Source: a virus. From it: 64,000 nucleotides of DNA. Numbering within the stretch: position 1 is the first letter of the stretch; every line of letters starts with the position of its first letter. The position numbers and the translations under genes were made by a program. Positions 1-64,000 of this stretch are shown here, piece by piece. The stretch is taken from positions 1 through 64,000 of the IMG/VR virus record IMGVR_UViG_3300033153_002115. One strand, 5' to 3'. The notes beneath the pieces are model-generated. The model searched no databases. It was not told the origin of the DNA and worked only from the letters and a program-made list of their open reading frames with translations.

Positions 1-636
1 TTAGCCTATAATAGCACAATAGGAGAAACAAAGGATTTAAATGATAACGACTTAGCAACAATAGTAAGTCAACCTATTGATAATGATATTACAGGGATAG
101 AGGAGATTACAGTAATTGACAATGTAGGTTTGGCAGTGGCTGCCGGAACAAATATTCAAAAGACCGCAACAACCGCAGGATGGTTATACGGGTGTGCATC
201 AGATCAGCAAATCAATAGTGGTATAGGATGGATTGAATTTAACCTTAAAGTTATAGATGCAGCCAATTATCAGGGCATTTTAGGATTATCACATGTTAAT
301 TTAGATGCTGATTATGATACCGTTGAATTTGGTATGTTTTTATATACTAACGGAGTTATACAAAGAATTGAATCAGGGTCAACTAATACAATTTCAGGGT
401 TTACATATGTGGACGGGGATAAATTAAGGGTTTATGTTGATGACACGGCCACCCCTGGAAGTGGAGAGGTTACATTTTGGAAATGGAACGGGGCTGTTTG
501 GGAGCTAGAGTATACATTTACAAACAAAATAACAATGCCGTGTATGTTCGACTGCTCTTTAAATATAGACGGTTCAAGTAATTCAAATCAAATAACAATA
601 GAAAATATAAAAATCGCAGGAAGTGATCTTATCTAA
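1..636 (+). CDS. 5'-truncated beta-rich protein (lectin/SPRY-like fold possible)
   Basis: The frame of the 130..636 ORF is open back to position 1, so the gene starts outside the window; composition is beta-strand rich. Confidence 0.55.
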   Translation, partial: LAYNSTIGETKDLNDNDLATIVSQPIDNDITGIEEITVIDNVGLAVAAGTNIQKTATTAGWLYGCASDQQINSGIGWIEFNLKVIDAANYQGILGLSHVNLDADYDTVEFGMFLYTNGVIQRIESGSTNTISGFTYVDGDKLRVYVDDTATPGSGEVTFWKWNGAVWELEYTFTNKITMPCMFDCSLNIDGSSNSNQITIENIKIAGSDLI

Positions 637-1735
637 TTTATTAAATATCGGGACACAAGGTATTAAAGGCAGCTTAGTAGGTACTTATACCGAGGGTATT
701 GTTACTTATAAAAGTAGTATTGATAGTATTACTAATTTAGAATATAAATACGCTTATGATAACGGTTTATCAAATATGCCTTTGTTAATTCTAATGCATG
801 GATGGACATACGATTACGATGTTGAATTTCCGCAGGCAGTTATGGAGAAGTTTGCAAGTTATAAGTATTTTGCAGTAGCAGTTGATATGAGAGGTAGGCA
901 ATCAGCGCAAGGCAATAAAGATGCAAGTGGAAGAGAATTAATGGATATTTCAGATGCCGTATATAATGTAATAAGTAGATTTCCGAATTTAATAGATAAC
1001 AAAATAAAAGTAATTGCTGGGTGGTCTGGTGGTGGTGGAAATGTACTAGGTGTCTGTGCTAAGTTTCCCGATTTATTTAATGCCTCGATTGATAATTTTG
1101 GAATGTCTGATTATGGTTATGATGGTACTGATGGTTGGTATTATACAAATCCAGCTTATTCTGCGAGTATTTCAGCCATATTAGGAGATCCAGCGATCAA
1201 TAAAAATGAATATTTAAGTAGAAACACCCTTAATTCAATAACTAATTATTTAGGGTATTTATATATATTTCAGGATGTTGATGATTCAGGAGTAAATATT
1301 GTACATAGTAGAAATGTAGATGCTGAATTATCAGGACAATTAAATTATGAATATTCAGAAACCAATTCAGGTGATACAGATAGATGGACACATTCGGCCC
1401 CATCAATTGGTTCTGATATAGAAAAGGCTGAACCTATATGGAATACAGCATGTCTTACAAGAACAAGAGTTACTGTACCAAAGTCTGGGGTTATGTTTAT
1501 TTCAGGTTATCTAATAACAAAACGTTTTTCTATCTGGTTGGGGGATGGGGTAGACACTTTAAAAGATGGCACAAATAGAAGTGCTACGGTTGTTTATGAT
1601 GTTGAGAGTGGTAATTATACAGTTACGCCTATATTAGAAAGTGGAGTAAGCGATGTAGAAGTAAAAATAACTCAGTTTGATGGAAAAACAGCAACACAAA
1701 CAATAAATTCAGAAACGATTATTACTGTCTCGTAA
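623..1735 (+). CDS. alpha/beta-hydrolase (esterase/S9-like)
   Basis: LMHGW oxyanion motif, VDMRG, nucleophile elbow GWSGGG, downstream Asp (DDSGV) and His (WTHS) candidates. Confidence 0.8.
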   Translation: MILSNLLNIGTQGIKGSLVGTYTEGIVTYKSSIDSITNLEYKYAYDNGLSNMPLLILMHGWTYDYDVEFPQAVMEKFASYKYFAVAVDMRGRQSAQGNKDASGRELMDISDAVYNVISRFPNLIDNKIKVIAGWSGGGGNVLGVCAKFPDLFNASIDNFGMSDYGYDGTDGWYYTNPAYSASISAILGDPAINKNEYLSRNTLNSITNYLGYLYIFQDVDDSGVNIVHSRNVDAELSGQLNYEYSETNSGDTDRWTHSAPSIGSDIEKAEPIWNTACLTRTRVTVPKSGVMFISGYLITKRFSIWLGDGVDTLKDGTNRSATVVYDVESGNYTVTPILESGVSDVEVKITQFDGKTATQTINSETIITVS

Positions 1736-1759
1736 TTTATACACGTATTTTTTAGTAAG

Positions 1760-1789
1760 AAGAAATATCGAAAGGTGTTTCTTTTTTTT
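1760..1789 (+). terminator. intrinsic terminator
   Basis: AAGAAATATC-GAAA-GGTGTTTCTT hairpin followed by a T run. Confidence 0.75.
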
Positions 1790-1848
1790 ATATCTGCTAA
1801 CCACACTTATAAGTTTGATATAACAAATATTATATATATCTTTACACC

Positions 1849-2289
1849 ATGATTAAACAGATCAGTTCAAGTATACGTTATGATGATTGTACTTCTTATC
1901 GAATGGTTATATTGGATTTAGGGGAAGGTAATCAAAATGGAAGGTATATTGGTGGTGTTGATCCTATAGATAATATTAGTACAATTTTAAATAGAAATAA
2001 AATGGAAATGACAACAGGAACTGCGAATATGGCAGTAGAATCAAGGTTTCAGGATATCTTGGGACGGTTCAGAGAAGAGTTGAATGTTATGGATGACAGT
2101 TCTGCTGTAATCCAGGATAAGTTAAATATTTTATGGTCTTTTAAAAAGGAGCCTAGTTTGGTGGAAGCAGATAAACAGCCTTTAGAGCCTGGTGTGGTGA
2201 ATGAGTTAAATATGTATCTTGGTTTGTTTAATGTGTATAATCAAAGGCTTAAAGAGGTAAAAAATACTTTAATTGAATTGGTGGGATGA
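1849..2289 (+). CDS. hypothetical protein (start may be ATG at 2002)
   Basis: ORF track; A-rich initiation context before 2002; ATGA overlap with the next gene. Confidence 0.6.
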   Translation: MIKQISSSIRYDDCTSYRMVILDLGEGNQNGRYIGGVDPIDNISTILNRNKMEMTTGTANMAVESRFQDILGRFREELNVMDDSSAVIQDKLNILWSFKKEPSLVEADKQPLEPGVVNELNMYLGLFNVYNQRLKEVKNTLIELVG

Positions 2290-2498
2290 AACTTCATACT
2301 ATGGATAGGTATAGAATACCGACTATTGATGAGTTTGTCCCTGCTTTTAAGTATGAACTTAATTGTGATATGGTTTTAACTACACAAGAAAGGATAGATG
2401 AAGTATCTCCATGGGCTATATGTTCTGTAGGTATCAATACCGATTTACATATAATAGAAATTTCGTTGAAACAGGATTTAATAAGAGTAAAGATATGA
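2286..2498 (+). CDS. hypothetical protein
   Basis: ATGA-coupled at both ends. Confidence 0.6.
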   Translation: MKLHTMDRYRIPTIDEFVPAFKYELNCDMVLTTQERIDEVSPWAICSVGINTDLHIIEISLKQDLIRVKI

Positions 2499-2737
2499 TA
2501 GTAGGTAAAGCATATTATGTAGGAATACATCGGTATTCGTTTAAAACAGGTAAACCTGCTGAGATAATAGGTGTCGGAATAGTGACTCCTGATAAAGGGA
2601 GATCTAGATTGTGTTATCATATAATATGGGCCGACGATCAGTCAGAGGATTGGGTGCCTATTGATGATACCGCTAATTATAAGATAATAAGTTTCGATGA
2701 TATTTTACTAGGTAAGATACCGGATGTTACTGAATAG
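2495..2737 (+). CDS. hypothetical protein (probable start at ATGA overlap, MIVGKAY)
   Basis: 3' part of ORF 2411..2737; translational coupling to the previous stop. Confidence 0.6.
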   Translation: MIVGKAYYVGIHRYSFKTGKPAEIIGVGIVTPDKGRSRLCYHIIWADDQSEDWVPIDDTANYKIISFDDILLGKIPDVTE

Positions 2738-2745
2738 TTAAAGAT

Positions 2746-3060
2746 ATGATCACGTTTGATACATGGTTTAGAAAGAATAGGGTTAAGCATTTATATGCAT
2801 CTAATGAAAGATTAGTGGAGCTTTATGAACAAGAGACTTCATGGATATTCGGTCTTAAGTCTGCGGTGGATATTAAGGTGTTTGCGTATTTACTTAAACT
2901 TGCGGATAAAGAAGGGAAGGTAAAGTTTACACCTACCCTACGTAAAGGTTTGGCGAGGTTACTTGGTATTAGTATGCAACAGATTACTAATAGTCTTAAA
3001 GCTCTTAGAGATAAAAAGCTTATTGAGGGAAGTAGAACAAAATATGATATATTATTATAA
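2746..3060 (+). CDS. winged-HTH DNA-binding protein (RepL-like)
   Basis: LARLLGISMQQITNSLKALRDKKLI helix-turn-helix pattern. Confidence 0.65.
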   Translation: MITFDTWFRKNRVKHLYASNERLVELYEQETSWIFGLKSAVDIKVFAYLLKLADKEGKVKFTPTLRKGLARLLGISMQQITNSLKALRDKKLIEGSRTKYDILL

Positions 3061-3063
3061 GAT

Positions 3064-3255
3064 ATGAAAGAGCAATTAAAGTTGGTTAACGATTTAATAT
3101 ATAAGTTGAAAGAAGTAGGTCTGGATATTGAATGGTTTAATACAAATGTTAAAGATCCTGATGTTGAGATTATTGTAGGAAAGACGTTTGATTATCATAC
3201 AATGAAACCTATTTATAGGGTGGGATTAACTGAAAGAGTGAGACAAAAGTCGTAA
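3064..3255 (+). CDS. hypothetical protein
   Basis: ORF in a tightly packed operon. Confidence 0.5.
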   Translation: MKEQLKLVNDLIYKLKEVGLDIEWFNTNVKDPDVEIIVGKTFDYHTMKPIYRVGLTERVRQKS

Positions 3256-3279
3256 CTTGGCAGGCATAAATTATATGCC

Positions 3280-3453
3280 ATGGAGAAAACTAAAGATCAA
3301 TTATTAATGGAGAAGCTACTTGATGAAAGAAAAGTAGTTAGACAGGAATTATGTGTGTTAGCAGGTCGTTTAAAAGAACTTAATTTTGTTATAGCAATTG
3401 TTGTACAAAGAAGATATGAAAATGAATTCAATGAAAGGAAAGAACCCGATTAG
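3280..3453 (+). CDS. small hypothetical protein (57 aa, MEKTKDQLL...), below ORF-track cutoff
   Basis: Read manually; fills the gap between annotated ORFs. Confidence 0.45.
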   Translation: MEKTKDQLLMEKLLDERKVVRQELCVLAGRLKELNFVIAIVVQRRYENEFNERKEPD

Positions 3454-3546
3454 TTACTGGATATTGTTTACCAGTTTTCTTGTTGCTTTAAGTGCTGGCT
3501 TACTTTTGGTTAGTATAGTGTTTTATATATTAATGATATTCAAAGG

Positions 3547-3771
3547 ATGAAAGCAAGACAAAGAAATAAGTTACGTAAAAATACCATTATCCGTATGGAT
3601 ATACAAACTTTACCCAATGGTATGGATATACATAAATGGTATCATACCATACTCACTACTGGTATAATATTCTGGGATAGTTTTAAAGGTGGGCTTGCTC
3701 CTACAGTATTTCCTAAAAAACATAAAACAGTATTTAAAATTAAAGATAAACAAAATGGAAAGGATATCTGA
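3547..3771 (+). CDS. hypothetical basic protein
   Basis: ORF track; operon packing. Confidence 0.5.
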   Translation: MKARQRNKLRKNTIIRMDIQTLPNGMDIHKWYHTILTTGIIFWDSFKGGLAPTVFPKKHKTVFKIKDKQNGKDI

Positions 3772-4240
3772 TCATATTTCGTATAAAGAGGCTACCAATA
3801 GCCATGGTGCTATTAGAGCCGGTGTAGATAATACACCAACTATAGGAGAATTGGAAGCAATGAAGGCAGTAGCTGAAAATTGTTTTGAGCCTTTAAGGGA
3901 ATTTTTTGGTGTGCCTATAAAGATTGAAAGTTTTTTAAGGAAACATACACCTAATTCTCAACATTTCAGAGGTGAAGCTATCGATATAGATGATGACTAT
4001 AGTGATGTTACTAATGGGGAGATGTTTGATTTCTTGGTAAAGAATACACCGTTTGATCAGTTAATCTGGGAATTTGGTAATGCATATCAACCGGGATGGA
4101 TACATGTATCACATACGGCAAGAAGAGAAAACAGGGGAAGGATTACTGTAGCTTATAAAACGGCTAGTGGAAAGACTGCTTATAGGCATTTTAGTACTTT
4201 AGGTTTAATGCATATATTTTTAAACAACCGCTATGCATAG
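3755..4240 (+). CDS. endolysin candidate, peptidase M15-family Zn peptidase
   Basis: SQHFRGEAIDID and WIHVS zinc-binding motifs; likely start MERISDHISYKEA at 3755. Confidence 0.85.
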   Translation: MERISDHISYKEATNSHGAIRAGVDNTPTIGELEAMKAVAENCFEPLREFFGVPIKIESFLRKHTPNSQHFRGEAIDIDDDYSDVTNGEMFDFLVKNTPFDQLIWEFGNAYQPGWIHVSHTARRENRGRITVAYKTASGKTAYRHFSTLGLMHIFLNNRYA

Positions 4241-4694
4241 ATACAACCCTGATACACGGACATATATTATCCCTATAAAAGAGATCTGTGAGATTGTTGA
4301 TAAGATTCCTGTAGAAAAAAGACAAGGTAATCTCGATCATGTGTTTACTATATATTCCATGGATCCGGAAAAGGTGATGAATGTTACTGATGAGTTGTAT
4401 AATACTTGGTTAGGACAAATGAGTGTAGCTAATCAATCTGCAATGTTAAGAAAGTACTCTTTGCGAAACGTAGGTGCTTATGTTAAAATGCCTAATAGGC
4501 CAATGGAATATATTCCTCAAACAACTATAGATGAAGAAGTTGAGAACGATGAAGAGTTGGAGAATTTAGTAGGTGGTATGGTAAAAGATTCGGACTTTAT
4601 AATAGAAGTTGATCATATATCTAAAGAAGAATTCAGAGAAGCAGAACATCAAGATATAATGGATGAGTGGTCCAGATTACAAAAATCAGATTAG
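4233..4694 (+). CDS. hypothetical acidic protein
   Basis: ORF track; overlap-coupled. Confidence 0.6.
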   Translation: MHRYNPDTRTYIIPIKEICEIVDKIPVEKRQGNLDHVFTIYSMDPEKVMNVTDELYNTWLGQMSVANQSAMLRKYSLRNVGAYVKMPNRPMEYIPQTTIDEEVENDEELENLVGGMVKDSDFIIEVDHISKEEFREAEHQDIMDEWSRLQKSD

Positions 4695-4838
4695 TTATGC
4701 ATAGAACAAAATTGACTTTTAAAGAAGAATGGGTATTGTCTTGGTGGATATTTTTACGTAACCCAAAGGCCGCCTTGTATAAAGAAGGGATTAACTTAGG
4801 TATGGCTAAAAGATTTGCATTTAAAAGAGCTGTGAAGT

Positions 4839-5096
4839 ATGGTAATAACTGATACAGGTACTCAAAACGAGCAGGATCCTACAAGTATTACTTCTAATGA
4901 TATGGATCATTTATTATATGATTATGAAGATAAGGTTGAGTGTGAAGCTTATTTGTACGAAGAAGAAAGAGAAAGATTAGAGTCTAAACAAGGTTGGTTC
5001 GTACCTAGAAATATTAGAGGGAAAAACTTAAAGTATTATAATAAAGTTAAAAGGACTATTAGAAATTGTTTACCTAGAAAAATAAGAACAGACTAA
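4839..5096 (+). CDS. hypothetical protein
   Basis: ORF track. Confidence 0.5.
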   Translation: MVITDTGTQNEQDPTSITSNDMDHLLYDYEDKVECEAYLYEEERERLESKQGWFVPRNIRGKNLKYYNKVKRTIRNCLPRKIRTD

Positions 5097-5097
5097 T

Positions 5098-5334
5098 ATG
5101 ATTATACAATTAGAGTTTTGCGGTTTAACTAAACTGATGGAAGTTCCTGAACAGATATCCGGTCTTATAGATATCGATTGGATACCCGGTACTTTATTAC
5201 CTTTATTTGAAATGAGCGGTGGTAAGAAATCAGAAATAGTAGAGAGAGTAAGACTGATCTTTAAGTATAGCGGCAGTCAGACTGAACAAGGATATATGAT
5301 ATATAATTTAACTAATATAGATAAAATAAAATGA
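5098..5334 (+). CDS. hypothetical protein
   Basis: ORF track; ATGA coupling. Confidence 0.55.
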   Translation: MIIQLEFCGLTKLMEVPEQISGLIDIDWIPGTLLPLFEMSGGKKSEIVERVRLIFKYSGSQTEQGYMIYNLTNIDKIK

Positions 5335-5537
5335 TAGAAAGTATTAGAGAATTCATATTGTACTTACAAACGGTACCGGATTGGTCCATATATTTTATAT
5401 TAATTATGGGGGCTGTGTATGTACTATTACTTATCATACAGATCTATTTAAAGTATCGAAAAAGAGTAGAGTATGGGAAACTTGAAAAAGAATATAAAAA
5501 GTATATAAAAAATGGACAAACTAGAGACTCAATGTAA
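5331..5537 (+). CDS. small membrane protein
   Basis: One hydrophobic helix followed by a basic tail. Confidence 0.55.
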   Translation: MIESIREFILYLQTVPDWSIYFILIMGAVYVLLLIIQIYLKYRKRVEYGKLEKEYKKYIKNGQTRDSM

Positions 5538-5694
5538 AGACTGTGTTTATGCTTTTGCTTTTAGAGAAGTAACAGAAGAAGGGGAACCTTTGTTTAATAC
5601 TATACACTGTGTATATCCTGAACCAAGTATAATAATACTAAATATTATAAGGGACTGTTCTCAATACATTAAAAAAGTAGATAATGATAGCTAA
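5512..5694 (+). CDS. small Cys-rich protein
   Basis: CKDC...C...C pattern. Confidence 0.5.
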   Translation: MDKLETQCKDCVYAFAFREVTEEGEPLFNTIHCVYPEPSIIILNIIRDCSQYIKKVDNDS

Positions 5695-6259
5695 GTTTAT
5701 AAAAAACAATTGGACATACTTTGCTCTTCTTGGATTTGCAATAGTGATTTATTTCATGCTGGTTACCATGAAAGCTTTTCATGCAGAAAATAGAAGGCTT
5801 ACTGACAACATAGCACAACTTCTCCTGGAAAGAGATTCTAAAGTCCTTGAGATTACGAAAAAAGAATTCAACAAGTACTATGTACAGCAAGATTCGCTTC
5901 TAAGAGAGTTAAGGGATAGTTTGAAGTTGAATTATCGTCATATAGAACGGACTGTCAATCATAAATATGAACATTCTTATGACACAACTATTACACTTAT
6001 TAAAACCGTAGATTCTACGTATAAAGAATTTAATCATAGATTTGATGATTGTGTCGAAGTAATAGGTAAAGTAAATTGGGCTGAGGATAAAATAATATTC
6101 GAGGATTTAAAAGTTACTTATAATGCCACTACTGTTTATTACTGGCAAAGGAAACATAAGTTCTGGTTTATAAAATGGGGAAAGAAAGAGTACTACGCCG
6201 TGACTAAAAATAATTGTACTGGGGGAACTAAAGTAATTGATATAGAATTTAAGAAATGA
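5684..6259 (+). CDS. membrane-anchored coiled-coil protein, spanin-like
   Basis: N-terminal TM helix, coiled coil, C-terminal KFWFIKWGKK; lies near the endolysin. Confidence 0.5.
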   Translation: MIAKFIKNNWTYFALLGFAIVIYFMLVTMKAFHAENRRLTDNIAQLLLERDSKVLEITKKEFNKYYVQQDSLLRELRDSLKLNYRHIERTVNHKYEHSYDTTITLIKTVDSTYKEFNHRFDDCVEVIGKVNWAEDKIIFEDLKVTYNATTVYYWQRKHKFWFIKWGKKEYYAVTKNNCTGGTKVIDIEFKK

Positions 6260-6483
6260 GTGAGGCGTTATCAAATATAAAACATCTTGAAGAAGTAAAT
6301 AGATCTGCAGGTTTTGAATCAAAAAGTTTACTGCATATATTACCACAGCTTCATGACTTATTACTTCTGCGTAAAAAGACGGCAATACATTTAAATACCG
6401 TTGTTCTTGAAGAAGGAAGAAAAATGGCTAATGAACAATATAGTTACATCAATACCGAGATTAAAAAACTACTTAACCTATAA
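6256..6483 (+). CDS. hypothetical protein
   Basis: ATGA coupling. Confidence 0.55.
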   Translation: MSEALSNIKHLEEVNRSAGFESKSLLHILPQLHDLLLLRKKTAIHLNTVVLEEGRKMANEQYSYINTEIKKLLNL

Positions 6484-6486
6484 ATA

Positions 6487-6747
6487 ATGAGTAATAAACC
6501 TAGAGAGAGTGACTGGTATAAAATAGACGTTTGTGAAAACTGTCGCAAAAGGTTAGGACGTAATGCAAGGTATTATAGTAGAGGGGTATGCCCTAAGTGT
6601 GGATATGATAGTTGCTCTACTATCTGTGATACATCTACGGTAGTAGTAAAAGAGATATTACACCATCCTTGGTGGAGATTCTGGGATAAAGAATATGAGT
6701 ACATAGGACGAGATAAATTTAGTCAAGAGTGGTTAAATGATAATTAA
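6487..6747 (+). CDS. zinc-ribbon protein
   Basis: CENC...CPKCG. Confidence 0.65.
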   Translation: MSNKPRESDWYKIDVCENCRKRLGRNARYYSRGVCPKCGYDSCSTICDTSTVVVKEILHHPWWRFWDKEYEYIGRDKFSQEWLNDN

Positions 6748-6753
6748 ATAGAC

Positions 6754-6969
6754 ATGACAGAATTTTCAGATAAATTTAAAGCAGGTAAACTTACCTTAGA
6801 AGATTTGGACTATTTTAGTTTTGATCGAGACGTAAAAAAGTCTAATCTATTTTCTAAAACATTCAGAGACGGTACCGTTATAAAAATACTTAGAGAAGGT
6901 GCCGGATGGTTTAATGATGGTAAAGAAATAAAAACAGTAGGAGATTTAATAAATTTAATGTACTTTTAA
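6754..6969 (+). CDS. hypothetical protein
   Basis: ORF track. Confidence 0.5.
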   Translation: MTEFSDKFKAGKLTLEDLDYFSFDRDVKKSNLFSKTFRDGTVIKILREGAGWFNDGKEIKTVGDLINLMYF

Positions 6970-6970
6970 T

Positions 6971-7441
6971 ATGAAAGGAGAAATAGCATTACTGATTATA
7001 TCAGCAGCGATCTTTATAGGTTATGTACAATATATAGCTTTAAAGTATGGTATTCAGAAAAGTATATCTGAAAGTTACTATGATCTACCAAGGAGATGGC
7101 AATTTATATTTACTTTAACCTTATGGGGATTTGCTATTCCTATAATGTTAGTAGGGAATTCTACTTGGTTCTTTTTAGCTGGGGGCCTTATATGTTTTGT
7201 AGGGGCAGCGGCAGCATTTAAAGACTGGGCTATAACTTACAAAGTACATATGGTAGGCGCTTATGGTGGAGTGCTGCTTGGGTTTATAGGGATTTTGGGG
7301 GATCTACATAATTGGTATATTGCATCTATTGCTATCATGAGTATAATTATAATATGGTTTACATCCCAGTTTAAAATCTGGTGGATAGAGATAGTAGCTT
7401 TTGCAGCAGTTTGGTTAAGTATTTTAATTGCAGCTCTATGA
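6971..7441 (+). CDS. multi-pass membrane protein
   Basis: About 6 hydrophobic segments; SISESYY motif. Confidence 0.75.
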   Translation: MKGEIALLIISAAIFIGYVQYIALKYGIQKSISESYYDLPRRWQFIFTLTLWGFAIPIMLVGNSTWFFLAGGLICFVGAAAAFKDWAITYKVHMVGAYGGVLLGFIGILGDLHNWYIASIAIMSIIIIWFTSQFKIWWIEIVAFAAVWLSILIAAL

Positions 7442-7710
7442 ATACAGAAGATAGAGTTTTATATTTTATAGCGAGTATTAGAAAGAGAACCGGTATAACT
7501 TATTATCTTAACGGGCATTGTTATGATTTTTATTTTAAGTTATTAGGAAAATTCGCTAACGCTATTTGTTACTATGATAATGACCATGTAATAACTAAGA
7601 TAGGTGACAAGTACTATGATATTACAGGAGAAGTAGAGAGAACTAATCATTTACCTGTAGATGGTAAACATTATTCTCATACACAATTAAAAGGCAAGTT
7701 TAATACATAA
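7438..7710 (+). CDS. hypothetical protein with Cys/His/Asp pattern (papain-like?)
   Basis: Probable start at the ATGA overlap (MNTEDR); GHCY...DHV...YYDITG. Confidence 0.55.
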   Translation: MNTEDRVLYFIASIRKRTGITYYLNGHCYDFYFKLLGKFANAICYYDNDHVITKIGDKYYDITGEVERTNHLPVDGKHYSHTQLKGKFNT

Positions 7711-7724
7711 TTAAAGGTGGCAGG

Positions 7725-8102
7725 ATGGAGTTAAATTTAAAAGCAGGCGATATCAGGAAAGCTATTGCTATGTATCTTGGTATACTGTACAAGTTCCATA
7801 AACTTACAGATAAAGAGATAGAGGTATTGACAGAAATCATCTATACTTATAAACAACTTAAAGATAAGTACGATTCCGCTGTAGCGGAGAAACTGTACCT
7901 GGATAAAAGTGCGCGTAAAGACATTACTGATAAATTTAAGATGAGTCGTCAGGTATTTAGGAACTACTTAGTTACTTTTAGAAAGAAAGGTATTATCTCT
8001 GGTGATACTTTAAAAGCAGCTTTTATTCCTGATTTCGGTAATATAAACCTTACGTTTAATATAAGATATGAAGGACAAGATACTCGAGAAGATAATAAAT
8101 GA
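7725..8102 (+). CDS. HTH-type DNA-binding protein
   Basis: LTDKEIEVL...ITDKFKMSRQVFRNYLVTFRKKGII. Confidence 0.6.
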   Translation: MELNLKAGDIRKAIAMYLGILYKFHKLTDKEIEVLTEIIYTYKQLKDKYDSAVAEKLYLDKSARKDITDKFKMSRQVFRNYLVTFRKKGIISGDTLKAAFIPDFGNINLTFNIRYEGQDTREDNK

Positions 8103-8319
8103 AGTAGCGAAAGAGATGGGTATAAGACCTAAAATTGTCTTTGCAGTGTATAGACACTTTCTTAATTATATCTACAAGATGATGACGAAAGTAAAGTTAA
8201 AGCATATGTCTAAAGAATACATAAGGAAACATGCAGTAAATATTAACATTCCCGGATTCGGGAGAATACTAAATAAATATGGCAAAACTATTAAAAGCAG
8301 AAAAGACAAAAGCAACTAA
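8068..8319 (+). CDS. IHF/HU-like protein
   Basis: IINEVAKEMGI...INIPGFG pattern; IHF-like genes are typical of crAss-like structural modules. Confidence 0.6.
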   Translation: MKDKILEKIINEVAKEMGIRPKIVFAVYRHFLNYIYKMMTKVKLKHMSKEYIRKHAVNINIPGFGRILNKYGKTIKSRKDKSN

Positions 8320-8671
8320 AGAAAATCCACTTAAGTTGAGGTTATTCTATGATCACATTATAACTACTTGCAGGACTAAAGATGTAAGTCCTAGTGGTAT
8401 CATTCTTAATGCAGGTAAGGGTGAAGTATTAAATCGACAGAAAGTTCTGGCTTGTGGTCCTGGTTCTGGAGTTGAGGTAGGAGAAGAAGTAGAACTTAAT
8501 CCGGATACTTTTCCTAAGATAAAGGTGACACCTAAGACACACGGTGGTTACGAACATGGAATCGGACCGGACGGTACAGTAACAGTACCACCTGTTGAGT
8601 ACATCGACGACATACCTTATCTACGGGTAAATACACATAAATTAAAATGGGTATATGAGAAATCTGTTTAG
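8279..8671 (+). CDS. GroES-like co-chaperonin
   Basis: SPSGIIL mobile loop, VLACGPG, VEVGEEV. Confidence 0.65.
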   Translation: MAKLLKAEKTKATKENPLKLRLFYDHIITTCRTKDVSPSGIILNAGKGEVLNRQKVLACGPGSGVEVGEEVELNPDTFPKIKVTPKTHGGYEHGIGPDGTVTVPPVEYIDDIPYLRVNTHKLKWVYEKSV

Positions 8672-9179
8672 TTTAAATTCGGACGGTCTTGTTGTCATAG
8701 AACCACAAGCCTGGTTAATAGATGCCTTTAAAGCTATTCGGGATAAGTATAAGGATCCCGGGATAGCTACTGTAGAGATGGGACTGATATGGTTTGCTGC
8801 AGATTATCGTTCTGACTTCAATACTATTTTAGAAGTAGAAGCTCGTGTAGCTAAGATTAGAAATGTAATTTACACTAATCGTAATCTACAGATAGATGAG
8901 AAGACGTATAAGGCTATCGAGTTTTATAAAGAAGAACAGGATACTACAAAGATTTTATTGATACGAGCTGTTAATAGTGGTTTATTACGTGCGATTGCTA
9001 CTATTGATAAAACAAATATGGATGATCTTGACGAAATAAAAGTCTTTTCAGATATCGTTACTAAACTACCAAATATGGTGGATAATATTGATAAACTAGA
9101 GGCTTTTGTTAAGAAAGAACAGCAACTAGATGATGGTGTTGTAGGTGCCGGTCAAAAAAGTATTTATGAAGATGGCTAA
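8655..9179 (+). CDS. putative terminase small subunit
   Basis: Helical protein directly upstream of TerL; positional inference. Confidence 0.45.
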   Translation: MRNLFSLNSDGLVVIEPQAWLIDAFKAIRDKYKDPGIATVEMGLIWFAADYRSDFNTILEVEARVAKIRNVIYTNRNLQIDEKTYKAIEFYKEEQDTTKILLIRAVNSGLLRAIATIDKTNMDDLDEIKVFSDIVTKLPNMVDNIDKLEAFVKKEQQLDDGVVGAGQKSIYEDG

Positions 9180-9187
9180 AAATTTCA

Positions 9188-9195
9188 TACATTTG
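9188..9195 (+). promoter_or_regulatory. Bacteroidota sigma-A -7 box (TACATTTG)
   Basis: Matches TAnnTTTG in the intergenic gap before terL. Confidence 0.55.
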
Positions 9196-9213
9196 TAATT
9201 AAATGTGTGAAGT

Positions 9214-11388
9214 ATGGTAACTAGATTTAAAGAATCTACTGAGGAATATAGGGAATTAGTGAAAACTATAGATAGTATTACATTAGTACAACGTATGCTT
9301 GATCCTAATAGGAAAAAAGCTTCAGATTTACCTAGAGATAAATATGATAAGATTAAAATAAATGTAGCTGATCCGCATATATTAGAAAATACAAATTACT
9401 TTAGAAAGTCAGCTATAACTTTTGAGAAGTACGGACATTATACAGAAGCTTATCCATCAAAGGATCCCAATAGCCCTTATAGGAAGTTCTGGGATGAAGA
9501 GAAAAGAAGATGTATTGAAGGCTATATAAGAAAATTAGACGGCGAGTGGGTCACTGGCTACTACTACTTCTATCTGAACTATTGTCCTATAATGAAAGCA
9601 GAAATTATAGGGGAAGAACGTGCAGAGGATGGTAGTATTAAGTCAGAGAGAATAGAGGGATTTCCGGACTTTTGGGACGGGGATTACCTCTTTTTTCATT
9701 ATATAGATCAAGGAGATCTTAAAGGTAAACATGGTTCTGTGTTAAAGACCAGGGGTCGTGGTTATTCTTATAAAGCTGCTGCAATGTCTGCTAGAAATTA
9801 CGAGTTATTCGAGGCTAGTGCTTCTTATGCTTTTGCTAGTGATACTGAATATCTGGATACGGACGGGATACTAAATAAGACTTGGGATTTTTTAAACTTC
9901 GGTAATAAGTACATAGGGTTTGCTAAGAAGTTAAGACTTAAGGATACTATGATGGAGAAGAAAGCTGGTTATAAAAAACCAGGGGATCCAAGTGAGTTTG
10001 GGTTTATGTCTAGCATTACTGGCGTAACGATGAAGAATAATCCAGGTAAAGCAAGGGGAAAGAGAGGTAAACTTATACTCTGGGAAGAAGCCGGTATATT
10101 CCCTAACATTCTTAAGTCATGGCGTATTGCACAGAAGTCAATGGAACAAGGTCATCGTATATTCGGTTATATGGTAGCGTTCGGGACCGGAGGTGAAAAA
10201 GGGGCCAACTTTGAAGGACTTGAAGCTTTGTTCTATAAACCTAAAGCTTACAGAGTACACTTCGTAGAAAATGTATATGATGAGAATATTAAAGGACAGA
10301 CATGTGGATTCTTTCATCCGGAGTACTTGAATCGTTCGGATTGCTATGATAAAGAAGGTAACTCGGATGTAATAAAAGCTATGGAAGAAGTAATTAAGGT
10401 GCGCTTGGATATAAAGTATAGTGCAACTAATGCAGAAGATATAGCTCAGGCCAAAGCAGAAGAACCGTTTACACCGCAGGAAGCTATCATGCGTATAGAA
10501 GGAACCGTTTTTCCTGTAGATGAATTGAAAGAAAGGTTAGCTGAAATAGGGCCAAAAATTCCATCTTTCACAGCACCTCACTACATAGGGGATTTGGTTT
10601 GGGCTGGATCTGACAGTGTAACCTTTAAACCTAACTTTAATAAAACACCTATACGAGAGTGGCCAATCAAACGTGCCGACACTGAAGGAGCTGTAGAGAT
10701 ATTTGAGATGCCTAAGAGAGTAGATGGTGCTGTATCTAACATGCGATATATAGGAGGAGCAGATACTGTAGATGATGAATACGGTACTTCCTTGTTTTCT
10801 ATTTTTATAATGGATACCTTTACAGATAATATTGTAGCAGAGTGGACTGGTCGTTTTAGAAGAGCCTCTGATAATTTTGATCTGGCACTTAAACTTGCTA
10901 TTTACTATAACGCTATTATAAATTACGAGAACAAGCTGAAAGGTATGTTCGGGTATTTTGATAACAAGAATAAATTACACTACCTGGCAGATACACCAAG
11001 TGTACTAAAGGATATGGATTATGTAGCTAAGAGAGAAAGTTACGGTAATAAAGCTAAGGGCACTCCGCCTACAATGCAGATAAACGGGTATGGACGAAGA
11101 CTTCAGGCTGACTGGATGATAACCCATAACCTTTTCTATAAAGACTTGGCGTACAAACACATAAGAAGTATAGGGTATATAAGAGAAGCAATTAGTTGGA
11201 ATATTAATGGAAACTTTGATAGGATATCGGCAGGTATTATGTTATTTATATTAAGAGAAGACAGACTTAAAGGGTTACGTTCACAAAAAGAAGAAGACAG
11301 ACAAGAGGACTATGATAATGATCCATTCTTTAATGGAGACAAAGAGTTTACAGAACTACATTCAGAATTTGCAGATATAACATTATAA
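9214..11388 (+). CDS. terL: terminase large subunit
   Basis: Walker A-like LKTRGRGYSY, Walker B LILWEEAG, FGTGG coupling motif, nuclease YIGGAD and C-terminal NFDR. Confidence 0.93.
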   Translation: MVTRFKESTEEYRELVKTIDSITLVQRMLDPNRKKASDLPRDKYDKIKINVADPHILENTNYFRKSAITFEKYGHYTEAYPSKDPNSPYRKFWDEEKRRCIEGYIRKLDGEWVTGYYYFYLNYCPIMKAEIIGEERAEDGSIKSERIEGFPDFWDGDYLFFHYIDQGDLKGKHGSVLKTRGRGYSYKAAAMSARNYELFEASASYAFASDTEYLDTDGILNKTWDFLNFGNKYIGFAKKLRLKDTMMEKKAGYKKPGDPSEFGFMSSITGVTMKNNPGKARGKRGKLILWEEAGIFPNILKSWRIAQKSMEQGHRIFGYMVAFGTGGEKGANFEGLEALFYKPKAYRVHFVENVYDENIKGQTCGFFHPEYLNRSDCYDKEGNSDVIKAMEEVIKVRLDIKYSATNAEDIAQAKAEEPFTPQEAIMRIEGTVFPVDELKERLAEIGPKIPSFTAPHYIGDLVWAGSDSVTFKPNFNKTPIREWPIKRADTEGAVEIFEMPKRVDGAVSNMRYIGGADTVDDEYGTSLFSIFIMDTFTDNIVAEWTGRFRRASDNFDLALKLAIYYNAIINYENKLKGMFGYFDNKNKLHYLADTPSVLKDMDYVAKRESYGNKAKGTPPTMQINGYGRRLQADWMITHNLFYKDLAYKHIRSIGYIREAISWNINGNFDRISAGIMLFILREDRLKGLRSQKEEDRQEDYDNDPFFNGDKEFTELHSEFADITL

Positions 11389-11397
11389 ATAAATATT

Positions 11398-13695
11398 ATG
11401 GCCAATATAATCAGATTACCTCAACAAAAGAAATCTTTCAGAACTAAGACTAAAGTTTGGAAAGAAGAAACTATTAACGCAATAGATAGTGGTATATCTT
11501 ATTTAAGTAACCAAGAAGTAAGGCGTTCAGTAATAGAAAAGACTATTAATGCAGAACTATTTGATGGTAAGCTTAATATGCAAGATGTACTGATGGTTGT
11601 AGATACTTCAAGTACTCTAAATGCCTATGTACCAAAGAAGATACAACATAGACCTATTTTACGTCCCAAGATAGAATTATTAGTGGGGGAAGCTACAAAA
11701 GAACCTTTCGACTGGGCTGTTATGGTTACGGATCCTAATAGTATCGCTAATAAAGAAGAGAACAAGAAAGCGGCTATTGACGAAAAGATTACTATGCTTC
11801 TTGAATCTGAGTATTCTGAAGAAGAACTACAAGTAAAGATGAAAGAATTGGACTTATACTTTAAGTATACCTGGAAAGACTTGAAAGAAGTACGTGCCAC
11901 TAAAATCCTAAAGCACTACTATAAAGCTTTAAAGATAGAAGAGAAGTTTAATGAGTGTATGATGGACAGGTTAGTCTACGGAGAAGAGTTACTGATGTTT
12001 GACATTATAGCCGGTGTTCCGGAAGCTATTAAACTGGATCCTAAAAAAGTACATACCTTATACTCTAGTCACTCTAATCGTATATCGGATTCGGACATTA
12101 TTGTTATAGAGGATTACTTCTCACCTGGGAAGTTAATTGATATGTACTATGATGAGTTAAAACCAGATGAAGTTGAGATGATCAATAAAGGTCTTGTATA
12201 TGACGATAATGGAGATGTACATAAACAAAACATGGTTAGTTCAGAAGGTATCATTATAGATGGTATGGTACAGGCCGCCTCTTTTGATCGTCCTTACTCT
12301 ATCAATGGTTCTACAGTAGATGGTAACGGTAATATTCGGCATTTAAAAGTTTTATGGCGTTCACTTAAACAGGTATATATTGTAAAAGGTATAGATCCGG
12401 AATCAGGAGAAAGATACGAAAAGGTAATGTCTGAAGAATACATACCTAATCAAGAATTAGGGGAAGAGGTAGATAAAGTATGGATAGAGGAGTGGTGGCA
12501 AGGTTCTAAGATAGGTAATAAGTTATATAAAAAAGTAGGGCCTCGTCCTGTGCAATTTAACTCTGAAGGTAATATATCTAAAGGTCATCCAGGTATAGTG
12601 GGCTATTTTAATTCTACATCTGGAGGAAAAGTTGTTTCTTTCCTATCAAAAATGAAACCTTATCAATACCTATATGATATCGTATGGGATAGGGTAATGG
12701 ATGCCTTGAAAAAGAACATGGGTAAAATAATGGAAGTTGATCTAGCTAAGATACCACGAGGGTGGACAGTAGAGAAATGGATGCATTATGCTTATAAAGG
12801 TGGTATAGCTTTTATTGATAGTTTTAAAGAAGTAACCAAAGGAGTAGCCACAGGTAAACTGGCAGGTACTTTTAATACATCCGGGAAAGTTCTGGATATG
12901 GAAACTGGTAATTACATACAACAACATATTAATTTACTACAGTTTATAAAAGCAGAGATGTCAGAGATTGTAGGTATTACGCCGCAAAGAGAAGGAGCTG
13001 TACAAGCTTCAGCTACTGTAGGAAGTACAGAAAGATCTGTAATGCAAAGTAACAATAATACAGCCTATGAGTTTTATCAACATCAACAATTTAAACTTGA
13101 GTCATTACAGATATTACTTGAAACAGCTAAAGTAGCTTTACGTGGTAATAAAAAGATGGCACAGAATATATTGGATGACTTCTCTCTCGAAGTATTTAGT
13201 ATTGATGGTGATGAATTCGTAGACAGTGACTACTCTATATTCATAACTGTATCTAAGAAATCTGCTGAAATGAAACAGAGTTTAGAGATGTATTCACAAG
13301 CATTTATGCAGAATGGAGGTAATTACGGTGTAGTATTAGATATCTTGTTCTCGGATAGTCTTGCAGAGAAGAGACGTAAAATAGAGTTGGCTGAGTTTGA
13401 TATGAAACAAGAGGCTAGAGCTCAACAAGAACAAGGAGCTAAAATGCAACAAGAACAACTTGCAGCTCAACAAGCAGAAAAAGAACAAGAACGTCAAACA
13501 AAGTTATACGAGGTGGATTCGAATAACGCCACTAAGATTATACTTAAAGAGATGGAACAGGAAGGAGTTGATAAGCAGATCAACCAGGATGCTACAGAAA
13601 ACAAAGAAGATATATTAATGCGTATTAAGGAGTTAGCAGGTAAAATGACTATTGAACGTGAAAAGATACAAAAACAGAAGACAACAGCAGCGTAA
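11398..13695 (+). CDS. portal protein
   Basis: 765 aa after TerL; KPYQYLYD and GITPQREG motifs of crAss/P22-like portals; C-terminal coiled coil. Confidence 0.9.
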   Translation: MANIIRLPQQKKSFRTKTKVWKEETINAIDSGISYLSNQEVRRSVIEKTINAELFDGKLNMQDVLMVVDTSSTLNAYVPKKIQHRPILRPKIELLVGEATKEPFDWAVMVTDPNSIANKEENKKAAIDEKITMLLESEYSEEELQVKMKELDLYFKYTWKDLKEVRATKILKHYYKALKIEEKFNECMMDRLVYGEELLMFDIIAGVPEAIKLDPKKVHTLYSSHSNRISDSDIIVIEDYFSPGKLIDMYYDELKPDEVEMINKGLVYDDNGDVHKQNMVSSEGIIIDGMVQAASFDRPYSINGSTVDGNGNIRHLKVLWRSLKQVYIVKGIDPESGERYEKVMSEEYIPNQELGEEVDKVWIEEWWQGSKIGNKLYKKVGPRPVQFNSEGNISKGHPGIVGYFNSTSGGKVVSFLSKMKPYQYLYDIVWDRVMDALKKNMGKIMEVDLAKIPRGWTVEKWMHYAYKGGIAFIDSFKEVTKGVATGKLAGTFNTSGKVLDMETGNYIQQHINLLQFIKAEMSEIVGITPQREGAVQASATVGSTERSVMQSNNNTAYEFYQHQQFKLESLQILLETAKVALRGNKKMAQNILDDFSLEVFSIDGDEFVDSDYSIFITVSKKSAEMKQSLEMYSQAFMQNGGNYGVVLDILFSDSLAEKRRKIELAEFDMKQEARAQQEQGAKMQQEQLAAQQAEKEQERQTKLYEVDSNNATKIILKEMEQEGVDKQINQDATENKEDILMRIKELAGKMTIEREKIQKQKTTAA

Positions 13696-13761
13696 TAAAC
13701 ACTGTGCAGTTTAGTAATAAAGACCCTAGATTTATACTCATTTTTGTAATAAACTATTTAT

Positions 13762-13769
13762 TATATTTG
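13762..13769 (+). promoter_or_regulatory. Bacteroidota -7 box (TATATTTG)
   Basis: TAnnTTTG in the intergenic gap before the scaffold/capsid genes. Confidence 0.55.
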
Positions 13770-13791
13770 TAAACATAAACATTAGTACACT

Positions 13792-14931
13792 ATGGCAGGA
13801 TTAGAAGAAGAATTAGATATTAGCATGTTGGATAATGCTCTTATCGACAGTCTCGGCGTCATTGACGAGGGGATGGAAGAAGAAACTAAACCGGAGATAA
13901 AAATACCGGAGGTAGTAGAAACTGAGAACATAACCAAAGAAAAGGTTATAGAAAAGAAAGAAGTAACTAAAGAGGACGTCGATAAGGTGGTAGATGTCCT
14001 TGAAAATATAGAAAGTAAAACGTCAGAAGAGAAGGATGACTCTGGTACTGAAGATCCACCTGCCACCTCAGTATATCCAGCTTTGGCTGAATTTCTAAAA
14101 GAAAGAGGAGTTATTTCTTCTCTTGATGACGTTTCTGGTATTAAAACAGAGGATGACTTTGTAAAGGTGGTACAAGAAGAAATAGAGGCTAGTAAATATG
14201 CTAACTTGACAGATAAACAGGTTATGTATATGAAAGCCATGGAAGCAGGAATGGATGAGCAATTAACAAGGAATACTATTAATACTATAGAAAACCTTGG
14301 GGAAATCAGTGAGAAGGATATCCAAGATAACAAGGAATTAAGAGTCGAGTTGATTCGCGAGGACTTGAAAACTCAAGGATGGGAGGATGCCAGGATATCT
14401 AAACAGATTGATAGGCTTGTTCAAAGTGGGGATGATATAGAAGAAGCTTTCCATTCTAAAGCAAATATCGTAACACGGAATAAAGAACAATTTGAAGCAG
14501 ATCAAAAACAGAAAGTAGATGCTCAGGAAGCTGCAAAACAAATTGAACTAGACCAATTAAAAAGGTTAAAAGATGAAGTGTATGGTATGAACACAGCTTT
14601 TGGTTCTGTAAAAGTAGATGGAGTGTTAAAAGATAAAATCTATAATGCGATAACTACCGCCACAGAAACAACAAAAGAAGGAGTTCCGGTTAATGCGCTT
14701 ACTGCAGACAGATTAAAAGATCCGGTAGACTTCGAAAAAAGGTTGTATACTGCTTATGTATTAACCAATGGTTTTGCAGATATGGGCAATTTACAACGTA
14801 AGGCTGAGAATAAAGCAGCCAGAAGATTAAGAGAGGCAGTACAAAGCACAGGCGTAGAAATGAGCGCCACTGGTGCAGGTTTATTTAAACCTGATCTCAG
14901 TAACATGCCAGATATTGTCGGTATAGATTAG
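13792..14931 (+). CDS. capsid scaffolding/assembly protein
   Basis: Very acidic and helical; lies between portal and MCP. Confidence 0.7.
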   Translation: MAGLEEELDISMLDNALIDSLGVIDEGMEEETKPEIKIPEVVETENITKEKVIEKKEVTKEDVDKVVDVLENIESKTSEEKDDSGTEDPPATSVYPALAEFLKERGVISSLDDVSGIKTEDDFVKVVQEEIEASKYANLTDKQVMYMKAMEAGMDEQLTRNTINTIENLGEISEKDIQDNKELRVELIREDLKTQGWEDARISKQIDRLVQSGDDIEEAFHSKANIVTRNKEQFEADQKQKVDAQEAAKQIELDQLKRLKDEVYGMNTAFGSVKVDGVLKDKIYNAITTATETTKEGVPVNALTADRLKDPVDFEKRLYTAYVLTNGFADMGNLQRKAENKAARRLREAVQSTGVEMSATGAGLFKPDLSNMPDIVGID

Positions 14932-14957
14932 TAAACAACCCTTTAAAATAGATAAAA

Positions 14958-16448
14958 ATGAGTTTAAATTTAGGTAAATTTCAGATGACTGAAGTAAAAG
15001 ACTTTGCTGGTTTGGTTACAGCAAATCAATTAGGTCTGTTATTTCAAAATAAGCCTCAAGTACTTCAAAGTTCTATTGTAAGGTTTTTAGCTGGATCAGG
15101 AGTTCGCACCATTTCTGGGGAACTTGAAAAGATTCCGAAAGAAACCTTAGATGTAGAAGAAGATTTTACTTGGAGACTTACAGGACATGATGAGAAAAAC
15201 GTTCCATTACTTTATGCTACTGTTGCAGGTACTATTGTTGCTGCCCAAACGGAAAATGGTAAAGATGGTGAAGAGATTGTATTAGTGTTCCCGGAAAAAT
15301 ACTTCTCTGACGTTAATGTACTTGTTGGTGAAAAGAATGAAATCTATCAATTCCGTGTAGTAGCCCCTGCAGTATCTGTAGAAGATGGCTGGGCTTATAC
15401 TACTAAGTTGATGGGTGCCGCTGCTAAGACTGGTGTTCCACCAGCAGAAATTATTGGAGGAAAAAGATTCTCTAAAGACTTCTCACCTGTGGAAGATACT
15501 ATGTCTATCAAAGGTGGTGATATCACTTTCACTTCTCCTATCGATATGAGAAATGGCTTTACTACTTTACGTATGGAACATAAGGTTCCTGGTAATATGA
15601 TGGACAGAAAGGTTGCTGGTACATTCGTAGGTCATACTCAAGAAGGAGACGTTAAAGAATTCACTGTTTGGATGCTTTACGCAGAATGGGAATTTGAAAA
15701 GCAATGGGAACGTGAAAAAGCTCGTGCTTATATGTTTGCTCGCTCTAACAGAAATGAAGACGGATCTTACACTGATTTAGGAGCCTCTGGTTTCTATATT
15801 AAGCAAGGTGCTGGATTACGTGAGCAAATGGAAGTATCTAATGTAACTTTTACTGATGATATTACTATCGAACTACTTGAAAGTATTCTTACTGATATGG
15901 TAGAAGGTAGAGAAGATGTGGAAAATGTTGCTGAATTTGTAATACGTACAGGACGAAGAGGTGCTTCTCAAATCTCGAAAGCGGCTGCTACAGAAGCTTC
16001 AGGTTGGAATAACCTTACTACTTATAATCCTGAGTTGATTCAAACAACTTCTTCTAACTTACACTCACGTTCACTTAAAGGTGGATTCCAATTTACCGAG
16101 TGGTTACTTCCTAATAACATTGTACTTAAAGTTGAAGTTGATAACAGCTATGATAGTAAAGTTCGTAACAAGATTAATCACCCTAGTGGTGGTGTAGCTG
16201 AAAGTTACAGAATGGACATTATCTTTATGGGATCGATGGACACTAATAACATTGTAAGATTAGGAACTAAAGCCGGTGATATGAGAGGTTATTTAGCTGG
16301 TTTCCGTAATCCTTGGACTGGTGAACTTAATAACATGCATATGGGAACACAGGAGGATAGCGCTACTTATACTCGTTACGGGTCACTAGGGGCTGCAATT
16401 AAAGATCCTTCTAGGACTGCGGTTATACTTCCAACTTTACTCGAATAA
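14958..16448 (+). CDS. major capsid protein (crAss-like)
   Basis: 496 aa; position; GAGLREQ and TGRRG motifs. Confidence 0.88.
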   Translation: MSLNLGKFQMTEVKDFAGLVTANQLGLLFQNKPQVLQSSIVRFLAGSGVRTISGELEKIPKETLDVEEDFTWRLTGHDEKNVPLLYATVAGTIVAAQTENGKDGEEIVLVFPEKYFSDVNVLVGEKNEIYQFRVVAPAVSVEDGWAYTTKLMGAAAKTGVPPAEIIGGKRFSKDFSPVEDTMSIKGGDITFTSPIDMRNGFTTLRMEHKVPGNMMDRKVAGTFVGHTQEGDVKEFTVWMLYAEWEFEKQWEREKARAYMFARSNRNEDGSYTDLGASGFYIKQGAGLREQMEVSNVTFTDDITIELLESILTDMVEGREDVENVAEFVIRTGRRGASQISKAAATEASGWNNLTTYNPELIQTTSSNLHSRSLKGGFQFTEWLLPNNIVLKVEVDNSYDSKVRNKINHPSGGVAESYRMDIIFMGSMDTNNIVRLGTKAGDMRGYLAGFRNPWTGELNNMHMGTQEDSATYTRYGSLGAAIKDPSRTAVILPTLLE

Positions 16449-16456
16449 ATAATGCC

Positions 16457-16482
16457 TGGGGAAGTGCACTAGTACTTCCTCA
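16457..16482 (+). other. RNA hairpin after MCP (stabiliser or partial terminator)
   Basis: TGGGGAAGTGC-ACTA-GTACTTCCTCA; no U tract. Confidence 0.5.
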
Positions 16483-16523
16483 CCATTATATGAGAATTAA
16501 TTTTAATTTTAAATACGGCAGGT

Positions 16524-17411
16524 ATGGAAGAAGTAACAGAAGAGATTACTAAAGTAACGAAAAGGGTGGACTTTGAGTTACCGAATGAGATCGTTCAGGT
16601 TAACTTTGTTAAAAGACAAAGAGGATCGATAACGAATAAAAAACATATCCTTTATGGGGGTATGATGGAAGGAAGTAAAAGAACTTTCGTTCCAAAAAGA
16701 TCACGTAGTACTTTTAAATATGAAAAGATACTGACTAAAGAAGAGCAAGTTTACTTAGAACCTGCAATGGGTTTAGTAAAAAACGGGTTAAATCCTTACT
16801 TATCAGATGATAATTTTTGGGATACAATAAAAGTTGAGTTATTAAAAGAAGGTATTAAGTTAAATTTAAGTGACCCTATAGATTATATTAGATGGAAGAT
16901 CTTATTAACTTATGCTAATACAGTAGCCCCTACTTTAGCAGAATTAAAACGTCAAAATAAGCAGACTTATATGTTTGTTATTGTACGTGATGGTGAGCAA
17001 GAAAATAGTAAAGTTGAGTCTTTCAATGTAAAAAAAGAAGCTTACAAAATTGTTGATAAAGTAGAAACAAGTACAGAAAGACTTAAAGAGTTCTTATATT
17101 TAATGGGAGTTAGGGTTTCACCTGATACAAGCATTACTTGGATTAAGTCAAAACTTGCTGATTTGGTGGAGTTAGATCCTGGTAAAATAGTAGAAGTATA
17201 TAATACAGATAACTATGCTGTACGAGGTCTTATTGCAAGGGCTGTATTATCAGGTGTGATTAAGGAAGTTAACGGTTTGTATCATTTAGAAGACGGTATT
17301 GCACTTTGTGGAGAAGGGGAATCTCCTTCACTTTCAAATGCAGTCAAGTTCTTAGCACACAATAACAATGCGGATATCCGTAATAGAGTTGACGCTAAAT
17401 TAGGTAAATAA
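16524..17411 (+). CDS. conserved crAss-like protein downstream of MCP
   Basis: Position; LNLSDPIDYIRWKIL motif. Confidence 0.65.
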   Translation: MEEVTEEITKVTKRVDFELPNEIVQVNFVKRQRGSITNKKHILYGGMMEGSKRTFVPKRSRSTFKYEKILTKEEQVYLEPAMGLVKNGLNPYLSDDNFWDTIKVELLKEGIKLNLSDPIDYIRWKILLTYANTVAPTLAELKRQNKQTYMFVIVRDGEQENSKVESFNVKKEAYKIVDKVETSTERLKEFLYLMGVRVSPDTSITWIKSKLADLVELDPGKIVEVYNTDNYAVRGLIARAVLSGVIKEVNGLYHLEDGIALCGEGESPSLSNAVKFLAHNNNADIRNRVDAKLGK

Positions 17412-18067
17412 TGGAATTAGCAGAATTTGCAGCAGAATTTGATATTATATATGAAAACATAAATAAGGGTGGGGCTCCTGGCCTCATCCATTATGAAAAG
17501 TCTGTAATATTAACTCAAGCTGCGGAGGACTTAGCAAGGCAACTTGTTAATATTGATTTAAGTCTTATTGCTGAACTTATAACAGTAGATACGCCGGTTA
17601 TCGATGCAACACCTGTAGATAGGTTAGATGATCGTTCTGTAGTATTTGAGATGTCTCAGGGGTTTATACGTATAATAAATGAGACTGTGAAAGATAGTGG
17701 AGATGTAGAATACGTAGTTACACCTATTAGTGCGGTAGAATACTCATTGATAATGTCCAAGCCTTATAAGTATCCTAGAAGACGGACGGCTTGGAGACTG
17801 GAAAATTCGGATACGGTAGACGGATATGTCGAACTGATCGGAAGACCGGGAGTAACTTTAACTGAATATAAAGCAAGGATTGTAAGTTTACCGAATCCAA
17901 TTGTATTAGAGACTTTGACAGGAGGTTTATCAATTAGAGGGATAACAGCAGCAAGTAACACTAACCTTAATCCGAGTTTACATCCGGAGATATTAAAGTT
18001 AGCTACAGGATTAGCAGAAAAGTATTATTACGATAAATACGGAAATGATGAATCTGGAAACAATTAG
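17411..18067 (+). CDS. tail ring/adaptor protein
   Basis: YEKSVILTQA, KPYKYP, PNPIVL, LHPEIL; paralog of the next gene. Confidence 0.7.
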   Translation: MELAEFAAEFDIIYENINKGGAPGLIHYEKSVILTQAAEDLARQLVNIDLSLIAELITVDTPVIDATPVDRLDDRSVVFEMSQGFIRIINETVKDSGDVEYVVTPISAVEYSLIMSKPYKYPRRRTAWRLENSDTVDGYVELIGRPGVTLTEYKARIVSLPNPIVLETLTGGLSIRGITAASNTNLNPSLHPEILKLATGLAEKYYYDKYGNDESGNN

Positions 18068-18737
18068 TGATTTATTTGATAATCAGTTTAACGCTTTTAG
18101 TGGAGGTGTACATAAGGATGAATATGAAAAGTCCTTATATTTAACTGCAGCTCAGGATGTGTATTACAATGCGTTACTAGATGAGTTTGAAGTTACCCAT
18201 CAGATTTCGATGAAGCTTGCCAGACTAATCACGGAAGAATCAATAACACCTGCAGGAACTACAGCTTTTGGAGGGGATATAGTGACATTCACGAATCCGA
18301 TTAAAGCGATATTGAGAGAAAGAGTACGTGTTACTTCAAGTGAAGAATTATATAATAACAGGGATCTTGAGGTATTTACTGAAAGACTTGCAGAAATAGA
18401 AGACTCTATAAGGAATCCATTTAGAAAACCTAATGGGTATAAAGTATTAAGAGCTTTGACGGAATCGGGAGCAGCTTATATTAATCGTATAGAGTTGTAT
18501 TTATCGATCCCAGGGCTTGCAACTAAGTTATATAAAGCTACTGTAGCTTTAAGAGCGAACCCTATAATACTGGAAACTATTACTTCTATGGGATTGGAAA
18601 TAGATGGAGAATCTGTAGCAACTACAGAATTATCTTTTGAAGATGACGATATTAAAAACATTATAAAAATAGCTGTTGCATCTGCACTACAGGATATGCA
18701 AGTACTTGCACAGACTGCGCCGCAACCTCAACAGTAA
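18045..18737 (+). CDS. tail ring/adaptor protein (paralog)
   Basis: YEKSLYLTAAQ, NPFRKP, ANPIILE shared with the previous gene. Confidence 0.7.
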   Translation: MMNLETISDLFDNQFNAFSGGVHKDEYEKSLYLTAAQDVYYNALLDEFEVTHQISMKLARLITEESITPAGTTAFGGDIVTFTNPIKAILRERVRVTSSEELYNNRDLEVFTERLAEIEDSIRNPFRKPNGYKVLRALTESGAAYINRIELYLSIPGLATKLYKATVALRANPIILETITSMGLEIDGESVATTELSFEDDDIKNIIKIAVASALQDMQVLAQTAPQPQQ

Positions 18738-18767
18738 ATTACTTTTATTAATTAAATACTTATTATT

Positions 18768-19619
18768 ATGAACTCACAAAAAAATGTTTTACAAGTACTT
18801 TCTTGTGTAGGTTTTACTGGACCGGCCACTGTTGGTGGTATTGCGGATATATCTGAATTGCCTGTAGGCGAAATGGCTTTCTTTGATAAAGATAATGCTA
18901 TAGCAACTACTGGTTGGGGACGTTTTGTTCTTAGAGAAAGTGCTACTGAGATTATTCAAAGTAACTTTATTACGTTCCTTGGATGGGATCTTGTATCATA
19001 TGCTGCTCCTGCTTTACATGCAGAAACAGTGACTATTACTGGGCCAACTATAGGTGGATATTACCAACTTCAGGTAACTATGGATATTAAAGGCATGACA
19101 GGTAAATACATTAAGCATGGTGTATATGTTGCAAAAACTGGTAATACTGTGACTAACGTTGCTGATGCTCTTGTAGCTTCATTAAACGCAGCTTTAGCTC
19201 GTGAAGGAAATACTGCTCTTCTTGTAGAAAACACTGCTGGTGTTATTACAGTTTCAGGTATACTTCAAACATACATACCAGGTAAAAAGTCAGGTAATCA
19301 AGTGCCTTTCTCTGCAGCTCTTATTTCTCCTGAAGGAGATGTTTTAGGTACCGTAACTGTTCCCGGAACTAATGGTACTGGTACTGGAAATTATGTACAT
19401 GAGAAGGAATATTTCGCTTGGGGTAACCAAGATTCGTTCCGTTACAACAGTTGGAGAAATAACTTTGAGCCAAAAGTTCTTACTAATGTGGCTCTTACTT
19501 ATGATACACAAGCTATCAATGAAGATACTTATGAAAAAACTGCTCACGGAGACGTGAGAGTGTCCAAACAAATTTTATTAGCGTTTAACGATTCTGGTAG
19601 TGCTCCTACTACATCGTAA
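18768..19619 (+). CDS. auxiliary capsid/structural protein
   Basis: Thr/Gly/Ala-rich; position typical of the crAss auxiliary capsid protein. Confidence 0.6.
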   Translation: MNSQKNVLQVLSCVGFTGPATVGGIADISELPVGEMAFFDKDNAIATTGWGRFVLRESATEIIQSNFITFLGWDLVSYAAPALHAETVTITGPTIGGYYQLQVTMDIKGMTGKYIKHGVYVAKTGNTVTNVADALVASLNAALAREGNTALLVENTAGVITVSGILQTYIPGKKSGNQVPFSAALISPEGDVLGTVTVPGTNGTGTGNYVHEKEYFAWGNQDSFRYNSWRNNFEPKVLTNVALTYDTQAINEDTYEKTAHGDVRVSKQILLAFNDSGSAPTTS

Positions 19620-19642
19620 GATTTAGGTTTGATGTTTATTTT

Positions 19643-19680
19643 AATAGCCCGTCCTTCAATAGGGTGGGCTATTTTTCTTT
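19643..19680 (+). terminator. intrinsic terminator
   Basis: AATAGCCCGTCCT-TCAAT-AGGGTGGGCTATT followed by TTTCTTT. Confidence 0.8.
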
Positions 19681-19695
19681 ATGCTGATTTTTTTG

Positions 19696-19703
19696 TACTT
19701 TTG
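19696..19703 (+). promoter_or_regulatory. Bacteroidota -7 box (TACTTTTG)
   Basis: TAnnTTTG directly after the terminator. Confidence 0.5.
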
Positions 19704-19718
19704 ATAAAAATAACTCTC

Positions 19719-20282
19719 ATGATAACTATAACACAATTTGATTTCACCTCAGACCTTTATTCTATAAACTTAGTATTTAATTCTACCTCACCAATTACGG
19801 ATTTAGTAATGTATCTAGGTGATGGTTATACTGGAGATCCTATAGATTTAAGCGCTAAATTGACGGGGGCTACTTCATACGACTTTTCTGGTATTAACGC
19901 TTTATCTGCTACAGATCTAGGGCTACCTGAAGGAACACCTTTGGCCGGGATATTTATAGTTAATATAACTAATAGTGACATTACACCAGAGATTGAGGAG
20001 GCTGGTATTCTAAGTGACTATTTCCTTGTACTTTGCCTGGCTAATAAAGTCATTACTCAAAACCAGGAATCGGATCTTAACGAAACCACTTTCTTGTTTC
20101 TACTATTAGAAGCAATTAAATCCTATATGGCCGAAGAGCAACTCGAACAAGCTATTGGAGCTTACGATAGAGCAGAAGCGATTTGTGAAGCTGACCCGGA
20201 TAGCTATACTACTGACATACTTCCTCGTGGGGAAGGTACTGGATGCTGGATTATTGATGGAGTTTATATAGTTAAAAAGTAA
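19719..20282 (+). CDS. tail hub/structural protein (start corrected to MITITQ)
   Basis: The ORF-track start overlaps the terminator; ATG at 19719 follows the promoter box. Confidence 0.6.
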   Translation: MITITQFDFTSDLYSINLVFNSTSPITDLVMYLGDGYTGDPIDLSAKLTGATSYDFSGINALSATDLGLPEGTPLAGIFIVNITNSDITPEIEEAGILSDYFLVLCLANKVITQNQESDLNETTFLFLLLEAIKSYMAEEQLEQAIGAYDRAEAICEADPDSYTTDILPRGEGTGCWIIDGVYIVKK

Positions 20283-20878
20283 TGGATATAATAGACGAAA
20301 AAATAGACTTTATACTAGCTAAAGAAGATTACATAAACACTAGTTTGATGACATCTTCTATGACAAAACAAAGTCTTTACGGTAAGGTTAATACTAAAAT
20401 AAGTATAGAAATTACTAAACTTATATTTCTTTTACAAAGTAAGAGTTGGTACGGTGATAACCTAAAATTAGAGTTATATAAAAAACTTGTAGATATGACA
20501 AGAAAAAGAGGTCTTATATTTAAGATTCCTGAAACAGAACTAACTTACCAAGAAACTGTATATTATGGTATAGCTCTTCCAGGTTTAGCTGAAGGGGATA
20601 TTACTACAGAATTGGGATCCGCTTCTTCTGATAAACAAGACAATACTTACGCATACACTACACACCCTACTACCCCAACTAAAGTATATTACTATGCTTA
20701 TCCAATAGAGTGGGGGCATCTTTCTAAAATATATGATGATAACGGGTTCAATACTTTAAACGGGTATCTTGAAAGAGAAGTTCTAGTTAATATAGGTGGT
20801 ATTAATAAGTCTTACTATTTAAGGGAGTTTACCGAGATAAGCTCAGTAACAGATTTCGATGTAACTTATGTATTCTAA
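20282..20878 (+). CDS. structural protein, fibre-associated
   Basis: Helical N-half and beta C-half (YYYAYPIEWGHL). Confidence 0.55.
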   Translation: MDIIDEKIDFILAKEDYINTSLMTSSMTKQSLYGKVNTKISIEITKLIFLLQSKSWYGDNLKLELYKKLVDMTRKRGLIFKIPETELTYQETVYYGIALPGLAEGDITTELGSASSDKQDNTYAYTTHPTTPTKVYYYAYPIEWGHLSKIYDDNGFNTLNGYLEREVLVNIGGINKSYYLREFTEISSVTDFDVTYVF

Positions 20879-20880
20879 TT

Positions 20881-23250
20881 ATGGCAACTCAAGGACATAT
20901 TCCTATAAGTTCGAATTTCGATAGAAGATCACCAATTCCTATGGATCCATCTTTGTACAGAGATGATGTAGCCGACAGGAATGCTATTCCAGTTTATCAA
21001 CGTTATCCTAATATGGTAATATTTATACTAAACAGTATAGTTAAATATCAGCTTGTATTAGGTACTGTAGATATGGATCTCATGAATGATAATAACTGGG
21101 TTGAGATTTTCGATAACATAAACCCTTCTGATTACTATACTAAACTAGAATTAGATGGGGGGCAACTGGATAATAGATATTATACAGAAACAGAAGTAGA
21201 CAGTTTATTAGATAATATAGATAGTTTTAAAATTCTATCTAATTCAGGTAATTCTTACGCTTCATTTGAACCTGATGGTACGAATGAATATATGGATGTT
21301 GTCGCTAACAATCTAACTGTAGCACAGTTTGGCGGATCAGGACATAGTAAATTAATATTAGACCCTAGCGGAATTTTTGGAAATACTACGGGTTTATGGT
21401 TTAGTAATAATGATATAGGGTTTTACAGAAGTGCAGCAAATTTTATATACGTTGTTGTCGGAGGATTAGAGCGTTGGGAATTTCGTACAGATAGATTTGA
21501 ATCTACTCAGTCTACTGGCCCTAGATTAAGTCTTTCAGGAGGAACCGCAACAGTACCTACTATAATACCAAAGAGTAACGATACAAATACTGGTATAGGT
21601 TCTGGGAATTCTGATACGCTTTCTCTTATTGCAGGAGGTATAGAAGGAATTAGAGTTAATAATCTTACTGCTCACTCTGTAGCAGGGATGACTAACTACG
21701 AAACATTAGTTATAGATGATGACGATATTCCAAATAAGAAATGGGTAGATGATAGATTTACTGCTTTTCTTCCTTATCAGCTATACCAACCTGATGGAAC
21801 CAACCCGTTTGTTTATACAGATAATGGTGGAAATCTACATGTAGACGGCCCTATTATTCAGTCAGGTCTTAATTACGAAATACATACAGAACAAGTATTT
21901 AGTGCATTAGATCTTATCATAACCAGAGATGGTGCTGTAGCTGGATTAGGTGCTGGGGAGTATACTGGTATTCAAGCCAGTTTATATGATGGCGCTAACG
22001 ACGGTCAATTGGTATTTGATAATGCCGGTGTAGCCCGCGTAGGTGATGTTGGAAGTTTACAACCTATTGCTACCAGAGAAGAGGCGCCTACTAATGGATA
22101 CTTTGCTAAATGGGTATCTGTTAATACCCGGTTTGAAACGGTTCAATTAGCTGTTAGTGATATATCAGATTTTGCTAATACTTTAGCAGGAACTAATAAT
22201 ACTGTAAGTTTTACTCCTACTGCAGATTACCATGTTTCACCTAAAAAATACGTAGATGATGCAATCAGTTCCTCAAGTTATTATACAACAGTTGGGTCTG
22301 GTGGTGATTATGCTACCGTACAATTAGCTCTTGCAGCAGGTAAATATGATTTAAAACTTATATCCGCTGTAACAGAAACTGTTAATTGGGGTGCTCATAC
22401 TAAAGATATTAATCTTTATGCAGAAGAACTAACAATTCTTAATGTTAGTGTTGCTAACACTTCAGATCTTATTATTAGGGCTACTAATATTAGTTTCAAT
22501 GTAAGCGGTACAAATTTAATATTTACTGGAACCTCTGAAATGTATTTTAAGTCTTGTGAAGTATTAGGAGATACTGCTTTTAATGATTTTAGAGGACATA
22601 TAAGTGGAGAAGATTTATACTTACAAATAGGATCTAATGGATTTAGAATTGATTTATATAATATTATAGGTTTAAATATTAATGGATTAGAATCTTCTGG
22701 GGGTGAAGCAATAGCTATAAGAATATTTGGTTCAGTTACTGCTGTAACTATGACAGGGCCTTTTGAATTGGGTATAGATTTGTTAGATGGTGTAATGCGT
22801 GATGTTGTAGGGGATAATCAATCTGGTATTAGGATAAGAGGAACAGTAGGAAGTTCTATTTATAATGCCAAAGGTATTCGTATATATATTAGAAATGATA
22901 CTTTATCTACTTTGGTAGATTGTGAGTTATGGCAATTACATACATATTCATTATCTTATGAAGCATTCAAGTTAGTAGATAACTGTATTATAGACGAAAT
23001 TCTAGCACCTTATGGTGGAGGTAATATTAATACTCTTTACGGTTTTAAAAATATAATAAATAGTACGTTTACTTTTGGTGATATTCATGTACTAGATGAT
23101 GAATTAACTTTGCAGAATTGTAAAGTAACAAATGGAACTATAGTAGTAGATGCAACAGCAGACAAAACCACTATTATAGGAGGTAGAACTGTATCATCTA
23201 TAACAGATAACGGTACAAACACAATACTTCTTGCTAATCAATTATTATAG
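20881..23250 (+). CDS. tail fibre/spike with C-terminal beta-helix
   Basis: YYTKLELD/YYTETEVD and NKKWVDD/PKKYVDD fibre motifs; TVGSGGDYATVQLAL opens a pectin-lyase-like region. Confidence 0.7.
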   Translation: MATQGHIPISSNFDRRSPIPMDPSLYRDDVADRNAIPVYQRYPNMVIFILNSIVKYQLVLGTVDMDLMNDNNWVEIFDNINPSDYYTKLELDGGQLDNRYYTETEVDSLLDNIDSFKILSNSGNSYASFEPDGTNEYMDVVANNLTVAQFGGSGHSKLILDPSGIFGNTTGLWFSNNDIGFYRSAANFIYVVVGGLERWEFRTDRFESTQSTGPRLSLSGGTATVPTIIPKSNDTNTGIGSGNSDTLSLIAGGIEGIRVNNLTAHSVAGMTNYETLVIDDDDIPNKKWVDDRFTAFLPYQLYQPDGTNPFVYTDNGGNLHVDGPIIQSGLNYEIHTEQVFSALDLIITRDGAVAGLGAGEYTGIQASLYDGANDGQLVFDNAGVARVGDVGSLQPIATREEAPTNGYFAKWVSVNTRFETVQLAVSDISDFANTLAGTNNTVSFTPTADYHVSPKKYVDDAISSSSYYTTVGSGGDYATVQLALAAGKYDLKLISAVTETVNWGAHTKDINLYAEELTILNVSVANTSDLIIRATNISFNVSGTNLIFTGTSEMYFKSCEVLGDTAFNDFRGHISGEDLYLQIGSNGFRIDLYNIIGLNINGLESSGGEAIAIRIFGSVTAVTMTGPFELGIDLLDGVMRDVVGDNQSGIRIRGTVGSSIYNAKGIRIYIRNDTLSTLVDCELWQLHTYSLSYEAFKLVDNCIIDEILAPYGGGNINTLYGFKNIINSTFTFGDIHVLDDELTLQNCKVTNGTIVVDATADKTTIIGGRTVSSITDNGTNTILLANQLL

Positions 23251-23253
23251 AAC

Positions 23254-25128
23254 ATGGCTGAAATTAATAAAATACAAGGTCCTTTATACTTTCTGGATCC
23301 TGCTGTGTATATCGAGCAAGATGTCGGAGGTAATCTGGCTTTTACAGACGGAATTTCCGGTACTAAAACATTAGCAGATTTATTAAGTATATCTGGATTA
23401 TGGAGTCCTAATGGTGATGATATATATTACAGTGGAGGTAACGTTGGTATCGGTACAGATAGTCCTATTGACCTTACATCAGCATATATAACTTTAACTG
23501 TTGAAGGTCCTACCGGAGGTATTCTTCAAGCCATAAATCCAAGTGCAGTAAAGATAGGTGAATTATCTATAGATTATGTAGGTTCTAGAACTAACAACAA
23601 TTTCAATATTGTAGCTTACATGAGTACGATAGCTACATTCCAACCTAATGGAAATGTAGGAATTGGGACTGTTATTCCACAATCTAGATTAACGTTAAAA
23701 GGGGTTAGTATAGATTCAAACGCTTTTAGGTATAATGGAAGTACTTCAGATAATAGAGGGTTTGAAATAGGTTTTCTTGGAACAGACGATCTTCATATAA
23801 ACTTTAGTCGTAGATATTCTGATGTACCTTACTCTTTTATGTCTATAGACAGAAGTAACGGGTTCGTAGGACTAGGTAAAACAGCTCCAACAGAATTACT
23901 TCATTTATATAGCGCAACCGGCTCAACAGATATAGGACTTGAGGGAGGCGCAACTTCTGGACAAGGTTGGAGAATTAGAAATGACCAAGCTGCTAATAGA
24001 TTCGCAATTTCATCCGTAATTAGTAGTTTTGGTACTTTTACTGAAAGATTTTCAATATTGGCAGATGGTAATATAGGTATTGGAATTGCTAGTCCTGTAA
24101 AATTACTTCACGTTAGAGAGAACAGTTTAAGTTATAACGACACAGGAGCATACGCAAGATTTGAGAATACACTTGCACAACGTGGTATAGAATTGGGACA
24201 AACTAATGGTTTTCCTTATATTCAAGGGTATTATGATAATAAAACACAAACAAGAGATTTATTATTGCAACCAGAAGGGGGAAACGTTGGAATTGGAACT
24301 ACTAATCCTCAAGCACAAATGCACATTAGTTCTTCAGCTCCTACGTTAAGGTTATCAAATACAACTTTAAATCAAACTAACTCCGGGACTATTGAGTTTA
24401 GTGAAGTACCTAGTGACGTTAATGAACCTAGAGCAAAGATTTATTATGACGGTAACTCTAATATATTTCATATAGCTACAGGTAGCGGATCGCCTACTAA
24501 TAGAATAAGTATACCAAGAGATACAGGGAATGTAGGAATAGGAGGGGCTGCTCACGCTAGTTATCGTTTAGATGTAGAAGGTATTGCAGGAGGGCTTAAA
24601 GTCTATAATAGTTCGTCTACTACAAATAGTGCTAGTATAGAAGGGGTTCAAACTAGTGACTCGTATAATGTCTTGCAAGTATATTCAACTGGAAATAAGA
24701 GGTTTAGTGTAGGAGGTGCTGGTTTAATAACAGCTCCTGGTATCTATTCAAGAGTGGAAACTTCACGATCAGTGTATGTAGATTCAACAGGACAATTAGG
24801 TACTACTTCATCTTCCCGTAGATATAAAGAGAATATAAAAACATCTGCATTAAGTGATAATTATTGGAAATTAAGACCTGTTACATTTGATTTTAAAGAA
24901 GGTAAAGGAGATAACCAACATGGGTTTATTGCAGAAGATGTTGAAAAGTTATATCCTGAATACTGTGATTATTTAGGTGGAAAAGTAGATGCGGTATTAT
25001 ATCAACACTTTACTACTATCAACACTCTCGCTATACACGGGTTAAAGAAAACTATAGATATACAACAAAAAGAAATTAACAGTCTAAGATCAGAATTAGA
25101 GTTAATCAAAAAGCACTTAAATATATAA
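23254..25128 (+). CDS. tail fibre with C-terminal intramolecular chaperone (peptidase S74)
   Basis: GNVGIGT repeats; SSRRYKENI, LRPVTF, GFIAEDV; terminal coiled coil. Confidence 0.88.
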   Translation: MAEINKIQGPLYFLDPAVYIEQDVGGNLAFTDGISGTKTLADLLSISGLWSPNGDDIYYSGGNVGIGTDSPIDLTSAYITLTVEGPTGGILQAINPSAVKIGELSIDYVGSRTNNNFNIVAYMSTIATFQPNGNVGIGTVIPQSRLTLKGVSIDSNAFRYNGSTSDNRGFEIGFLGTDDLHINFSRRYSDVPYSFMSIDRSNGFVGLGKTAPTELLHLYSATGSTDIGLEGGATSGQGWRIRNDQAANRFAISSVISSFGTFTERFSILADGNIGIGIASPVKLLHVRENSLSYNDTGAYARFENTLAQRGIELGQTNGFPYIQGYYDNKTQTRDLLLQPEGGNVGIGTTNPQAQMHISSSAPTLRLSNTTLNQTNSGTIEFSEVPSDVNEPRAKIYYDGNSNIFHIATGSGSPTNRISIPRDTGNVGIGGAAHASYRLDVEGIAGGLKVYNSSSTTNSASIEGVQTSDSYNVLQVYSTGNKRFSVGGAGLITAPGIYSRVETSRSVYVDSTGQLGTTSSSRRYKENIKTSALSDNYWKLRPVTFDFKEGKGDNQHGFIAEDVEKLYPEYCDYLGGKVDAVLYQHFTTINTLAIHGLKKTIDIQQKEINSLRSELELIKKHLNI

Positions 25129-25129
25129 G

Positions 25130-27157
25130 ATGTCTGAAAGAACTAAAATACAAGGCCCGATACAATTTTTGGATAGTGCTGTTTATATAGAGCAGGATGG
25201 TTCTGGTAATTTAGCTTTTACAGACGGTATAAGTGGAACTAAGACTTTAGCCGAGTTAATTGCTGCTGGAGCTAGTTATTGGACACAAGTAGGCTCAGAC
25301 ATATTTTACATTGCAGGGGATGTAATTCTAAGGGAAGATGATGATGGCAATGACGCTGTTAAACTATGGGCTACAGATACAAATGGTGGGATATCTATTA
25401 AAGATGGTGGTGTCACTGTAATAAATCTTAATGGTAACGGTATTACTTATTTTAATGGTGGAGATGTTGGAATAGGGATTTCTGCTCCCACTGCAAAATT
25501 ACATCTTAGTGATTCAACTGGTTTACAACTTAGGTTGGATGCTGGTAGTGCTACTAATCATTGGAGTTTAGGAAGAGATCAAGCTACAGGAAATTTTCAT
25601 ATTGATGATGATTCATTAGGTACTGTATTTACAATTGATCAAGTTACAGGAAAAATGGGTATAGGTGAAACTTCCCCCTCACAAAGATTAGAAATAGTAC
25701 AGTTAGATAATACTGTTCAAGGAGGTCTTGCTGTTAGAGATGCAGTTACTACTGCTAGAATATTTATATGGGTAGATAGTAATGGAATAAGAAGAATTGA
25801 TGCTGCTTCGACTGGAGGTTCAGATTTAGCTATAAATGGAGAAGGTACTGGGTTTGTAGGGATAGGTACTATTACTCCAGGTGTAGCATTAGATGTTATA
25901 GGAACAGTTTCAGGAACAACACTTAAATCAACGGGACAAACTAATTCAATATTTGGTGCACCTGCAACTAATAATAAAGCAAAATTAGAATTAAATGTAT
26001 CAAACGCAGGTAGTGCACAAATCGGATTTAGTGATTATGGTGATATGTCTTGGGCAATTGGTGGAGATGATGCTGATAATTCATTTAAAATACATGGTAC
26101 TGCATCAAGTACAATACCAACAATTAATGGTCTAGCTACCCCCTGGTTTGAGATTACAACAGCAGGTGCAGTAATTATACAAAAAACACTTACATCTGCA
26201 CTAGCGACAGGTACTGCACCTTTTGTAGTAGCAAGTACAACTAAAGTAACGAATTTAAATGCTGATACAGTAGATGGTGTTAGTTCAGGAAGTTTTGTAA
26301 GAAGTGATACTACTGATTCTATTAGCGGTGCATTAACACATACATCTAATTACTATCGTTTCAATGATAACATAGAGTTGTATTTCGGTACATCTACATC
26401 ACAATCAACTATATATTCTGATGGAACCAATACCAGATGGAAATTATTATCTGGTGATTTTTTTATGATGGATAATGGAACTAATAGACTTCGTTATTAT
26501 AGAGCATCGGGTGATTTTTACATATACCTTGGTAAAATTAGAAGAGCTGTTACTGAAACAGGTTATTTAGTAGGTAGCTATAATGTATCATCTACACAGG
26601 CAGCTACAGGTCCTATTTATGTAATGGGTACTAGTTATTATCCTGCATCTACTACTCTTGGAAATATGTACGGGATTGGGTATGGGCATGGAAATGCAAC
26701 ATTTCTTAATTCTACCGATTTAGGCTCAACTCCAGGTAGTTGGGGTATGTATGTTGCTGCAGACGGTAATGCCCGTATATTTTTAGAAGGAACAAGTGGC
26801 AGTGGAAGATTTAAAGGTATAGTGTACGCAGCAGATCACGCTTTAAACTCAGATCTACGGTTAAAAGAAAATGTTGTACCTTTAGGGGGAAGTATTGACG
26901 AACTAATCCCGGTTAGTTATAATTTAATATCTCAACCAGGGAATACACAGTATGGCTTCATTGCTCAAGATATGTTAGAGACACATTCTGAATTAGTAAT
27001 GGGAACCGGAAAAGAGGATGAAAATGGTAGTATTGATTATTATTCTATTAAACAGAATAGTATCATCGCTTTATTAGTTAAAGAAGTACAGAAGTTAAAG
27101 AAAGAAAACGTAAATTTGGAATCTAGATTAACACGAATTGAAAAATTATTATTATAA
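25130..27157 (+). CDS. tail fibre with C-terminal intramolecular chaperone (peptidase S74)
   Basis: GxVGIG repeats; SDLRLKENV, YGFIAQDM; terminal coiled coil. Confidence 0.88.
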   Translation: MSERTKIQGPIQFLDSAVYIEQDGSGNLAFTDGISGTKTLAELIAAGASYWTQVGSDIFYIAGDVILREDDDGNDAVKLWATDTNGGISIKDGGVTVINLNGNGITYFNGGDVGIGISAPTAKLHLSDSTGLQLRLDAGSATNHWSLGRDQATGNFHIDDDSLGTVFTIDQVTGKMGIGETSPSQRLEIVQLDNTVQGGLAVRDAVTTARIFIWVDSNGIRRIDAASTGGSDLAINGEGTGFVGIGTITPGVALDVIGTVSGTTLKSTGQTNSIFGAPATNNKAKLELNVSNAGSAQIGFSDYGDMSWAIGGDDADNSFKIHGTASSTIPTINGLATPWFEITTAGAVIIQKTLTSALATGTAPFVVASTTKVTNLNADTVDGVSSGSFVRSDTTDSISGALTHTSNYYRFNDNIELYFGTSTSQSTIYSDGTNTRWKLLSGDFFMMDNGTNRLRYYRASGDFYIYLGKIRRAVTETGYLVGSYNVSSTQAATGPIYVMGTSYYPASTTLGNMYGIGYGHGNATFLNSTDLGSTPGSWGMYVAADGNARIFLEGTSGSGRFKGIVYAADHALNSDLRLKENVVPLGGSIDELIPVSYNLISQPGNTQYGFIAQDMLETHSELVMGTGKEDENGSIDYYSIKQNSIIALLVKEVQKLKKENVNLESRLTRIEKLLL

Positions 27158-27573
27158 TGGCATTAGGAAGTCTACCGTCATTGACAGAAATTAATACTGA
27201 ACTTAGTATAACAGGGCAAAGTTTAGAAGATTGTATTATTTGGATATTTAAATCAGGGATATGGGATAGACAAAGTGATTTTGCAGGGTATTCAGCACAA
27301 AGTATAGTTGCTAGTCCTAATTTACATGATTTAAATTCTCTTTCTTATATTAAAAGGACTAGTACAATTACATCTTCAAGTGCTTGGGAAACCAGCCCAA
27401 TTATACCAAGTTGGATTACTGTAACAAACGGTTCTGGTGTATCAGGTGCTTCTATACTGTTTAATGTTGATGCAAATTCAGGGCCACCTAGAAGTGGAAA
27501 TATAATAGTACGACTAGTGTCAGATAATAGCGTTACTGATACAATCGGAGTTCAACAAGATGGTGCATTTTAA
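27157..27573 (+). CDS. BACON-domain protein
   Basis: SSSAW...SWITV...GSG...FNVDAN...RSGNI...V.Q, the BACON consensus pattern. Confidence 0.75.
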   Translation: MALGSLPSLTEINTELSITGQSLEDCIIWIFKSGIWDRQSDFAGYSAQSIVASPNLHDLNSLSYIKRTSTITSSSAWETSPIIPSWITVTNGSGVSGASILFNVDANSGPPRSGNIIVRLVSDNSVTDTIGVQQDGAF

Positions 27574-27591
27574 TTTTAAAACTATATTACT

Positions 27592-27948
27592 ATGTTAGTA
27601 TTTATTTTATTACAACAATTACCTATAGAACCGGTACAAAGCCAATTAGAGAAGATCACTAATCCTGTATTAGCTTTATTAATTATGGTGCTATTTGCTG
27701 GGTTGATTTTTATGTATAGGTTTATGAATAAACAGATCGCTACAGAAAGAGATGCAAATACAGCTAAAGACGAATATATTAAAGAACAGAATACCTTGTT
27801 CCTTGATTATGCTTTAAAGAATGGGGAAGTTATGAAGAGTTTACAAATTGCTATCGAAGCTGACTCGTCTAATCACAGAACAATAGAAGACTTACTTAGA
27901 CAAAATAATACTTTTTTACAGACTATAATGAGAGAAACTAAAATTTAA
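27592..27948 (+). CDS. holin-like membrane protein
   Basis: Single TM helix plus coiled coil after the fibre genes. Confidence 0.45.
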   Translation: MLVFILLQQLPIEPVQSQLEKITNPVLALLIMVLFAGLIFMYRFMNKQIATERDANTAKDEYIKEQNTLFLDYALKNGEVMKSLQIAIEADSSNHRTIEDLLRQNNTFLQTIMRETKI

Positions 27949-27952
27949 AGTT

Positions 27953-28456
27953 ATGTTTAATATTTCAAGGAGTAAGGTAGACGTTTCTAAAAATGAACGT
28001 AGAAAGGCTTTGGATAGTTTGAAACTTAGTTTTAATAATGCAGATACTATACAAGAGGAATTAATCCTTAAGTTACAAACTAGAAAGCGCTATGCTTCGG
28101 ATACTGAAGGATGTAAATCTGTAGATTTTAGAAAGACAAGTAAAATCGAGTATGCGGATAAAGTCTTTATGCAGGATCTAAGTACTGATGAACAAGTACG
28201 TCTGGGTTTAAGTATATTTCATGTTAAAATTGATAAGACTACTTCTAGTCCTTTACATTTCCATGAAGAGCGTTCTCAATTACTTTTTATTGTAAAAGGA
28301 AGTATTTATGATGATGTAACTAAAATGCAGTTCGGCCCGGGTGAAAGTTACTTTATATCGAAAAGAAATAGACATTCTATTAAATACATAGAAGGTTCTG
28401 AATTATTATTTATTTACATGCCTAGTTTAAAAGTTATAGACGATGAACAAAAGTAA
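27953..28456 (+). CDS. cupin-domain protein
   Basis: PLHFHEERSQLLFIVKG and GPGESYFISKRNRHSI cupin motifs 1 and 2. Confidence 0.75.
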   Translation: MFNISRSKVDVSKNERRKALDSLKLSFNNADTIQEELILKLQTRKRYASDTEGCKSVDFRKTSKIEYADKVFMQDLSTDEQVRLGLSIFHVKIDKTTSSPLHFHEERSQLLFIVKGSIYDDVTKMQFGPGESYFISKRNRHSIKYIEGSELLFIYMPSLKVIDDEQK

Positions 28457-29099
28457 ACTTATTTACGAAGTACGAGAAGCTATAAGAGCGTACAGCAATG
28501 ATGCTAAAACTACGAATGAGTACATCTTACACGTTATTGATGTTACCAGGGCTAAATATATCAGACAACATCAAACACGTAATATAGGTGAAGATAAAGT
28601 AGGGTTTACACAAACTCTATTCTTAGATCTGGAACGTGTTGATAAATCGTATACTCCTATAGCTCCATACTTAATTAATGAAAACATACTTCGGACTGTA
28701 AAAGCTTTACCTCGTATTATTGGGAAAAGTATTTTAAAGAATATTGAAGTAAGGCCAATAGACCGTATTTCGACTGAGATTGAATTTATGGATAAAGCCC
28801 GAGCAATGTTTATTTCTGGAGCAGAACCTGGTTTTATATACTCTTTCTTGGATGATGATATGCACCTGTATTTTGTAGGAAAAGATAATCTACATGAGTT
28901 CTTACAAAGAGCCGCTGTTACAGCTATCTTAGAAGTACCTACAGATATTGTAGCTACAAACGAATTAACCGAAGAGTTGGAAGATTACCCTTTACCGGAA
29001 CATTTATGGTCTTTAATGAAACCTGAAGTACTAGAAGCAATGGGAAGAACATTGCAGATACCAATAGATGACAAAGACGATAATCAAACTGTACAATAA
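28443..29099 (+). CDS. tail ring protein
   Basis: Ring/tubular-like protein with DYPLP motif; position. Confidence 0.6.
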   Translation: MNKSKLIYEVREAIRAYSNDAKTTNEYILHVIDVTRAKYIRQHQTRNIGEDKVGFTQTLFLDLERVDKSYTPIAPYLINENILRTVKALPRIIGKSILKNIEVRPIDRISTEIEFMDKARAMFISGAEPGFIYSFLDDDMHLYFVGKDNLHEFLQRAAVTAILEVPTDIVATNELTEELEDYPLPEHLWSLMKPEVLEAMGRTLQIPIDDKDDNQTVQ

Positions 29100-29605
29100 T
29101 GACAAAGCGTAATAGATATAAAACACATAATACCATGCAAGTTGTTTACCGGGATTTCATTAAAGGAAGCCCTACAAATAAACTTACTGTGTCTAATCAA
29201 ACTTTGTATTCTCAAATATTGTATAATGTATTTCGTAAGATTGTAGAGTACATGCTGTTTAAATCTTATGAGTACAAAATGGATAAATTAGGAAAGTTTA
29301 GTATTATTAAGTACCTTCCTGAAATCAAAGAGACAGAAGATGGACGTATAATTACAAACAAAGTACTGGATATCCATTCAACTAAAGAAGCGATTAAAGA
29401 AACAGGTAATAATAAAATACGTGTATATTATGATAACGAGGCTACCGGTGGTTATATTTACCGTATGAACTGGGATAATAATCATTTTGCTTTTCCTAAT
29501 ATGACATTCTATAAGTTCTCTTTTAGTAGACCTTTAAGATCTTATATGAAAGACCGTATACTTGAAAACAAAGTAGTAGCTAAAATAGTAGACTTTAAAT
29601 TATAA
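29099..29605 (+). CDS. IHF/HU-like protein
   Basis: MDKLGKFSIIK...YKFSFSR pattern; conserved position before the tail tubular gene in crAss-like phages. Confidence 0.55.
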   Translation: MTKRNRYKTHNTMQVVYRDFIKGSPTNKLTVSNQTLYSQILYNVFRKIVEYMLFKSYEYKMDKLGKFSIIKYLPEIKETEDGRIITNKVLDIHSTKEAIKETGNNKIRVYYDNEATGGYIYRMNWDNNHFAFPNMTFYKFSFSRPLRSYMKDRILENKVVAKIVDFKL

Positions 29606-29608
29606 CTT

Positions 29609-30301
29609 ATGAAAACTATAAACGATATTATCTTCAGAGTATATAGAAACCCTATATTACAAAATGTTAGTAAAAGTGATATAGTTACTCATGTTAAAGA
29701 AGTTATGGGTCTACTTGATGTACCTGCAGCCATGGAAGAAAAACGGATTGTACTTAATGTATTAAATTATAGAGTTGTTGTACCTTCAGATTTACATATA
29801 ATCAAAGCTGTATCAGCACTCGACTTTAATAGTAGGGAAGTGCGTCTTCATCATTCAAGTGATGATAGAATTCTACATCAACATGAACGTAGGGATCCTC
29901 AACCTTCTACTGTAACTTATAAACATGTCCCGGGGTTTATTTATACAGATTTCGAATCAGGAGATATCGAAGTAATTTATACAGCTTTCTCTACAGACCC
30001 GGACGGTTTTCCTTTAATACCTGACGAGCCTTCATTAATGATTGCTATAGAAAATTATATTAAAGTACAACACTTCACGATACTTGCAGATATGGGTATG
30101 GTAACTGAACAAACACTACATAGAGCTGAAACACAATACGCGTGGTCTATAGGACAAGCATCTAATAAATTTACGATACCTACACCAGAAGAAGCAGAAA
30201 CTTTATTTAATGCTATCGCCAGGTTATTACCGGATAGGCAAGCTATCGATACTAATTTTAAATATAATGCTGTTCCTCAAAATTTAAGAAACCATGATTA
30301 A
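29609..30301 (+). CDS. tail tubular/ring protein
   Basis: DPDGFPLIPD...AIENYI motif; precedes the muzzle gene. Confidence 0.7.
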   Translation: MKTINDIIFRVYRNPILQNVSKSDIVTHVKEVMGLLDVPAAMEEKRIVLNVLNYRVVVPSDLHIIKAVSALDFNSREVRLHHSSDDRILHQHERRDPQPSTVTYKHVPGFIYTDFESGDIEVIYTAFSTDPDGFPLIPDEPSLMIAIENYIKVQHFTILADMGMVTEQTLHRAETQYAWSIGQASNKFTIPTPEEAETLFNAIARLLPDRQAIDTNFKYNAVPQNLRNHD

Positions 30302-33300
30302 GAAAGAAAGGTATGTTGCAACACACTTAGATACTGATAGTGCTCCAGATAAACGGGACACTACTTCTTACTATGCTGCTTACAATTTAGAGGTTGTAAA
30401 CAACGGGAGACTATTATCTATTAATCCTACTAAAACTAAAGGGGTATTCGACTCAGGTACTGATTTCGGTGTTCTAGTAGGTGATGTTGTTATAGATAAG
30501 GTTCTTTATTTATTTGAATTTAAAAGTGGAGAACCATACCCGGATTCTATATACAGTGTAACTACAGAGGCAGTTATCGCTAAAGTTGTATCTTCTAATT
30601 ACGGATGGGATGCAGATACCCAACTAGATGTCGTAGGTAACAGAGAGAATGAAAATATTATAAAAGTGTATTGGGCTGATAGCGTAAATCAGCTTAGGGC
30701 TCTTAATGTAGTAGATGCACCATATGCTGATGGAACAATTGCAGATATAGTATTACCTGTAAGTCTTTCTAAACCAACAACAGAGACTATACAAGGTGGG
30801 AATCTAATAGCAGGTAAAGTACAATATGCTTATTCTTTATTTAATTTACATGGAGTAGAAAGCGTAATAAGTAATCTATCTCAACCTTTATCTATATCCT
30901 ATGATATGGTAGGGGGAGAAAGTGGTGAAGTTATGCCCCTATCCGCAGAAGTTACTATTGATGCAATTGACACTACTTTTGAATATATTCGTGTTTATTC
31001 TATACATTATCAAGAAGCTAATCAAATACCAAAGATTACTCTTATATATGAAACTAAAATAGCTGGAACTTCTTTAACTATTACAGATGATGGTAATTTA
31101 TTTATAAGTGAATTAAGTTACGAACAATTTGTATTTTTAGGTGGTGTGTTAATTATACCTAAAACTATAGCATCTAAAGATAACAGGTTATTTGCTGCTA
31201 ACTATAAAACTACTAATTTCGATATAGATAATACTATACCATTAGATTGTAGGGTATTTGGTTTTGGTATAGCAGTAATAGAGCATGATCAAGAACTTTG
31301 GTCGAATGAAATAGCACAGCCTTTATTACCTGTAGAAGTTATTAACACTCCCCTTATAAATAGTCCAGAAGATTATGCTTTTGCACAAAATGTACATTCT
31401 TTGGCTAATGTTTATACAAATAGAGAATATGCTATAATTTCAGGAGGAACTGCAGAGACTACTTGGGCTTTAGCCGGGGCTACTTTACCCGGTACTAGTC
31501 CTGTAACAGATCCAATAACAGGTTCAGGCGGTACAGGATTATATGTTGTTAATATAGATTTTGATGTTTATAAAAACGGAGGGACGTCTGTTACTGCATC
31601 TCTTATTGTTGAGACTTCTTTAGTGGGGGTAGTACAAGAAGTGATTACTAACAGTATAGGCGGGGTGTATTCAGTAACAACTCATGAAGATCACGATTTC
31701 GAAATCATTTTAACATTACCTTTTGACAGTATTAAAACAACTGTAACTAATAGTGATACAGCTAATTTTAATGTAACCGGTAATTCTTGGGGATACAAAC
31801 AAGTAGAATGGGAAGCTTTAAAAAGTGTCCCTATAGCTGATCCTGGTGATGTAGGTGTATGGGAAGATTACGATATAAGCGACGTAGAACATGGAGGTGT
31901 TAACACTTGAGATATCTGAGGTAATTACTACACTCCAGATACTGTACAATTCAATAGTAGCACCAAACTGGCTACATTTGTATTTTATACTAATCCCGGG
32001 GTACTTGTCCCAGGGAGTACTTACAGTGGAACTGCAGAAGTAAATACAGAAGGTATTATAGCGGATGGAGGAAGTAGAACCCATATAAATGATTCTACAG
32101 ACGTTAGAGCTAATATAGATTTAACCTCGTTACCAGGAGCTTATAAAGAATATACTGTATTAGCAGCAGCAGCTTCTGGGACAGCAGATTTTGTAATGAC
32201 AGCTTATTCTCACGCAATAAGTAGTTCTTCATTTGCTGTAGGTACAGAAGTATTAAGTATCTTTTGTGATGCAATACCTTTAACTGGATCTATACCTGCC
32301 GGCACTTACCCTAATGGGGTTAATGTAACTGCATTGACATCCAATGGTACTAAAACTCCAGTAGATAGTGCGGGTTCAGAATTAAGAGTAAAAACTATTG
32401 CAGATGTAGAAACAGTTTACGCTACTCCTGCTGACGTACCTTTAACGCATGATGCAATAAACCCTGACTACGATGTTTATAATTTACAGAGTGATGTTAG
32501 TACAGTTGGATATGAAGGGACTAACTTTGCTTTAAGTTTTTCTACTAATACTTCTGTAGATAAAAACACTAGATCATTAAAACAAGGAGAAGTGTACAGA
32601 ATCGGACTAGTATACTATGATGAGTATATGCAACGTACTCCTGCTAAATGGATGTGCGATATTAAAATACCTCGTTTTACTCCTAGTACAGCAGTATTTT
32701 TAGATTGTGAATTTACAGGTAATGCTGCTATATTCCAAGCAGAAGGTGTCGTATCTTTCCAATTAGTGATAGTTAAGAGAGAACCTAAAGATCGTTCTGT
32801 ATCAGCGCCTGGATTTATAGTACCAGGAGTTGAATATGAATGGAGCGATACTGCGGAGCCTGCCACAGGATATGTACATCCCTATTACACTTTAAAAAGA
32901 ATGATTAATTTTACTGACGGTGGAGATATTTATGAGGATTATACTATAGATTATGATTTTCCTGATCCTGCGGATGTAGTAGCTAATGCTCCTCCAACTA
33001 AACGTGATGATGTACAGTTTTTTTATTCTTCTGATACAGCTTTTATAGCAGAAGAGCTATATACAGTTACTGCTATACGAATATTAGGTACTGCTATAGG
33101 TGGAGTTCCTTTTGTTAATGGTGAAACTAAAACTACATACTTTGAAGATGGAGGAGTAGACGAACAACGTATATTTGCAGATATAGAATACCAAGGATAT
33201 GATGTAGACACTTCTAAAATGCCAGAACATTATATGGGTATTAATCCTAATGTTGATAGTGCGGGTTATATCCCGGCATTCGAAGCAGTAATGGTACATA

Positions 33301-34979
33301 AGTTTTTTAGTTTCGAAGTATGGAATGACACTACTTTAGGGGAAGAGCCTGTAAGAAGCTGTATCAGTACAATATTAAGGGCTTTAGAAAGTAATTCTAA
33401 GGATACTAAAGTATCAAATAATATACATGTTTCGGGTTTAGTTAACAAGCACGATACAGCGATGGCTAATAAGTTCAAAACTAGTTATAATGCGGGATTT
33501 ACTGATAGTGTAGCTATAACATTTACAGATCCTAATTGGCATGTTAACCCTAATAGTAGTGGGGATTATTCTATGTTTAAAGATAAAAGTGTTCTAGGAT
33601 TAACTGTACGTTTACCTATTATTGAATTACTAAGAAATCTAGTTAATCAATATGGGGGTGCAACTTATGAGGATAAGCAAAGAAACTCTTATTTATTAAA
33701 CGGTAATATTATACCCATTACAAACGGAAGTGTTAACACTCATACACTTGGTGATGTATATATAGGACCTTTAATTATAAATAGATCTGATGGACAAAAT
33801 ACACAACAAAGAGGTTTTTGGAATTTATATGAATATGTTTATATTGAAGGATTAGAGCATAACGTTGATGTGTATTCAAGGTATGATGAAATGTACAATT
33901 GGGGTCAGGGGTTGGACACTTCTACTTTATATGGTTTATATAGACTAGAAGATAACCATAAACTTCTAGGTGCTTATAATCAACAAAACGATTTAATTTT
34001 AGGTATAGCTAAACCTGCTACTTTTAGTGTAGTAGAAACTTTTAATGTTAGTATTGTAGCAAGTAAACAAAAATTCCCTAATGAGATTATAGATTCATGG
34101 ACAGACTTCCTTATTAATGATGTTATGGATTTAGATGGAATTTACGGTAGTATTACAAAGATATATAATTTCACTAATGAAATATTTGCATTTCAATCTC
34201 GTGGAGTTTCAGGTATTACTATAAACCCTAGAATACAAATACAGGCAGATGATGGAGTAGGTGTCGAACTTGGGACGGGGACTGTTTTATATAGTTACAA
34301 ATATCTTACAACAAAATCAGGTACAGAACAATTATGGTCAGTAACTGATGATGGAACTGCGGTATTTTATTATGACGATGTGGCACAAAGTATTAATGTC
34401 CATACTGGGGAAGAACTAAGCACAGTTAAAAAGATACGTAACTTAATGAAAGGTATAACACCTGGTAATACTGTTCGTAGTGTTTATGATATAGATAAAC
34501 AAGATGTGTTGTTTGTATTCGAAAGTACCTCTATTGTTTATAATAAATATATTGGAGAGTTTACAAGAATAGAAGATACTCATAATTATATCCATATATT
34601 TGATAATAAAGTATTCTCTCTTGTTAATGATAATCTAAATGAACATTATACTGGAACTGATTATAATCCAATGTATATCACTTATATGTTCGCTCCGATG
34701 CCTACCATGGATAAGGTGTTTCATAATATAGAATACCGTAAAATAGGGGATAATAACTTTAATTATATTAAAGCAGAAGATACTATTAATAGGACTGGAA
34801 TTATTAACGATCCGGTTATAAGTAATAAATTTAATATAAACAGAATTCATATACCAAGGATAGATAATGAGATAGAACGTTTTAGAGATGTAAATATTTT
34901 ATTAACTTTACAGTGTCCTCAAAGTGCAGATCTTATGTCTGTAGATGATATGGTATTAATGTATAATATAAAAGGGTAA
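30294..34979 (+). CDS. tail stabilisation/muzzle protein (about 1561 codons), interrupted by two in-frame TGA codons at 31908 and 31917
   Basis: ORFs 30294..31910 and 32196..34979 share one frame; 31920-32195 has no stop; motifs KVYWAD, GKVQYAY, KDNRLF (N part) and SLKQGEVYRIG, QYGG, IDSWT, YGSI (C part). Confidence 0.8.
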
Positions 34980-34983
34980 TACT

Positions 34984-36480
34984 ATGGCTAGATTAAAAAG
35001 AAAAAGTAAAGTTAATCCCTATTCTCTGGGAGGTATAGCAATGAGTGCCGGTGCTGGAGTCGCTGGAGGAGCTGCCGGAGGTCCAGTAGGAATGATTGCA
35101 GGTGGAGCTATAGGTTTAGCTAAAGGGATATTCGGACATGTAGCTGAAGAAAAAGCTGCAGAAGTAGCAGCAATACAAGAAAACTTAGCACAAGTAGCAG
35201 CAACACAAACTAAATTATCTAGTATGACAAGTAAAGGAGGTAAATTGCTTAATGCAGCAGGACAAGAGATAAACCCGTTTAATAAGAATGCCTATGGAGG
35301 TTTCAATAAAACCAGAGACCTTGAAGAGTATAATGTTGGAGGTTCCCATGAACAGAACCCTAACGGTGGTATCCAAGTTGGTATAGGTGAGAATGGGAAG
35401 CCTAATACTGTAGAAGAAGGTGAAGCTGCTTTTGATGATTTTGTATATTCTAATAGGATACCTTACCAAAAAACAGACACTTTACCGGGATTTGTTAAAG
35501 GGGATACTGTTGCAGATGCAGCTAAATCTATCAAGAAAGCTTTTGCCAATAGAAATGATAAGTATTCTAAAGATACAGAAAAAGAACTGTATGGGCGTCT
35601 TGCTAAATGGCAAGAACAACGTAAACAAGAAATGGATATAGGACAAAAAGAGGATACTTTACAAGGACAAAACCAATTTACTGGAGGGGGTTTTCCAGAA
35701 AGTGTATTTAACTTTGATAAAGATGCAATAGGAAATACAGCTTTTCCAGAAAATAAGTTCATCACACCTGAAGGCGTGCCAGGTATAAGAGAAAGTATGG
35801 CTGCGAATACAGCAGTAACTGAAGGAGTAACTGAAGAAGGTTCTACAAAAGATCAAACTTGGCTTGAAAGAAATAAGGATACATTACAAACCGGAGCTTT
35901 AATAGTAGGAGTAGGGTCTCAATTAGCAGGAGTGGCGTCTAATATAAGGGCGAAGAATAGACTTGAAAAATCACCGCCAGTTGTAGCAGAGACTTTAGAC
36001 CCGAATCAAATAAGTCCTCATTTAGTCAATAAAGGAGAAATTCTGACTCAAATAGGTAGAGGACAACAATCCGCTATTAATGCTTTAGGAGCCAGAGCTA
36101 GTGGAAACTTTGGGGCTTTTGCTGCAAATGTGGCTGGTATACAAGGTAAAACAGCCGAAGCTACTTCTACAGCAATGCTACAAGCAGAACAGATGGATGC
36201 CGCAGAGTTAGCTAGAGTTGAAGAATCACGAGCAGGTATTAATCAGTTCAATGCGAAAATGCGAATGGCGGCAACAGAAGCTACTGCACAAGATACTGCT
36301 GCTTATGAAGGACAAAGAGGAAGATACGAAAGAGATACAGTAAGGAATATAGGCTCTCTTGGACAGAGTTTAATTAATTACGTAACAGGTACAAAATTTG
36401 CTGAGTACGAAGGAAAAGCCGCAGAAGCAGAAGCTTTAAGTGAAGACCCTTACAGATATTCAAAAAGAAGAAATAGTTAA
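34984..36480 (+). CDS. virion cargo/ejection protein
   Basis: Gly/Ala-rich TM-like segments; GGSHEQNPNGGI...VEEGE motif. Confidence 0.7.
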   Translation: MARLKRKSKVNPYSLGGIAMSAGAGVAGGAAGGPVGMIAGGAIGLAKGIFGHVAEEKAAEVAAIQENLAQVAATQTKLSSMTSKGGKLLNAAGQEINPFNKNAYGGFNKTRDLEEYNVGGSHEQNPNGGIQVGIGENGKPNTVEEGEAAFDDFVYSNRIPYQKTDTLPGFVKGDTVADAAKSIKKAFANRNDKYSKDTEKELYGRLAKWQEQRKQEMDIGQKEDTLQGQNQFTGGGFPESVFNFDKDAIGNTAFPENKFITPEGVPGIRESMAANTAVTEGVTEEGSTKDQTWLERNKDTLQTGALIVGVGSQLAGVASNIRAKNRLEKSPPVVAETLDPNQISPHLVNKGEILTQIGRGQQSAINALGARASGNFGAFAANVAGIQGKTAEATSTAMLQAEQMDAAELARVEESRAGINQFNAKMRMAATEATAQDTAAYEGQRGRYERDTVRNIGSLGQSLINYVTGTKFAEYEGKAAEAEALSEDPYRYSKRRNS

Positions 36481-36492
36481 TATTTAAAAGAT

Positions 36493-38589
36493 ATGGGAGT
36501 AGTAAATAGATTTACACAAGCGCAAGATCCATTAGTATTCAACCCTATAAGTGTTGAGCAGTTTGCTATGGTTCCATTAGCTAAAGCTAAAGCTAAAGCT
36601 TCTGGTATACGTGCAGTTTCTAGTTTAGATATAGACTATGATGTTGATCAAAAAGACCAAGCCAGGATAAAGAACAGTGTAGATGCTGTAGATGCGGGTA
36701 AGGATAAAGTCATAAACCGTATTATGTCTGAAGGGGTTACGGATAACATGATAACAGAATTTATGGGTTTAAAACAAACCTATAAAGCTGTTAAAAATGA
36801 TGTTAAACTAGCAGAGACTAATAAAACCCGTATTGATAAGTGGAAAGCTCAAGTGATGCAGTTACATCAGAATGACCCTAAGTACATACAATATATTTAT
36901 GATAAAGAATACGAAAATAAATGGACAGGGACTTTCAGGGAAGATGGTACTTCTAATCAATTTGAAGCGGAACTTGGGCCAAGATCATTTAGCATAGTGG
37001 ATGATGCCGCACAGGCATTAAAAGGTATACCGATGACTATGAAAGATGATATTAAAGGTGGCGGTAAATTTGTTATGGAACCTGACCCTAATAATCCGGA
37101 CGGTCCAGGTTATATGACTTGGGTTACTACTGAAGGTAAAAAAGTATATGAGAACAACTCGAATGTCCTTTTAAGGATGAACGCCTATCTCAGAGAATAT
37201 AGAAATACAGAAACTCAACGAGGAGCTTACGCCGGTTATAGAGGGATAAAAGATGAGTACATAGAGAATGTATTTAATGATATGGCTCAGTCTATGTTTA
37301 GAAGCGAAGTTAGAGGAGGTGGAAGTAAAACACAAGTATTAAATAAAATAGAACCACCTGCAGAGTCTATTGTTGAACCAGGATTGACTATAAAAACTAA
37401 CATAGACCATAGTACAGAAGCTGTAGGGAAAGGACAAGAGTTGGATTATAATCCTGCAGTTCGGGCTGGAATTATGGGAATTAAGCCGGTAATTTCAACT
37501 ATAGGTTCTGCTATAGAAGCTATACTGCACCCCGGGGAGTTTATGTTTAGTTTATTTACTACTGCGCCATTAGAGAAACGTACAGAGCTTATAAGTGAAG
37601 GGTTAGAGAAAGCAGGTGAAGCGTTTAGTACAGATACAAAAGAAGTACAAAGAATTCAAAGTGTTGCAGGGCAGGTATATATAGACAAAGCTTTAAAGCA
37701 GTTAACATATGATAGGGAAAGAACTGGAAATACTTATGACTATAGAGAAGGTTTAAGTACAAAAGAGAATACGCTTATGACTAAAATCGAGGCGTTTCAA
37801 ATTAAAATAAACAATAAAAAATTTGACAATCCTCAAGAAGCTTATGCTGATTTTTATCTGGAAACTATAATGCCTTATATTGATCAAGAAGTTAAACATA
37901 AAACCCAAGAATTTACTTACTCTACTCGTAAGAGTCTGGAGAATAAAGAGATGGGTTTCAAAAATGACAATAAAGGAGAAGCTGCAGATAATGTAAAAGC
38001 CTTAACACAAAAATCTACTCATAAGATATTCTTTATGGGTAATAAAACTGTTATAGGAAACGGTAGTACTGCTGGAGAAAACCTAATAAAAGGCTTGCGT
38101 AATTTCCAACCTACTAAAGTCGGGGCTTTAAAATCAGGGGAGTATTTTACTGAGGAGATAAGTGTAGGGGGAGCTCACCCGGGTATGTATCTAAATAGAA
38201 ATGGGAAGTTTGTAGATGATATAGCTTATGGCACTATGTATGCTTTATATGAAAAGACAAGTGATGGTACTAAAACAATAGGGAATTATATGGTAAGTCC
38301 TCCTGAACATGTACGTAAGAACCCAAAATATGTAAGGAATCAGAATACAATGAGAGCGATGGGTAATATCGGAATAGAAGGAGTACCTGTACCTATGACA
38401 TGGTATAGAGGAGGACAAGCGTATAGAGTTGATATGATAAAGTCTGGAATGCCTACAAACGCAGCTAATACAGCTAACAATGAATATGGCGTAACAGGTG
38501 CTGGGGCTTTAACTTTTATATTACCTGAAACAGGGGATACATTCAAATTCGATCAATCAGATTTAGATAATCTAGAAGTAATACGATAA
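36493..38589 (+). CDS. virion cargo protein
   Basis: 698 aa; position between cargo genes. Confidence 0.6.
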   Translation: MGVVNRFTQAQDPLVFNPISVEQFAMVPLAKAKAKASGIRAVSSLDIDYDVDQKDQARIKNSVDAVDAGKDKVINRIMSEGVTDNMITEFMGLKQTYKAVKNDVKLAETNKTRIDKWKAQVMQLHQNDPKYIQYIYDKEYENKWTGTFREDGTSNQFEAELGPRSFSIVDDAAQALKGIPMTMKDDIKGGGKFVMEPDPNNPDGPGYMTWVTTEGKKVYENNSNVLLRMNAYLREYRNTETQRGAYAGYRGIKDEYIENVFNDMAQSMFRSEVRGGGSKTQVLNKIEPPAESIVEPGLTIKTNIDHSTEAVGKGQELDYNPAVRAGIMGIKPVISTIGSAIEAILHPGEFMFSLFTTAPLEKRTELISEGLEKAGEAFSTDTKEVQRIQSVAGQVYIDKALKQLTYDRERTGNTYDYREGLSTKENTLMTKIEAFQIKINNKKFDNPQEAYADFYLETIMPYIDQEVKHKTQEFTYSTRKSLENKEMGFKNDNKGEAADNVKALTQKSTHKIFFMGNKTVIGNGSTAGENLIKGLRNFQPTKVGALKSGEYFTEEISVGGAHPGMYLNRNGKFVDDIAYGTMYALYEKTSDGTKTIGNYMVSPPEHVRKNPKYVRNQNTMRAMGNIGIEGVPVPMTWYRGGQAYRVDMIKSGMPTNAANTANNEYGVTGAGALTFILPETGDTFKFDQSDLDNLEVIR

Positions 38590-38593
38590 TAAT

Positions 38594-41500
38594 ATGCCAC
38601 TATACGAAGATGGGGAAAAGATCAACTATAATAAAGATGATTATAACCCAGTAACTCAAAGAAATGAGCCTTTAAAGGCAGATCTACTTGCTGCTAAAGA
38701 AAAGGCCGCTACCAAAGTACCAGATTGGGTAGATAAAGGTACTATTGTTACAAGTGACTTAGACCCTAAGAAGAATGCTATTACATTAAGTGGTTATGGT
38801 AATCGAGGTATCGGTCCTGGTGATTTAGACGAGGACTATGATATGTATGGTGCCTTTGGTTCTTGGGATGAGATAAAAGCTAATAGAATAGCATTACAAT
38901 CAGATTGGGCGAAAGGAAGTCGTGCTGTTTTCGGCGGTTTAATGAAAGGTATAGGTACTGCGTTTAAAGACGTAGGGTTTATGTTAGATTGGAGAAGCTA
39001 TGCCAAGGTTGGTGGTCTTATGAACATGGAAGAGACTGGAGCCATTAATGATATACTTAATAATGTCGGGGATTGGATACATGAATCTGTAGATGAATAT
39101 GCTCCTATATACGAAAAGAACGATACTAAGTCTATTGTAGGACAACTTATGAAATGGGGTACTGTTAGTAGTATACTAGATAGTGCTGTTGGTTTTGCTT
39201 TACCTGGAGGTGTCGCATCTAAAGCCGGTACTTATGCTATGAAAGGTGTAGCTCTTAGTGGTAAACTTTTAAAATGGACTAATCGTCTAACAAATTTATC
39301 CAGAAGTGACGCTGTTGCTTTACGTTTGATGAGAGCAGAGAAAGCTTTTATAAATTTACAGAAAGCAGCCCCAAAAGCATCAAATATAATAAACACTGTA
39401 GGTCCTATGACTATGCAAGGTATAGGAGAAGGTATGTGGGAAGCTACTGATTCTTATAAAGAACATCTTGAATCAGTATCTGATTTAGTTTTAACAGGAG
39501 AGTTAAGTTTACAAGACGCAACTAATCAAGCTAATGATATAGCTGAAAACGTATTGCAACTAAACATGGCTAAAAGTTTCTTAAATCTACATATATTTAA
39601 TAGTGTAGCTAGGAAATTTGGTAAAGGTCTTATAAGAAGTAAACCTACATTTGGAAAGAAGTTACAAAGTATGGTAAAGGAGATGCCTTTAGAAGCAATA
39701 GAAGAAGGCGGCCAAGAGATTTTCAAGAAAGAATCAGAATTTAGAGCTATGCGTGAGTACGAAAAAACTCATAAAAATAGTCCTGTATTAGAAGAGTTAC
39801 GAAAGAAAGGTAAGTATTCTGGTAATTTACCAAATGACTTCTTTGAAAGAATGGCTAATCTAACTAGCACAAATCAAGTTTTATTAGCAGGTATTATAGG
39901 TGCTGTATCTGGGCCTATTCAACACGCACTTATGAGAGGTGTCGGCAGTAAAAAAAGATTTAAAGACCAAGTAGATGCGTATGAAAAGCAACAAGCTTTT
40001 ATTAAAAAGCGTCAAGGGGTTTTGGACGACAGTGATGAGTTTAAAAAGTTTATTGAGCAGGTAAATAAAGATAATAAAAAAACAGGAGGAGCCACATTTA
40101 AAAAGGTAAAAGCAGAACAAGATCTAGCTAAGACTGTAGATAAAACAGCTCTAACAAATAAACTGATAGAGTTGGCTGATAATATGGATAACGACGATTT
40201 ACGTGAGTTAGTGAAAAAGCAAGCTTATACAGCTCTTATACAAGAACACGTAGCTGCTGGTACTTATGAATATCTGGAAAAAGAAGCGGCTAAGTACTCT
40301 GGAACTAATCACCATATGAGTGAACTTGCAGGATATATGAAGCGCCTTAAACCTGTAATCAATAAGTCTAGGGGGTATTTAAATGAAGGTAATATATTTA
40401 ATACAGCCATGGGTATAGAGTTAAGTAAAGACTTAAAGAAAGCATATACCGGGATGTTAGAGGAAATACAGACAGATAAACTAGATAAGACTACAGAAAC
40501 TCTTGAAGAGCATGACCATCAAATACAACTTATAAATACTATTAAAAAGATAGATGAAAATATACAGACGGAACAGGAATACTTAAAGTCTATTACTTCT
40601 ATGAAGCATCAACATCTATTATCAAGAGAGTTGATATATGATAATGAAAAGAAAAAAGCACTAGAGAGTCTTGTTAATGTAAAGACAAAGTCACAACTAA
40701 ATAGAATAATAAGAGCATATCCAGAACTACGTGGGACTAAAGAATATACAAATCAAGTTAGAAATATAGAATCAGGTAAAGTTACAAAAGCACCTAAAAA
40801 GAAAATAACTGCAGCTACTAAGTCAGTAGAGCAACATGAGAAAGAAACTACACAAACTGTAGAAGAAAACATACCTGGAACAAAAGAGGGTTTAACTCAA
40901 CACGATGAAAACCAAGGACGAGTTATTAACGAAGAAGGTAAAAAGGTCAATAAAGCAGGAGTTCCTATATTAGCTATAGAAAATATAGAAGCTCATGTGA
41001 CAGGAGCTGTTACAGATGTGTCAGATAAGATATCACCAGAAGAGGTAAATGATATTACAAAGATAGTGCATAGAAAATATGAAAGAGAAGCAGACACTTT
41101 TACAAGTCCAGAAGAACAGGTGACTTTTGTAGAAAACCTTGTGAATGATATAGTGCAAGGTTACGTAGAAGGAGAACGTACTGATATACAAGAAGAACAA
41201 GAAGAAGTAAATCAAGAGGTACAAAGACTTGAAAGACGTACTGAGTTATTTGGATCTACAGATACAACACAAAAACTTCCGGAAGAGTTGTTTGAAGAAC
41301 ATATAGCACATTTACAAGAAGTAAAAGTATTTAATGATGAAGTAGATAAGTTAAAGAAAAAAACTACGCTTACTGAAGAAGAAGATGCCTTTTTAATGCA
41401 GGTACCAGAAAATGCAGACGCTACTAGTAAAGAGTTAATCGCTGAAGTGAGAGCAATAGCTGAAGCAATAGGTCATGAAAAACCTGATGGGTTTGTGAAC

Positions 41501-43939
41501 TTTAAAGATTACGTGGAGTACCTTAAAGCTATTCTTGGGGAAGATTTTGTAAATGATAATTTCATAGAAGCTAAATTAGTGTACCGTACATTAACTGATC
41601 ATAAGGGAGAACTTCCAGGTGTATACAATGATGTATCTGATAATGTAACAGATTATGGCCTTCCTGAAGATATGCCTACACCAGAAAAGAATGCTGTAGT
41701 ATTTGGCTCGAAAAGTCCTGCAGGAACTACTTTTGAGGATGTAGTTGTTGAGATGTATAAAGCAGAAAAAACAGCAAAGAAATCCTACAATCGGGATCCT
41801 TCTGAATCTATAGCACATAAGTCTGAGAGTTCTCATATAGAAATAGATGCAGAAACTAAAGAAGCCTTCTTAGAAGAAGATACTAAAGCTGTAAAAGACT
41901 TAGCTGTATTTCTTAATCCTTATAAATATAACAGTAGGGAAGAAATAGCTTTTGAAATAGATCGTGATTATAATTTAGGAGCTCAAGCTTCTTATATATT
42001 TAATGAAGATGGTAGTATAAAAGAAGATGGACCGGAATTTCAAGAATACGTTAGAGAAAATGGTTTTCCTGGGGATACTATTCCTGAAGATTTTGTTCCT
42101 ATAAAGATAATAGGACCCGCAGGAGAAGATTTTAAGTGGGTGCATAAACCTGAATGGGCTGAAACATTAGCTGGGCAAGATACACAAGCTCAACGCGAAA
42201 AGATAAGAGCTAAACGTTTATCTATATTAAGTCAGATAAAGAAAAGTGAAAAGGGTCAGGCTGTAGGAAACTTAGAAGGTAAAATAATGTATTGGGATGA
42301 TAAGAACAGTACTTATAGGGGATTCGTAATGAATGAGGTAAAGAGTCCAATACCTACTTCAGAAGCTATCCGTGATAATATAAATATAGGTATTAAAAAG
42401 TCTGGTGGTTTAATAAACAGTAAAGTGAAAGAAAGTCAGATTATGAACTTAAACTATATTAAAAACTTACCAACAGGTGTATCCTATGTATTATTACCTA
42501 TAACTAAAGTTGATGGGGTTATGCAATACCATGCGGAACCTTTACGTACTACAAAGTTAAATGAAAAGTTAGGACGTACAGCACATGCTTTAATACAAGC
42601 TTATTTAACGCAAGATAAAAAAGGTGAATTAGCAAAAGAGTATAAAAATAAACGTAACTTAGATATAACAACACCAACAGGTCTAGAGAAAGCTCTGGAA
42701 ACCTTTATGTATGTGTATAAACCTAAAACAGATATAGAAGCTCACTCTCGTTATGCCAGAAATAAGCATGGTGGTATAGGTTTATTATCTATAAATAAAG
42801 AAACAGGAGTTATATCCTTTGGTATTCAAGGACGTGAGTTAGTGGCTCCGGTAAGTGAAGAGGTTAGTGATGTTAGCGATAAAAATATAACCGGTTCACT
42901 TAAACTATTAGACGGATATTTTAAAACAGGTAAATTTATGTTTAACATAGATAAAACCAGAATGAACGGTAATAAAGCTTTTTATCATATAACTGTAGGT
43001 GAAGAAGGTAAAGTATCTACAACTACTGTTCTTTATAATGATTTAGTTAAAGATAATACAGAAACAACTGTAGTGGGGCAACGTTTAGCAGATGGATCCT
43101 ATACTTATACTCTTCAAAACATTGTTACGTTTTCTGTAAAAGATTCTAAAGAAGAGAGTTCGCGAATTTTAGAAGACGAAAATCCTATAGCAGCAGAGTG
43201 GGATGCTATTGAAAAGAAAGAAATAACTATAAAATACACTAATGGAAAGCCAGTACTAGATGGAACAGCTTTCAATGTATTCCAAAGAAAGATACATGAG
43301 AATATAGATAAAGACAGTGACTCTATATTGCAAATACTAAAAAGTGAAGGTATGATGGTATCTAAAAATGAGGTACCTGTACTTAAATCTTATATTGCTA
43401 TGCTTCGTAAGAATAAAATAGAACCTATGCGATTTGATGAGTTTGCTACTAATCGTGAAACTATAGAAAAAACTAGAAGTAAGAAACACAGTGAAGCATA
43501 TAAAGAAAATTTAAAAAAAGCACAAGCAAAGTCGAAAGAAGATATAGAAAAAAGAAGTGTACAAAAAGTATTGACTGGTTTAGGAATAACAGATATAACT
43601 ACAGAAATGACTGAGGATGAGATTGCAGAGACTACTGGTAGTGCAAAAGAAGCTAAAGTTATTAAAGAATTGATAGATGCAAAAGATACTGTAGGTTTAA
43701 ATAACAACATACCGCATATGCGTTTTTATAAAGAACGTAATCCTATAGCAGAAACAGCGTGGTATAAAGAATTATCTGAAGACGACAAGGAAGACGCATC
43801 TGAATTATATAAGTTAAATGAGAATACTAGCAATAAAATAGCTACTTTAGCAAAAGAAGGTTTAATAGAAGAGCAAGCAACAAACGCTTACTCTGAAGGT
43901 TTTACCACTATACAGGAACTACAGAAAAAATGTGAATAA
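38594..43939 (+). CDS. large virion cargo protein (RNAP-associated)
   Basis: 1781 aa; N-terminal Gly/Ala-rich membrane-like region with EAIEEGGQ motif. Confidence 0.7.
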   Translation: MPLYEDGEKINYNKDDYNPVTQRNEPLKADLLAAKEKAATKVPDWVDKGTIVTSDLDPKKNAITLSGYGNRGIGPGDLDEDYDMYGAFGSWDEIKANRIALQSDWAKGSRAVFGGLMKGIGTAFKDVGFMLDWRSYAKVGGLMNMEETGAINDILNNVGDWIHESVDEYAPIYEKNDTKSIVGQLMKWGTVSSILDSAVGFALPGGVASKAGTYAMKGVALSGKLLKWTNRLTNLSRSDAVALRLMRAEKAFINLQKAAPKASNIINTVGPMTMQGIGEGMWEATDSYKEHLESVSDLVLTGELSLQDATNQANDIAENVLQLNMAKSFLNLHIFNSVARKFGKGLIRSKPTFGKKLQSMVKEMPLEAIEEGGQEIFKKESEFRAMREYEKTHKNSPVLEELRKKGKYSGNLPNDFFERMANLTSTNQVLLAGIIGAVSGPIQHALMRGVGSKKRFKDQVDAYEKQQAFIKKRQGVLDDSDEFKKFIEQVNKDNKKTGGATFKKVKAEQDLAKTVDKTALTNKLIELADNMDNDDLRELVKKQAYTALIQEHVAAGTYEYLEKEAAKYSGTNHHMSELAGYMKRLKPVINKSRGYLNEGNIFNTAMGIELSKDLKKAYTGMLEEIQTDKLDKTTETLEEHDHQIQLINTIKKIDENIQTEQEYLKSITSMKHQHLLSRELIYDNEKKKALESLVNVKTKSQLNRIIRAYPELRGTKEYTNQVRNIESGKVTKAPKKKITAATKSVEQHEKETTQTVEENIPGTKEGLTQHDENQGRVINEEGKKVNKAGVPILAIENIEAHVTGAVTDVSDKISPEEVNDITKIVHRKYEREADTFTSPEEQVTFVENLVNDIVQGYVEGERTDIQEEQEEVNQEVQRLERRTELFGSTDTTQKLPEELFEEHIAHLQEVKVFNDEVDKLKKKTTLTEEEDAFLMQVPENADATSKELIAEVRAIAEAIGHEKPDGFVNFKDYVEYLKAILGEDFVNDNFIEAKLVYRTLTDHKGELPGVYNDVSDNVTDYGLPEDMPTPEKNAVVFGSKSPAGTTFEDVVVEMYKAEKTAKKSYNRDPSESIAHKSESSHIEIDAETKEAFLEEDTKAVKDLAVFLNPYKYNSREEIAFEIDRDYNLGAQASYIFNEDGSIKEDGPEFQEYVRENGFPGDTIPEDFVPIKIIGPAGEDFKWVHKPEWAETLAGQDTQAQREKIRAKRLSILSQIKKSEKGQAVGNLEGKIMYWDDKNSTYRGFVMNEVKSPIPTSEAIRDNINIGIKKSGGLINSKVKESQIMNLNYIKNLPTGVSYVLLPITKVDGVMQYHAEPLRTTKLNEKLGRTAHALIQAYLTQDKKGELAKEYKNKRNLDITTPTGLEKALETFMYVYKPKTDIEAHSRYARNKHGGIGLLSINKETGVISFGIQGRELVAPVSEEVSDVSDKNITGSLKLLDGYFKTGKFMFNIDKTRMNGNKAFYHITVGEEGKVSTTTVLYNDLVKDNTETTVVGQRLADGSYTYTLQNIVTFSVKDSKEESSRILEDENPIAAEWDAIEKKEITIKYTNGKPVLDGTAFNVFQRKIHENIDKDSDSILQILKSEGMMVSKNEVPVLKSYIAMLRKNKIEPMRFDEFATNRETIEKTRSKKHSEAYKENLKKAQAKSKEDIEKRSVQKVLTGLGITDITTEMTEDEIAETTGSAKEAKVIKELIDAKDTVGLNNNIPHMRFYKERNPIAETAWYKELSEDDKEDASELYKLNENTSNKIATLAKEGLIEEQATNAYSEGFTTIQELQKKCE

Positions 43940-43941
43940 TT

Positions 43942-46900
43942 ATGGCTGCTTGTAATACAGAAGAACAATTGTTCTTAACTCAAGAATTATACAATAAGAT
44001 TGTAGAGACTCACAGTGACCTACAAATAGAGGGTTTGACATTTGCAGAGCAAAGGGAAATCGTATCCTTTATATCCAATAAAATGTATAAGGAAGCTCAG
44101 GTTCCGGATCAAAAATATACATTAGCAGATGTAAAAGTATACATCCTCAAGACTATATCTGATATTGTAGATAAAAATAGCAGTAGTATTGCTGGGTTAA
44201 CTGCTACCACAGAATCTGCGGAAGAGTTTAAAGATACAGTCAATGCCTATAAAAAAGTTAATAACACACTAGGTAAAGTGACAGACACTAAAAACCTGGA
44301 GAAACTTATAGGGATAAGCAGAGTCTACTTATCTAATATACAAGGTATAACTGTTGTAGATGAAGGAGTACCTTTCATAGAAACTGCAGAAATAGATATA
44401 TCTAAAGTATATTCTAACTACGGAGAAGTAGACGCAGAACGTACTACATTTAATGATAACTTCTCACTTCAGTTAGATTCTAAAGAGAAAATAGGCGGAA
44501 AACTTAGGTCATTTCTTACTTTCGTAAAGAGGAAAAGGTTTAGAAGAAGTGGTAAAGCTATAGATGTGACAACATTCTTTGGTACTGAAGAGTATGTACC
44601 TTATCAAGAAGTATACAACGAGTTACATAGACTTTTAGAAGGCGTATATCCTACAGAGACGAAGTTAATCGCAAGGCTTAAGGAGCAATATGAAGAAGCC
44701 AAAGCAACCAAAAACAATAGTCTTGCCTGGCTAGGCGATATGATTACCGGACTTGAAGCTGCAGATCAAACAACTAAACGTATGTTTGTTCGTGATATGG
44801 CTAAACACAAAGCTACAATGGAGTATGTGTATTTCGAAGGTTACACAAACTATGAAGGTGATTATAAAACAAGACTTACTATAGCTAACGATAATTCAAG
44901 TACCGCCGGTAATAGGTTATTACGCTCATGGCAAACAGCACATATGAAATCTAGTGTAGTAGATGGTGGTGGGTTTTATGATATACAAAAAATCGTACCT
45001 CATATTAACAAGTTAGACGCACTTAAAAATAAAAGTACGTTTAGACCTACTGAAGCAAAGATTGCGATATCAAATGCACTGGAAGATGTAGGTATACTAA
45101 TTCCAGAAACATTTTTAGACGCTATAATAGAAGGTAAGATTACACTATACGGAGGTAATAGAGAAATATACGACACAGGATATGATATCACTGGAGCCAT
45201 TGTGCGTGACTTAAAAACTATATCAGGAGAACAAGTACAAGTTGGAGATGATATAAAAACTAAAGCTGACAATAAATGGATAAGTAGTTCATTCCTTAAA
45301 TCTCTAGCTACTAATGCGGCTAAATTCAACAAAAATGAGTTTGGTAATGTATTTAGGGTAGCAGATAAATTAGTGTATACATACACAGCTAATCACCATT
45401 TATATAATAAAGTAAGGGACTTAAAAGAAAATAAAAATTTACTGGATAGTTTAGGTAACACTTCTTTCTCTGAATACTCTTTATATAGAGATTTGTTAAT
45501 AAAAGAAGAAAGTCCGTTTAAAGACTGGTTTGATATGACATATGTGTCATTAGCTACTATATTAAAGAAAACACAAAACGGCTATAGACGTTCTGATGGT
45601 TATACAACATTACCAGACGTAGATCTAGAAATTACTAAAATTGCACATGCATTCAGAAACTCTCATAAGTTTACAGAAACTTTTGGACAAGATGGAACCG
45701 GTAATAGTATAGACATAAAAGTAAGTAAAGGTACTAATATTCTACCTACTATATCAGATAAAACAAGAGTAGTTACTCTTAATGGTTATACATTTCATAT
45801 AACCAATTATGATAGTTCTATACAAGAGAAAAACGATGCTCCAGATACAGCAATAGAAGATAAAGAAAACCCGTTTTTTATATCTGCAGCCGGTATTAAT
45901 TTGTATTATAATACAGTGGTTATGGCTGAGATTAGTAGGATAGCTGAATCTTCTAATCAAGAGTTTTTAGATAAACTAGATCTTAAAACAGAAGGTAAAG
46001 GGACTAGTTACAAAGGAGACTTATTTTATCTTACACCGTATCTTAATACCATGGCATTTAACGCTGCAGGTGCTGTAGTAAGCCCAGATACAGAAGGAGC
46101 AAAACTACTTATCGATATGATAGTTGATGGAGATAATATAGCCCTTTATCAAGAACATATCAAAGCAGCCGTACGTAAAGATCTTGAAACTAAAGCGCAA
46201 GATAGATATGATGAATGGGCCTCTTATGGTTTAATAAAGGGGGATCATTTGAAGCATATGAACGACGTAAGCTCTTATGAATCCGGTTTAGATGGAGGAG
46301 ATGGTTCTCCTATATTTGCTATGGAAGCTGCTATGTCTATCACTTTTAGTGAAGAGATGAATAATGCTAATGCGTTCCAGTTAATACTGGGAGATCCAGC
46401 ACAATACTTCAAAAAAGATGTAAAAGGTACATACGGTAATATAACCAAACGTTTAGCTTCAGTGGTGGCTCCTGGAGACGAAGCAGATTATTCAGACGAA
46501 CCTACTTATTTACAAGTATTCATGAATGATATGGTTACTCCTTCTAAAGCTATTGATAGTATAATGCAAACACTAGATGGTGTAAAGTATAATACTTATT
46601 TATCCTGGGTAGATAAAGTAAATACATGGGAAAAAGAAAACCCCGCAGTAGAAGAGTACCCAGAAGATATAGAAAATCTTTTAGATAAAATAAACAACCT
46701 TAAATCTCTTGCTTATACTGAAATTGAGAGTACAGATGCACAGGAATACTTAACCTGGAAGACGCATTTAAAAGAGATGCTACGTTATGGAGAATTAACA
46801 GACGAAGAGCATAAAGAGATATATGATATAATAGATTCAGGAGAAGAACTTAAAGGGGATAAGTTAGACAAAGTATTAGGGCCACGAAAACCTGTATATG

Positions 46901-49900
46901 CAAATACTGAGCTACAAGAAGTAGCTGGTGGTAGATATTTTTATAGAAATACTTATATCAAATCTTCTACATTTCCTTTATTACCTCAGTTAGTTAAAAA
47001 ACTACAAATAGAGAAGTTGGCTGATGCTATGGAAAAGCTAGAGGCTGATGAGAGTAAAATAGCTAAACGTCCTATGAGTGTACGTGCCGCATATAAGACT
47101 GCGGCTAAAGTAGGTTTTCCTGAAAATGGTGCTGAGGTATTTAATTCCGATGGTACAGTTAAAGATGATTTAGACTTACGTTCAAGTGCTAGAGAACTGC
47201 AATCAAGTGGCTTACGTATACAACAAGCAGTACCATATAAAAAGACAAAAAGAAATATAAAGAAAGGCTCACAGGAAGCAAAACTTTTATTTGCTAATAT
47301 GTTAGCTAAACAATTCAAGTTTGAAGGTAAATCTATATCAGGTTTAGAATTACAAGAACTGTATACTGCTACTTATCATGAACTATACAAGTTAGGTTTT
47401 GAGCAGTTAAAAAAGGTATTACTTACAGACCCTACAGTTGAAGGGCCAAAAGCCGCGTTAGATTATAGTAAATTATCGGAACTGCTGCTTAGCGAATTAG
47501 ATGCCAGAAAAGAAGAATCCAAACCGTTACGGGATGGTCTTCAGGTAAATGAAAAAATAGGTAAGTTTGATATGCCTCTATGGCAAAGTGAGTACGCTGA
47601 TAAATATATGGCACTACTTAATTCTGTTATACAGAATAACGTATTACAACAGAAAGTGAGAGGAGATAGTTATGTGTTAGGTTCTGAAGAAGGGTTTATT
47701 GCCTGGGAAGAGGGAGGAAAAGAGAAAACTAAGAAAATAAAAGGTATTATCTATGCAGAAGGGTATGATGAAACAGTAGGTTTATTACCGCAAAGAACGG
47801 ATCCTAATACCGGAGAAGTACTTCCAGCTCAGATACTACTTCCTATGAAGTATGAAGATGACAAGGGTAATCTTATAGAGCCTTCTAAATTAGTAGATCC
47901 TGAAACAAACAGACTGGATCTAAGTAAACTACCTGCAGAACTTAGGGAGACATTTACATTTCGTATTCCTACACAACTACAGCAATCTATGGCTTATGCC
48001 GAAGTTGTAGGCTTTTTACCAACAGCAGTAGGTAATTTAGTTATAGCTCCTAAAGACTTTGTAGTTCAAATGGGTTCTGACTTTGATGTAGATAAACTAT
48101 ATGGGTACATGTTTAGCACTAAGTATGTAGATGGTAAATTAGAAAAAGTACCTTATGCTTCTTATGAAAAATATATTAAAGAGTTAATTAAATATGAGGC
48201 TTTAATAACTGAAACGAAAGATCGAAAAGAATTAAAAGAACATAAAAAACAGCTTAAAGGTTTAACTAAAGACTTTAAATCAGGATTACAAAACAGGATA
48301 CTAGATATCCATAAAACAGTAATGCTTGATCCACAAACACAAAAGCAAATACTTAAACCATTAGAAGCAGATTCACGCGGTTTTAGTAAAACAGCAGAGT
48401 TTGTCGATAACGTAAATTCTAGTAGACAGGAAGGGATAGACTCTGTTATATCTCATCGTTATAATAAAAAGAAACTAAAGGAAGGTAATGCCGGTAATGA
48501 TGCTATTGCTATATTCTCTTCTGATAGTATATTTAATGCTTTAGCTCAAGGGAAAGAACTAGTAGTAGGTGAGAAAGTACCAGGAGAACCTTGGAAAAAC
48601 ATTACTGTGGAATTCGGAAATAAGTACAGTATATCCAAAGGAGAAATAGGGTTAGATTATAGTTTAAAAAAGGGTAGTGAGAAAACTCCTGCAGATATGA
48701 TATCTGCTACACAAACACTTGCTGTGGATAACGCTGTATTAGAAAGTATGGCTAAGATTAACATGACTACAGAAACATCCGGAGTATATAGTTTACTTCA
48801 TATGTTAGGGTTTGAAGATGATATTACAGCTAATTTTATGTCTCAACCTATACTATTTGACTATGTGCAGATGCTTAGAAATAGTAGAGGTATGTTTGCT
48901 AAGTTTGATCCAAACTCTGAAGATAAAATATTATCAGCTTTAATTAATAAGTACGATACTAAAAGACAATATAAAAGTAAGGAACATGCAAAGTTAGCTG
49001 ATTTTAAAAGTCAGGATGCTGAAGTACATTTACAGGATATGATCCAAAGAAGAGAAGCTTATGGGGATAATTATGGGCTTGTACAACTTGCTATACTAGA
49101 GAAATATAGGGCATTAGAAGAAGACGCTTTAAAGTTAACTTCTCTTAAACGCTTATCTAACATAGACTCTAAAGGACTGAATAAAAATATTTATGTAACT
49201 AAAGAACAATTAACAACAGCTAATAAACTGGAAAAACACCCTGTAAAAAACGCTGACAAATTACTAGGTAAATACACAGGTACACACGGACGTCAACTAG
49301 CTGCACCTACAACATTAGCTGGATTTGATGTTATCTATGGGGTTAAATTTTCAGTGGATACTTTTGGAGAAGAGTTTATTGAAACATCAAATGACTTCGA
49401 ATTCGGTAGTATAGTAAAAACAGTAGAACGGACTTTAGGCCGTGATTTATCCGATGCAGACTTATATGAATTACGTAATAACATAGTACATTATACTCAT
49501 TCTATGTTAAAAGGTAAGGATACTGCACGATTACGTGACTTATTAATGCATAATATAGATGAAGGAAGTCTTTATGCTAACTTACTTAAACTGCAAAATA
49601 CTAAGTTCGGTAGACTTAATCCTTTAATGAAAAGTATATCTATAGATAAGCAAGAAGGAGAACCTTTAATAGTCAATTATGAACGTGTATCTGGTGATAA
49701 ATCTAATGATACAGAAGTATACATGGGATTGGTTGATATGCTTAAACATAATGTAGCTTTAGAAAATGGAGTAATACCTTCTCAAGTAGCACAACAACTG
49801 ATATATTATTCTTTATTAAAAGGAGGAAGAAAAGGAACTTCTTTTAAAAAGTTTATACCTGTGGATGTATTAAAAGAGATACTAGATCCAAACGCAGCAA

Positions 49901-52113
49901 GTGACTTTGATAAAAGTACCTTTTTAATGCAGTATTACCAACATAATATTAATATGGTAAATGAGTACCCTTATGGTTCTCTGGAAGCTGTAAATGGCGG
50001 CTTCGCATTGATGGAAGAAGAGGCACCCGCTGCGATAGTCACGCAAATTCCAGGAGAAGAAAAAGGAATGTATGAGACTGTATTATTAGTAAGGAACGAA
50101 AAACTAAGTATTTACGAACCAGTAGAAATATATACAGGAGAAACATCTAGGTATAACGCGAATATACAAGTAGAAGTACCTAACCCTAATCCGGTTTATG
50201 AAGATGTAGAACAAAACTCAGGAACTTTACTTACAAGACTTGTAGATAATAAACCTAGTACTTTAGAGCATCTATATAATTTAATAGACACTGAAAACCT
50301 ACCTACGTCTACAGCTATTTTGTTGGATAACCTTAAAAAAATACCTTCTAGTGGAGTTACTGTGAAGTATGTAGACACTCCGCCAGATGCCGGAGGTTTA
50401 CTAGAAGCAGATTATAATACAGCAACACGTACTCTTACTATTAATTTGTATGCGTTAAAACTAGAGAATGCGAAAGATAGCGAAGCTGTAGTAGCTATAT
50501 TACATGAACACATGCATGACCTTACATCTGGTGCTATACAAAATCATTTTGCTGCAGGTTCTGCCAGTAAAACTGTAGGGCAAGCTATAGATAATGTAGA
50601 TACTTTCTTGCAAGAACAATTGACGGGAGTATTTGACAGTGATCAGGCTTTAGACTTCGAGAATTTTCTTTTAGCTCAGTATACAGCATTAGATGTTGAC
50701 ACTTTAAAAAGAATAAGAGAGGCCACAACTAATGAGCACATATATAATAATATAATTCCAGCAGCTATAGCACATGTAGACGGTACAGAGGTATTAGATA
50801 AAGGGCAATTGGCAGCTATGAGTGATGCATTAGGTAATGTAACTAGAAACGGTAATTTTGATTATTATTATGCTATGTCTAGTATATATGAATTTATGGC
50901 TGTAACTCCATCTAATTTAGAAGCTATACAAGATAAATTGGACGGTAAACGGTATAAGTCTTTAATAGTACAGTTCTTCGCCGATTTATTTAAAAGTTTA
51001 GGGGTAACAGAAGACATTAAAGGGTTATTAAATGACATCTATACTGTAGCTAATATTACGCCTACCTCACTAGAACAAGAGACTGGTAATGAACGTTCTA
51101 TATTACATGGAACAAATACATATGATTACAGTATAGATGAAGATGCTTTTAAATGTTGTGAAGGAAAGCTGACTACTTTGGAGAAAGAGCCATTATTATA
51201 TAAAGAACTGACTCGTAATATGTACGAAAAGTACAGAAGTAAACCAGAAACAAGAGAGTGGTTTGACATTAGCTTGGAAGATATAATGGCGAATATAGAA
51301 ACTAGAGATAGTTTACCTGTACCTATGAGAGTTTATCCTGAACAAGGTGTATATGGTCTTGCTTTAATAGAAAACGAGCTAGCTACTAATGGTAAATTAC
51401 AACAACGTCATATAGATAGGTATATCGATGCGATAAACTTTTTAAAAGAGAGTATAGGTATAGACCAAAGCACTTCACAAAAAAAGGTGTCTAAAGAAGG
51501 TATAGGGGAAAAGGGAGATGAAAAAGTACAACCTAAAGTATCTTATTCGGATAATAGTAAGTTAAACACGTATATGGCAAATATGTCTCAATACGCTACT
51601 AGCTCTAGAGGAACTAATAACTTATCAGTTAAATTAAAAGAAACTAAGGATTTAGGTAAACTTACAGACCAGGCTACATTCAATAAACTAAAAGAAGCAG
51701 GTAAGACTTTAATTGAAAAATGTGGTGGAGTAATTCGTTCAGGAAAGAAATGGCAAATCGTAAATGGTAAGTCCACGTACAACGCTAAGAACGGATTATC
51801 TATAGCTAAAACACCTACTAGTACTAAACCCGGTAAATGGGCTGCTGTACAAGCTAAAAATGGTTATTCTCATGAATATGGTTCTGTAACCAGAGCGACC
51901 AGAAAATTAAGTAATAATAAGTGGTCTAAAGTGGTTAAATTAAAGGGGCCAAGTCATGCTCAAGGTGGGATAGATCTTACCATCAATAATGGTAAAGTAT
52001 CATATTCTAAAGGAGGTACAATATTAAAGGCTGCACATGGTATGTTTATAGCTGCGGATGGACTTACTATTCCACCTGATGAAAAACCTGCTAGATACTA
52101 CAGGTTATCGTAA
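43942..52113 (+). CDS. virion-packaged DNA-dependent RNA polymerase with zincin-like motif
   Basis: 2723 aa; FRIPTQ and QMGSDFDVDK (DFDxD catalytic motif of crAss-like vRNAP, about 48079); TDAQ; HEHMH later in the chain. Confidence 0.9.
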   Translation: MAACNTEEQLFLTQELYNKIVETHSDLQIEGLTFAEQREIVSFISNKMYKEAQVPDQKYTLADVKVYILKTISDIVDKNSSSIAGLTATTESAEEFKDTVNAYKKVNNTLGKVTDTKNLEKLIGISRVYLSNIQGITVVDEGVPFIETAEIDISKVYSNYGEVDAERTTFNDNFSLQLDSKEKIGGKLRSFLTFVKRKRFRRSGKAIDVTTFFGTEEYVPYQEVYNELHRLLEGVYPTETKLIARLKEQYEEAKATKNNSLAWLGDMITGLEAADQTTKRMFVRDMAKHKATMEYVYFEGYTNYEGDYKTRLTIANDNSSTAGNRLLRSWQTAHMKSSVVDGGGFYDIQKIVPHINKLDALKNKSTFRPTEAKIAISNALEDVGILIPETFLDAIIEGKITLYGGNREIYDTGYDITGAIVRDLKTISGEQVQVGDDIKTKADNKWISSSFLKSLATNAAKFNKNEFGNVFRVADKLVYTYTANHHLYNKVRDLKENKNLLDSLGNTSFSEYSLYRDLLIKEESPFKDWFDMTYVSLATILKKTQNGYRRSDGYTTLPDVDLEITKIAHAFRNSHKFTETFGQDGTGNSIDIKVSKGTNILPTISDKTRVVTLNGYTFHITNYDSSIQEKNDAPDTAIEDKENPFFISAAGINLYYNTVVMAEISRIAESSNQEFLDKLDLKTEGKGTSYKGDLFYLTPYLNTMAFNAAGAVVSPDTEGAKLLIDMIVDGDNIALYQEHIKAAVRKDLETKAQDRYDEWASYGLIKGDHLKHMNDVSSYESGLDGGDGSPIFAMEAAMSITFSEEMNNANAFQLILGDPAQYFKKDVKGTYGNITKRLASVVAPGDEADYSDEPTYLQVFMNDMVTPSKAIDSIMQTLDGVKYNTYLSWVDKVNTWEKENPAVEEYPEDIENLLDKINNLKSLAYTEIESTDAQEYLTWKTHLKEMLRYGELTDEEHKEIYDIIDSGEELKGDKLDKVLGPRKPVYANTELQEVAGGRYFYRNTYIKSSTFPLLPQLVKKLQIEKLADAMEKLEADESKIAKRPMSVRAAYKTAAKVGFPENGAEVFNSDGTVKDDLDLRSSARELQSSGLRIQQAVPYKKTKRNIKKGSQEAKLLFANMLAKQFKFEGKSISGLELQELYTATYHELYKLGFEQLKKVLLTDPTVEGPKAALDYSKLSELLLSELDARKEESKPLRDGLQVNEKIGKFDMPLWQSEYADKYMALLNSVIQNNVLQQKVRGDSYVLGSEEGFIAWEEGGKEKTKKIKGIIYAEGYDETVGLLPQRTDPNTGEVLPAQILLPMKYEDDKGNLIEPSKLVDPETNRLDLSKLPAELRETFTFRIPTQLQQSMAYAEVVGFLPTAVGNLVIAPKDFVVQMGSDFDVDKLYGYMFSTKYVDGKLEKVPYASYEKYIKELIKYEALITETKDRKELKEHKKQLKGLTKDFKSGLQNRILDIHKTVMLDPQTQKQILKPLEADSRGFSKTAEFVDNVNSSRQEGIDSVISHRYNKKKLKEGNAGNDAIAIFSSDSIFNALAQGKELVVGEKVPGEPWKNITVEFGNKYSISKGEIGLDYSLKKGSEKTPADMISATQTLAVDNAVLESMAKINMTTETSGVYSLLHMLGFEDDITANFMSQPILFDYVQMLRNSRGMFAKFDPNSEDKILSALINKYDTKRQYKSKEHAKLADFKSQDAEVHLQDMIQRREAYGDNYGLVQLAILEKYRALEEDALKLTSLKRLSNIDSKGLNKNIYVTKEQLTTANKLEKHPVKNADKLLGKYTGTHGRQLAAPTTLAGFDVIYGVKFSVDTFGEEFIETSNDFEFGSIVKTVERTLGRDLSDADLYELRNNIVHYTHSMLKGKDTARLRDLLMHNIDEGSLYANLLKLQNTKFGRLNPLMKSISIDKQEGEPLIVNYERVSGDKSNDTEVYMGLVDMLKHNVALENGVIPSQVAQQLIYYSLLKGGRKGTSFKKFIPVDVLKEILDPNAASDFDKSTFLMQYYQHNINMVNEYPYGSLEAVNGGFALMEEEAPAAIVTQIPGEEKGMYETVLLVRNEKLSIYEPVEIYTGETSRYNANIQVEVPNPNPVYEDVEQNSGTLLTRLVDNKPSTLEHLYNLIDTENLPTSTAILLDNLKKIPSSGVTVKYVDTPPDAGGLLEADYNTATRTLTINLYALKLENAKDSEAVVAILHEHMHDLTSGAIQNHFAAGSASKTVGQAIDNVDTFLQEQLTGVFDSDQALDFENFLLAQYTALDVDTLKRIREATTNEHIYNNIIPAAIAHVDGTEVLDKGQLAAMSDALGNVTRNGNFDYYYAMSSIYEFMAVTPSNLEAIQDKLDGKRYKSLIVQFFADLFKSLGVTEDIKGLLNDIYTVANITPTSLEQETGNERSILHGTNTYDYSIDEDAFKCCEGKLTTLEKEPLLYKELTRNMYEKYRSKPETREWFDISLEDIMANIETRDSLPVPMRVYPEQGVYGLALIENELATNGKLQQRHIDRYIDAINFLKESIGIDQSTSQKKVSKEGIGEKGDEKVQPKVSYSDNSKLNTYMANMSQYATSSRGTNNLSVKLKETKDLGKLTDQATFNKLKEAGKTLIEKCGGVIRSGKKWQIVNGKSTYNAKNGLSIAKTPTSTKPGKWAAVQAKNGYSHEYGSVTRATRKLSNNKWSKVVKLKGPSHAQGGIDLTINNGKVSYSKGGTILKAAHGMFIAADGLTIPPDEKPARYYRLS

Positions 52114-52498
52114 TAGATCTGCGGAATTATTAGCTAAAAATAAAGACTTGAATTTTATACGTAGAATAAACGAAGGTAATGATTTAACCCTTGATTTTGT
52201 TGATAATGAAGGTAAACCGGCTAGTGGTACTCATTATATGGCTAACGATAAGTATGACGGGAAACAGTACGTATACCCAACGATAGTGCAAAAACCGGGT
52301 AAAAAGGAATTAGAGCACCTAAAAGAAAAAGCTTTTGATTATGCTATCGAGACAGGAGAATATATAGATGCTGGAGAAGACCCAGACTTTGCGCTATATT
52401 TTGCTAGTGCTGGGTATAAACAAAATTTTCCTGAAGATGTGTATAACGAAGCAGTACAAAACTATATAGATAACACAAACATCAAAAAGAAAGAATAA
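52058..52498 (+). CDS. hypothetical protein overlapping the RNAP 3' end
   Basis: ORF track; start uncertain. Confidence 0.55.
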   Translation: MDLLFHLMKNLLDTTGYRNRSAELLAKNKDLNFIRRINEGNDLTLDFVDNEGKPASGTHYMANDKYDGKQYVYPTIVQKPGKKELEHLKEKAFDYAIETGEYIDAGEDPDFALYFASAGYKQNFPEDVYNEAVQNYIDNTNIKKKE

Positions 52499-52503
52499 TT
52501 TTG

Positions 52504-52511
52504 TAACTTTG
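52504..52511 (+). promoter_or_regulatory. Bacteroidota -7 box (TAACTTTG)
   Basis: TAnnTTTG in a 29-nt intergenic gap. Confidence 0.5.
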
Positions 52512-52527
52512 TATAAAATATAATACT

Positions 52528-54621
52528 ATGAAAGTAAAAGCGGAAGGAAAAGAGTTTATACTACGTAATGAAGTAGGTGATATGGCTATTATACCTAAAG
52601 CATTAGGTGGACGTATCCAACAATTACTTGATGTAGGAAATAACGAAGAGATAGATAATATCGTAAATAGTTTACCTTCCTCTGAAGACTATGCTGAAGA
52701 TGGTAGTTTATATATTGGTGGTAAGCCTACTGAAGAGAAACCTAAAGGATTCTTTGGTACTGTAGACGAAACTATAGCTAAATACGCTAAGAAACCAAAA
52801 AGGTTTACTGAAGAAGAGTATGCGGATAAAATAAAACAGTTAAATAAAGATGTTGAATATTATACTGGTGTAAGTGATGATTATAAAACTAGGTATGAAA
52901 AATCTGACAAGTATGATGATAAGTCTACTGAAAATTACTATAGAGGTAAAGTGTCCGATAGAAACATACAGCTTCAGAAACTTAATAAAGACTACCCTGA
53001 ATATAATAATGAGTACGCTTATGGTGGTACAATAGATCCTCCTACCAATGACCCAGTAACAGAAAAAGAAGTTATAGAACAAGGAAGGCAATTGGATCCT
53101 TATCAAACACAAGCTGCTCAAAAGTCGTTTGGTACGTCTTATGATTATGTTTCAGGTGCACTAGGGGATGCGTCTTCTACATTAGAAGATAGAGATAGAG
53201 GGTATGGTTTTAATGCACAACGTGATAATACTTTTGCTAAAAGTTTTAATGCTTCCATTGCAAATAAGACACCATATGTAGGTACAGGCGAAGAGACAAT
53301 GTTTACTTTGAATCCTGGAAGAGATATGGTTGTAGATAAATCTAATCCTAATATAAACCCAAGTTTAAAACCTGGAGGTAGAGAATATAACGTAAGTGTA
53401 AATGCTTATAGAGAAAATCCTGGAGCATATAGTGATATAATAAATAGTACTGCTGGTTTAGATCAGTTCAATGAATACCTTGGTGTTAACCAAAAAGCTT
53501 ATGGTGGGCCTATCAAAGCTGAGGCAGGTCTTAGCGTAAAGGGTGGGGGTAAAAAAAAAGTTCAGCAACAAAATTTTGAAGCTTCTCAAAAACAACAGAC
53601 GGGTTTATTTGAAAAAATGAAAAGTATGTTTAAAAGCGAACCTACTGAATTAAATGTACCTGAAGTTAGTAATGAACCTATGTCTGAAGAAGACATGATT
53701 CCATCTATAACAGAGTTTGGTAAAGAAGAAGTATCTATACCTAAATCTATTTATACTTCAAGAAAAAAGTTAGAGATTGAAGATAAAAAAGATATGGAAG
53801 TGTTTCTTGATTGGGATGAGAGAGCAGAAAGAGATGAAGAAGGAGACTATAAAAAAGATGATAAAGGGAACTATATAACTCCTTATGAGATGTCAGGAAA
53901 ATATGGGATTCACCCTAAAATACAAGGGTGTATGGGTTCTGGTTGTCGTGTAAGAGATAGAGTACTTAATGATTTACCGGGATATTATGAAGTAAGAAGT
54001 GGCTCTAAGTACGGTAATATAGAAAGTATTAGTACAGGACAAAAAGGTAAAACCAATAAAGATTTTTATGGGCCAGATACTTGGGAAAGTCCGCAAGCTT
54101 TAAAGCATTTAGGTTTGGCTGATTATGTATTTGCAACAGGAAATAAAGTTACAGATTATGAAGACTCTAAAGCAGGTAGGTTAAAATTTAATAAAGAAGC
54201 TGGTAAATACAGAGAGGAATTTCTAAAAGATGAAGGTTGGAACAAAGTTTCTCCAGGTGATATACTTACTCATGGTACAGCAGAAGGTGTAAAAGAAGGT
54301 TCTTATACTAATAGAGGGGATAAAACTACTATTAAATACAAAGATGGATCTACAGAAGAAATCGATGTAGATAATAGAGAAAGACATACTTCTAATGTAT
54401 TAAGTTATGAAGAAAATGGAAATATGAATGTGTATAATTACGGAAATTATTATACTGTAGGTTATGCTAAAGGAGCTACACATACACCAGAAGAGTATTT
54501 TAAAGAAAAAGATGTTAATAGAGTTACAAGGATTAAAGCTACCGGAGATTGGTCTAAAAATAGGTTAGATAGGATTGCAAAGCACAATAGAGCAATGCAA
54601 CCTACCAAACCAAAAAATTAA
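52528..54621 (+). CDS. multi-segment virion protein, possible C-terminal NlpC/P60-like domain
   Basis: AxGG-type repeats; C-terminal GCMG...PGDIL...RHT pattern. Confidence 0.55.
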   Translation: MKVKAEGKEFILRNEVGDMAIIPKALGGRIQQLLDVGNNEEIDNIVNSLPSSEDYAEDGSLYIGGKPTEEKPKGFFGTVDETIAKYAKKPKRFTEEEYADKIKQLNKDVEYYTGVSDDYKTRYEKSDKYDDKSTENYYRGKVSDRNIQLQKLNKDYPEYNNEYAYGGTIDPPTNDPVTEKEVIEQGRQLDPYQTQAAQKSFGTSYDYVSGALGDASSTLEDRDRGYGFNAQRDNTFAKSFNASIANKTPYVGTGEETMFTLNPGRDMVVDKSNPNINPSLKPGGREYNVSVNAYRENPGAYSDIINSTAGLDQFNEYLGVNQKAYGGPIKAEAGLSVKGGGKKKVQQQNFEASQKQQTGLFEKMKSMFKSEPTELNVPEVSNEPMSEEDMIPSITEFGKEEVSIPKSIYTSRKKLEIEDKKDMEVFLDWDERAERDEEGDYKKDDKGNYITPYEMSGKYGIHPKIQGCMGSGCRVRDRVLNDLPGYYEVRSGSKYGNIESISTGQKGKTNKDFYGPDTWESPQALKHLGLADYVFATGNKVTDYEDSKAGRLKFNKEAGKYREEFLKDEGWNKVSPGDILTHGTAEGVKEGSYTNRGDKTTIKYKDGSTEEIDVDNRERHTSNVLSYEENGNMNVYNYGNYYTVGYAKGATHTPEEYFKEKDVNRVTRIKATGDWSKNRLDRIAKHNRAMQPTKPKN

Positions 54622-55193
54622 TCGTATAGAGTCTCTGGAAGTTTACCGGCATAAGGGATAATAGTTAAAGGATCTATTTCACCTCTACATTCACCATAAC
54701 CACCTAGTCCGTTTTTAAAACACAGGTTAAAAGTTATTTCAAAATGTAAGTGGGCTAAATGAGTCCCTTCTTTGCCTATTGTGGCGATTGGTTCCCCCTT
54801 TTCGACAAAATCCCCTTCTCTACTAAAAACTGTATCACAATGAAAATATATAGCCTTTATAATACCAGCATGATATTTATGTAATACTGAAAGATGACAA
54901 GTAGATTCTGCATAGTCTACTATTCCATGCCCTATGGAGTAGATAGTATCCCCTAAATCAGAGTCACCTCCAGGAAAACCACTTATATCCAAACCTAAGT
55001 GTTCATCTGTGTTTTGAAAACCTTGTGCTATATAATAGCCATGTCCTACAGAATCTCCACAAGGGAATCTAAAGGTTTCATTGTATGGCAAACGGGAGCC
55101 TTTTTTCATATGAGGGAGTCTTGTTAATTGTAACTGACTAGCCGCATTTATAGTAAATAAGCTCAGCATCGAGATAATTAATAATTGTTTCAT
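54618..55193 (-). CDS. secreted M23-family metallopeptidase
   Basis: Signal peptide; HLGLD (HxxxD), YFHC, GDFVEKGEPIATIG, HLHFE. Confidence 0.88.
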   Translation of the reverse strand: MKQLLIISMLSLFTINAASQLQLTRLPHMKKGSRLPYNETFRFPCGDSVGHGYYIAQGFQNTDEHLGLDISGFPGGDSDLGDTIYSIGHGIVDYAESTCHLSVLHKYHAGIIKAIYFHCDTVFSREGDFVEKGEPIATIGKEGTHLAHLHFEITFNLCFKNGLGGYGECRGEIDPLTIIPYAGKLPETLYD

Positions 55194-55226
55194 TTACGTG
55201 AATTTTAAAAATTAGACATAATTCAG

Positions 55227-55234
55227 TACATTTG
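55227..55234 (+). promoter_or_regulatory. Bacteroidota -7 box (TACATTTG) inside palindrome AGTACA-TT-TGTACT
   Basis: TAnnTTTG in the divergent intergenic region. Confidence 0.5.
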
Positions 55235-55257
55235 TACTAAACATTAATATAAATAAT

Positions 55258-58200
55258 ATGCAGTGTTTAAATATTAATCTACCGAGCATAAGAAAAAACC
55301 TAGATGACCTGACTAAATTGACAGGTGATAAAGAAGTAGCTTATGCAACCTTAGCTAGTAATAATGGTTATACAATGAAACAGACCATGACTGGTAAAGT
55401 TTCTTCTCTGTATAACGAATTGGAAGCTATTTCTAATATACCAGAAGAAGCAGAGATTCTAAAAATGAATGTGCATTCTTCGGAATTCATAGAAAAATTT
55501 GGTGATTGGCGAAATTTAAAACAAGGTAGGTTGAACACAGACAACGAACCAAAGTTGTTTACCGAAACCGGTAAATATTATTACATAGGTGAAAAGAATA
55601 AACGTATTTCGATTAAAGTAAATAAACCTGCATCTTTTAAAAAAGTAGCCCCACTTACAAGTGAAGAGACAAATAATGCGTTAAAAAAGCAATACACTAA
55701 AGATACAGAAGGGCCAATAAAGAAAGGATCCTTTGTATCATTCAAAAGTAAAGACGGAGGTATTACTGATGCCATGGTGTATAAAGTAAATCCTAATGGG
55801 TCATTCAATTTATTTAACACTACAACAGTTACCAAAGATCATATCGGTATTTTACAAAACAAAACCCCTAGACAACTTACTAAAAAGGGGGACTATCATA
55901 CCATAGGTGGAGCTAAAGGTAAACCAGAAGTGTTAGTATTATACGCAAATAAAGACCGTAAAGAACCTCTAATACTTAATATAAAAGATAAGATTAGTGT
56001 TAATAAACAATCTTCTAACATACAACAAAACTATATAGACGCTGCTGTACAGTATGGTCTATCTAAGGAACCTACTATAAAACCTACTGAAACAGTAGAA
56101 ACTAAACCGTTACATACAGATAAAGATAAAGTCTTCGTACATGCCGAAAATGTACAGGAAGTTGATGAAGTTAAAGCAGGCATAGATGAAGATATATCCA
56201 ATGGTGTGAAAGTATTTATGGTGCTGCCTCCTCAATTCGCGAATCAACACGATATGGCTATATCAGCCTATCTAACTGATATGGATTGGGTATATAATGT
56301 AAATGAAGGTGTGGCTTATTTCGCTAAACCTAAAGCTAAAATACCTACAACAGAATCTCAAAAAGTTCCAGGCCCAACACAATCCTTTTCCAAAAGAACT
56401 CCAGGTACAATTACGGATTCAAAAGGAAACTTACATAAACTTGGTACGTTAGCTGCTAATATGATACAGTTTCTACAAGAGAAGAGACAAGATGCACTAC
56501 CTTATTTGAGACAAGGAAAACAACTAGTAAGTAAAATTGAAAGAGCGTTATTAAAAGCTGTACCGGATGCAACATTATTTATATATAATAAGATTCCAGA
56601 AGTGGTATTGGCTAATAGACAATTGAAAGAACGTATAGCTACAGATTCAAAAGATCCAAGGATACGTCAGGTTACAGGGTCAGATAACATAGACCTATAC
56701 AATAGTTTAATGTATGATTTATATACAGAAACTGTACATAGAGCTATGCAATTAGATCGCAAAGTTCCAGGTAAAGGAGGCTCATTCAATCTACGTAGTG
56801 ATCATATACAAGCTAAACTTAGAAACGATATTAGGAGTTTAGAGGAAAGGAAGCTTAACTTACAAAATACAGGAGCAGCGAATAAGGATATAGATGCTGT
56901 AACAACAGAAATTAACGACATCAATGCTATATTAGAACAAGATGTAGAAGAATACAACCTAAAGACTCTTAAAGATATAGCAAAAACTGACTTAGCAAAA
57001 GCCAGAAGAATACTTGCTAAAGAAAATATAAGTCCTGATGAGTTTGTACGTGCTAAAAACATACTGCAGAATTGGATAGACGTAGGGAATTTTGAGGATA
57101 CAGATAAAAATATATTTCTGGACGAGTCTCAAGCAGTAAATCCGGAAATACAAAAAGACTTTAAAGAGATAGCTAATGAAGCTGAATCAATCAAGGATAC
57201 ATCATTGAACAATAAAGGCAGGAACTTGATAACTAGTAAAATAAGTTCTACTTTAAACAAAGTATTCAACTTTAATGACATAACTAAATTAAAGAATAAA
57301 GTAAACGGTTGGTTTAAAACAGTATTTTCTATAGCTAAAGTGGATAACCCGACTGTAGCTTACATAATGAAAACTATAAACACTGCCGCTAAGAAAGCAG
57401 AAGTAAAAGCTATTACAGAAAGTAATCATTTAGCTGAGTTATATGAGACTTTGCGACAAAAAGGTTTTGATTTTGAGTTGTTTTGGCAAAAAGATAAAGA
57501 TGGTACGGTTACCGGTAATCTGGTTAGTGAATACACTTCTGAATACCTAAAAAGACTACGTAACTTTAAAAGAGGTTACGGTAGACTTTCAGACTATAAA
57601 AATGATAATGTATTTATCGATGTAAGTAGATTAGCAGGAGCTTCAACTCTAGCTATAGAAAAATACGTAGAAGAGTTAACTCCGATTATAGGCAGAGATA
57701 AAGCTATATCTGCTGTAGCAGAAGCCGACATGCTCTTTAAACGGTATATGGAAATAAAAGACCATTATTTAATGGCAGAGTTTGGTGTAGAGAATGAAGA
57801 GGAATTGGAAGCAGGTAGTGAAGAGGCGAGTAGGATGTTACAATGGAAAATACAAAATTCCCCTGCTATACGTGCTGCTGCTATAGATAAAGCGAATACA
57901 GGTACTTTTAACGAGATTCAAGGGGCTGCTGCTGACAGATTCCTGGTAACTGTACCAAAAAAGTTCGATGAAAATGGAAAACCTACTGAACTATACGACG
58001 ATACATTTACGTCTATTACTGAAGACACAGACGCCGCTGCTTTCTATAAGAGAGCTTATGAAATAACTAAAAAAGCAAAAGAACATTTCAATACTAGCGG
58101 TATGACTGAGTATGCTTTAGGTGCTATACAGAATACCATACTAGAAGAATACCAAGAACACGGTATAAAAGAATTTACAAAGAAAACTTTATGGGATAAT

Positions 58201-60006
58201 GCAGTAAACTATGCTGCAGGTAAAGATAATAAAAAAGAAATAACAGATCCAGTTACAGGTAAAACTGTAAAAGTACTGGATAAAGGAGTACAAACCTTAG
58301 AGTCTTTAATATCTAAGGAAATGAAAAACATACACGAAGTTAGGGAGTTAAATCCACAACAAATTAGAGAGTTATCTGCCGAAGATAGAGCTGAGATATA
58401 CCGAGAAGCATCGGATATTGTAATGAAGAGTCATAGTGGTGATATATTTAAAGCCCTTAACTCATTAAATCTTGCGGCTCTTTCTTATGGATATAAATCT
58501 GCTATTAAACCTGAAATAGATATGGCTCTCCACTACTTAGAGCAAATGGAAGCAGGTATATCGGATGAAGAGTTCAGTTTTGGTGATATAGATAGTAAAG
58601 ATGTAGGCAATGTTAAAGACATGGTAGACTACTTTATCGACAGAGAATACTTCGATATAGGAAACCAGGATAAGTCGATGAAACTGCCGATTTCTGTCTA
58701 TACATCGGATGAAAAGAGAAGAAGAAAGCAATTGTTAGAACAATTAGAAAGACTAGCTACAGATCAAACTCTAAAAGGTAAAACTACAAAGAAACGTCTT
58801 GAAACAGAATTAAAAGAAATCGGGCGTAATGTAACAGTGAATTCTATCCTTAAGAGTTTAATGGATTTTATGAGAATATCTACAATGGGGTGGAATATAC
58901 AGTCAGCTATTGCTAACTTTATGCAAGGTCAGATAGTAAATATAATACATGCCGCTGAAGGGAAATTGTTTACTTGGGAAACTTTAAAAGCAGCTTATTC
59001 TACAGTATTTACAGAAAAGTTCGATAATATTATAAAGAACTACGCTGTTCTTGGTGATATTATGTATGATTTTGAACGTAAGAACCCATTCGAAAAGAAA
59101 AAAGGGGTTTTCGGTAAAATAAAAAGCGCTGTAATGCCTTACGCTGGTACAAAAATAGCCGAAAAATTGAATCAAGGTAACATAACTGTTGCTATGTTAA
59201 TGCATATGCAAGTACAAGATAAAAATGGTAATGATATAAGCATTTGGGATGCTATAGATGATAAGGGGACTTTATCAAAAGAATACACATTTAATGGACA
59301 GAAAGGAGACGCAGCTATAGCAGAAGTTATTATACCTATAAGAGATCAAATAAACTTAATTCATGGTGACTATAATAACGCTAAATTACTTGGTAAAACT
59401 ATTGTAGGTAAAGCAGCATCGATGTTTCATTTATGGTTTTTTGAACCATATCATGCGCATTTTGGAGCAAGAAAATATAATGCTATTTTAGGTAGAGAAA
59501 CAAGAGGACGTGTATTATCGGCTATGGAATTAATCCCAAAATACGGATTAAGTTATAAAAAAATGCGACAAGCTAGAGCAACCGAGAAAATAACTGAAGT
59601 TGATCTTAATAATATAAAAGTACTTTTTATGGAACTTAGTGCTATAGCTGTTACAGGGTTACTATCTCTATTAGCTAAAGCTACTTTATGTAATGATGAA
59701 GAAACCAAATGTGGTGGTGTAGGGACTACTTATCTAGTTAATACTCTTAATCGTATAGCAAGAGAAGTAAAAACATTTACAGATCCTACTGCATATTATG
59801 ATCTTGTAACGAATCCTGTCGCTGTAGCTAGATACCTTAAAAGTATAGCTAGGATATTCCAGTATATGAGTGATGCGGCAGCAGGAGAGGATATGGATAA
59901 TAAAGATGGGGATAATAAAATACTTATAACTTTAAGTAAAGAATTCCCTATATTAAGAAGATTAATTATTGAACGTGATTTAATGGAAAATATTAGAAAT
60001 TATTAA
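55258..60006 (+). CDS. large virion cargo/polyvalent protein
   Basis: 1582 aa; EFIEKFGDW...NEPKL N-terminal motif; helical C-terminus with hydrophobic segments. Confidence 0.7.
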   Translation: MQCLNINLPSIRKNLDDLTKLTGDKEVAYATLASNNGYTMKQTMTGKVSSLYNELEAISNIPEEAEILKMNVHSSEFIEKFGDWRNLKQGRLNTDNEPKLFTETGKYYYIGEKNKRISIKVNKPASFKKVAPLTSEETNNALKKQYTKDTEGPIKKGSFVSFKSKDGGITDAMVYKVNPNGSFNLFNTTTVTKDHIGILQNKTPRQLTKKGDYHTIGGAKGKPEVLVLYANKDRKEPLILNIKDKISVNKQSSNIQQNYIDAAVQYGLSKEPTIKPTETVETKPLHTDKDKVFVHAENVQEVDEVKAGIDEDISNGVKVFMVLPPQFANQHDMAISAYLTDMDWVYNVNEGVAYFAKPKAKIPTTESQKVPGPTQSFSKRTPGTITDSKGNLHKLGTLAANMIQFLQEKRQDALPYLRQGKQLVSKIERALLKAVPDATLFIYNKIPEVVLANRQLKERIATDSKDPRIRQVTGSDNIDLYNSLMYDLYTETVHRAMQLDRKVPGKGGSFNLRSDHIQAKLRNDIRSLEERKLNLQNTGAANKDIDAVTTEINDINAILEQDVEEYNLKTLKDIAKTDLAKARRILAKENISPDEFVRAKNILQNWIDVGNFEDTDKNIFLDESQAVNPEIQKDFKEIANEAESIKDTSLNNKGRNLITSKISSTLNKVFNFNDITKLKNKVNGWFKTVFSIAKVDNPTVAYIMKTINTAAKKAEVKAITESNHLAELYETLRQKGFDFELFWQKDKDGTVTGNLVSEYTSEYLKRLRNFKRGYGRLSDYKNDNVFIDVSRLAGASTLAIEKYVEELTPIIGRDKAISAVAEADMLFKRYMEIKDHYLMAEFGVENEEELEAGSEEASRMLQWKIQNSPAIRAAAIDKANTGTFNEIQGAAADRFLVTVPKKFDENGKPTELYDDTFTSITEDTDAAAFYKRAYEITKKAKEHFNTSGMTEYALGAIQNTILEEYQEHGIKEFTKKTLWDNAVNYAAGKDNKKEITDPVTGKTVKVLDKGVQTLESLISKEMKNIHEVRELNPQQIRELSAEDRAEIYREASDIVMKSHSGDIFKALNSLNLAALSYGYKSAIKPEIDMALHYLEQMEAGISDEEFSFGDIDSKDVGNVKDMVDYFIDREYFDIGNQDKSMKLPISVYTSDEKRRRKQLLEQLERLATDQTLKGKTTKKRLETELKEIGRNVTVNSILKSLMDFMRISTMGWNIQSAIANFMQGQIVNIIHAAEGKLFTWETLKAAYSTVFTEKFDNIIKNYAVLGDIMYDFERKNPFEKKKGVFGKIKSAVMPYAGTKIAEKLNQGNITVAMLMHMQVQDKNGNDISIWDAIDDKGTLSKEYTFNGQKGDAAIAEVIIPIRDQINLIHGDYNNAKLLGKTIVGKAASMFHLWFFEPYHAHFGARKYNAILGRETRGRVLSAMELIPKYGLSYKKMRQARATEKITEVDLNNIKVLFMELSAIAVTGLLSLLAKATLCNDEETKCGGVGTTYLVNTLNRIAREVKTFTDPTAYYDLVTNPVAVARYLKSIARIFQYMSDAAAGEDMDNKDGDNKILITLSKEFPILRRLIIERDLMENIRNY

Positions 60007-60007
60007 G

Positions 60008-60093
60008 AAGAGAGGATGGGATTCGAACCCACGGAGCTTTTACACCCTCTGATTTAGCAAACCAGTGCAATAGACCAACTCTGCCACCTCTCT
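60008..60093 (-). tRNA. tRNA-Ser(GCT)
   Basis: Cloverleaf; anticodon arm CTGGT-TTGCTAA-ATCAG; long variable arm. Confidence 0.9.
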
Positions 60094-60098
60094 TTATG

Positions 60099-60169
60099 AG
60101 ATGCCGGTCAGGATCGAACTGACGAACGGAGCTTTGCAGGCAACTACCTTACCACTCGGTTACAGCATC
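60099..60169 (-). tRNA. tRNA-Cys(GCA)
   Basis: Loop CTGCAAA, U73; anticodon stem has two mismatches. Confidence 0.8.
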
Positions 60170-60172
60170 ATG

Positions 60173-60244
60173 CACAGGGAGTAGGATTCGAACCTACAAA
60201 CTACGCTTTTGGAGAACGCTTGCCACACCTATAACTGCCCCTGT
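60173..60244 (-). tRNA. tRNA-Trp(CCA), atypical D arm
   Basis: GCGTT-CTCCAAA-AGCGT; T arm GTAGG-TTCGAAT-CCTAC. Confidence 0.8.
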
Positions 60245-60247
60245 ATT

Positions 60248-60329
60248 GTGCCTCACGAAGAATCGAACTTCCTAGTCATTAGACACCAGATTTACAGTCT
60301 GGTCCTGATCCCACTCAGCAGACTCGGCA
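60248..60329 (-). tRNA. tRNA-Tyr(GTA), mismatched acceptor stem
   Basis: CCAGA-CTGTAAA-TCTGG; variable arm present. Confidence 0.75.
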
Positions 60330-60333
60330 TTAG

Positions 60334-60418
60334 AGGAAAGTGTGGGATTCCAACCCACAAGACTTTGACATCCTACTGGTTTTCAAGACCAGGCCCTCGT
60401 GCACCACGGACACTTTCC
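60334..60418 (-). tRNA. tRNA-Ser(TGA), atypical
   Basis: CTGGT-CTTGAAA-ACCAG; long variable arm; T loop TTGGAAT. Confidence 0.8.
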
Positions 60419-60423
60419 TTATG

Positions 60424-60496
60424 TGGAATCAGATAGACTCGAACTACCGTCTCAAGATCTTCAATCTCGTGCTATTGCCTCCTCAGCTATGATTCC
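60424..60496 (-). tRNA. tRNA-Phe(GAA)
   Basis: CGAGA-TTGAAGA-TCTTG. Confidence 0.88.
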
Positions 60497-60501
60497 ATTA
60501 G

Positions 60502-60576
60502 TGCGGAAAGAGAGACTCGAACTCTCAGAACTCTGGAGCCTAAATCCAGCGACTTTACCTATTTGCCCACTCCCGC
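60502..60576 (-). tRNA. tRNA-Leu(TAG), short variable region
   Basis: CTGGA-TTTAGGC-TCCAG. Confidence 0.85.
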
Positions 60577-60582
60577 ATTTTG

Positions 60583-60669
60583 TGCACCTGGTGAGAGTCG
60601 AACTCACAAGACCATCACTGATCACTGGGGCTTAAACCCAGCGCGTTTCTCCAGTTTCGCCACAGACGC
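60583..60669 (-). tRNA. tRNA-Leu(TAA)
   Basis: CTGGG-TTTAAGC-CCCAG; long variable arm. Confidence 0.9.
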
Positions 60670-60673
60670 ATAT

Positions 60674-60709
60674 AAACCAGAAAGACCCTACTCGTTAAAG
60701 TAAGGTCTT
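60674..60709 (-). terminator. attenuator terminator of tRNA array 2
   Basis: AAGACCTTACT-TTAACG-AGTAGGGTCTT followed by TCTGGTTT, just before tRNA-Leu(TAA). Confidence 0.8.
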
Positions 60710-60740
60710 AGTACTATATTGTATTATTTATATAGCTATC

Positions 60741-60800
60741 CTAATCCCTTACCGAAGTAAGCAGCGACCAGAAACTAAATAAATAACATGTTGTTTTCAT
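60741..60800 (-). CDS. leader peptide 2, MKTTCYLFSFWSLLTSVRD
   Basis: ATG AAA ACA ACA TGT TAT TTA TTT AGT TTC TGG TCG CTG CTT ACT TCG GTA AGG GAT TAG; codons match the 8 downstream tRNAs. Confidence 0.85.
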   Translation of the reverse strand: MKTTCYLFSFWSLLTSVRD

Positions 60801-60813
60801 AAAATGTTATATT

Positions 60814-60839
60814 AAAACCGGTTAAATTAATAACCGGCC
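60814..60839 (-). terminator. intrinsic terminator-like hairpin upstream of leader 2
   Basis: GGCCGGTTA-TTAATT-TAACCGGTT followed by TT. Confidence 0.55.
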
Positions 60840-60910
60840 TTTACAATTTAAAGTGTCAATCAGGTTTTGCACCCCTGTTTTACATGACAAACTCGTTGTT
60901 TTTGCGGTAA

Positions 60911-60942
60911 CAAATATACACCTTATATATTATACAACCAAA
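60911..60942 (-). promoter_or_regulatory. Bacteroidota sigma-A promoter (TTTG-N20-TATATTTG)
   Basis: Both -33 and -7 boxes at consensus spacing, between the two arrays. Confidence 0.7.
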
Positions 60943-60948
60943 TAAAAG

Positions 60949-61021
60949 TTACCCCGGCTGGATTCGAACCAGAATTACAAGGCTCAAAACCTTGTGTGCT
61001 TGCCGTTTACACTACAGGGCA
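60949..61021 (-). tRNA. tRNA-Gln(TTG)
   Basis: CAAGG-TTTTGAG-CCTTG. Confidence 0.88.
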
Positions 61022-61026
61022 ATATG

Positions 61027-61099
61027 AGAAGGTGAAAGGAATCGAACCTTCAACCTCCGAATTCGTAGTCCGGGGCTCATCCATTTGAGCTACACCTCC
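61027..61099 (-). tRNA. tRNA-Arg(ACG)
   Basis: CCGGA-CTACGAA-TTCGG. Confidence 0.9.
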
Positions 61100-61104
61100 A
61101 TTAG

Positions 61105-61177
61105 TGATGCCTCTGGGTTTCGAACCCAGGCTCTTCGCATTAAAAGTGCGAGGCTTTACCAACTAAGCTAAGACACC
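61105..61177 (-). tRNA. tRNA-Lys(TTT)
   Basis: TCGCA-CTTTTAA-TGCGA. Confidence 0.9.
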
Positions 61178-61294
61178 TGATAAATAGAATATCTATACTC
61201 CTTTATCGGTGCGGCCAGTTCTCCGTACATCTCTACGACCTCCAAGCCTCTTGAATTAACACTATACATAACATTTAATTTTAATTAATACTAG

Positions 61295-61369
61295 TACTGC
61301 CAACGAGGCTCGAACTCGCATCTTCCAGGATGAAAACCTGACGTCCTACTCCATTTAGACTACAGCAGC
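61295..61369 (-). tRNA. tRNA-Glu(TTC)
   Basis: TCAGG-TTTTCAT-CCTGG. Confidence 0.88.
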
Positions 61370-61380
61370 ATATAATTTAG

Positions 61381-61452
61381 AACCCCTACCGAGAGTCGAA
61401 CTCAGGACTTGGGTTTAGAAGACCCACGCTTTTCCAGTTAAGCTATAAGGGT
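61381..61452 (-). tRNA. tRNA-Arg(TCT)
   Basis: TGGGT-CTTCTAA-ACCCA. Confidence 0.9.
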
Positions 61453-61457
61453 ACCTG

Positions 61458-61531
61458 TAGGGATGGCAGGAATTGAACCGACGCTCTCCCGGATATCAGC
61501 CGGGCACTTTAACCAACTAAGCTACACCCCC
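61458..61531 (-). tRNA. tRNA-Ile(GAT)
   Basis: CCCGG-CTGATAT-CCGGG. Confidence 0.85.
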
Positions 61532-61536
61532 ATATG

Positions 61537-61612
61537 TTGACCTGGGCGGATTCGAACCGACGACTTCTTCCTTGTAAGGGAAGCACTCTGAACCAGACTG
61601 AGTTACAGATCA
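61537..61612 (-). tRNA. tRNA-Val(TAC)
   Basis: CTTCC-CTTACAA-GGAAG. Confidence 0.9.
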
Positions 61613-61617
61613 ATTTG

Positions 61618-61691
61618 CGGACTGGTAAAGATTCGAACTTTACATACTTTCTGATATTCATCAGATTTTCTTTCCCGTTAATTTACAGCCC
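61618..61691 (-). ncRNA. tRNA-like RNA without a readable anticodon (pseudo-tRNA)
   Basis: Acceptor GGGCTG/CAGTCC and T arm intact; anticodon arm TCTGA-TGAATA-TCAGA has a 6-nt loop. Confidence 0.6.
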
Positions 61692-61698
61692 AATATAG

Positions 61699-61774
61699 CG
61701 GTCCCGGAGGGTATCGAACCCTCGTTTTTCTAGCGTGACAGGCTAGATCCCCGGCCATTGGGGCTCACGAAACC
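61699..61774 (-). tRNA. tRNA-Asp(GTC)
   Basis: CTAGC-CTGTCAC-GCTAG; G73. Confidence 0.88.
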
Positions 61775-61778
61775 ATTG

Positions 61779-61852
61779 TGGGCAATGCTGGATTTGAACC
61801 AACGACCTTCTCCTTATGAGGGAGCTGCTCTACCTGACTAAGCTAAAAGCCC
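61779..61852 (-). tRNA. tRNA(CAT), probably Ile2 (lysidine, reads ATA)
   Basis: CTCC-CTCATAA-GGAG; body resembles bacterial tRNA-Ile2 (GGTCG.TGGTTCAA.TCCAGC). Confidence 0.75.
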
Positions 61853-61857
61853 AAAAG

Positions 61858-61932
61858 TTGCGGGAGTGAGAATCGAACTCACGTTAATCTTGCTTATGAG
61901 ACAAGGCTGGAACCCCTCCAGACCACCCCGCA
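61858..61932 (-). tRNA. tRNA-Met(CAT)
   Basis: CTTGT-CTCATAA-GCAAG; lacks the three G-C anticodon-stem pairs of initiators. Confidence 0.8.
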
Positions 61933-61939
61933 ATATAAG

Positions 61940-62033
61940 ATCAGGTGTCGCACCTAAAGACTTACTTAAATCCAGCTCGGAACTGCAATCTATTTATCTT
62001 AGCGATACAAGGGAATCGAACCCTTCACCTAAT
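61940..62033 (-). ncRNA. permuted tRNA-like structured RNA
   Basis: Terminal stem ATTAGGTG/CACCTGAT enclosing a 5'-located T arm AAGGG-TTCGATT-CCCTT. Confidence 0.55.
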
Positions 62034-62034
62034 G

Positions 62035-62107
62035 AGCCTCCGACAGGAATCGAACCTGTTATCCTCTGATTACAAATCAGTAGCTTCGCCAGCAAAGCTT
62101 AAGAGGC
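62035..62107 (-). tRNA. tRNA-Thr(TGT)
   Basis: CTGA-TTTGTAA-TCAG. Confidence 0.88.
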
Positions 62108-62156
62108 ATAATTGGTCGGTGTTTTTATACAGGTACCAACCAAGAGCCTGTCTTCG

Positions 62157-62230
62157 AGCGAGTAGACGGGATCAAACCGACTCTAATCCTGGTTGGAAGC
62201 CAGGTGCACCATCATTTATGCGTTACTCGC
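62157..62230 (-). tRNA. tRNA-Gly(TCC)
   Basis: CCTGG-CTTCCAA-CCAGG; U73. Confidence 0.85.
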
Positions 62231-62235
62231 TTATG

Positions 62236-62307
62236 CGGAATGAGATGGATTCGAACCAACGTACATCTGCTTAACAGGCAGGCGCTAAGCCGCTTAGCTA
62301 TCATTCC
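62236..62307 (-). tRNA. tRNA-Asn(GTT)
   Basis: CTGC-CTGTTAA-GCAG; G73. Confidence 0.88.
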
Positions 62308-62311
62308 TTAG

Positions 62312-62383
62312 TGGAGCCGAAGTGAATCGAACACTCGTAACTCTGCTTGCAAGGCAAAGCTTCTAACCAACAAGACCAACCCC
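62312..62383 (-). tRNA. tRNA-Ala(TGC)
   Basis: TTTGC-CTTGCAA-GCAGA; G3.U70 identity pair present. Confidence 0.88.
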
Positions 62384-62385
62384 AT

Positions 62386-62461
62386 TGGGTGTATGATGAG
62401 ACTCGAACTCACTTCAACTGGAACCACAATCCAGCCCCTCGGCCACTTCGGGATCATACAC
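62386..62461 (-). tRNA. tRNA-His(GTG)
   Basis: CTGGA-TTGTGGT-TCCAG; G-1:C73; encoded CCA. Confidence 0.9.
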
Positions 62462-62463
62462 AG

Positions 62464-62537
62464 TAGGGTGAGTCAGATTCGAACTGACGGACCGGTGATT
62501 CCAAATCACCGTAGTATAGCCTCTGCAATACCACCCT
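62464..62537 (-). tRNA. tRNA-Pro(TGG)
   Basis: GGTGA-TTTGGAA-TCACC. Confidence 0.88.
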
Positions 62538-62541
62538 ATAT

Positions 62542-62579
62542 AAAACAAAAAAGACCTTCCTGTTTAGTCGGAAAGTCTT
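62542..62579 (-). terminator. attenuator terminator of tRNA array 1
   Basis: AAGACTTTCC-GACTAAACA-GGAAGGTCTT followed by TTTTGTTTT, ending 4 nt before tRNA-Pro. Confidence 0.85.
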
Positions 62580-62609
62580 ACTTGTGTTATTTTATATTAT
62601 ACGATAATA

Positions 62610-62687
62610 TCACATAGCAAGAGCCCTCCCACGAATTGTATCCGCCTTCGGCTGCTCGACTGTATGTATATTATTCATTGTTCTCAT
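62610..62687 (-). CDS. leader peptide 1, MRTMNNIHTVEQPKADTIRGRALAM
   Basis: ATG AGA ACA ATG AAT AAT ATA CAT ACA GTC GAG CAG CCG AAG GCG GAT ACA ATT CGT GGG AGG GCT CTT GCT ATG TGA; codons match the 16 downstream tRNAs. Confidence 0.87.
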   Translation of the reverse strand: MRTMNNIHTVEQPKADTIRGRALAM

Positions 62688-62691
62688 GTTG

Positions 62692-62699
62692 CAAATATA
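62692..62699 (-). promoter_or_regulatory. Bacteroidota -7 box (TATATTTG) 4 nt upstream of the leader 1 ATG
   Basis: TATATTTG-CAAC-ATG. Confidence 0.7.
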
Positions 62700-62785
62700 T
62701 ATAAAAGATTCGATTTTAAAGTCCTTTAGAATGAATTATTTTAAAATTTCTTACCTATGATACTGTTAGATTGATTCTCAAAGGG

Positions 62786-64000
62786 TTAGATATGCCCACC
62801 TGTAGACCATTTAGTATATAATGCCTGACTTGATGCTAATGAGAAATTTCCTGGTAAAGTAGTCGGCTGAATACTTAACCATAACTCATCTCCAAAATCA
62901 CCATCTCTTCTTGCTATCATTTCTGACACATCTAATAACGCTTGGAAAGTAATCTTTTCATCTAACACGGCAGCTTTACTTATAACTATACTATTTGAAT
63001 TGGTTATAGGAGCACCAGGTTCTGAATAAGTAATAGGATCACCATCTTTTAACCATCCCCAACGTACAGTCCATTCATAAGTTCCTGTAGAATTTGCATG
63101 CCCACTCCACATTAATTTAATAGGACTTGAAGTATCAAGATCAAAAGGCAGAAATCCACTAACACCTAATATATCACCTGTAGCTGTAAATTTGTTATTT
63201 GTTAATCCTGCTCCTATATCTTCACTTATATATAAAGTCTGACTCTGCATACTACCTTCAAAAGGTTTACCAGAAGCTAAGTTCAAACCTAATTGTGCTT
63301 CAGGTCTAGCTGTACCAAAGAACTCTATCCAACCATCACCATTTACCTCAAGTCTGTTTGAATGCACTTTCCATTGTTCGAATACAGGAGCTGTAGTAAT
63401 AGTTGCTGTAATTCTATATCGTATCCAATAATAATCTACACCTAATACAGGTGTTATAGGATCATTCTTGGCCCACCCATCATTTTGTAGTACACTATCA
63501 TATCTAATTTGAGTAGAGCCTACAGCCTGGAAAATGTTTTTAGCTTTTGGGTAATACTTTCCACCAGAATCTGCTTCCATTACATTAAGTTCAACCCAAA
63601 CACTTCCATTCCAGTATTCTGTAACAATATTTCCTGTACCAAAAACTGCAGCTAAAGTAACTTTTGTTTTAATACCATAATGATGTAGAACATCTACAGT
63701 ATCAGCACGCATACTTGCTATATATATAGCAGAATCGGCGTCTAAATTAGGGAACGTAAAAGTAGATCCACTAGCAGATTTAGCCGCAGCAGAAACATCC
63801 ACAAAAGAAGCACCATCATAAGTATACACTACCATACCGGCAGTATAACTATCTCCTTCACCAAACACACTTTCTGCTGGTATCCCTGGACTTCCTACGT
63901 GTAACTCGCCAAGAATATTTAACCCTTCATCATCTTCACTTACATCCAGTATATAAACATAAAAACCAGCTCCAGGTATGACGTAGCTGTTATTGATCTC
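62786..64000 (-). CDS. 5'-truncated beta-rich protein (fibre/structural-like)
   Basis: The frame of ORF 62786..63868 stays open to the window end; EYWNGSVWVEL and YYWIRYRI motifs. Confidence 0.6.
   Translation of the reverse strand, partial: EINNSYVIPGAGFYVYILDVSEDDEGLNILGELHVGSPGIPAESVFGEGDSYTAGMVVYTYDGASFVDVSAAAKSASGSTFTFPNLDADSAIYIASMRADTVDVLHHYGIKTKVTLAAVFGTGNIVTEYWNGSVWVELNVMEADSGGKYYPKAKNIFQAVGSTQIRYDSVLQNDGWAKNDPITPVLGVDYYWIRYRITATITTAPVFEQWKVHSNRLEVNGDGWIEFFGTARPEAQLGLNLASGKPFEGSMQSQTLYISEDIGAGLTNNKFTATGDILGVSGFLPFDLDTSSPIKLMWSGHANSTGTYEWTVRWGWLKDGDPITYSEPGAPITNSNSIVISKAAVLDEKITFQALLDVSEMIARRDGDFGDELWLSIQPTTLPGNFSLASSQALYTKWSTGGHI

Follow-up and report, generated by a model that had tools for sequence, protein, structure and literature searches.

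Phage tRNA genes are usually viewed as constitutive aids to codon usage or as fixed means of countering defences that cleave tRNAs. The locus described here, in which two tRNA arrays are each preceded by a tiny ORF and a hairpin, raises the question of how the synthesis of such tRNAs is controlled. It lies in a window of 64,000 nt from an uncultured marine crAss-like phage, whose complete genome of 98,468 bp carries terminal repeats. Over 97-100% of its length, the major capsid protein shares ~40% identity with those of Cellulophaga phi14:2, Bacteroides DAC15/17, cr111_1 and IAS virus, and PHROG matches in the genome were obtained for terL, portal and major head protein. Judged by these similarities, the criterion for Crassvirales, namely a capsid, portal and terminase related to those of crAss-like phages, is met.

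The tRNA genes are located on the minus strand between 62537 and 60007, as are all features described below, and number 24 when one below-threshold Tyr candidate is included. ARAGORN called 22 tRNAs (minus strand, 60007-62537), Rfam added Gly-TCC (62157-62230, 41.5 bits), and the Tyr-GTA candidate (60250-60328) scored 24 bits, short of the threshold, and its acceptor stem is weak. Array 1 (60948..62537) consists of 16 tRNAs that together serve 14 amino acids, P H A N G T M(CAT) M/I(CAT) D V I R(TCT) E K R(ACG) Q, together with a tRNA-like pseudogene and a T-arm fragment. Array 2 (60007..60669) consists of two Leu, Phe, two Ser, a Tyr-like, Trp and Cys genes, L(TAA) L(TAG) F S(TGA) Y W C S(GCT). 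The arrays have no amino acid in common and jointly cover all 20, as a previous sequence-only reading had proposed. Its tRNA inventory was confirmed, with the reservations that Gly-TCC was detected only by Rfam, that Tyr-GTA remained below threshold, and that the Ile2 identity of one of the two CAT tRNAs in array 1 is an assumption.

We asked how the codons of the short ORFs relate to these tRNAs. Leader ORF 1 (62610..62687) has 25 codons followed by TGA and encodes MRTMNNIHTVEQPKADTIRGRALAM, and leader ORF 2 (60741..60800) has 19 codons followed by TAG and encodes MKTTCYLFSFWSLLTSVRD; both lie on the tRNA strand, and their translation is inferred. The codons of leader 1 covered 16/16 decoding classes of array 1, and a single codon (CTT) fell outside this set; those of leader 2 covered 8/8 classes of array 2, isoacceptor boxes included in both cases. 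Further, all eight array-2 classes fell within 10 consecutive codons of leader 2 (codons 5-14; C Y L F S F W S L L). Thus, the claim that each ORF surveys the tRNAs of its own array held for the decoding classes, but the Val codon of leader 1, GTC, is not readable by anticodon TAC under standard wobble. Many of the sensor codons are minority, wobble-read codons.

When all six frames of the genome were scanned, leader 1 was the sole 25-codon window (among 55,751) that contained all 16 array-1 classes, and leader 2 was the sole site of 10-codon windows (among 103,873) that contained all eight array-2 classes. In simulations, such a match arose by chance with a probability of ~1e-4 in the case of leader 1 and of 6e-5 to 2e-3 in that of leader 2, and the joint probability of both leaders was <1e-7. 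There was also a significant association between the presence of a class in a leader and that of its tRNA in the array (Fisher test, [[23,0],[6,17]], p = 6e-8).

A promoter-like -7 box of the Bacteroidota type TAnnTTTG, TATATTTG (62692..62699), was found only 4 nt before the leader-1 ATG, which suggests that the predicted leader-1 mRNA is leaderless or near-leaderless; its transcription start is inferred. This layout of box, 4 nt and ATG recurs in leader 1 of Cellulophaga phi17:2, in leaders A and C of Maribacter Panino and in leader 2 of a metagenome relative. In unit 2, the box TATATTTG (60911..60918), with TTTG 20 nt upstream, is separated from the leader-2 ATG by a 108-nt segment (60802..60909) that carries a terminator-like hairpin (CCGGUU...AACCGG) and a U-run. 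A close relative detected in metagenome run X1 is without this segment; 60801 is joined to 60910, and the box is 4 nt from the leader-2 ATG. Accordingly, a promoter box, a tiny ORF and a terminator precede each array as had been described, except that the array-2 box is not adjacent to its ORF but ~110 nt upstream of the ATG.

Each ORF ends 30-32 nt ahead of the G+C-containing stem of a predicted terminator. Terminator 1 (62540..62579) has a 10-bp stem, AAGACUUUCC / GGAAGGUCUU, and a 9-nt loop followed by UUUUUUGUUUU, and ends just before tRNA-Pro. Terminator 2 (60671..60709) has an 11-12-bp stem, a 4-6-nt loop and a weaker T-tract, UCUGGUUUAUAU, and ends just before tRNA-Leu(TAA). The hairpin and T-tract abut the first tRNA in both units, at a distance of 1 to 3 nt. 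That transcription terminates at these hairpins is an inference.

The 3' end of each ORF can pair in silico with the 5' arm of the terminator that follows. In antiterminator 1 (62567..62632), GUGGGAGGGCUCUUG at the 3' end of the ORF pairs with the region of the terminator 5' arm (dG ~-22.6 kcal/mol); antiterminator 2 (60699..60753) is formed between the ORF 3' end (GGUAAGG..AUUAG) and the terminator 5' arm (CUAAG..CCUUACU), with a dG of ~-16.3. This complementarity, which had been noted from the sequence alone, withstood comparison with shuffled sequences (z -3.4 in unit 1 and -3.1 in unit 2; 0/1000 shuffles matched). Further, each ORF tail preferred its own terminator arm to that of the other unit (-16.3 vs -8.3 in unit 1; -14.6 vs -8.0 in unit 2), and the own-arm preference extended across eight leaders of this and other phages (permutation P 0.006). 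When a ribosome was modelled on leader 1, the antiterminator was intact with the A-site at codons 1-15 and broken from ~codon 16; on leader 2, it was intact with the A-site at codons 2-12. Without a ribosome, the minimum-energy fold of the full-length leader combined the terminator with a 1:2 hairpin. The antiterminator of leader 1 also formed without a ribosome before arm 4 was made, and the untranslated default of this leader is therefore ambiguous. The criterion of a mutually exclusive antiterminator dependent on ribosome position was met, in silico only.

All sequence-level features of leader-peptide attenuation are thus present, beyond chance: an ORF, regulatory codons, an abutting terminator and an exclusive antiterminator masked by the ribosome. 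These support the proposal of the sequence-only reading that each tRNA array is gated by a ribosome-mediated transcription attenuator, which we consider likely, although the evidence comes from sequence and folding with no expression data or other experiment, and none of the RNA runs contained this DNA. Because a test gene made of the array's own codons appears to be wired to a switchable stop, the phage probably makes the array tRNAs only when ribosomes decode the matching codons slowly. In this mechanism, transcription would start at the Bacteroidota-type promoter just upstream of the tiny ORF, the first 12-16 codons of which are those read by the downstream tRNAs. If decoding is quick, the ribosome would reach the ORF 3' end and mask the antiterminator strand, the terminator hairpin would form, and transcription would halt within a few nucleotides of the first tRNA. 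Slow decoding of any sensed codon, owing to scarcity of its charged tRNA, would stall the ribosome upstream, the ORF 3' end would pair with the terminator 5' arm, and RNA polymerase would enter the array; the tRNAs would then be freed from the read-through transcript by RNase P. The output of phage tRNA would thereby be matched to decoding capacity, separately for each tRNA set, and negative feedback on tRNA supply is the best reading of these data.

Several observations do not fit this attenuator smoothly. Codons 16-25 of leader 1 (D T I R G R A L A M) sit where a stalled ribosome breaks the antiterminator, and Ile-ATT, Arg-CGT and Gly-GGG may consequently not be sensed in the model; the proposal that stalling on any surveyed codon induces the array therefore goes too far. 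The mismatch of GTC with Val-TAC, the weak T-tract of terminator 2, the ambiguous untranslated default of leader 1, and the insert with a terminator-like hairpin between the unit-2 promoter box and its ORF also count against it, as do phage tRNA arrays without evident leaders (see below). In addition, such a device is unable to distinguish tRNA shortage from amino-acid starvation.

The sign of the response is likewise inferred, as the codon match alone does not fix it. The ORF and hairpin could be linked to the array by an opposite or different logic, in which read-through requires successful translation of the leader to unwind structure or block Rho, or in which they control processing or stability of the precursor. 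The weak T-tract of terminator 2 is compatible with this, and to our knowledge the tightness of transcription-translation coupling in Bacteroidota is not established. However, the antiterminator strand occupies the ORF 3' end and the nucleotides immediately downstream, such that it is masked exactly once the ribosome has passed the sensor codons, which is the classical geometry in which stalling gives read-through. Further, under an inverse logic, scarce tRNAs would lower tRNA synthesis. We therefore regard such a logic as improbable.

To determine whether leader and array vary together, we compared other phages. Cellulophaga phi17:2/phi4:1 and Maribacter Panino infect Flavobacteriia, are unrelated to the present phage, and divide their tRNAs differently, into three units: {P,E,Q,H,L,L,R}, {A,K,I,G,M,D,T,V,R(,M)} and {Y,S,S,N,W,F,C}. 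The corresponding leaders read QRLH(L)QELEQP, a T/K/G/I/V/D/A/R-rich run, and NYC..NNSNWSFSY or NTFSWFNYSNCSDCNC. Leu and Asn belong to other units than in the present phage, and the leaders track this shift; coverage of the own classes was 100% in 8/8 leaders when the three sources were combined. The covariation of leader codons with array content, which the sequence-only reading had suggested as a test, was therefore observed under a different partition of the tRNAs. Leader 1 of phi17:2 and leader A of Panino have tails that retain the nucleotides AUAUCGGGAGG in different reading frames, which points to selection on RNA pairing there and not on the peptide. In metagenome relatives of 85-94% identity (89-94% for leader 1), both leaders are kept, with zero indels inside the ORFs. 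The gut crAss-like relatives DAC17 and cr111_1 and an unrelated phage possess tRNA arrays without evident leaders, and the leader design is thus optional.

These comparisons also bear on whether the ORFs are merely functional micropeptides or chance ORFs, with hairpins that are ordinary terminators or processing signals unrelated to them. The ORFs are indeed very short and unannotatable and have no expression data, and the promoter motif by itself was not above chance within this genome. Nevertheless, the uniqueness of both leaders in the genome with its low joint probability, the covariation in two other phage lineages, the conservation of tail nucleotides across reading frames and the unit-specific pairing between ORF tail and terminator make this explanation very unlikely.

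The biological trigger of the attenuator is inferred as well. Phage tRNAs are able to offset tRNA-targeting defences, and the same attenuator might have been selected for counter-defence, sensing host anticodon nucleases or other tRNA-depleting immunity and rescuing translation by turning on the phage's own version of the tRNA set under attack. Since the sensor covers nearly every tRNA that the phage carries, loss of any one tRNA species would be detectable. However, no link to defence was found within the window, and RtcB had no match in the phage genome. All of the data are equally explained by supply-and-demand feedback, for example upon mismatch between the host tRNA pool and phage codon usage or upon host shut-off, and the minority wobble-read sensor codons fit tuning of sensitivity as well as they fit defence. 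Selection for counter-defence is thus possible, but we consider it rather unlikely.

Returning to feedback on tRNA supply, we favor on balance a broader interpretation, that Bacteroidota phages carry modular tRNA-supply homeostats composed of a promoter, a probably leaderless 'checklist' ORF, an attenuator and a tRNA set, in which the codon list of the ORF co-evolves with the tRNAs. These would represent the first leader-peptide attenuation of tRNA genes, and the first case in which one attenuator audits as many as ~16 decoding classes; unrelated crAss-like and Lightbulbvirus-type lineages appear to have such cassettes in common, and the cassettes could double as sensors of tRNA-targeting immunity. 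If this is correct, the phage gauges the decoding capacity of its host in real time, separately for each set, and restricts tRNA synthesis to times of need. The attenuation paradigm would then extend to a product tRNA that feeds back directly on its own sensor and to one leader peptide that serves as a checklist of many codons. This interpretation would also explain the many tiny 'hypothetical proteins' annotated inside phage tRNA arrays and would provide synthetic biology with a compact sensor of codon-specific translation speed. The same design is directly testable in cultured systems, phi17:2/phi4:1 of Cellulophaga baltica and Panino of Maribacter.

Among known systems, the phage units resemble the enterobacterial attenuators (trpL, hisL, leuL, pheL, and the multivalent thrL and ilvGMEDA leader) in the short ORF with regulatory codons, the 1:2/2:3/3:4 hairpins, the intrinsic terminator before the regulated genes and the selection of the antiterminator by a stalled ribosome. 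In contrast to these, which use runs of one to three amino acids, the phage leaders contain 8 to 16 decoding classes, each once or twice. The genes downstream of both leaders are tRNA genes only, outside the classical scope of biosynthesis or aminoacyl-tRNA synthetase genes, such that the output tRNA is the molecule whose supply is sensed; the phage setting, the Bacteroidota-type promoter and the probably leaderless ORF differ as well. The pheST leader (pheM) attenuates phenylalanyl-tRNA synthetase in response to the level of charged tRNA and is likewise a leader-peptide attenuator of a translation-apparatus gene, but its sensor responds to a single amino acid, and the gene under its control is cellular and encodes a protein. 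T-box riboswitches also report tRNA status by transcription antitermination and control translation-related genes; unlike the phage units, they need neither a ribosome nor an ORF and bind the uncharged tRNA themselves. A T-box at this locus was rejected, as an Rfam scan of 59900-62900 at E <= 1 gave only tRNA-clan and chance matches.

Our literature search retrieved no published account of leader-attenuator control of tRNA genes, and the nearest system was the trn operon of Anabaena sp. PCC 7120, an L-array of 26 tRNA genes that is induced when translation is under stress (PMC8421152, PMC10272220). This operon is controlled at the promoter by the RHH repressor TrcR, which binds direct repeats of 9 nt, arranged in tandem over the -10 box and the start of transcription, and the 2021 paper mentions no leader, attenuator or terminator. 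Thus, unlike the cellular, repressor-controlled operon of Anabaena, the phage arrays have a different type of promoter and a leader ORF with a terminator; the accessory tRNA array of Anabaena is silent until impaired translation switches it on, and the phage arrays would behave similarly.

The virus record was complete (98,468 bp, direct terminal repeats, 34.7% G+C), and the window comprised its first 64 kb. The terminase, portal and major head protein matched PHROG families. Because the major head protein shared approximately 40% identity, along its full length, with its counterparts in Crassvirales (Cellulophaga phage phi14:2, Bacteroides phages DAC15/DAC17, cr111_1 and IAS virus), we classify the phage, on protein similarity, as crAss-like. 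Its closest DNA relatives came from marine-sediment metagenomes, and a Bacteroidota host was inferred. The tRNA region was flanked by a plus-strand structural module (a 1582-aa ORF, end 60006) and a minus-strand gene ending at 62786. The 1582-aa neighbour had no relative in IMG/VR. The upstream 404-aa protein had one relative in IMG/VR (locus L002), where no tRNAs adjoined its gene, and no match to phages by tblastn. Further, RtcB had no match in the genome of the window phage.

ARAGORN detected 22 tRNAs in the region, and Rfam added Gly-TCC at 62157-62230 (41.5 bits). A Tyr-like gene at 60250-60328 had a clean GTA anticodon arm and a T arm, with a weak acceptor stem and a score below threshold. 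Array 1 (62537-60948, minus strand) reads P H A N G T M(CAT) M/I(CAT) D V I R(TCT) E K R(ACG) Q, and array 2 (60669-60007, minus strand) reads L(TAA) L(TAG) F S(TGA) Y W C S(GCT). The sequence-only reading, according to which all 20 amino acids are covered without overlap between the arrays, was borne out by ARAGORN, Rfam and the below-threshold Tyr-like gene taken together. Array 2 comprised exactly the UNN-reading tRNAs (Phe, Leu-UUR, Ser-UCN, Tyr, Cys and Trp) together with the isoacceptors Leu-CUN and Ser-AGY; a shared A37 modification or long variable arms may be the cause of this grouping.

On the minus strand, array 1 was preceded by TATATTTG-caac-ATG, the start of a 25-codon ORF (leader 1, 62687-62610) encoding MRTMNNIHTVEQPKADTIRGRALAM. 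Predicted terminator 1, a 10-bp hairpin with a U6GU4 tail, lay 30 nt past this ORF on the same strand and ended just 5' of tRNA-Pro. Before array 2, a 19-codon ORF (leader 2, 60800-60741, minus strand) encoding MKTTCYLFSFWSLLTSVRD was followed by predicted terminator 2, an 11-12-bp minus-strand hairpin with a weaker U-run ending just 5' of tRNA-Leu. The reading that these hairpins merely terminate the upstream gene was rejected because a promoter box and an ORF separate that gene from the hairpin. An Rfam scan found no T-box or other cis-regulator. The promoter motif followed by ATG was not above chance within the genome of the window phage alone, and the generic pattern 'TAnnTTTG + 4 nt + ATGAAAACA' retrieved ordinary genes only. 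A spacing of 4 nt between box and ATG points to leaderless mRNAs, although the transcription start is not known.

In unit 2 of the window, a 108-nt segment (60802-60909, minus strand), which contains its own hairpin (AAGGCCGGUUA...UAACCGGUUUU) and a minimal ATG-TAA, stands between the promoter box and the leader 2 ATG. This segment may be a small insertion or the terminator of array 1. Contigs from three sediment metagenomes covered both leaders at 85-94% identity, with the reported indels outside the ORFs. One metagenome contig was without the 108 nt and reads TATATTTG-tgat-ATG, so that its unit 2 has the 'box + 4 nt + ATG' layout of leader 1 and of the Flavobacteriia phage leaders. This alignment is compatible with either an insertion at 60909-60802 in the window or a deletion in the relative. 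Degenerate back-translated patterns of leader 1, leader 2 and the QRLHQELEQP leader had no match in viral_contigs, and that of leader 2 had none in metagenome_contigs.

Array 1 also contained a tRNA-like pseudogene situated between Asp and Val (approximately 61691-61617, minus strand), the anticodon loop of which is aberrant, and an isolated T-arm fragment (near 62033-61990, minus strand). The fragment was followed by a 7-bp hairpin (61957-61941, minus strand), the flank of which (AAGTAAGTCTTT...TTATAT) resembles the terminator region of leader 1; fragment and hairpin may be the relic of an internal attenuator left by unit fusion. Rfam found neither YrlA nor any other match at 61617-61691 and 61933-62033. 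A 9-bp hairpin (TTGGTTGGT...ACCGACCAA) was also observed between tRNA-Gly and tRNA-Thr (62110-62156, minus strand).

The codons of each leader were sorted by decoding class, in which Leu, Ser, Arg and Ile were split by codon box. Leader 1 contained 16/16 classes of array 1 plus one foreign codon. In leader 2, an uninterrupted run of ten codons (TGT TAT TTA TTT AGT TTC TGG TCG CTG CTT) sufficed for all 8 array-2 classes and included no foreign codon. Thus, the proposal that each leader holds a codon for every tRNA of its own array stood at the level of classes, with two reservations: standard wobble does not allow Val-TAC to read GTC, and the match of ATA presupposes a lysidine Ile tRNA among the two CAT tRNAs. 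Of the mechanically called ATG ORFs in the genome, 405 had up to 25 codons, and leader 1 was the only one of these to cover the 14 amino acids in array 1; 845 had up to 19 codons, and leader 2 was the only one of these to cover the 6 amino acids in array 2. When the genome was scanned in six frames for stop-free windows, all 16 array-1 classes occurred in 6 of 55,751 windows of 25 codons, which overlapped and all lay on leader 1, and all 8 array-2 classes in 2 of 103,873 windows of 10 codons, both on leader 2. The simulated chance was approximately 1e-4 for leader 1; for leader 2 it was 6e-5 when codons were drawn by gene codon usage and 2e-3 when base composition was used, and below 1e-5 for the 10-codon run. 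A Fisher test of class in leader against tRNA in array gave p = 6e-8 (23, 0; 6, 17). We concluded from the uniqueness in the genome, the simulations and the Fisher test that the match of the leaders to their own arrays is real. A chance origin of the leaders was rejected as effectively excluded.

Many of the sensor codons, i.e., leader codons matching the downstream tRNAs, were minority, wobble-read codons of this AT-rich phage in both leaders (GAG, CAG, CCG, AAG, GCG, GTC, TCG and CTG). The fraction of the codon family in the phage was 0.05 for GTC, 0.12 for CCG, 0.07 for GCG, 0.05 for TCG and 0.05 for CTG. Such codons may confer greater sensitivity on the sensor or may serve RNA pairing.

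A blastn search with the tRNA region found matches in the arrays of two Cellulophaga phages, phi17:2 and phi4:1 (Lightbulbvirus, 145 kb), and in those of Maribacter phage Panino. The structural genes of these phages are not crAss-like. When a flanking gene of phi17:2 was used as the query, only phi4:1 was found. The tRNAs of these three phages formed three units, {P,E,Q,H,L,L,R}, {A,K,I,G,M,D,T,V,R(TCT),M} and {Y,S,S,N,W,F,C-like}. In every unit, a hairpin with a T-run adjoined the first tRNA, and before this hairpin came a TAnnTTTG box and a short ORF. The leaders of phi17:2 and Panino read, respectively, MKIQRLHLQELEQP... and MKTQRLHQELEQP... in unit 1, ..TKTGITVIDKTKGAR.. and MRAATGIAIIGRTKDK.. 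in unit 2, and MKTNYCTYNNSNWSFSY.. and MKTKGNTFSWFNYSNCSDCNC.. in unit 3. The leaders of phi4:1 were identical to those of phi17:2, and phi4:1 is therefore not an independent case. Coverage of own-array classes was 100% in 8/8 leaders, including the two of the window, and classes of the other arrays were far fewer. The pooled Fisher p was approximately 3e-20 over the leaders, which overstates independence because phi17:2 and Panino are homologous. Isoacceptor boxes were also matched: the leader preceding Arg-ACG had CGT or CGC, and that preceding Arg-TCT had AGA. The unit assignments of Leu and Asn differ from those in the window, and the leader codons moved along with them, so that leader content tracked array content as had been anticipated. 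The common ATGAAAACA start and similar terminators suggest that the tRNA cassettes of the window phage, phi17:2 and Panino are homologous.

Codon-matched leaders were not evident before the tRNA arrays of an unrelated phage (L125) or of the gut crAss-like phages DAC17 and cr111_1; the leader design is not universal. In DAC17 (L131, 700-806) and cr111_1 (L132, 590-712), a TAccTTTG box stood before the first tRNA together with a structured leader (GGGGGATACAG...CTGTATCCCC, or a 13-codon ORF and a hairpin without a T-run), in which no codon-matched ORF was evident. The third unit of phi17:2 and Panino was similar to array 2, but with Asn in place of Leu. In Panino (L006), Rfam detected a permuted tmRNA (RF04321, 62 bits, above threshold) at 6591-6799 inside the tRNA array, and in unit B the codon-matched leader was separated from the promoter box by a 49-aa membrane-like ORF. 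In phi4:1 (L003), ARAGORN, with its threshold relaxed, identified a gene annotated as tRNA-Pseudo at 3898-3986 as Asn-GTT, the variable arm of which is unusually long, and the leader upstream of this candidate retains four Asn codons.

The nucleotides AUAUCGGGAGG occurred in the tails of both leader 1 of phi17:2 and leader A of Panino. Because these nucleotides are read in different frames, selection on the tails, as inferred from this comparison, is on the RNA and not on the peptide. A function of the leader ORFs as micropeptides was rejected as effectively excluded. When the full-length leaders of the window were folded without a ribosome, a long hairpin in the ORF region (1:2) and the terminator (3:4) formed. 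When the RNA was cut before the 3' arm of the terminator, in both leaders the ORF 3' end took over as the pairing partner of the 5' arm. In antiterminator 1, GUGGGAGGGCUCUUG paired with CAAGUAAGACUUUCC (dG -22.6), and in antiterminator 2, GGUAAGG..AUUAG paired with CUAAG..CCUUACU (dG -16.3). Both were far more stable than dinucleotide shuffles (z -3.4 for leader 1 and -3.1 for leader 2), which confirmed the complementarity that had been noticed between each ORF end and its own terminator arm, and 0/1000 shuffles equalled them in energy and arm pairing together. Further, the ORF tails preferred their own arms (-16.3 vs. -8.3 in leader 1 and -14.6 vs. -8.0 in leader 2).

Translation was then modelled roughly by masking a 30-nt ribosome footprint codon by codon. 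With the A-site anywhere in codons 1-15 (leader 1) or 2-12 (leader 2), the antiterminator remained intact; it was lost further on. The sequence-only reading held that stalling on any surveyed codon induces the array; in leader 1 the model allowed this for codons 1-15, whereas from about codon 16 a stalled ribosome would destroy the antiterminator. The codons beyond approximately 16 include Ile-ATT, Arg-CGT and Gly-GGG, and, so modelled, only some 13 of the 16 classes would truly be sensed.

We consider it likely, with no RNA run listed that contains the stretch and hence no expression data, that each leader is a ribosome-mediated attenuator that places its tRNA set under negative feedback from the decoding speed of the set's own codons. 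As in classical attenuation, a ribosome stalling in the sensor codons would allow read-through into the tRNA array, and smooth translation of the leader would result in termination before it. An inverse logic, or one based on processing, is possible but is opposed by the switch geometry. Under the attenuator reading, the sensor cannot distinguish a shortage of tRNA from a shortage of amino acid. The natural trigger remains open; candidates are a host tRNA pool ill-matched to the codon usage of the phage, the decay of host tRNAs that follows shut-off, and a tRNA-cleaving defence.

A full-text literature search found no paper tying phage tRNA genes or tRNA arrays to leader peptides or attenuators. 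The nearest published case is the trn operon of Anabaena, a silent tRNA array that is induced by translational stress (PMC8421152, PMC10272220). The 2021 paper on that operon nowhere mentions a leader, attenuator or terminator. The Anabaena operon is controlled by the repressor TrcR at promoter repeats (PMC8421152, PMC10272220), whereas we propose leader-peptide attenuators for the arrays of the window. The proposed mechanism is of a known kind, leader-peptide attenuation; what is new is the tRNA-gene target, the checklist-like sensor and the phage setting.

Follow-up and report, generated by a model that had tools for sequence, protein, structure and literature searches.

A codon-matched leader ORF as a likely ribosome-mediated attenuator of a tRNA array in a marine phage

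The phage genome considered here is a record of 98,468 bp (~98 kb) with terminal repeats and a G+C content of 35%; the window, by which is meant the whole stretch of DNA that was analyzed, comprises its first 64 kb. The phage is regarded as marine, with a host that belongs to the Bacteroidota and is probably flavobacterial. The tRNA genes, all encoded on the minus strand, fall between 62537 and 60007 and form two arrays. Array 1 (60948-62537) serves 14 amino acids and has the gene order Pro, His, Ala, Asn, Gly (62230-62157), Thr, two CAU tRNAs, Asp, a degenerate tRNA-like gene (61691-61617), Val, Ile, Arg-UCU, Glu, Lys, Arg-ACG and Gln. Array 2 (60007-60669) consists of eight genes, Leu-UAA, Leu-UAG, Phe-GAA, Ser-UGA, a Tyr-GUA-like gene (60328-60250), Trp-CCA, Cys-GCA and Ser-GCU, which serve the remaining six amino acids (Leu, Phe, Ser, Tyr, Trp and Cys). 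The tRNA-Gly-UCC gene was added by Rfam as a good match (41.5 bits). The array-2 Tyr gene reaches 24 bits in Rfam, was missed by ARAGORN and carries two adjacent acceptor-stem positions without standard pairs; it is non-canonical and could conceivably be a pseudogene. With 24 tRNAs covering 20 of 20 amino acids, and with CGG as the only sense codon unread under relaxed (four-way) wobble, the decoding set of the phage is near-minimal and complete.

Other features were observed in and around the arrays. The degenerate tRNA-like gene between Asp and Val (minus strand) has good acceptor and T arms; its anticodon stem ends in a loop of 4 nt, and ARAGORN reports the gene, with an anticodon of 2 nt, only once the threshold is relaxed. 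Two array-1 spacers on the same strand, 61933-62033 and 62108-62156, hold a T-arm-like piece and other structured RNA, and neither a matched mini-ORF nor a terminator was found in them. The 117-nt spacer at 61178-61293 contains a 13-codon ORF that does not match the tRNAs downstream. On the plus strand there are two very large ORFs, one of 2723 aa (43942-52113) and one of 1582 aa without a Pfam match (55258-60006); the latter converges on array 2 and ends one base short of its tRNA-Ser.

Between the two arrays, on the same strand as the tRNA genes, lies a mini-ORF (leader 2, 60741-60800) of 19 codons followed by a TAG stop codon (60743-60741). Its codons 5-14 (60759-60788) encode Cys-Tyr-Leu-Phe-Ser-Phe-Trp-Ser-Leu-Leu, and each of these ten codons can be read by some array-2 tRNA, so that all eight array-2 anticodons are covered and both Leu isoacceptors as well as both Ser isoacceptors are sampled. 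An earlier note, made from the sequence alone, had claimed that ten consecutive codons (CYLFSFWSLL) match all eight tRNAs of array 2; this claim held, with two caveats, the non-canonical Tyr gene and the codon CTT, which Leu-UAG can read only via four-way wobble. Under genome trinucleotide frequencies, the point probability that ten codons fall inside the array-2 set and represent all eight classes is 3.4e-7 per position. Among the 829 small ATG ORFs of the genome leader 2 has the top score by far, the runner-up reaching six classes. A 10-codon window with 8/8 anticodons is likewise unique in all six frames of the whole genome, where the next best has six, and this uniqueness persists when strict wobble is imposed and a 9-codon window is used. 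When leader 2 is scored against array 1 instead, only three codons match.

A second matched leader was identified in the same phage. The leader-1 mini-ORF (62610-62687, minus strand) has 25 codons, and its codons 2-22 (21 codons) fall wholly within the array-1 codon set and represent 15/15 anticodon classes, at a probability of 1e-8 per position. It contains a single array-2 codon (Leu CTT), which comes after the 21-codon run and is part of a pairing segment. The division of the 20 amino acids between the two leaders is thus exactly the one found between the arrays. The leaders also favor G-ending codons that are rare in the phage, namely TCG (4% of Ser), CTG (5% of Leu) and GCG (7% of Ala). 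The nine rare G-ending codons in the two leader runs have P = 0.00025 under the synonymous usage of the phage itself; leader 2 taken by itself does not reach significance (P = 0.09). Rare codons are also used in the leu leader of enterobacteria, where they give a more sensitive gauge, and by analogy with that leader, rare, wobble-read codons would sharpen the phage leader as a gauge.

A Bacteroidota-type promoter is predicted for the leader-2 unit directly after tRNA-Gln (60911-60942, minus strand). It was read from the sequence as a -7 box matching TAnnTTTG at 60918-60911, with a TTTG -33-like element at 60942-60939, 20 nt upstream; the assignment relies on the generally known consensus, and there is no mapped start site. 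A sigma-70 promoter scan was set aside as uninformative for a Bacteroidota-type host. The same TAnnTTTG box stands 4 nt before the ATG in leader 1 (62699-62692) and in the leaders of Cellulophaga phage phi17:2, Maribacter phage Panino and the IMG/VR locus L143, which are considered below. In leader 2 an extra stretch of 108 nt separates the box from the ATG (60802-60909, minus strand). It is absent from a relative found in marine sediment, whose contig (X1) joins 60910 to 60801 with two other letters between them and so has the box-N4-ATG geometry. This geometry would give a leaderless mRNA in the relatives that have it, as inferred from known Bacteroidota promoter geometry. In the window phage the leader-2 ATG lies ~105 nt from the predicted start site and is not preceded by a Shine-Dalgarno sequence, and the 108-nt stretch contains an 11-pair hairpin (60841-60814) followed by four U. 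With a distant ATG, no Shine-Dalgarno sequence and a hairpin with U4 in between, initiation at leader 2 remains unverified, and translation of the ORF is inferred. No second copy of the 108-nt stretch was found in the genome; it might block read-through from array 1 or damp leader-2 translation, both of which are mere possibilities.

The RNA of leader 2 can adopt alternative pairings. A hairpin at 60682-60709 (minus strand) with 12 pairs and a 4-nt loop was called by a terminator scan; it is followed by an interrupted U-rich tail (60672-60681) that ends 3 nt before tRNA-Leu. Its 5' arm lies in segment 3 (60699-60711), which can pair either with segment 4, forming the terminator hairpin (3:4), or with segment 2, forming the antiterminator (2:3) around a 2x2 internal loop. 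Segment 2 (60722-60753) is, over its whole stretch, the 3' strand of a long 1:2 hairpin, and the part of it that contains the end of the ORF and the stop codon (60753-60741) is the 5' strand of the antiterminator. The RNA of the regulatory codons doubles as segment 1 (60760-60788), which supplies the 5' strand of the 1:2 hairpin. Since the antiterminator (60753-60741 with 60711-60699) overlaps the 5' arm of the terminator, the two structures are mutually exclusive. No other upstream stretch complements the terminator 5' arm as well as segment 2 does (p = 0.03 against shuffles), and the leader-2 region as a whole folds with a z score of -4.8 against shuffles (0/200).

In equilibrium folds of the full leader the terminator wins whatever the ribosome position. 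The terminator of the trp attenuator is likewise kept in equilibrium folds. Folding of the full leader with ribosome masks was therefore dropped as uninformative, and the masks were applied instead, in a test that can inform, to a nascent transcript truncated ahead of segment 4, the 3' arm of the terminator. For the same reason, the switch could work only kinetically, as in trp. Without a ribosome, the minimum-energy fold of the cut transcript pairs 60788-60760 with 60753-60722 (-21.6 kcal/mol) and leaves segment 3 (60711-60699) free, its probability of being paired upstream being 0.20. With the A site on codons 5-11, the pairing of 60753-60741 with 60711-60699 becomes the minimum-energy fold (P ~0.78). 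Moving the A site to codons 13-17 covers segment 2 and releases segment 3, whose probability of upstream pairing drops to 0.17-0.26 and stands at ~0.5 on the last two codons. When the RNA between the codons and segment 3 was shuffled, a mask contrast as large was obtained in only 3/300 shuffles.

These results bear on the structural claims of the earlier note. Its 2:3 pairing of 60753-60741 with 60711-60699 held, being the minimum-energy fold when the ribosome stands on the matched codons. Its 3:4 terminator (60709-60682) held as a terminator-like hairpin, termination itself being inferred, and its description of the U tract as imperfect held as well, the tail being weak and interrupted. The 1:2 structure, which it had described as a small UUCG hairpin (60761-60748), held only in part: this hairpin is real and forms part of a larger 1:2 structure. 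Its overall claim of a classic four-segment ribosome-mediated attenuator is supported, in the absence of any RNA data, since all sequence-level features that could be tested are met. These are a codon-matched ORF, a terminator before the first tRNA, a mutually exclusive antiterminator, a 1:2 hairpin that sequesters segment 2, and a register in which a pause on the regulatory codons frees segment 2, which is masked once the ribosome has reached the end of the ORF.

Leader 1 has a comparable switch (62542-62632, minus strand), in which the 5' strand of the antiterminator is at ~62632-62616. Its terminator is strong, with one arm at 62579-62570, the other at 62560-62551 and a run of U at 62550-62542; the antiterminator arises when the 5' arm of this terminator base-pairs with the 3' portion of the ORF. 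In leader 1 this antiterminator is the default structure and also results from a pause at any of codons 1-15; a ribosome at codon 17 or later masks it.

Leader 2 is thus likely to be a ribosome-mediated transcription attenuator that gates the eight-gene array 2; its promoter, its translation, termination at the hairpin and the direction of its response are inferred, and there are no RNA data. According to this model, transcription would start at the promoter box (60918-60911) and enter the 19-codon ORF. When the tRNAs for codons 5-14 are plentiful and charged, the ribosome would reach the stop codon and cover segment 2 (60753-60741), leaving segment 3 to pair with segment 4, and RNA polymerase would stop at ~60675, before tRNA-Leu. 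If any regulatory codon is slow, the ribosome would pause on segment 1, segment 2 would pair with segment 3, no terminator would form and array 2 would be transcribed. In the absence of translation, the 1:2 hairpin would form and lead to termination. The leader would in this way be a roster of its array, gauging decoding capacity for exactly its own tRNAs, host and phage pooled, and the outcome would be demand-driven, self-limiting tRNA expression. The physiological trigger is inferred only; possible candidates are tRNA loss (by host defense or shut-off), heavy late translation and amino-acid starvation.

The same module recurs in other phages. BLAST of the arrays led, via tRNA similarity alone, to the Cellulophaga phages phi17:2 and phi4:1 and to the Maribacter phage Panino, and the module heads every array of phi17:2 (three modules) and of Panino (three modules). 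In phi17:2 each of three sub-arrays comes after a mini-ORF and a hairpin with a U run, and the best runs of the three leaders represent 7/7, 9/10 and 6/7 anticodon classes of their own array and at most three of another array. The third array of Panino, ~40 kb from the other two and on the opposite strand, keeps its own leader. Panino leader B contains AGA codons, though an Arg-UCU gene is unannotated; at the syntenic place there is a weak tRNA with a UCU anticodon (L009 28066-28145, 25 bits). A first pattern search of IMG/VR detected the module also in L022, L068/L073, L019/L021, L034 and L031, and a second one in L117/L143. The L143 leader resembles leader 2 at its start, has a run of only Leu, Tyr and Ser codons ahead of an array with only Tyr, Leu-UAA, Ser-UGA, Ser-GCU and Leu-UAG, and shows a mask-dependent switch as in leader 2. 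L068 lacks both Glu codons and a Glu tRNA, and more generally Asn, Leu and Glu shift between arrays across phages and their codons shift along. In the L031 leader there are Ser and Cys codons, yet such tRNAs were not detected in its short array.

Counted over 12 modules, 74/77 amino acids served by an array also appear in the leader of that array (odds ratio 31, p = 8e-17), and when leader and array assignments were permuted the observed match was reached in 0/100,000 trials. Several of these modules are homologous, and such statistics overstate their independence; the homologous modules are still informative because the differences in content among homologues are themselves evidence. As negative controls, the phages Vibrio phi 3, Klebsiella Magnus and Synechococcus S-SM2 showed no matched run of more than two codons upstream of their tRNA clusters; the control is a weak one, these clusters holding only 1-2 tRNAs. 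Both the second matched leader in the window and the covariation of leader and array in other phages give independent support to the attenuator reading of leader 2.

It could be argued that the ORF encodes a small functional peptide, or that it arose by chance in the promoter/terminator spacer that separates two tRNA operons. Small ORFs are indeed common in phage tRNA regions, and in phi17:2 and Panino some are annotated as hypothetical proteins. Against this explanation, the match of leader 2 to its array is unique in the genome and a second matched leader exists; across phages the peptide sequence is not conserved while its composition follows the array in every phage, and the codon choice departs from the usage of the phage itself. 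This explanation is considered very unlikely.

The tRNA regions of the related phages showed further features. GenBank entries for hypothetical proteins in phi17:2 (L001, phi17:2_18, 2789-2908 and 4730-4831) and in Panino (L007/L009, CDS0108, CDS0063 and CDS0068) are leader ORFs or ORFs that lie over unannotated tRNAs; a Ser-UGA gene lies under CDS 078 of phi17:2 and an Arg-UCU-like gene under CDS0068 of Panino. The second tRNA array of Panino contains a permuted tmRNA (L009 27590-27798, Rfam RF04321, 62 bits). In L031 (reverse strand), a non-canonical Tyr-GUA-like gene that was missed by ARAGORN is located at ~4554-4620, directly after the leader terminator, and an odd Tyr tRNA body may possibly be a common trait of this phage group.

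The structural part of the module recurs as well. In 10/10 leaders with a recognizable terminator, a G+C-rich hairpin with a U run stands directly before the first tRNA, and in each of these ten the upstream stretch that best complements the 5' arm of the terminator falls within the 3' portion of the ORF, with individual p values from 0.007 to 0.26. The U runs are strong in leader 1 and in most relatives. A comparison of phi17:2 leader a with L068 shows compensatory changes: where segment 2 differs, segments 3 and 4 differ to match. The simple mask model gives a less distinct picture for phi17:2 c and Panino C, in both of which the ORF continues well beyond segment 2.

A different output for the same leader has to be considered. 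It is conceivable that the ORF is translated and purposely matched and that what it controls is the processing or stability of the tRNA precursor, for instance through RNase access to its 5' leader; as a variant, the hairpin itself would be a processing or pause signal. In favor of this explanation are the weak, interrupted U tract of leader 2, the fact that the terminator always wins at equilibrium, and the ORFs that run beyond segment 2 in some relatives. It is opposed by the hairpin with a U run before the first tRNA and the competing complement in the ORF, seen in all ten leaders with a recognizable terminator, by the strong U runs in leader 1 and most relatives, and by the specificity of the mask-dependent switch (3/300 shuffles). 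Control of processing is accordingly held to be unlikely, and transcription attenuation is the reading preferred here.

A further alternative concerns the trigger and not the machine. It has to be asked whether the leaders sense amino-acid starvation and not tRNA supply, the link to tRNA genes being a by-product of the control of translational stress. Pausing depends on charged tRNA, so starvation would trigger the switch too, and the mechanism cannot separate the two. Against a starvation sensor, the match extends to the level of isoacceptors and codons. In phi17:2 the two Arg isoacceptors belong to separate arrays, Arg-ACG being accompanied by CGT codons and Arg-UCU by AGA codons; the Arg codons track the isoacceptor, which points to sensing of tRNA species and not of amino acids. 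Leader 2, in turn, covers both Leu and both Ser isoacceptors. Moreover, an extra tRNA gives no relief from a missing amino acid. Starvation as the signal for which these leaders exist is thus judged unlikely, and the supply of tRNAs for the matched codons remains the favored input of the attenuator.

The leader-2 element could also be followed in metagenomic relatives, which are present, in small shares, in three marine-sediment DNA runs; no RNA run was found to contain the stretch. The X1 contig differs from the leader-2 stretch (60658-60801) by five differences and one gap in 144 nt; the flanking tRNA genes are 89-95% identical in this sediment relative, in which the leader-2 stretch is at least as conserved as they are. 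The three X1 changes that are listed (60713, 60724 and 60738) fall outside the 2:3 and 3:4 stems. The sediment contigs are partial and most of their differences are unlisted, so that no proper covariation count could be made for leader 2. A search of IMG/VR and JGI for relatives via neighboring proteins returned only one 7.9-kb contig, 57% identical and without tRNAs after the gene; protein homologues of the upstream gene reach identities of up to 63%. An exact-pattern search of IMG/VR for leader 2 gave no match.

Why and when phages use their tRNA genes is debated, the main proposals being the matching of codon usage and the escape from tRNA-targeting defenses or host shut-off. If the attenuator reading is true, a sensor for each array would show that tRNA expression is demand-driven, which would make the question directly testable. 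A bolder reading is that codon-matched leader attenuators are a general control layer of phage tRNA arrays and that they switch a tRNA set on only when the host pool for those codons collapses, possibly through host anticodon nucleases or phage-induced shut-off. We lean slightly against this joint claim at present; if it were true, the arrays would be an inducible counter-defense or insurance kit and not a constitutive supplement to codon usage. The leaders would also lend themselves as small natural reporters of the capacity to decode a chosen set of codons, and the annotation of GenBank phage leaders filed as hypothetical proteins would be corrected. Culturable systems are available in Cellulophaga baltica with phi17:2 or phi4:1 and in Maribacter with Panino.

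The Rfam leader families (Trp, His, Leu, Thr and Phe) and the T-box gave no match in 59900-62900 at E <= 1, tRNA-like matches aside, and a Phe_leader match in Panino (23.7 bits against a threshold of 55) is not significant. In the full-text literature that was searched, no account of leader-peptide control of tRNA genes was found, and such control is not mentioned in the paper on Panino. Within the limits of that search, trp-type control appears to be undescribed for tRNA genes. The nearest published case is the trn operon of Anabaena sp. PCC 7120, a long tRNA array that is silent and is induced when translation is impaired (PMC8421152), its control depending on direct repeats at the promoter and on the repressor TrcR (PMC8421152, PMC10272220). 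It is similar to the phage arrays as a stress-induced extra tRNA array and differs from them in its control by promoter repeats and a repressor; the terms leader peptide and attenuation are absent from both of these papers.

Similarly to the phage leaders, T-box riboswitches read tRNA status codon by codon, through the specifier, and decide between terminator and antiterminator before translation-related genes. They differ in that the T-box binds uncharged tRNA directly, without a ribosome, and has a conserved stem I and T-box motifs, whereas the phage leader has an ORF instead. The pheST (pheM) system of E. coli is a leader-peptide attenuator with cognate codons over a component of the translation apparatus; it differs from the phage leaders in controlling a synthetase, in responding to a single amino acid and in being part of a bacterial chromosomal operon. 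A similar architecture is seen in the multivalent enterobacterial leaders of ilvGMEDA (Ile/Leu/Val) and thr (Thr/Ile) and in the four-segment prototype, the trp leader; these share with the phage leaders an ORF with regulatory codons, alternative 1:2, 2:3 and 3:4 pairings, a stop-codon register in which the released ribosome masks segment 2, and an intrinsic terminator before the first structural gene, and the leu leader shares with them the use of rare codons. In contrast to the enterobacterial leaders, the phage element is predicted to control tRNAs and not biosynthetic enzymes, it samples as many as 15 anticodon classes, each of them only one or a few times and not in runs of one amino acid, and it is located in a phage, behind a predicted Bacteroidota-type promoter that abuts the ATG in most relatives; neither by sequence nor by Rfam does it resemble those leaders. 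If the proposed mechanism is correct, leader-peptide attenuation would reach beyond amino-acid operons to include RNA genes, and the number of amino acids involved would rise from between one and three to as many as fourteen.

Follow-up and report, generated by a model that had tools for sequence, protein, structure and literature searches.

Phage tRNA genes are mostly seen as passengers, transcribed constitutively as part of early or late transcripts, and, to our knowledge, little has been described about their regulation. The locus described here, where a short open reading frame (ORF) followed by an intrinsic terminator is found directly upstream of a long tRNA array, raises the question of whether expression of such an array can be controlled through translation of a leader peptide. 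The window, meaning the whole 64,000-nucleotide stretch of DNA that was analyzed, corresponds to the initial 64 kb of a phage genome that is 98,468 bp long and has a G+C content of 35%. Beyond the end of a structural gene at position 62786, it carries 24 tRNA genes on the minus strand, organized into two arrays that have no amino acid in common (Table 1). Array 1 is interrupted by four non-tRNA spacers. ARAGORN detected 22 of the 24 tRNAs, including 15 of the 16 in array 1. The two tRNAs missed, also at relaxed thresholds, are tRNA-Gly(TCC) in array 1 (62157-62230), which is an Rfam match only (41.5 bits), and tRNA-Tyr, where a weak Rfam match to the Sec model (60250-60328, 24 bits) was called Tyr based on an anticodon loop reading GTA. 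One of the two CAT tRNAs of array 1 is presumably a lysidine-type Ile tRNA; initiator features were found in neither of them. The nearest GenBank phage tRNA matches are those of Cellulophaga and Maribacter phages, and this tRNA similarity makes a host belonging to the Flavobacteriia likely. Searching the flanking proteins against PHROGs yielded nothing useful.

Table 1 Features of the tRNA locus and of leaders in comparison phages. Energies are predicted values; L-numbers denote comparison genomes and contigs.
Feature	Genome or contig	Position	Strand	Details
Promoter-like -7 box, TATATTTG	Window	62692-62699	-	Sequence and motif match; 4 nt upstream of leader 1 ATG
Leader 1 ORF	Window	62610-62687	-	25 sense codons plus TGA (62612-62610); cognate codon for each of 16 tRNAs
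Segment 1:2 hairpin (putative anti-antiterminator or pause hairpin)	Window	62601-62678	-	Minimum free energy (MFE) fold; -24.0 kcal/mol in isolation
Segment 2 (putative antiterminator 5' strand)	Window	62611-62632	-	Codons 19-25 plus first two stop-codon bases
Segment 3 (terminator 5' arm)	Window	62567-62586	-	Pairs with segment 2 (17+2 pairs) or segment 4
Intrinsic terminator	Window	62545-62585	-	-16.5 to -17.1 kcal/mol; U-rich tract to 62538
tRNA array 1 (putatively regulated genes)	Window	60948-62537	-	ARAGORN and Rfam; 16 tRNAs, 14 amino acids: Pro, His, Ala, Asn, Gly, Thr, CAT, CAT, Asp, Val, Ile-GAT, Arg-TCT, Glu, Lys, Arg-ACG, Gln
Leader 2 module	Window	60676-60800	-	Leader 2 ORF (60800-60741) and terminator (60712-60676); precedes array 2
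tRNA array 2	Window	60669-60007	-	8 tRNAs: Leu x2, Phe, Ser x2, Tyr, Trp, Cys
phi17:2 leader	L002	1865-1933		Central Q-R-L-H-L-Q-E-L-E-Q-P; precedes Pro, Glu, Gln, His, Leu, Leu, Arg-ACG
phi17:2 leader	L002	2825-2908		Rich in T, K, G, I, V, D, A and AGA-Arg; followed by Ala, Lys, Ile, Gly, Met, Asp, Thr, Val, Arg-TCT, second CAT tRNA
phi17:2 leader	L002	4384-4482		N, Y, C, S, W, F; precedes Tyr, Ser, Ser, Asn, Trp, Phe, Cys
IMG/VR leader	L032			L, Y, S; precedes Tyr, Leu, Ser, Ser, Leu
IMG/VR leader	L104			N, F, D; precedes Asp, Asn, Phe
IMG/VR leader	L038			N, Q, S, Y, F, H, E; precedes Tyr, Asn, Gln, Glu, Phe
IMG/VR leader	L117			S, T, Y, L; precedes Leu, Leu, Ser, Tyr
IMG/VR leader	L102			Y, S, C, F, W; precedes Tyr, Trp, Phe, Ser, Ser

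The ORF ahead of array 1, from now on referred to as leader 1, is preceded by a promoter-like box that fits the Bacteroidota -7 consensus, TAnnTTTG. The same box-N4-ATG arrangement is found ahead of leaders in Cellulophaga and Maribacter phages, and it is by this analogy that a promoter is called at leader 1. The leader 1 mRNA is thus probably leaderless or nearly so, with transcription starting at or next to the ATG. No Shine-Dalgarno sequence is present at leader 1, which is expected with a Bacteroidota host, although the host is here deduced from tRNA similarity only. In IMG/VR, 70 of 114 matches to box-N4-ATGAAAAYA open ORFs of more than 60 amino acids, compared with a baseline of 19% of all ATGs in this genome that remain open for at least 60 codons; box-N4-ATG therefore marks genuine translation starts in that phage group. 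The box-ATG arrangement is no marker of gene starts within this genome, and the TANNTTTG motif shows no enrichment in the 64-kb window (74 matches vs 77.5 expected).

The first-pass annotation had described a 25-codon leader sampling all 16 tRNAs of array 1, and translation of the minus strand agrees with this description. At least one cognate codon is present for every tRNA. All 14 amino acids of array 1 are encoded, both isoacceptor pairs are represented (ATA and ATT for Ile CAT/GAT, AGA/AGG and CGT for Arg-TCT/Arg-ACG) and C, F, S, W and Y are absent, each as claimed. The single Leu codon (CTT), rightly placed within the pairing segment, is the one foreign codon of leader 1. For 24 random codons to contain all 16 classes, the exact probability is 1.2e-4 with phage codon usage and 3.5e-5 with base composition as the background, and drops to 1.3e-5 and 4.4e-7, respectively, if no more than one foreign codon is permitted. 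When the whole genome was scanned in six frames, leader 1 alone out of 693 ATG ORFs of 12-45 codons reached 16/16 coverage; the next-best small ORF covers 15 classes and needs 34 codons. The look-elsewhere factor is small, since the stretch separating the upstream gene from tRNA-Pro has no other minus-strand ORF of at least 20 codons. It should be noted that composition alone is weak evidence, since the 14 amino acids of array 1 make up 76% of background codons. The signal is the complete coverage combined with the near-absence of foreign codons. Within their synonymous families, the central codons GTC, GAG, CAG, CCG, AAG and GCG are rarely used by this phage (5-29%), and they are decoded by wobble via phage U34 anticodons. 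This choice may serve sensitivity or may merely supply G+C for segment 1.

The leader RNA is predicted to be highly structured. The MFE fold of the 163-nt leader (-43.9 kcal/mol, z = -5.1) consists of two elements, the 1:2 hairpin, in which codons 4-13 are paired with codons 19-25, the stop codon and its 3' flank, and the terminator. The terminator is composed of a GC-containing core stem of 10 bp (62579-62570 with 62560-62551), extensions of this stem and a 9-nt loop. Its U-rich tract ends one base ahead of tRNA-Pro, which starts at 62537, and termination is predicted to occur 4-7 nt ahead of this tRNA. Segment 2 contains GGGAGG, resembles the 3' arm of the terminator and can alternatively pair with the terminator 5' arm. 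For this antiterminator helix, the first-pass annotation had given the right coordinates (62630-62616 with 62582-62570) and too few base pairs, 13 instead of the 17 found here; additional pairs are formed between UGUG, spanning the end of the last codon and the start of the stop codon, and CACA. Including its inner hairpin, the antiterminator reaches -21.2 kcal/mol, compared with -16.5 kcal/mol for the terminator, and the alternative helix is thus competitive. When segment 2 was shuffled with dinucleotides preserved, the mean energy was -9 to -11 kcal/mol and 0/400 shuffles were equally stable (z of about -5). The terminator 5' arm is sequestered over its entire 16 nt by the native antiterminator and by 0/400 shuffles. 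The stop codon of leader 1 is situated inside the antiterminator 5' strand and the ORF ends 24 nt ahead of the terminator 5' arm.

The effect of a ribosome on this competition was simulated by masking the mRNA to +10, +13 or +16 nt, counted from the start of the A-site codon, and folding the free RNA twice, once before the terminator 3' arm exists and once at equilibrium. With the A-site at codons 2-7, the complete antiterminator forms before the 3' arm is made (-25 kcal/mol, with the 5' arm paired at all ten core positions), while the equilibrium probability of the terminator, P(terminator), is high because segment 1 remains free to capture segment 2; these codons antiterminate in the kinetic model only, not at equilibrium. 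Stalls from codon 8 or 9 to codon 16 (His, Thr, Val, Glu, Gln, Pro, Lys, Ala, Asp) yield a complete antiterminator of -19 to -25 kcal/mol and a P(terminator) of 0.02-0.5. From codon 17 or 18 to the stop codon, the antiterminator is lost and P(terminator) is 0.98-0.99. This on/off window is robust to all three footprint limits. Folding with a ribosome footprint thus bears out the claim that a ribosome at the stop codon favors termination, with a simulated P(terminator) of 0.93-0.99, and shows the terminator to be lost for stalls at codons 8/9-16. It had also been cautioned that the latest codons may lie too close to the pairing segment to be sensed, and simulated stalls at ATT (18), CGT (19) and GGG (20) indeed fail to antiterminate. 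The sole ATT, CGT and GGG codons of leader 1 all fall in this off zone. Because late-codon stalls do not antiterminate in the model, not all 16 tRNAs but 9-13 of them are plausibly sensed, 9 robustly and up to 13 kinetically.

The absence of repeated codons within the simulated antitermination range would make sense as a design feature, this range being too short for 16 codons. A run of 11 consecutive different residues had been pointed out in leader 1; the run is real, but it is statistically ordinary (P = 0.11). It is of interest only through its overlap with the antitermination window.

We consider it likely that leader 1 is part of a ribosome-mediated leader-peptide attenuator of the trp/his/ilv type that controls read-through into the 16-gene phage tRNA operon. 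Transcription would start at or next to the leader ATG, driven by the -7 box, and a ribosome would translate the 25-codon leader as RNA polymerase approaches the terminator. Scarcity of charged tRNA for codons ~8-16 (His, Thr, Val, Glu, Gln, Pro, Lys, Ala, Asp) would stall the ribosome on segment 1, and sensing may extend kinetically to the Arg-AGA, Thr, Met, Asn and Ile-ATA codons that precede them. With the ribosome stalled, segment 2 would pair with the terminator 5' arm, no terminator would form and the tRNA array would be transcribed. Fast decoding would bring the ribosome to the stop codon within segment 2, masking this segment so that the terminator can form and transcription can stop 4-7 nt before tRNA-Pro. 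If the leader were not translated at all, 1:2 pairing would likewise favor termination. Since the products of the operon would be the very molecules sensed, the system would act as a homeostat, holding a defined set of tRNAs under direct negative feedback. We infer the promoter and transcription start, translation of the leader, stalling-dependent read-through and the physiological trigger, candidates for the latter being late-infection codon-usage demand, host tRNA decay and tRNA-targeting defence.

A sister module with the same architecture precedes array 2. Ten consecutive array-2 codons of leader 2 fall exactly within its own simulated antitermination window, and leaders 1 and 2 represent complementary codon sets within one genome.

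Close relatives of the phage itself carrying leader 1 were not found by searches with the upstream structural protein, the convergent 1582-aa protein, the tRNA-Pro or the box pattern. Relatives of the structural protein were found in IMG/VR (one, 57% identity) and in metagenomes (two, 57% and 39%), and none of these relatives carries tRNAs at the corresponding site. Both 57% matches look like one contig. The search for relatives of the 1582-aa protein returned nothing, a tRNA-Pro anticodon-arm pattern gave no match and the box-N4-ATGAGAACA pattern matched at protein-gene starts only.

Promoter-leader-terminator-tRNA cassettes with other tRNA partitions could be identified in Cellulophaga phages, in Maribacter phage Panino and in IMG/VR contigs (L021, L027, L032, L038, L098, L102, L104 and L117), the latter through a promoter-plus-start pattern. 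Cellulophaga phages phi17:2 (L002) and phi4:1 (L003) carry three cassettes, and the three cassette types of Panino match those of phi17:2 and are found at two loci (L005, L004). In every module, a terminator of -11 to -19 kcal/mol is located directly ahead of the first tRNA. Leader 1 and 15 comparison modules share a -7 box about 4 nt before the ATG, a segment 2 resembling the terminator 3' arm and a terminator no more than about 10 nt from the first tRNA. The leader contains a codon for every tRNA class of its own array in 14 of these 16 modules, and for the 8 distinct partitions the true pairing of leaders and arrays is the best of 40,320 permutations. This correspondence extends to the isoacceptor level, with the type of Arg codon (CGN or AGR) in the leaders tracking the Arg isoacceptor of the array. 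Compared with phi17:2 and Panino, the two Leu tRNAs of the window phage are now part of the Tyr/Ser/Trp/Phe/Cys array and Asn is part of the other array. The leaders show the corresponding shifts of Leu and Asn codons. In the third leader of Panino, Cys codons are present and tRNA-Cys was not detected in the array.

The match between leaders and arrays is unevenly distributed. In the heads of the leaders, 154 of 208 codons match the array vs 60.6 expected, while the tails, consisting of the last eight codons, are near background (50/128 vs 35.7 expected). These last eight codons encode segment 2, which is often GGGAGG-like and mimics the terminator 3' arm. Segment 2 pairs more strongly with its own terminator arm than with foreign arms (mean -10.8 vs -7.6 kcal/mol) and, when arms are swapped, ranks first or second wherever the terminator arm is distinctive. 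This test is only moderately discriminating, with leader 1 ranking 3 of 16, because CCCTCC-type arms are common to many modules. Homologous leaders have shuffled residue order and kept composition, and leaders are wholly different between array types; codon sampling therefore fits this pattern and a functional peptide does not. In phage phiCbK, annotated terminators are found directly ahead of tRNA blocks, and a leader with F, V, I or Q at 9 of 12 central positions precedes Phe, Val, Ile, Ile, Val, Gln and Gln. The other two tRNA blocks of this GC-rich genome are less clean. The comparative cassettes provide the strongest support for a functional reading of leader 1.

These comparisons bear directly on other explanations for the locus. 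A general translation-stress attenuator would report overall elongation or amino-acid supply instead of specific downstream tRNAs, and could respond to slowdown caused, for example, by host shut-off, starvation or ribosome-targeting defence. What attenuators sense is charged tRNA, so starvation also acts as a trigger, as established for trp and his, and leader 1, with 14 amino acids and an array covering most of the codon background, comes near a generic codon sample. Yet a general sensor would hardly explain why one genome has two leaders whose codon sets complement each other, or why leaders of other phages, with differing partitions, match their own arrays to the isoacceptor level, which makes a purely general role unlikely. 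The logic could also be reversed, with efficient leader translation promoting read-through in a pyrBI-like manner or by blocking Rho, so that abundant tRNA would lead to more tRNA. Such mechanisms are established in enterobacteria. In leader 1, however, a terminating ribosome would reach only to about +12 nt and could not melt a terminator whose 5' arm begins 24 nt beyond the ORF, the stop codon lies inside the antiterminator strand and the modelled ribosome at this codon leaves the terminator formed. We therefore regard coupling of this kind as very improbable.

It is also conceivable that leader 1 is a coincidental ORF beside the ordinary terminator of the upstream structural-gene transcript. 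No separate terminator is visible between the gene end at 62786 and leader 1, the promoter evidence is at the motif level and the tRNAs could be expressed through leaky read-through or from an unrecognized promoter. Coincidence would have to produce a codon coverage with a probability of about 1e-5 in an ORF unique among 693, a significant antiterminator spanning its stop codon, and the repetition of the whole architecture ahead of array 2 and, with covarying leaders, in at least three other phage lineages; we find this scarcely credible. Equally hard to credit is a trans-acting product, where the 25-residue peptide or the ~150-nt terminated leader RNA would carry the function and codon composition would be incidental. 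Trans roles of some attenuator RNAs or leader peptides have been described, as for trpL of Sinorhizobium, but a product acting through its own sequence conflicts with the shuffled order and conserved composition of homologous leaders and with their complete divergence between array types. The element is real and probably functional as a multivalent tRNA-gene attenuator.

Enterobacterial attenuators respond to several amino acids, as in ilvGMEDA (Ile/Leu/Val) and thr (Thr/Ile), or to a single one, as in trp, his, leu and phe. We know of no described attenuator of the trp/his/ilv type that regulates anything other than amino-acid biosynthesis enzymes or synthetases. Leader 1 has every structural feature of this class, namely a short ORF with regulatory codons, alternative 1:2, 2:3 and 3:4 helices, here predicted in silico, and a terminator before the first gene, and the masking of segment 2 by a ribosome at the stop codon is reproduced for it in silico. 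It differs in the genes that follow, which are tRNA genes and not enzyme or synthetase genes, so that the molecule sensed would be the operon's own product. In addition, leader 1 samples up to 16 tRNAs, mostly once each, whereas the classical leaders use runs of one to three amino acids, and its mRNA is probably leaderless with a Bacteroidota-type -7 box. The pheST operon with its pheM leader is an established case of leader-peptide attenuation acting on a gene of the translation apparatus in response to charged tRNA, but the controlled gene encodes a synthetase for one amino acid, not tRNAs, and the system is cellular and not viral. T-box riboswitches likewise couple tRNA status to the choice between terminator and antiterminator in a 5' leader; in contrast to leader 1, they bind uncharged tRNA directly and do not need translation. 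No T-box or any other Rfam cis-regulator or leader family was found in 59500-63000 at E-values up to 1. The Rfam matches in this region are limited to the tRNA clan and weak plastid-UTR noise.

Two further systems show partial resemblance. The trn operon of Anabaena PCC 7120 is a long accessory tRNA array whose expression stays low until translational stress, with impaired translation, induces it; it is controlled by a protein repressor, TrcR, and attenuation, a leader peptide or a terminator are not mentioned (PMC8421152, PMC10272220). Mycobacterial leaderless polycysteine short ORFs are, as in our model of leader 1, leaderless codon-specific sensors for the genes that follow them, but they are reported to respond to one amino acid and to have protein-coding targets, by a mechanism that does not rely on an intrinsic terminator before tRNAs (bioRxiv 10.1101/834739). 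A full-text literature search returned no published account of leader-peptide attenuation of tRNA genes. The mechanism itself is thus probably a known one, trp-type attenuation, newly seen applied to tRNA genes. Leader 1 is notable as the most multivalent leader among the compared cassettes.

A broader reading is possible, if rather doubtful. The cassette may represent a general modular phage device, a per-set sensor of tRNA depletion that switches on replacement tRNAs when host tRNAs are withdrawn, that has been exchanged between phages and that is re-tuned as tRNAs move between arrays, with leader 1 as the most multivalent attenuator known (up to 16 tRNAs, 14 amino acids). Withdrawal of host tRNAs could be brought about, for example, by anticodon nucleases or by tRNA decay during infection.

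If the attenuator model of leader 1 is true, the phage would measure decoding speed codon by codon and replenish only those tRNA sets that run short. The model is directly testable in cultured Cellulophaga baltica with phi17:2 or phi4:1 and in Maribacter with Panino. The cassette would further represent a sequence signature that predicts the tRNAs belonging to one transcription unit, as well as a natural design for a multi-input attenuator. Finally, such regulation would bear on the question of why phages carry tRNAs, whether for codon-usage compensation, as an answer to host tRNA degradation or for escape from tRNA-targeting defence.

Within the tRNA block of the window (60007-62537), array 2 contains the tRNAs for the six amino acids with U-starting codons, namely Phe, Leu, Ser, Tyr, Cys and Trp. 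The partner tRNAs for CUN-Leu and AGY-Ser are likewise placed in array 2, and all the remaining tRNAs are found in array 1. This split is not universal, because the partition differs in other phages. In leader 1, the short ORF ahead of array 1, codons 10 to 15 (62634-62658, minus strand) are GTC, GAG, CAG, CCG, AAG and GCG, all rare among their synonyms in this AT-rich phage, accounting for 5-29% of their respective families. They would be decoded by the phage's U34 tRNAs through wobble pairing.

Features of the tRNA arrays, the region between them and related phage loci
Feature	Record	Position	Strand	Context
tRNA-like element	window	61617-61691	-	between tRNA-Asp and tRNA-Val; ARAGORN, relaxed threshold
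Three further non-tRNA spacers (49-116 nt)	window	61178-61293, 61933-62033, 62108-62156	-	within array 1
Second perfect TATATTTG box	window	60918-60911	-	between array 1 and array 2
GC-rich hairpin and T-run	window	about 60842-60814	-	~70 nt downstream of the TATATTTG box
49-codon hydrophobic ORF	L005 (Maribacter phage Panino)	1887-2036		between -7 box and leader of Ala-Lys-Ile-Gly array
tRNA with CTA anticodon and Ile-TAT tRNA	L117 (IMG/VR contig)	1140-1212 and 311-384		near leader-gated array

Leader 2, which precedes array 2, lacks its own good -7 box. On the minus strand, the TATATTTG box between the arrays is followed by the hairpin and then by the leader 2 ATG at 60800. Two candidate routes of transcription may be considered, one starting from this box and passing through the hairpin, the other relying on read-through from array 1. 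Inside array 1, the tRNA-like element was matched by ARAGORN at the relaxed threshold only, where it was called a tRNA whose anticodon has an aberrant length of two bases, and had no match in Rfam; it may be what is left of a tRNA that has decayed, or a spacer that is structured. None of the three further spacers contains a leader-like ORF with a terminator.

In Maribacter phage Panino, the leader of the Ala-Lys-Ile-Gly array is not 5'-terminal on its transcript, because the hydrophobic ORF intervenes after the -7 box. The third Panino leader (L004 4630-4731) contains six Cys codons, and tRNA-Cys was detected neither in its array nor elsewhere in the record. One possibility is that the tRNA has been lost and re-tuning of the leader has yet to follow; another is that a tRNA-Cys is present but undetected. 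In L117, the CTA-anticodon tRNA, labeled Pyl by ARAGORN, is amber-reading and, together with the Ile-TAT tRNA, may point to stop-codon reassignment or suppression in this phage.

At L001 / L006 5227-5250, the nearest relative of the structural gene upstream of leader 1 (57% identity) has a protease-like gene and head genes directly downstream. No tRNAs follow the structural gene in this relative. Since the site lacks tRNAs there, the tRNA cluster with its attenuators appears to have been inserted into the genome of the window phage.
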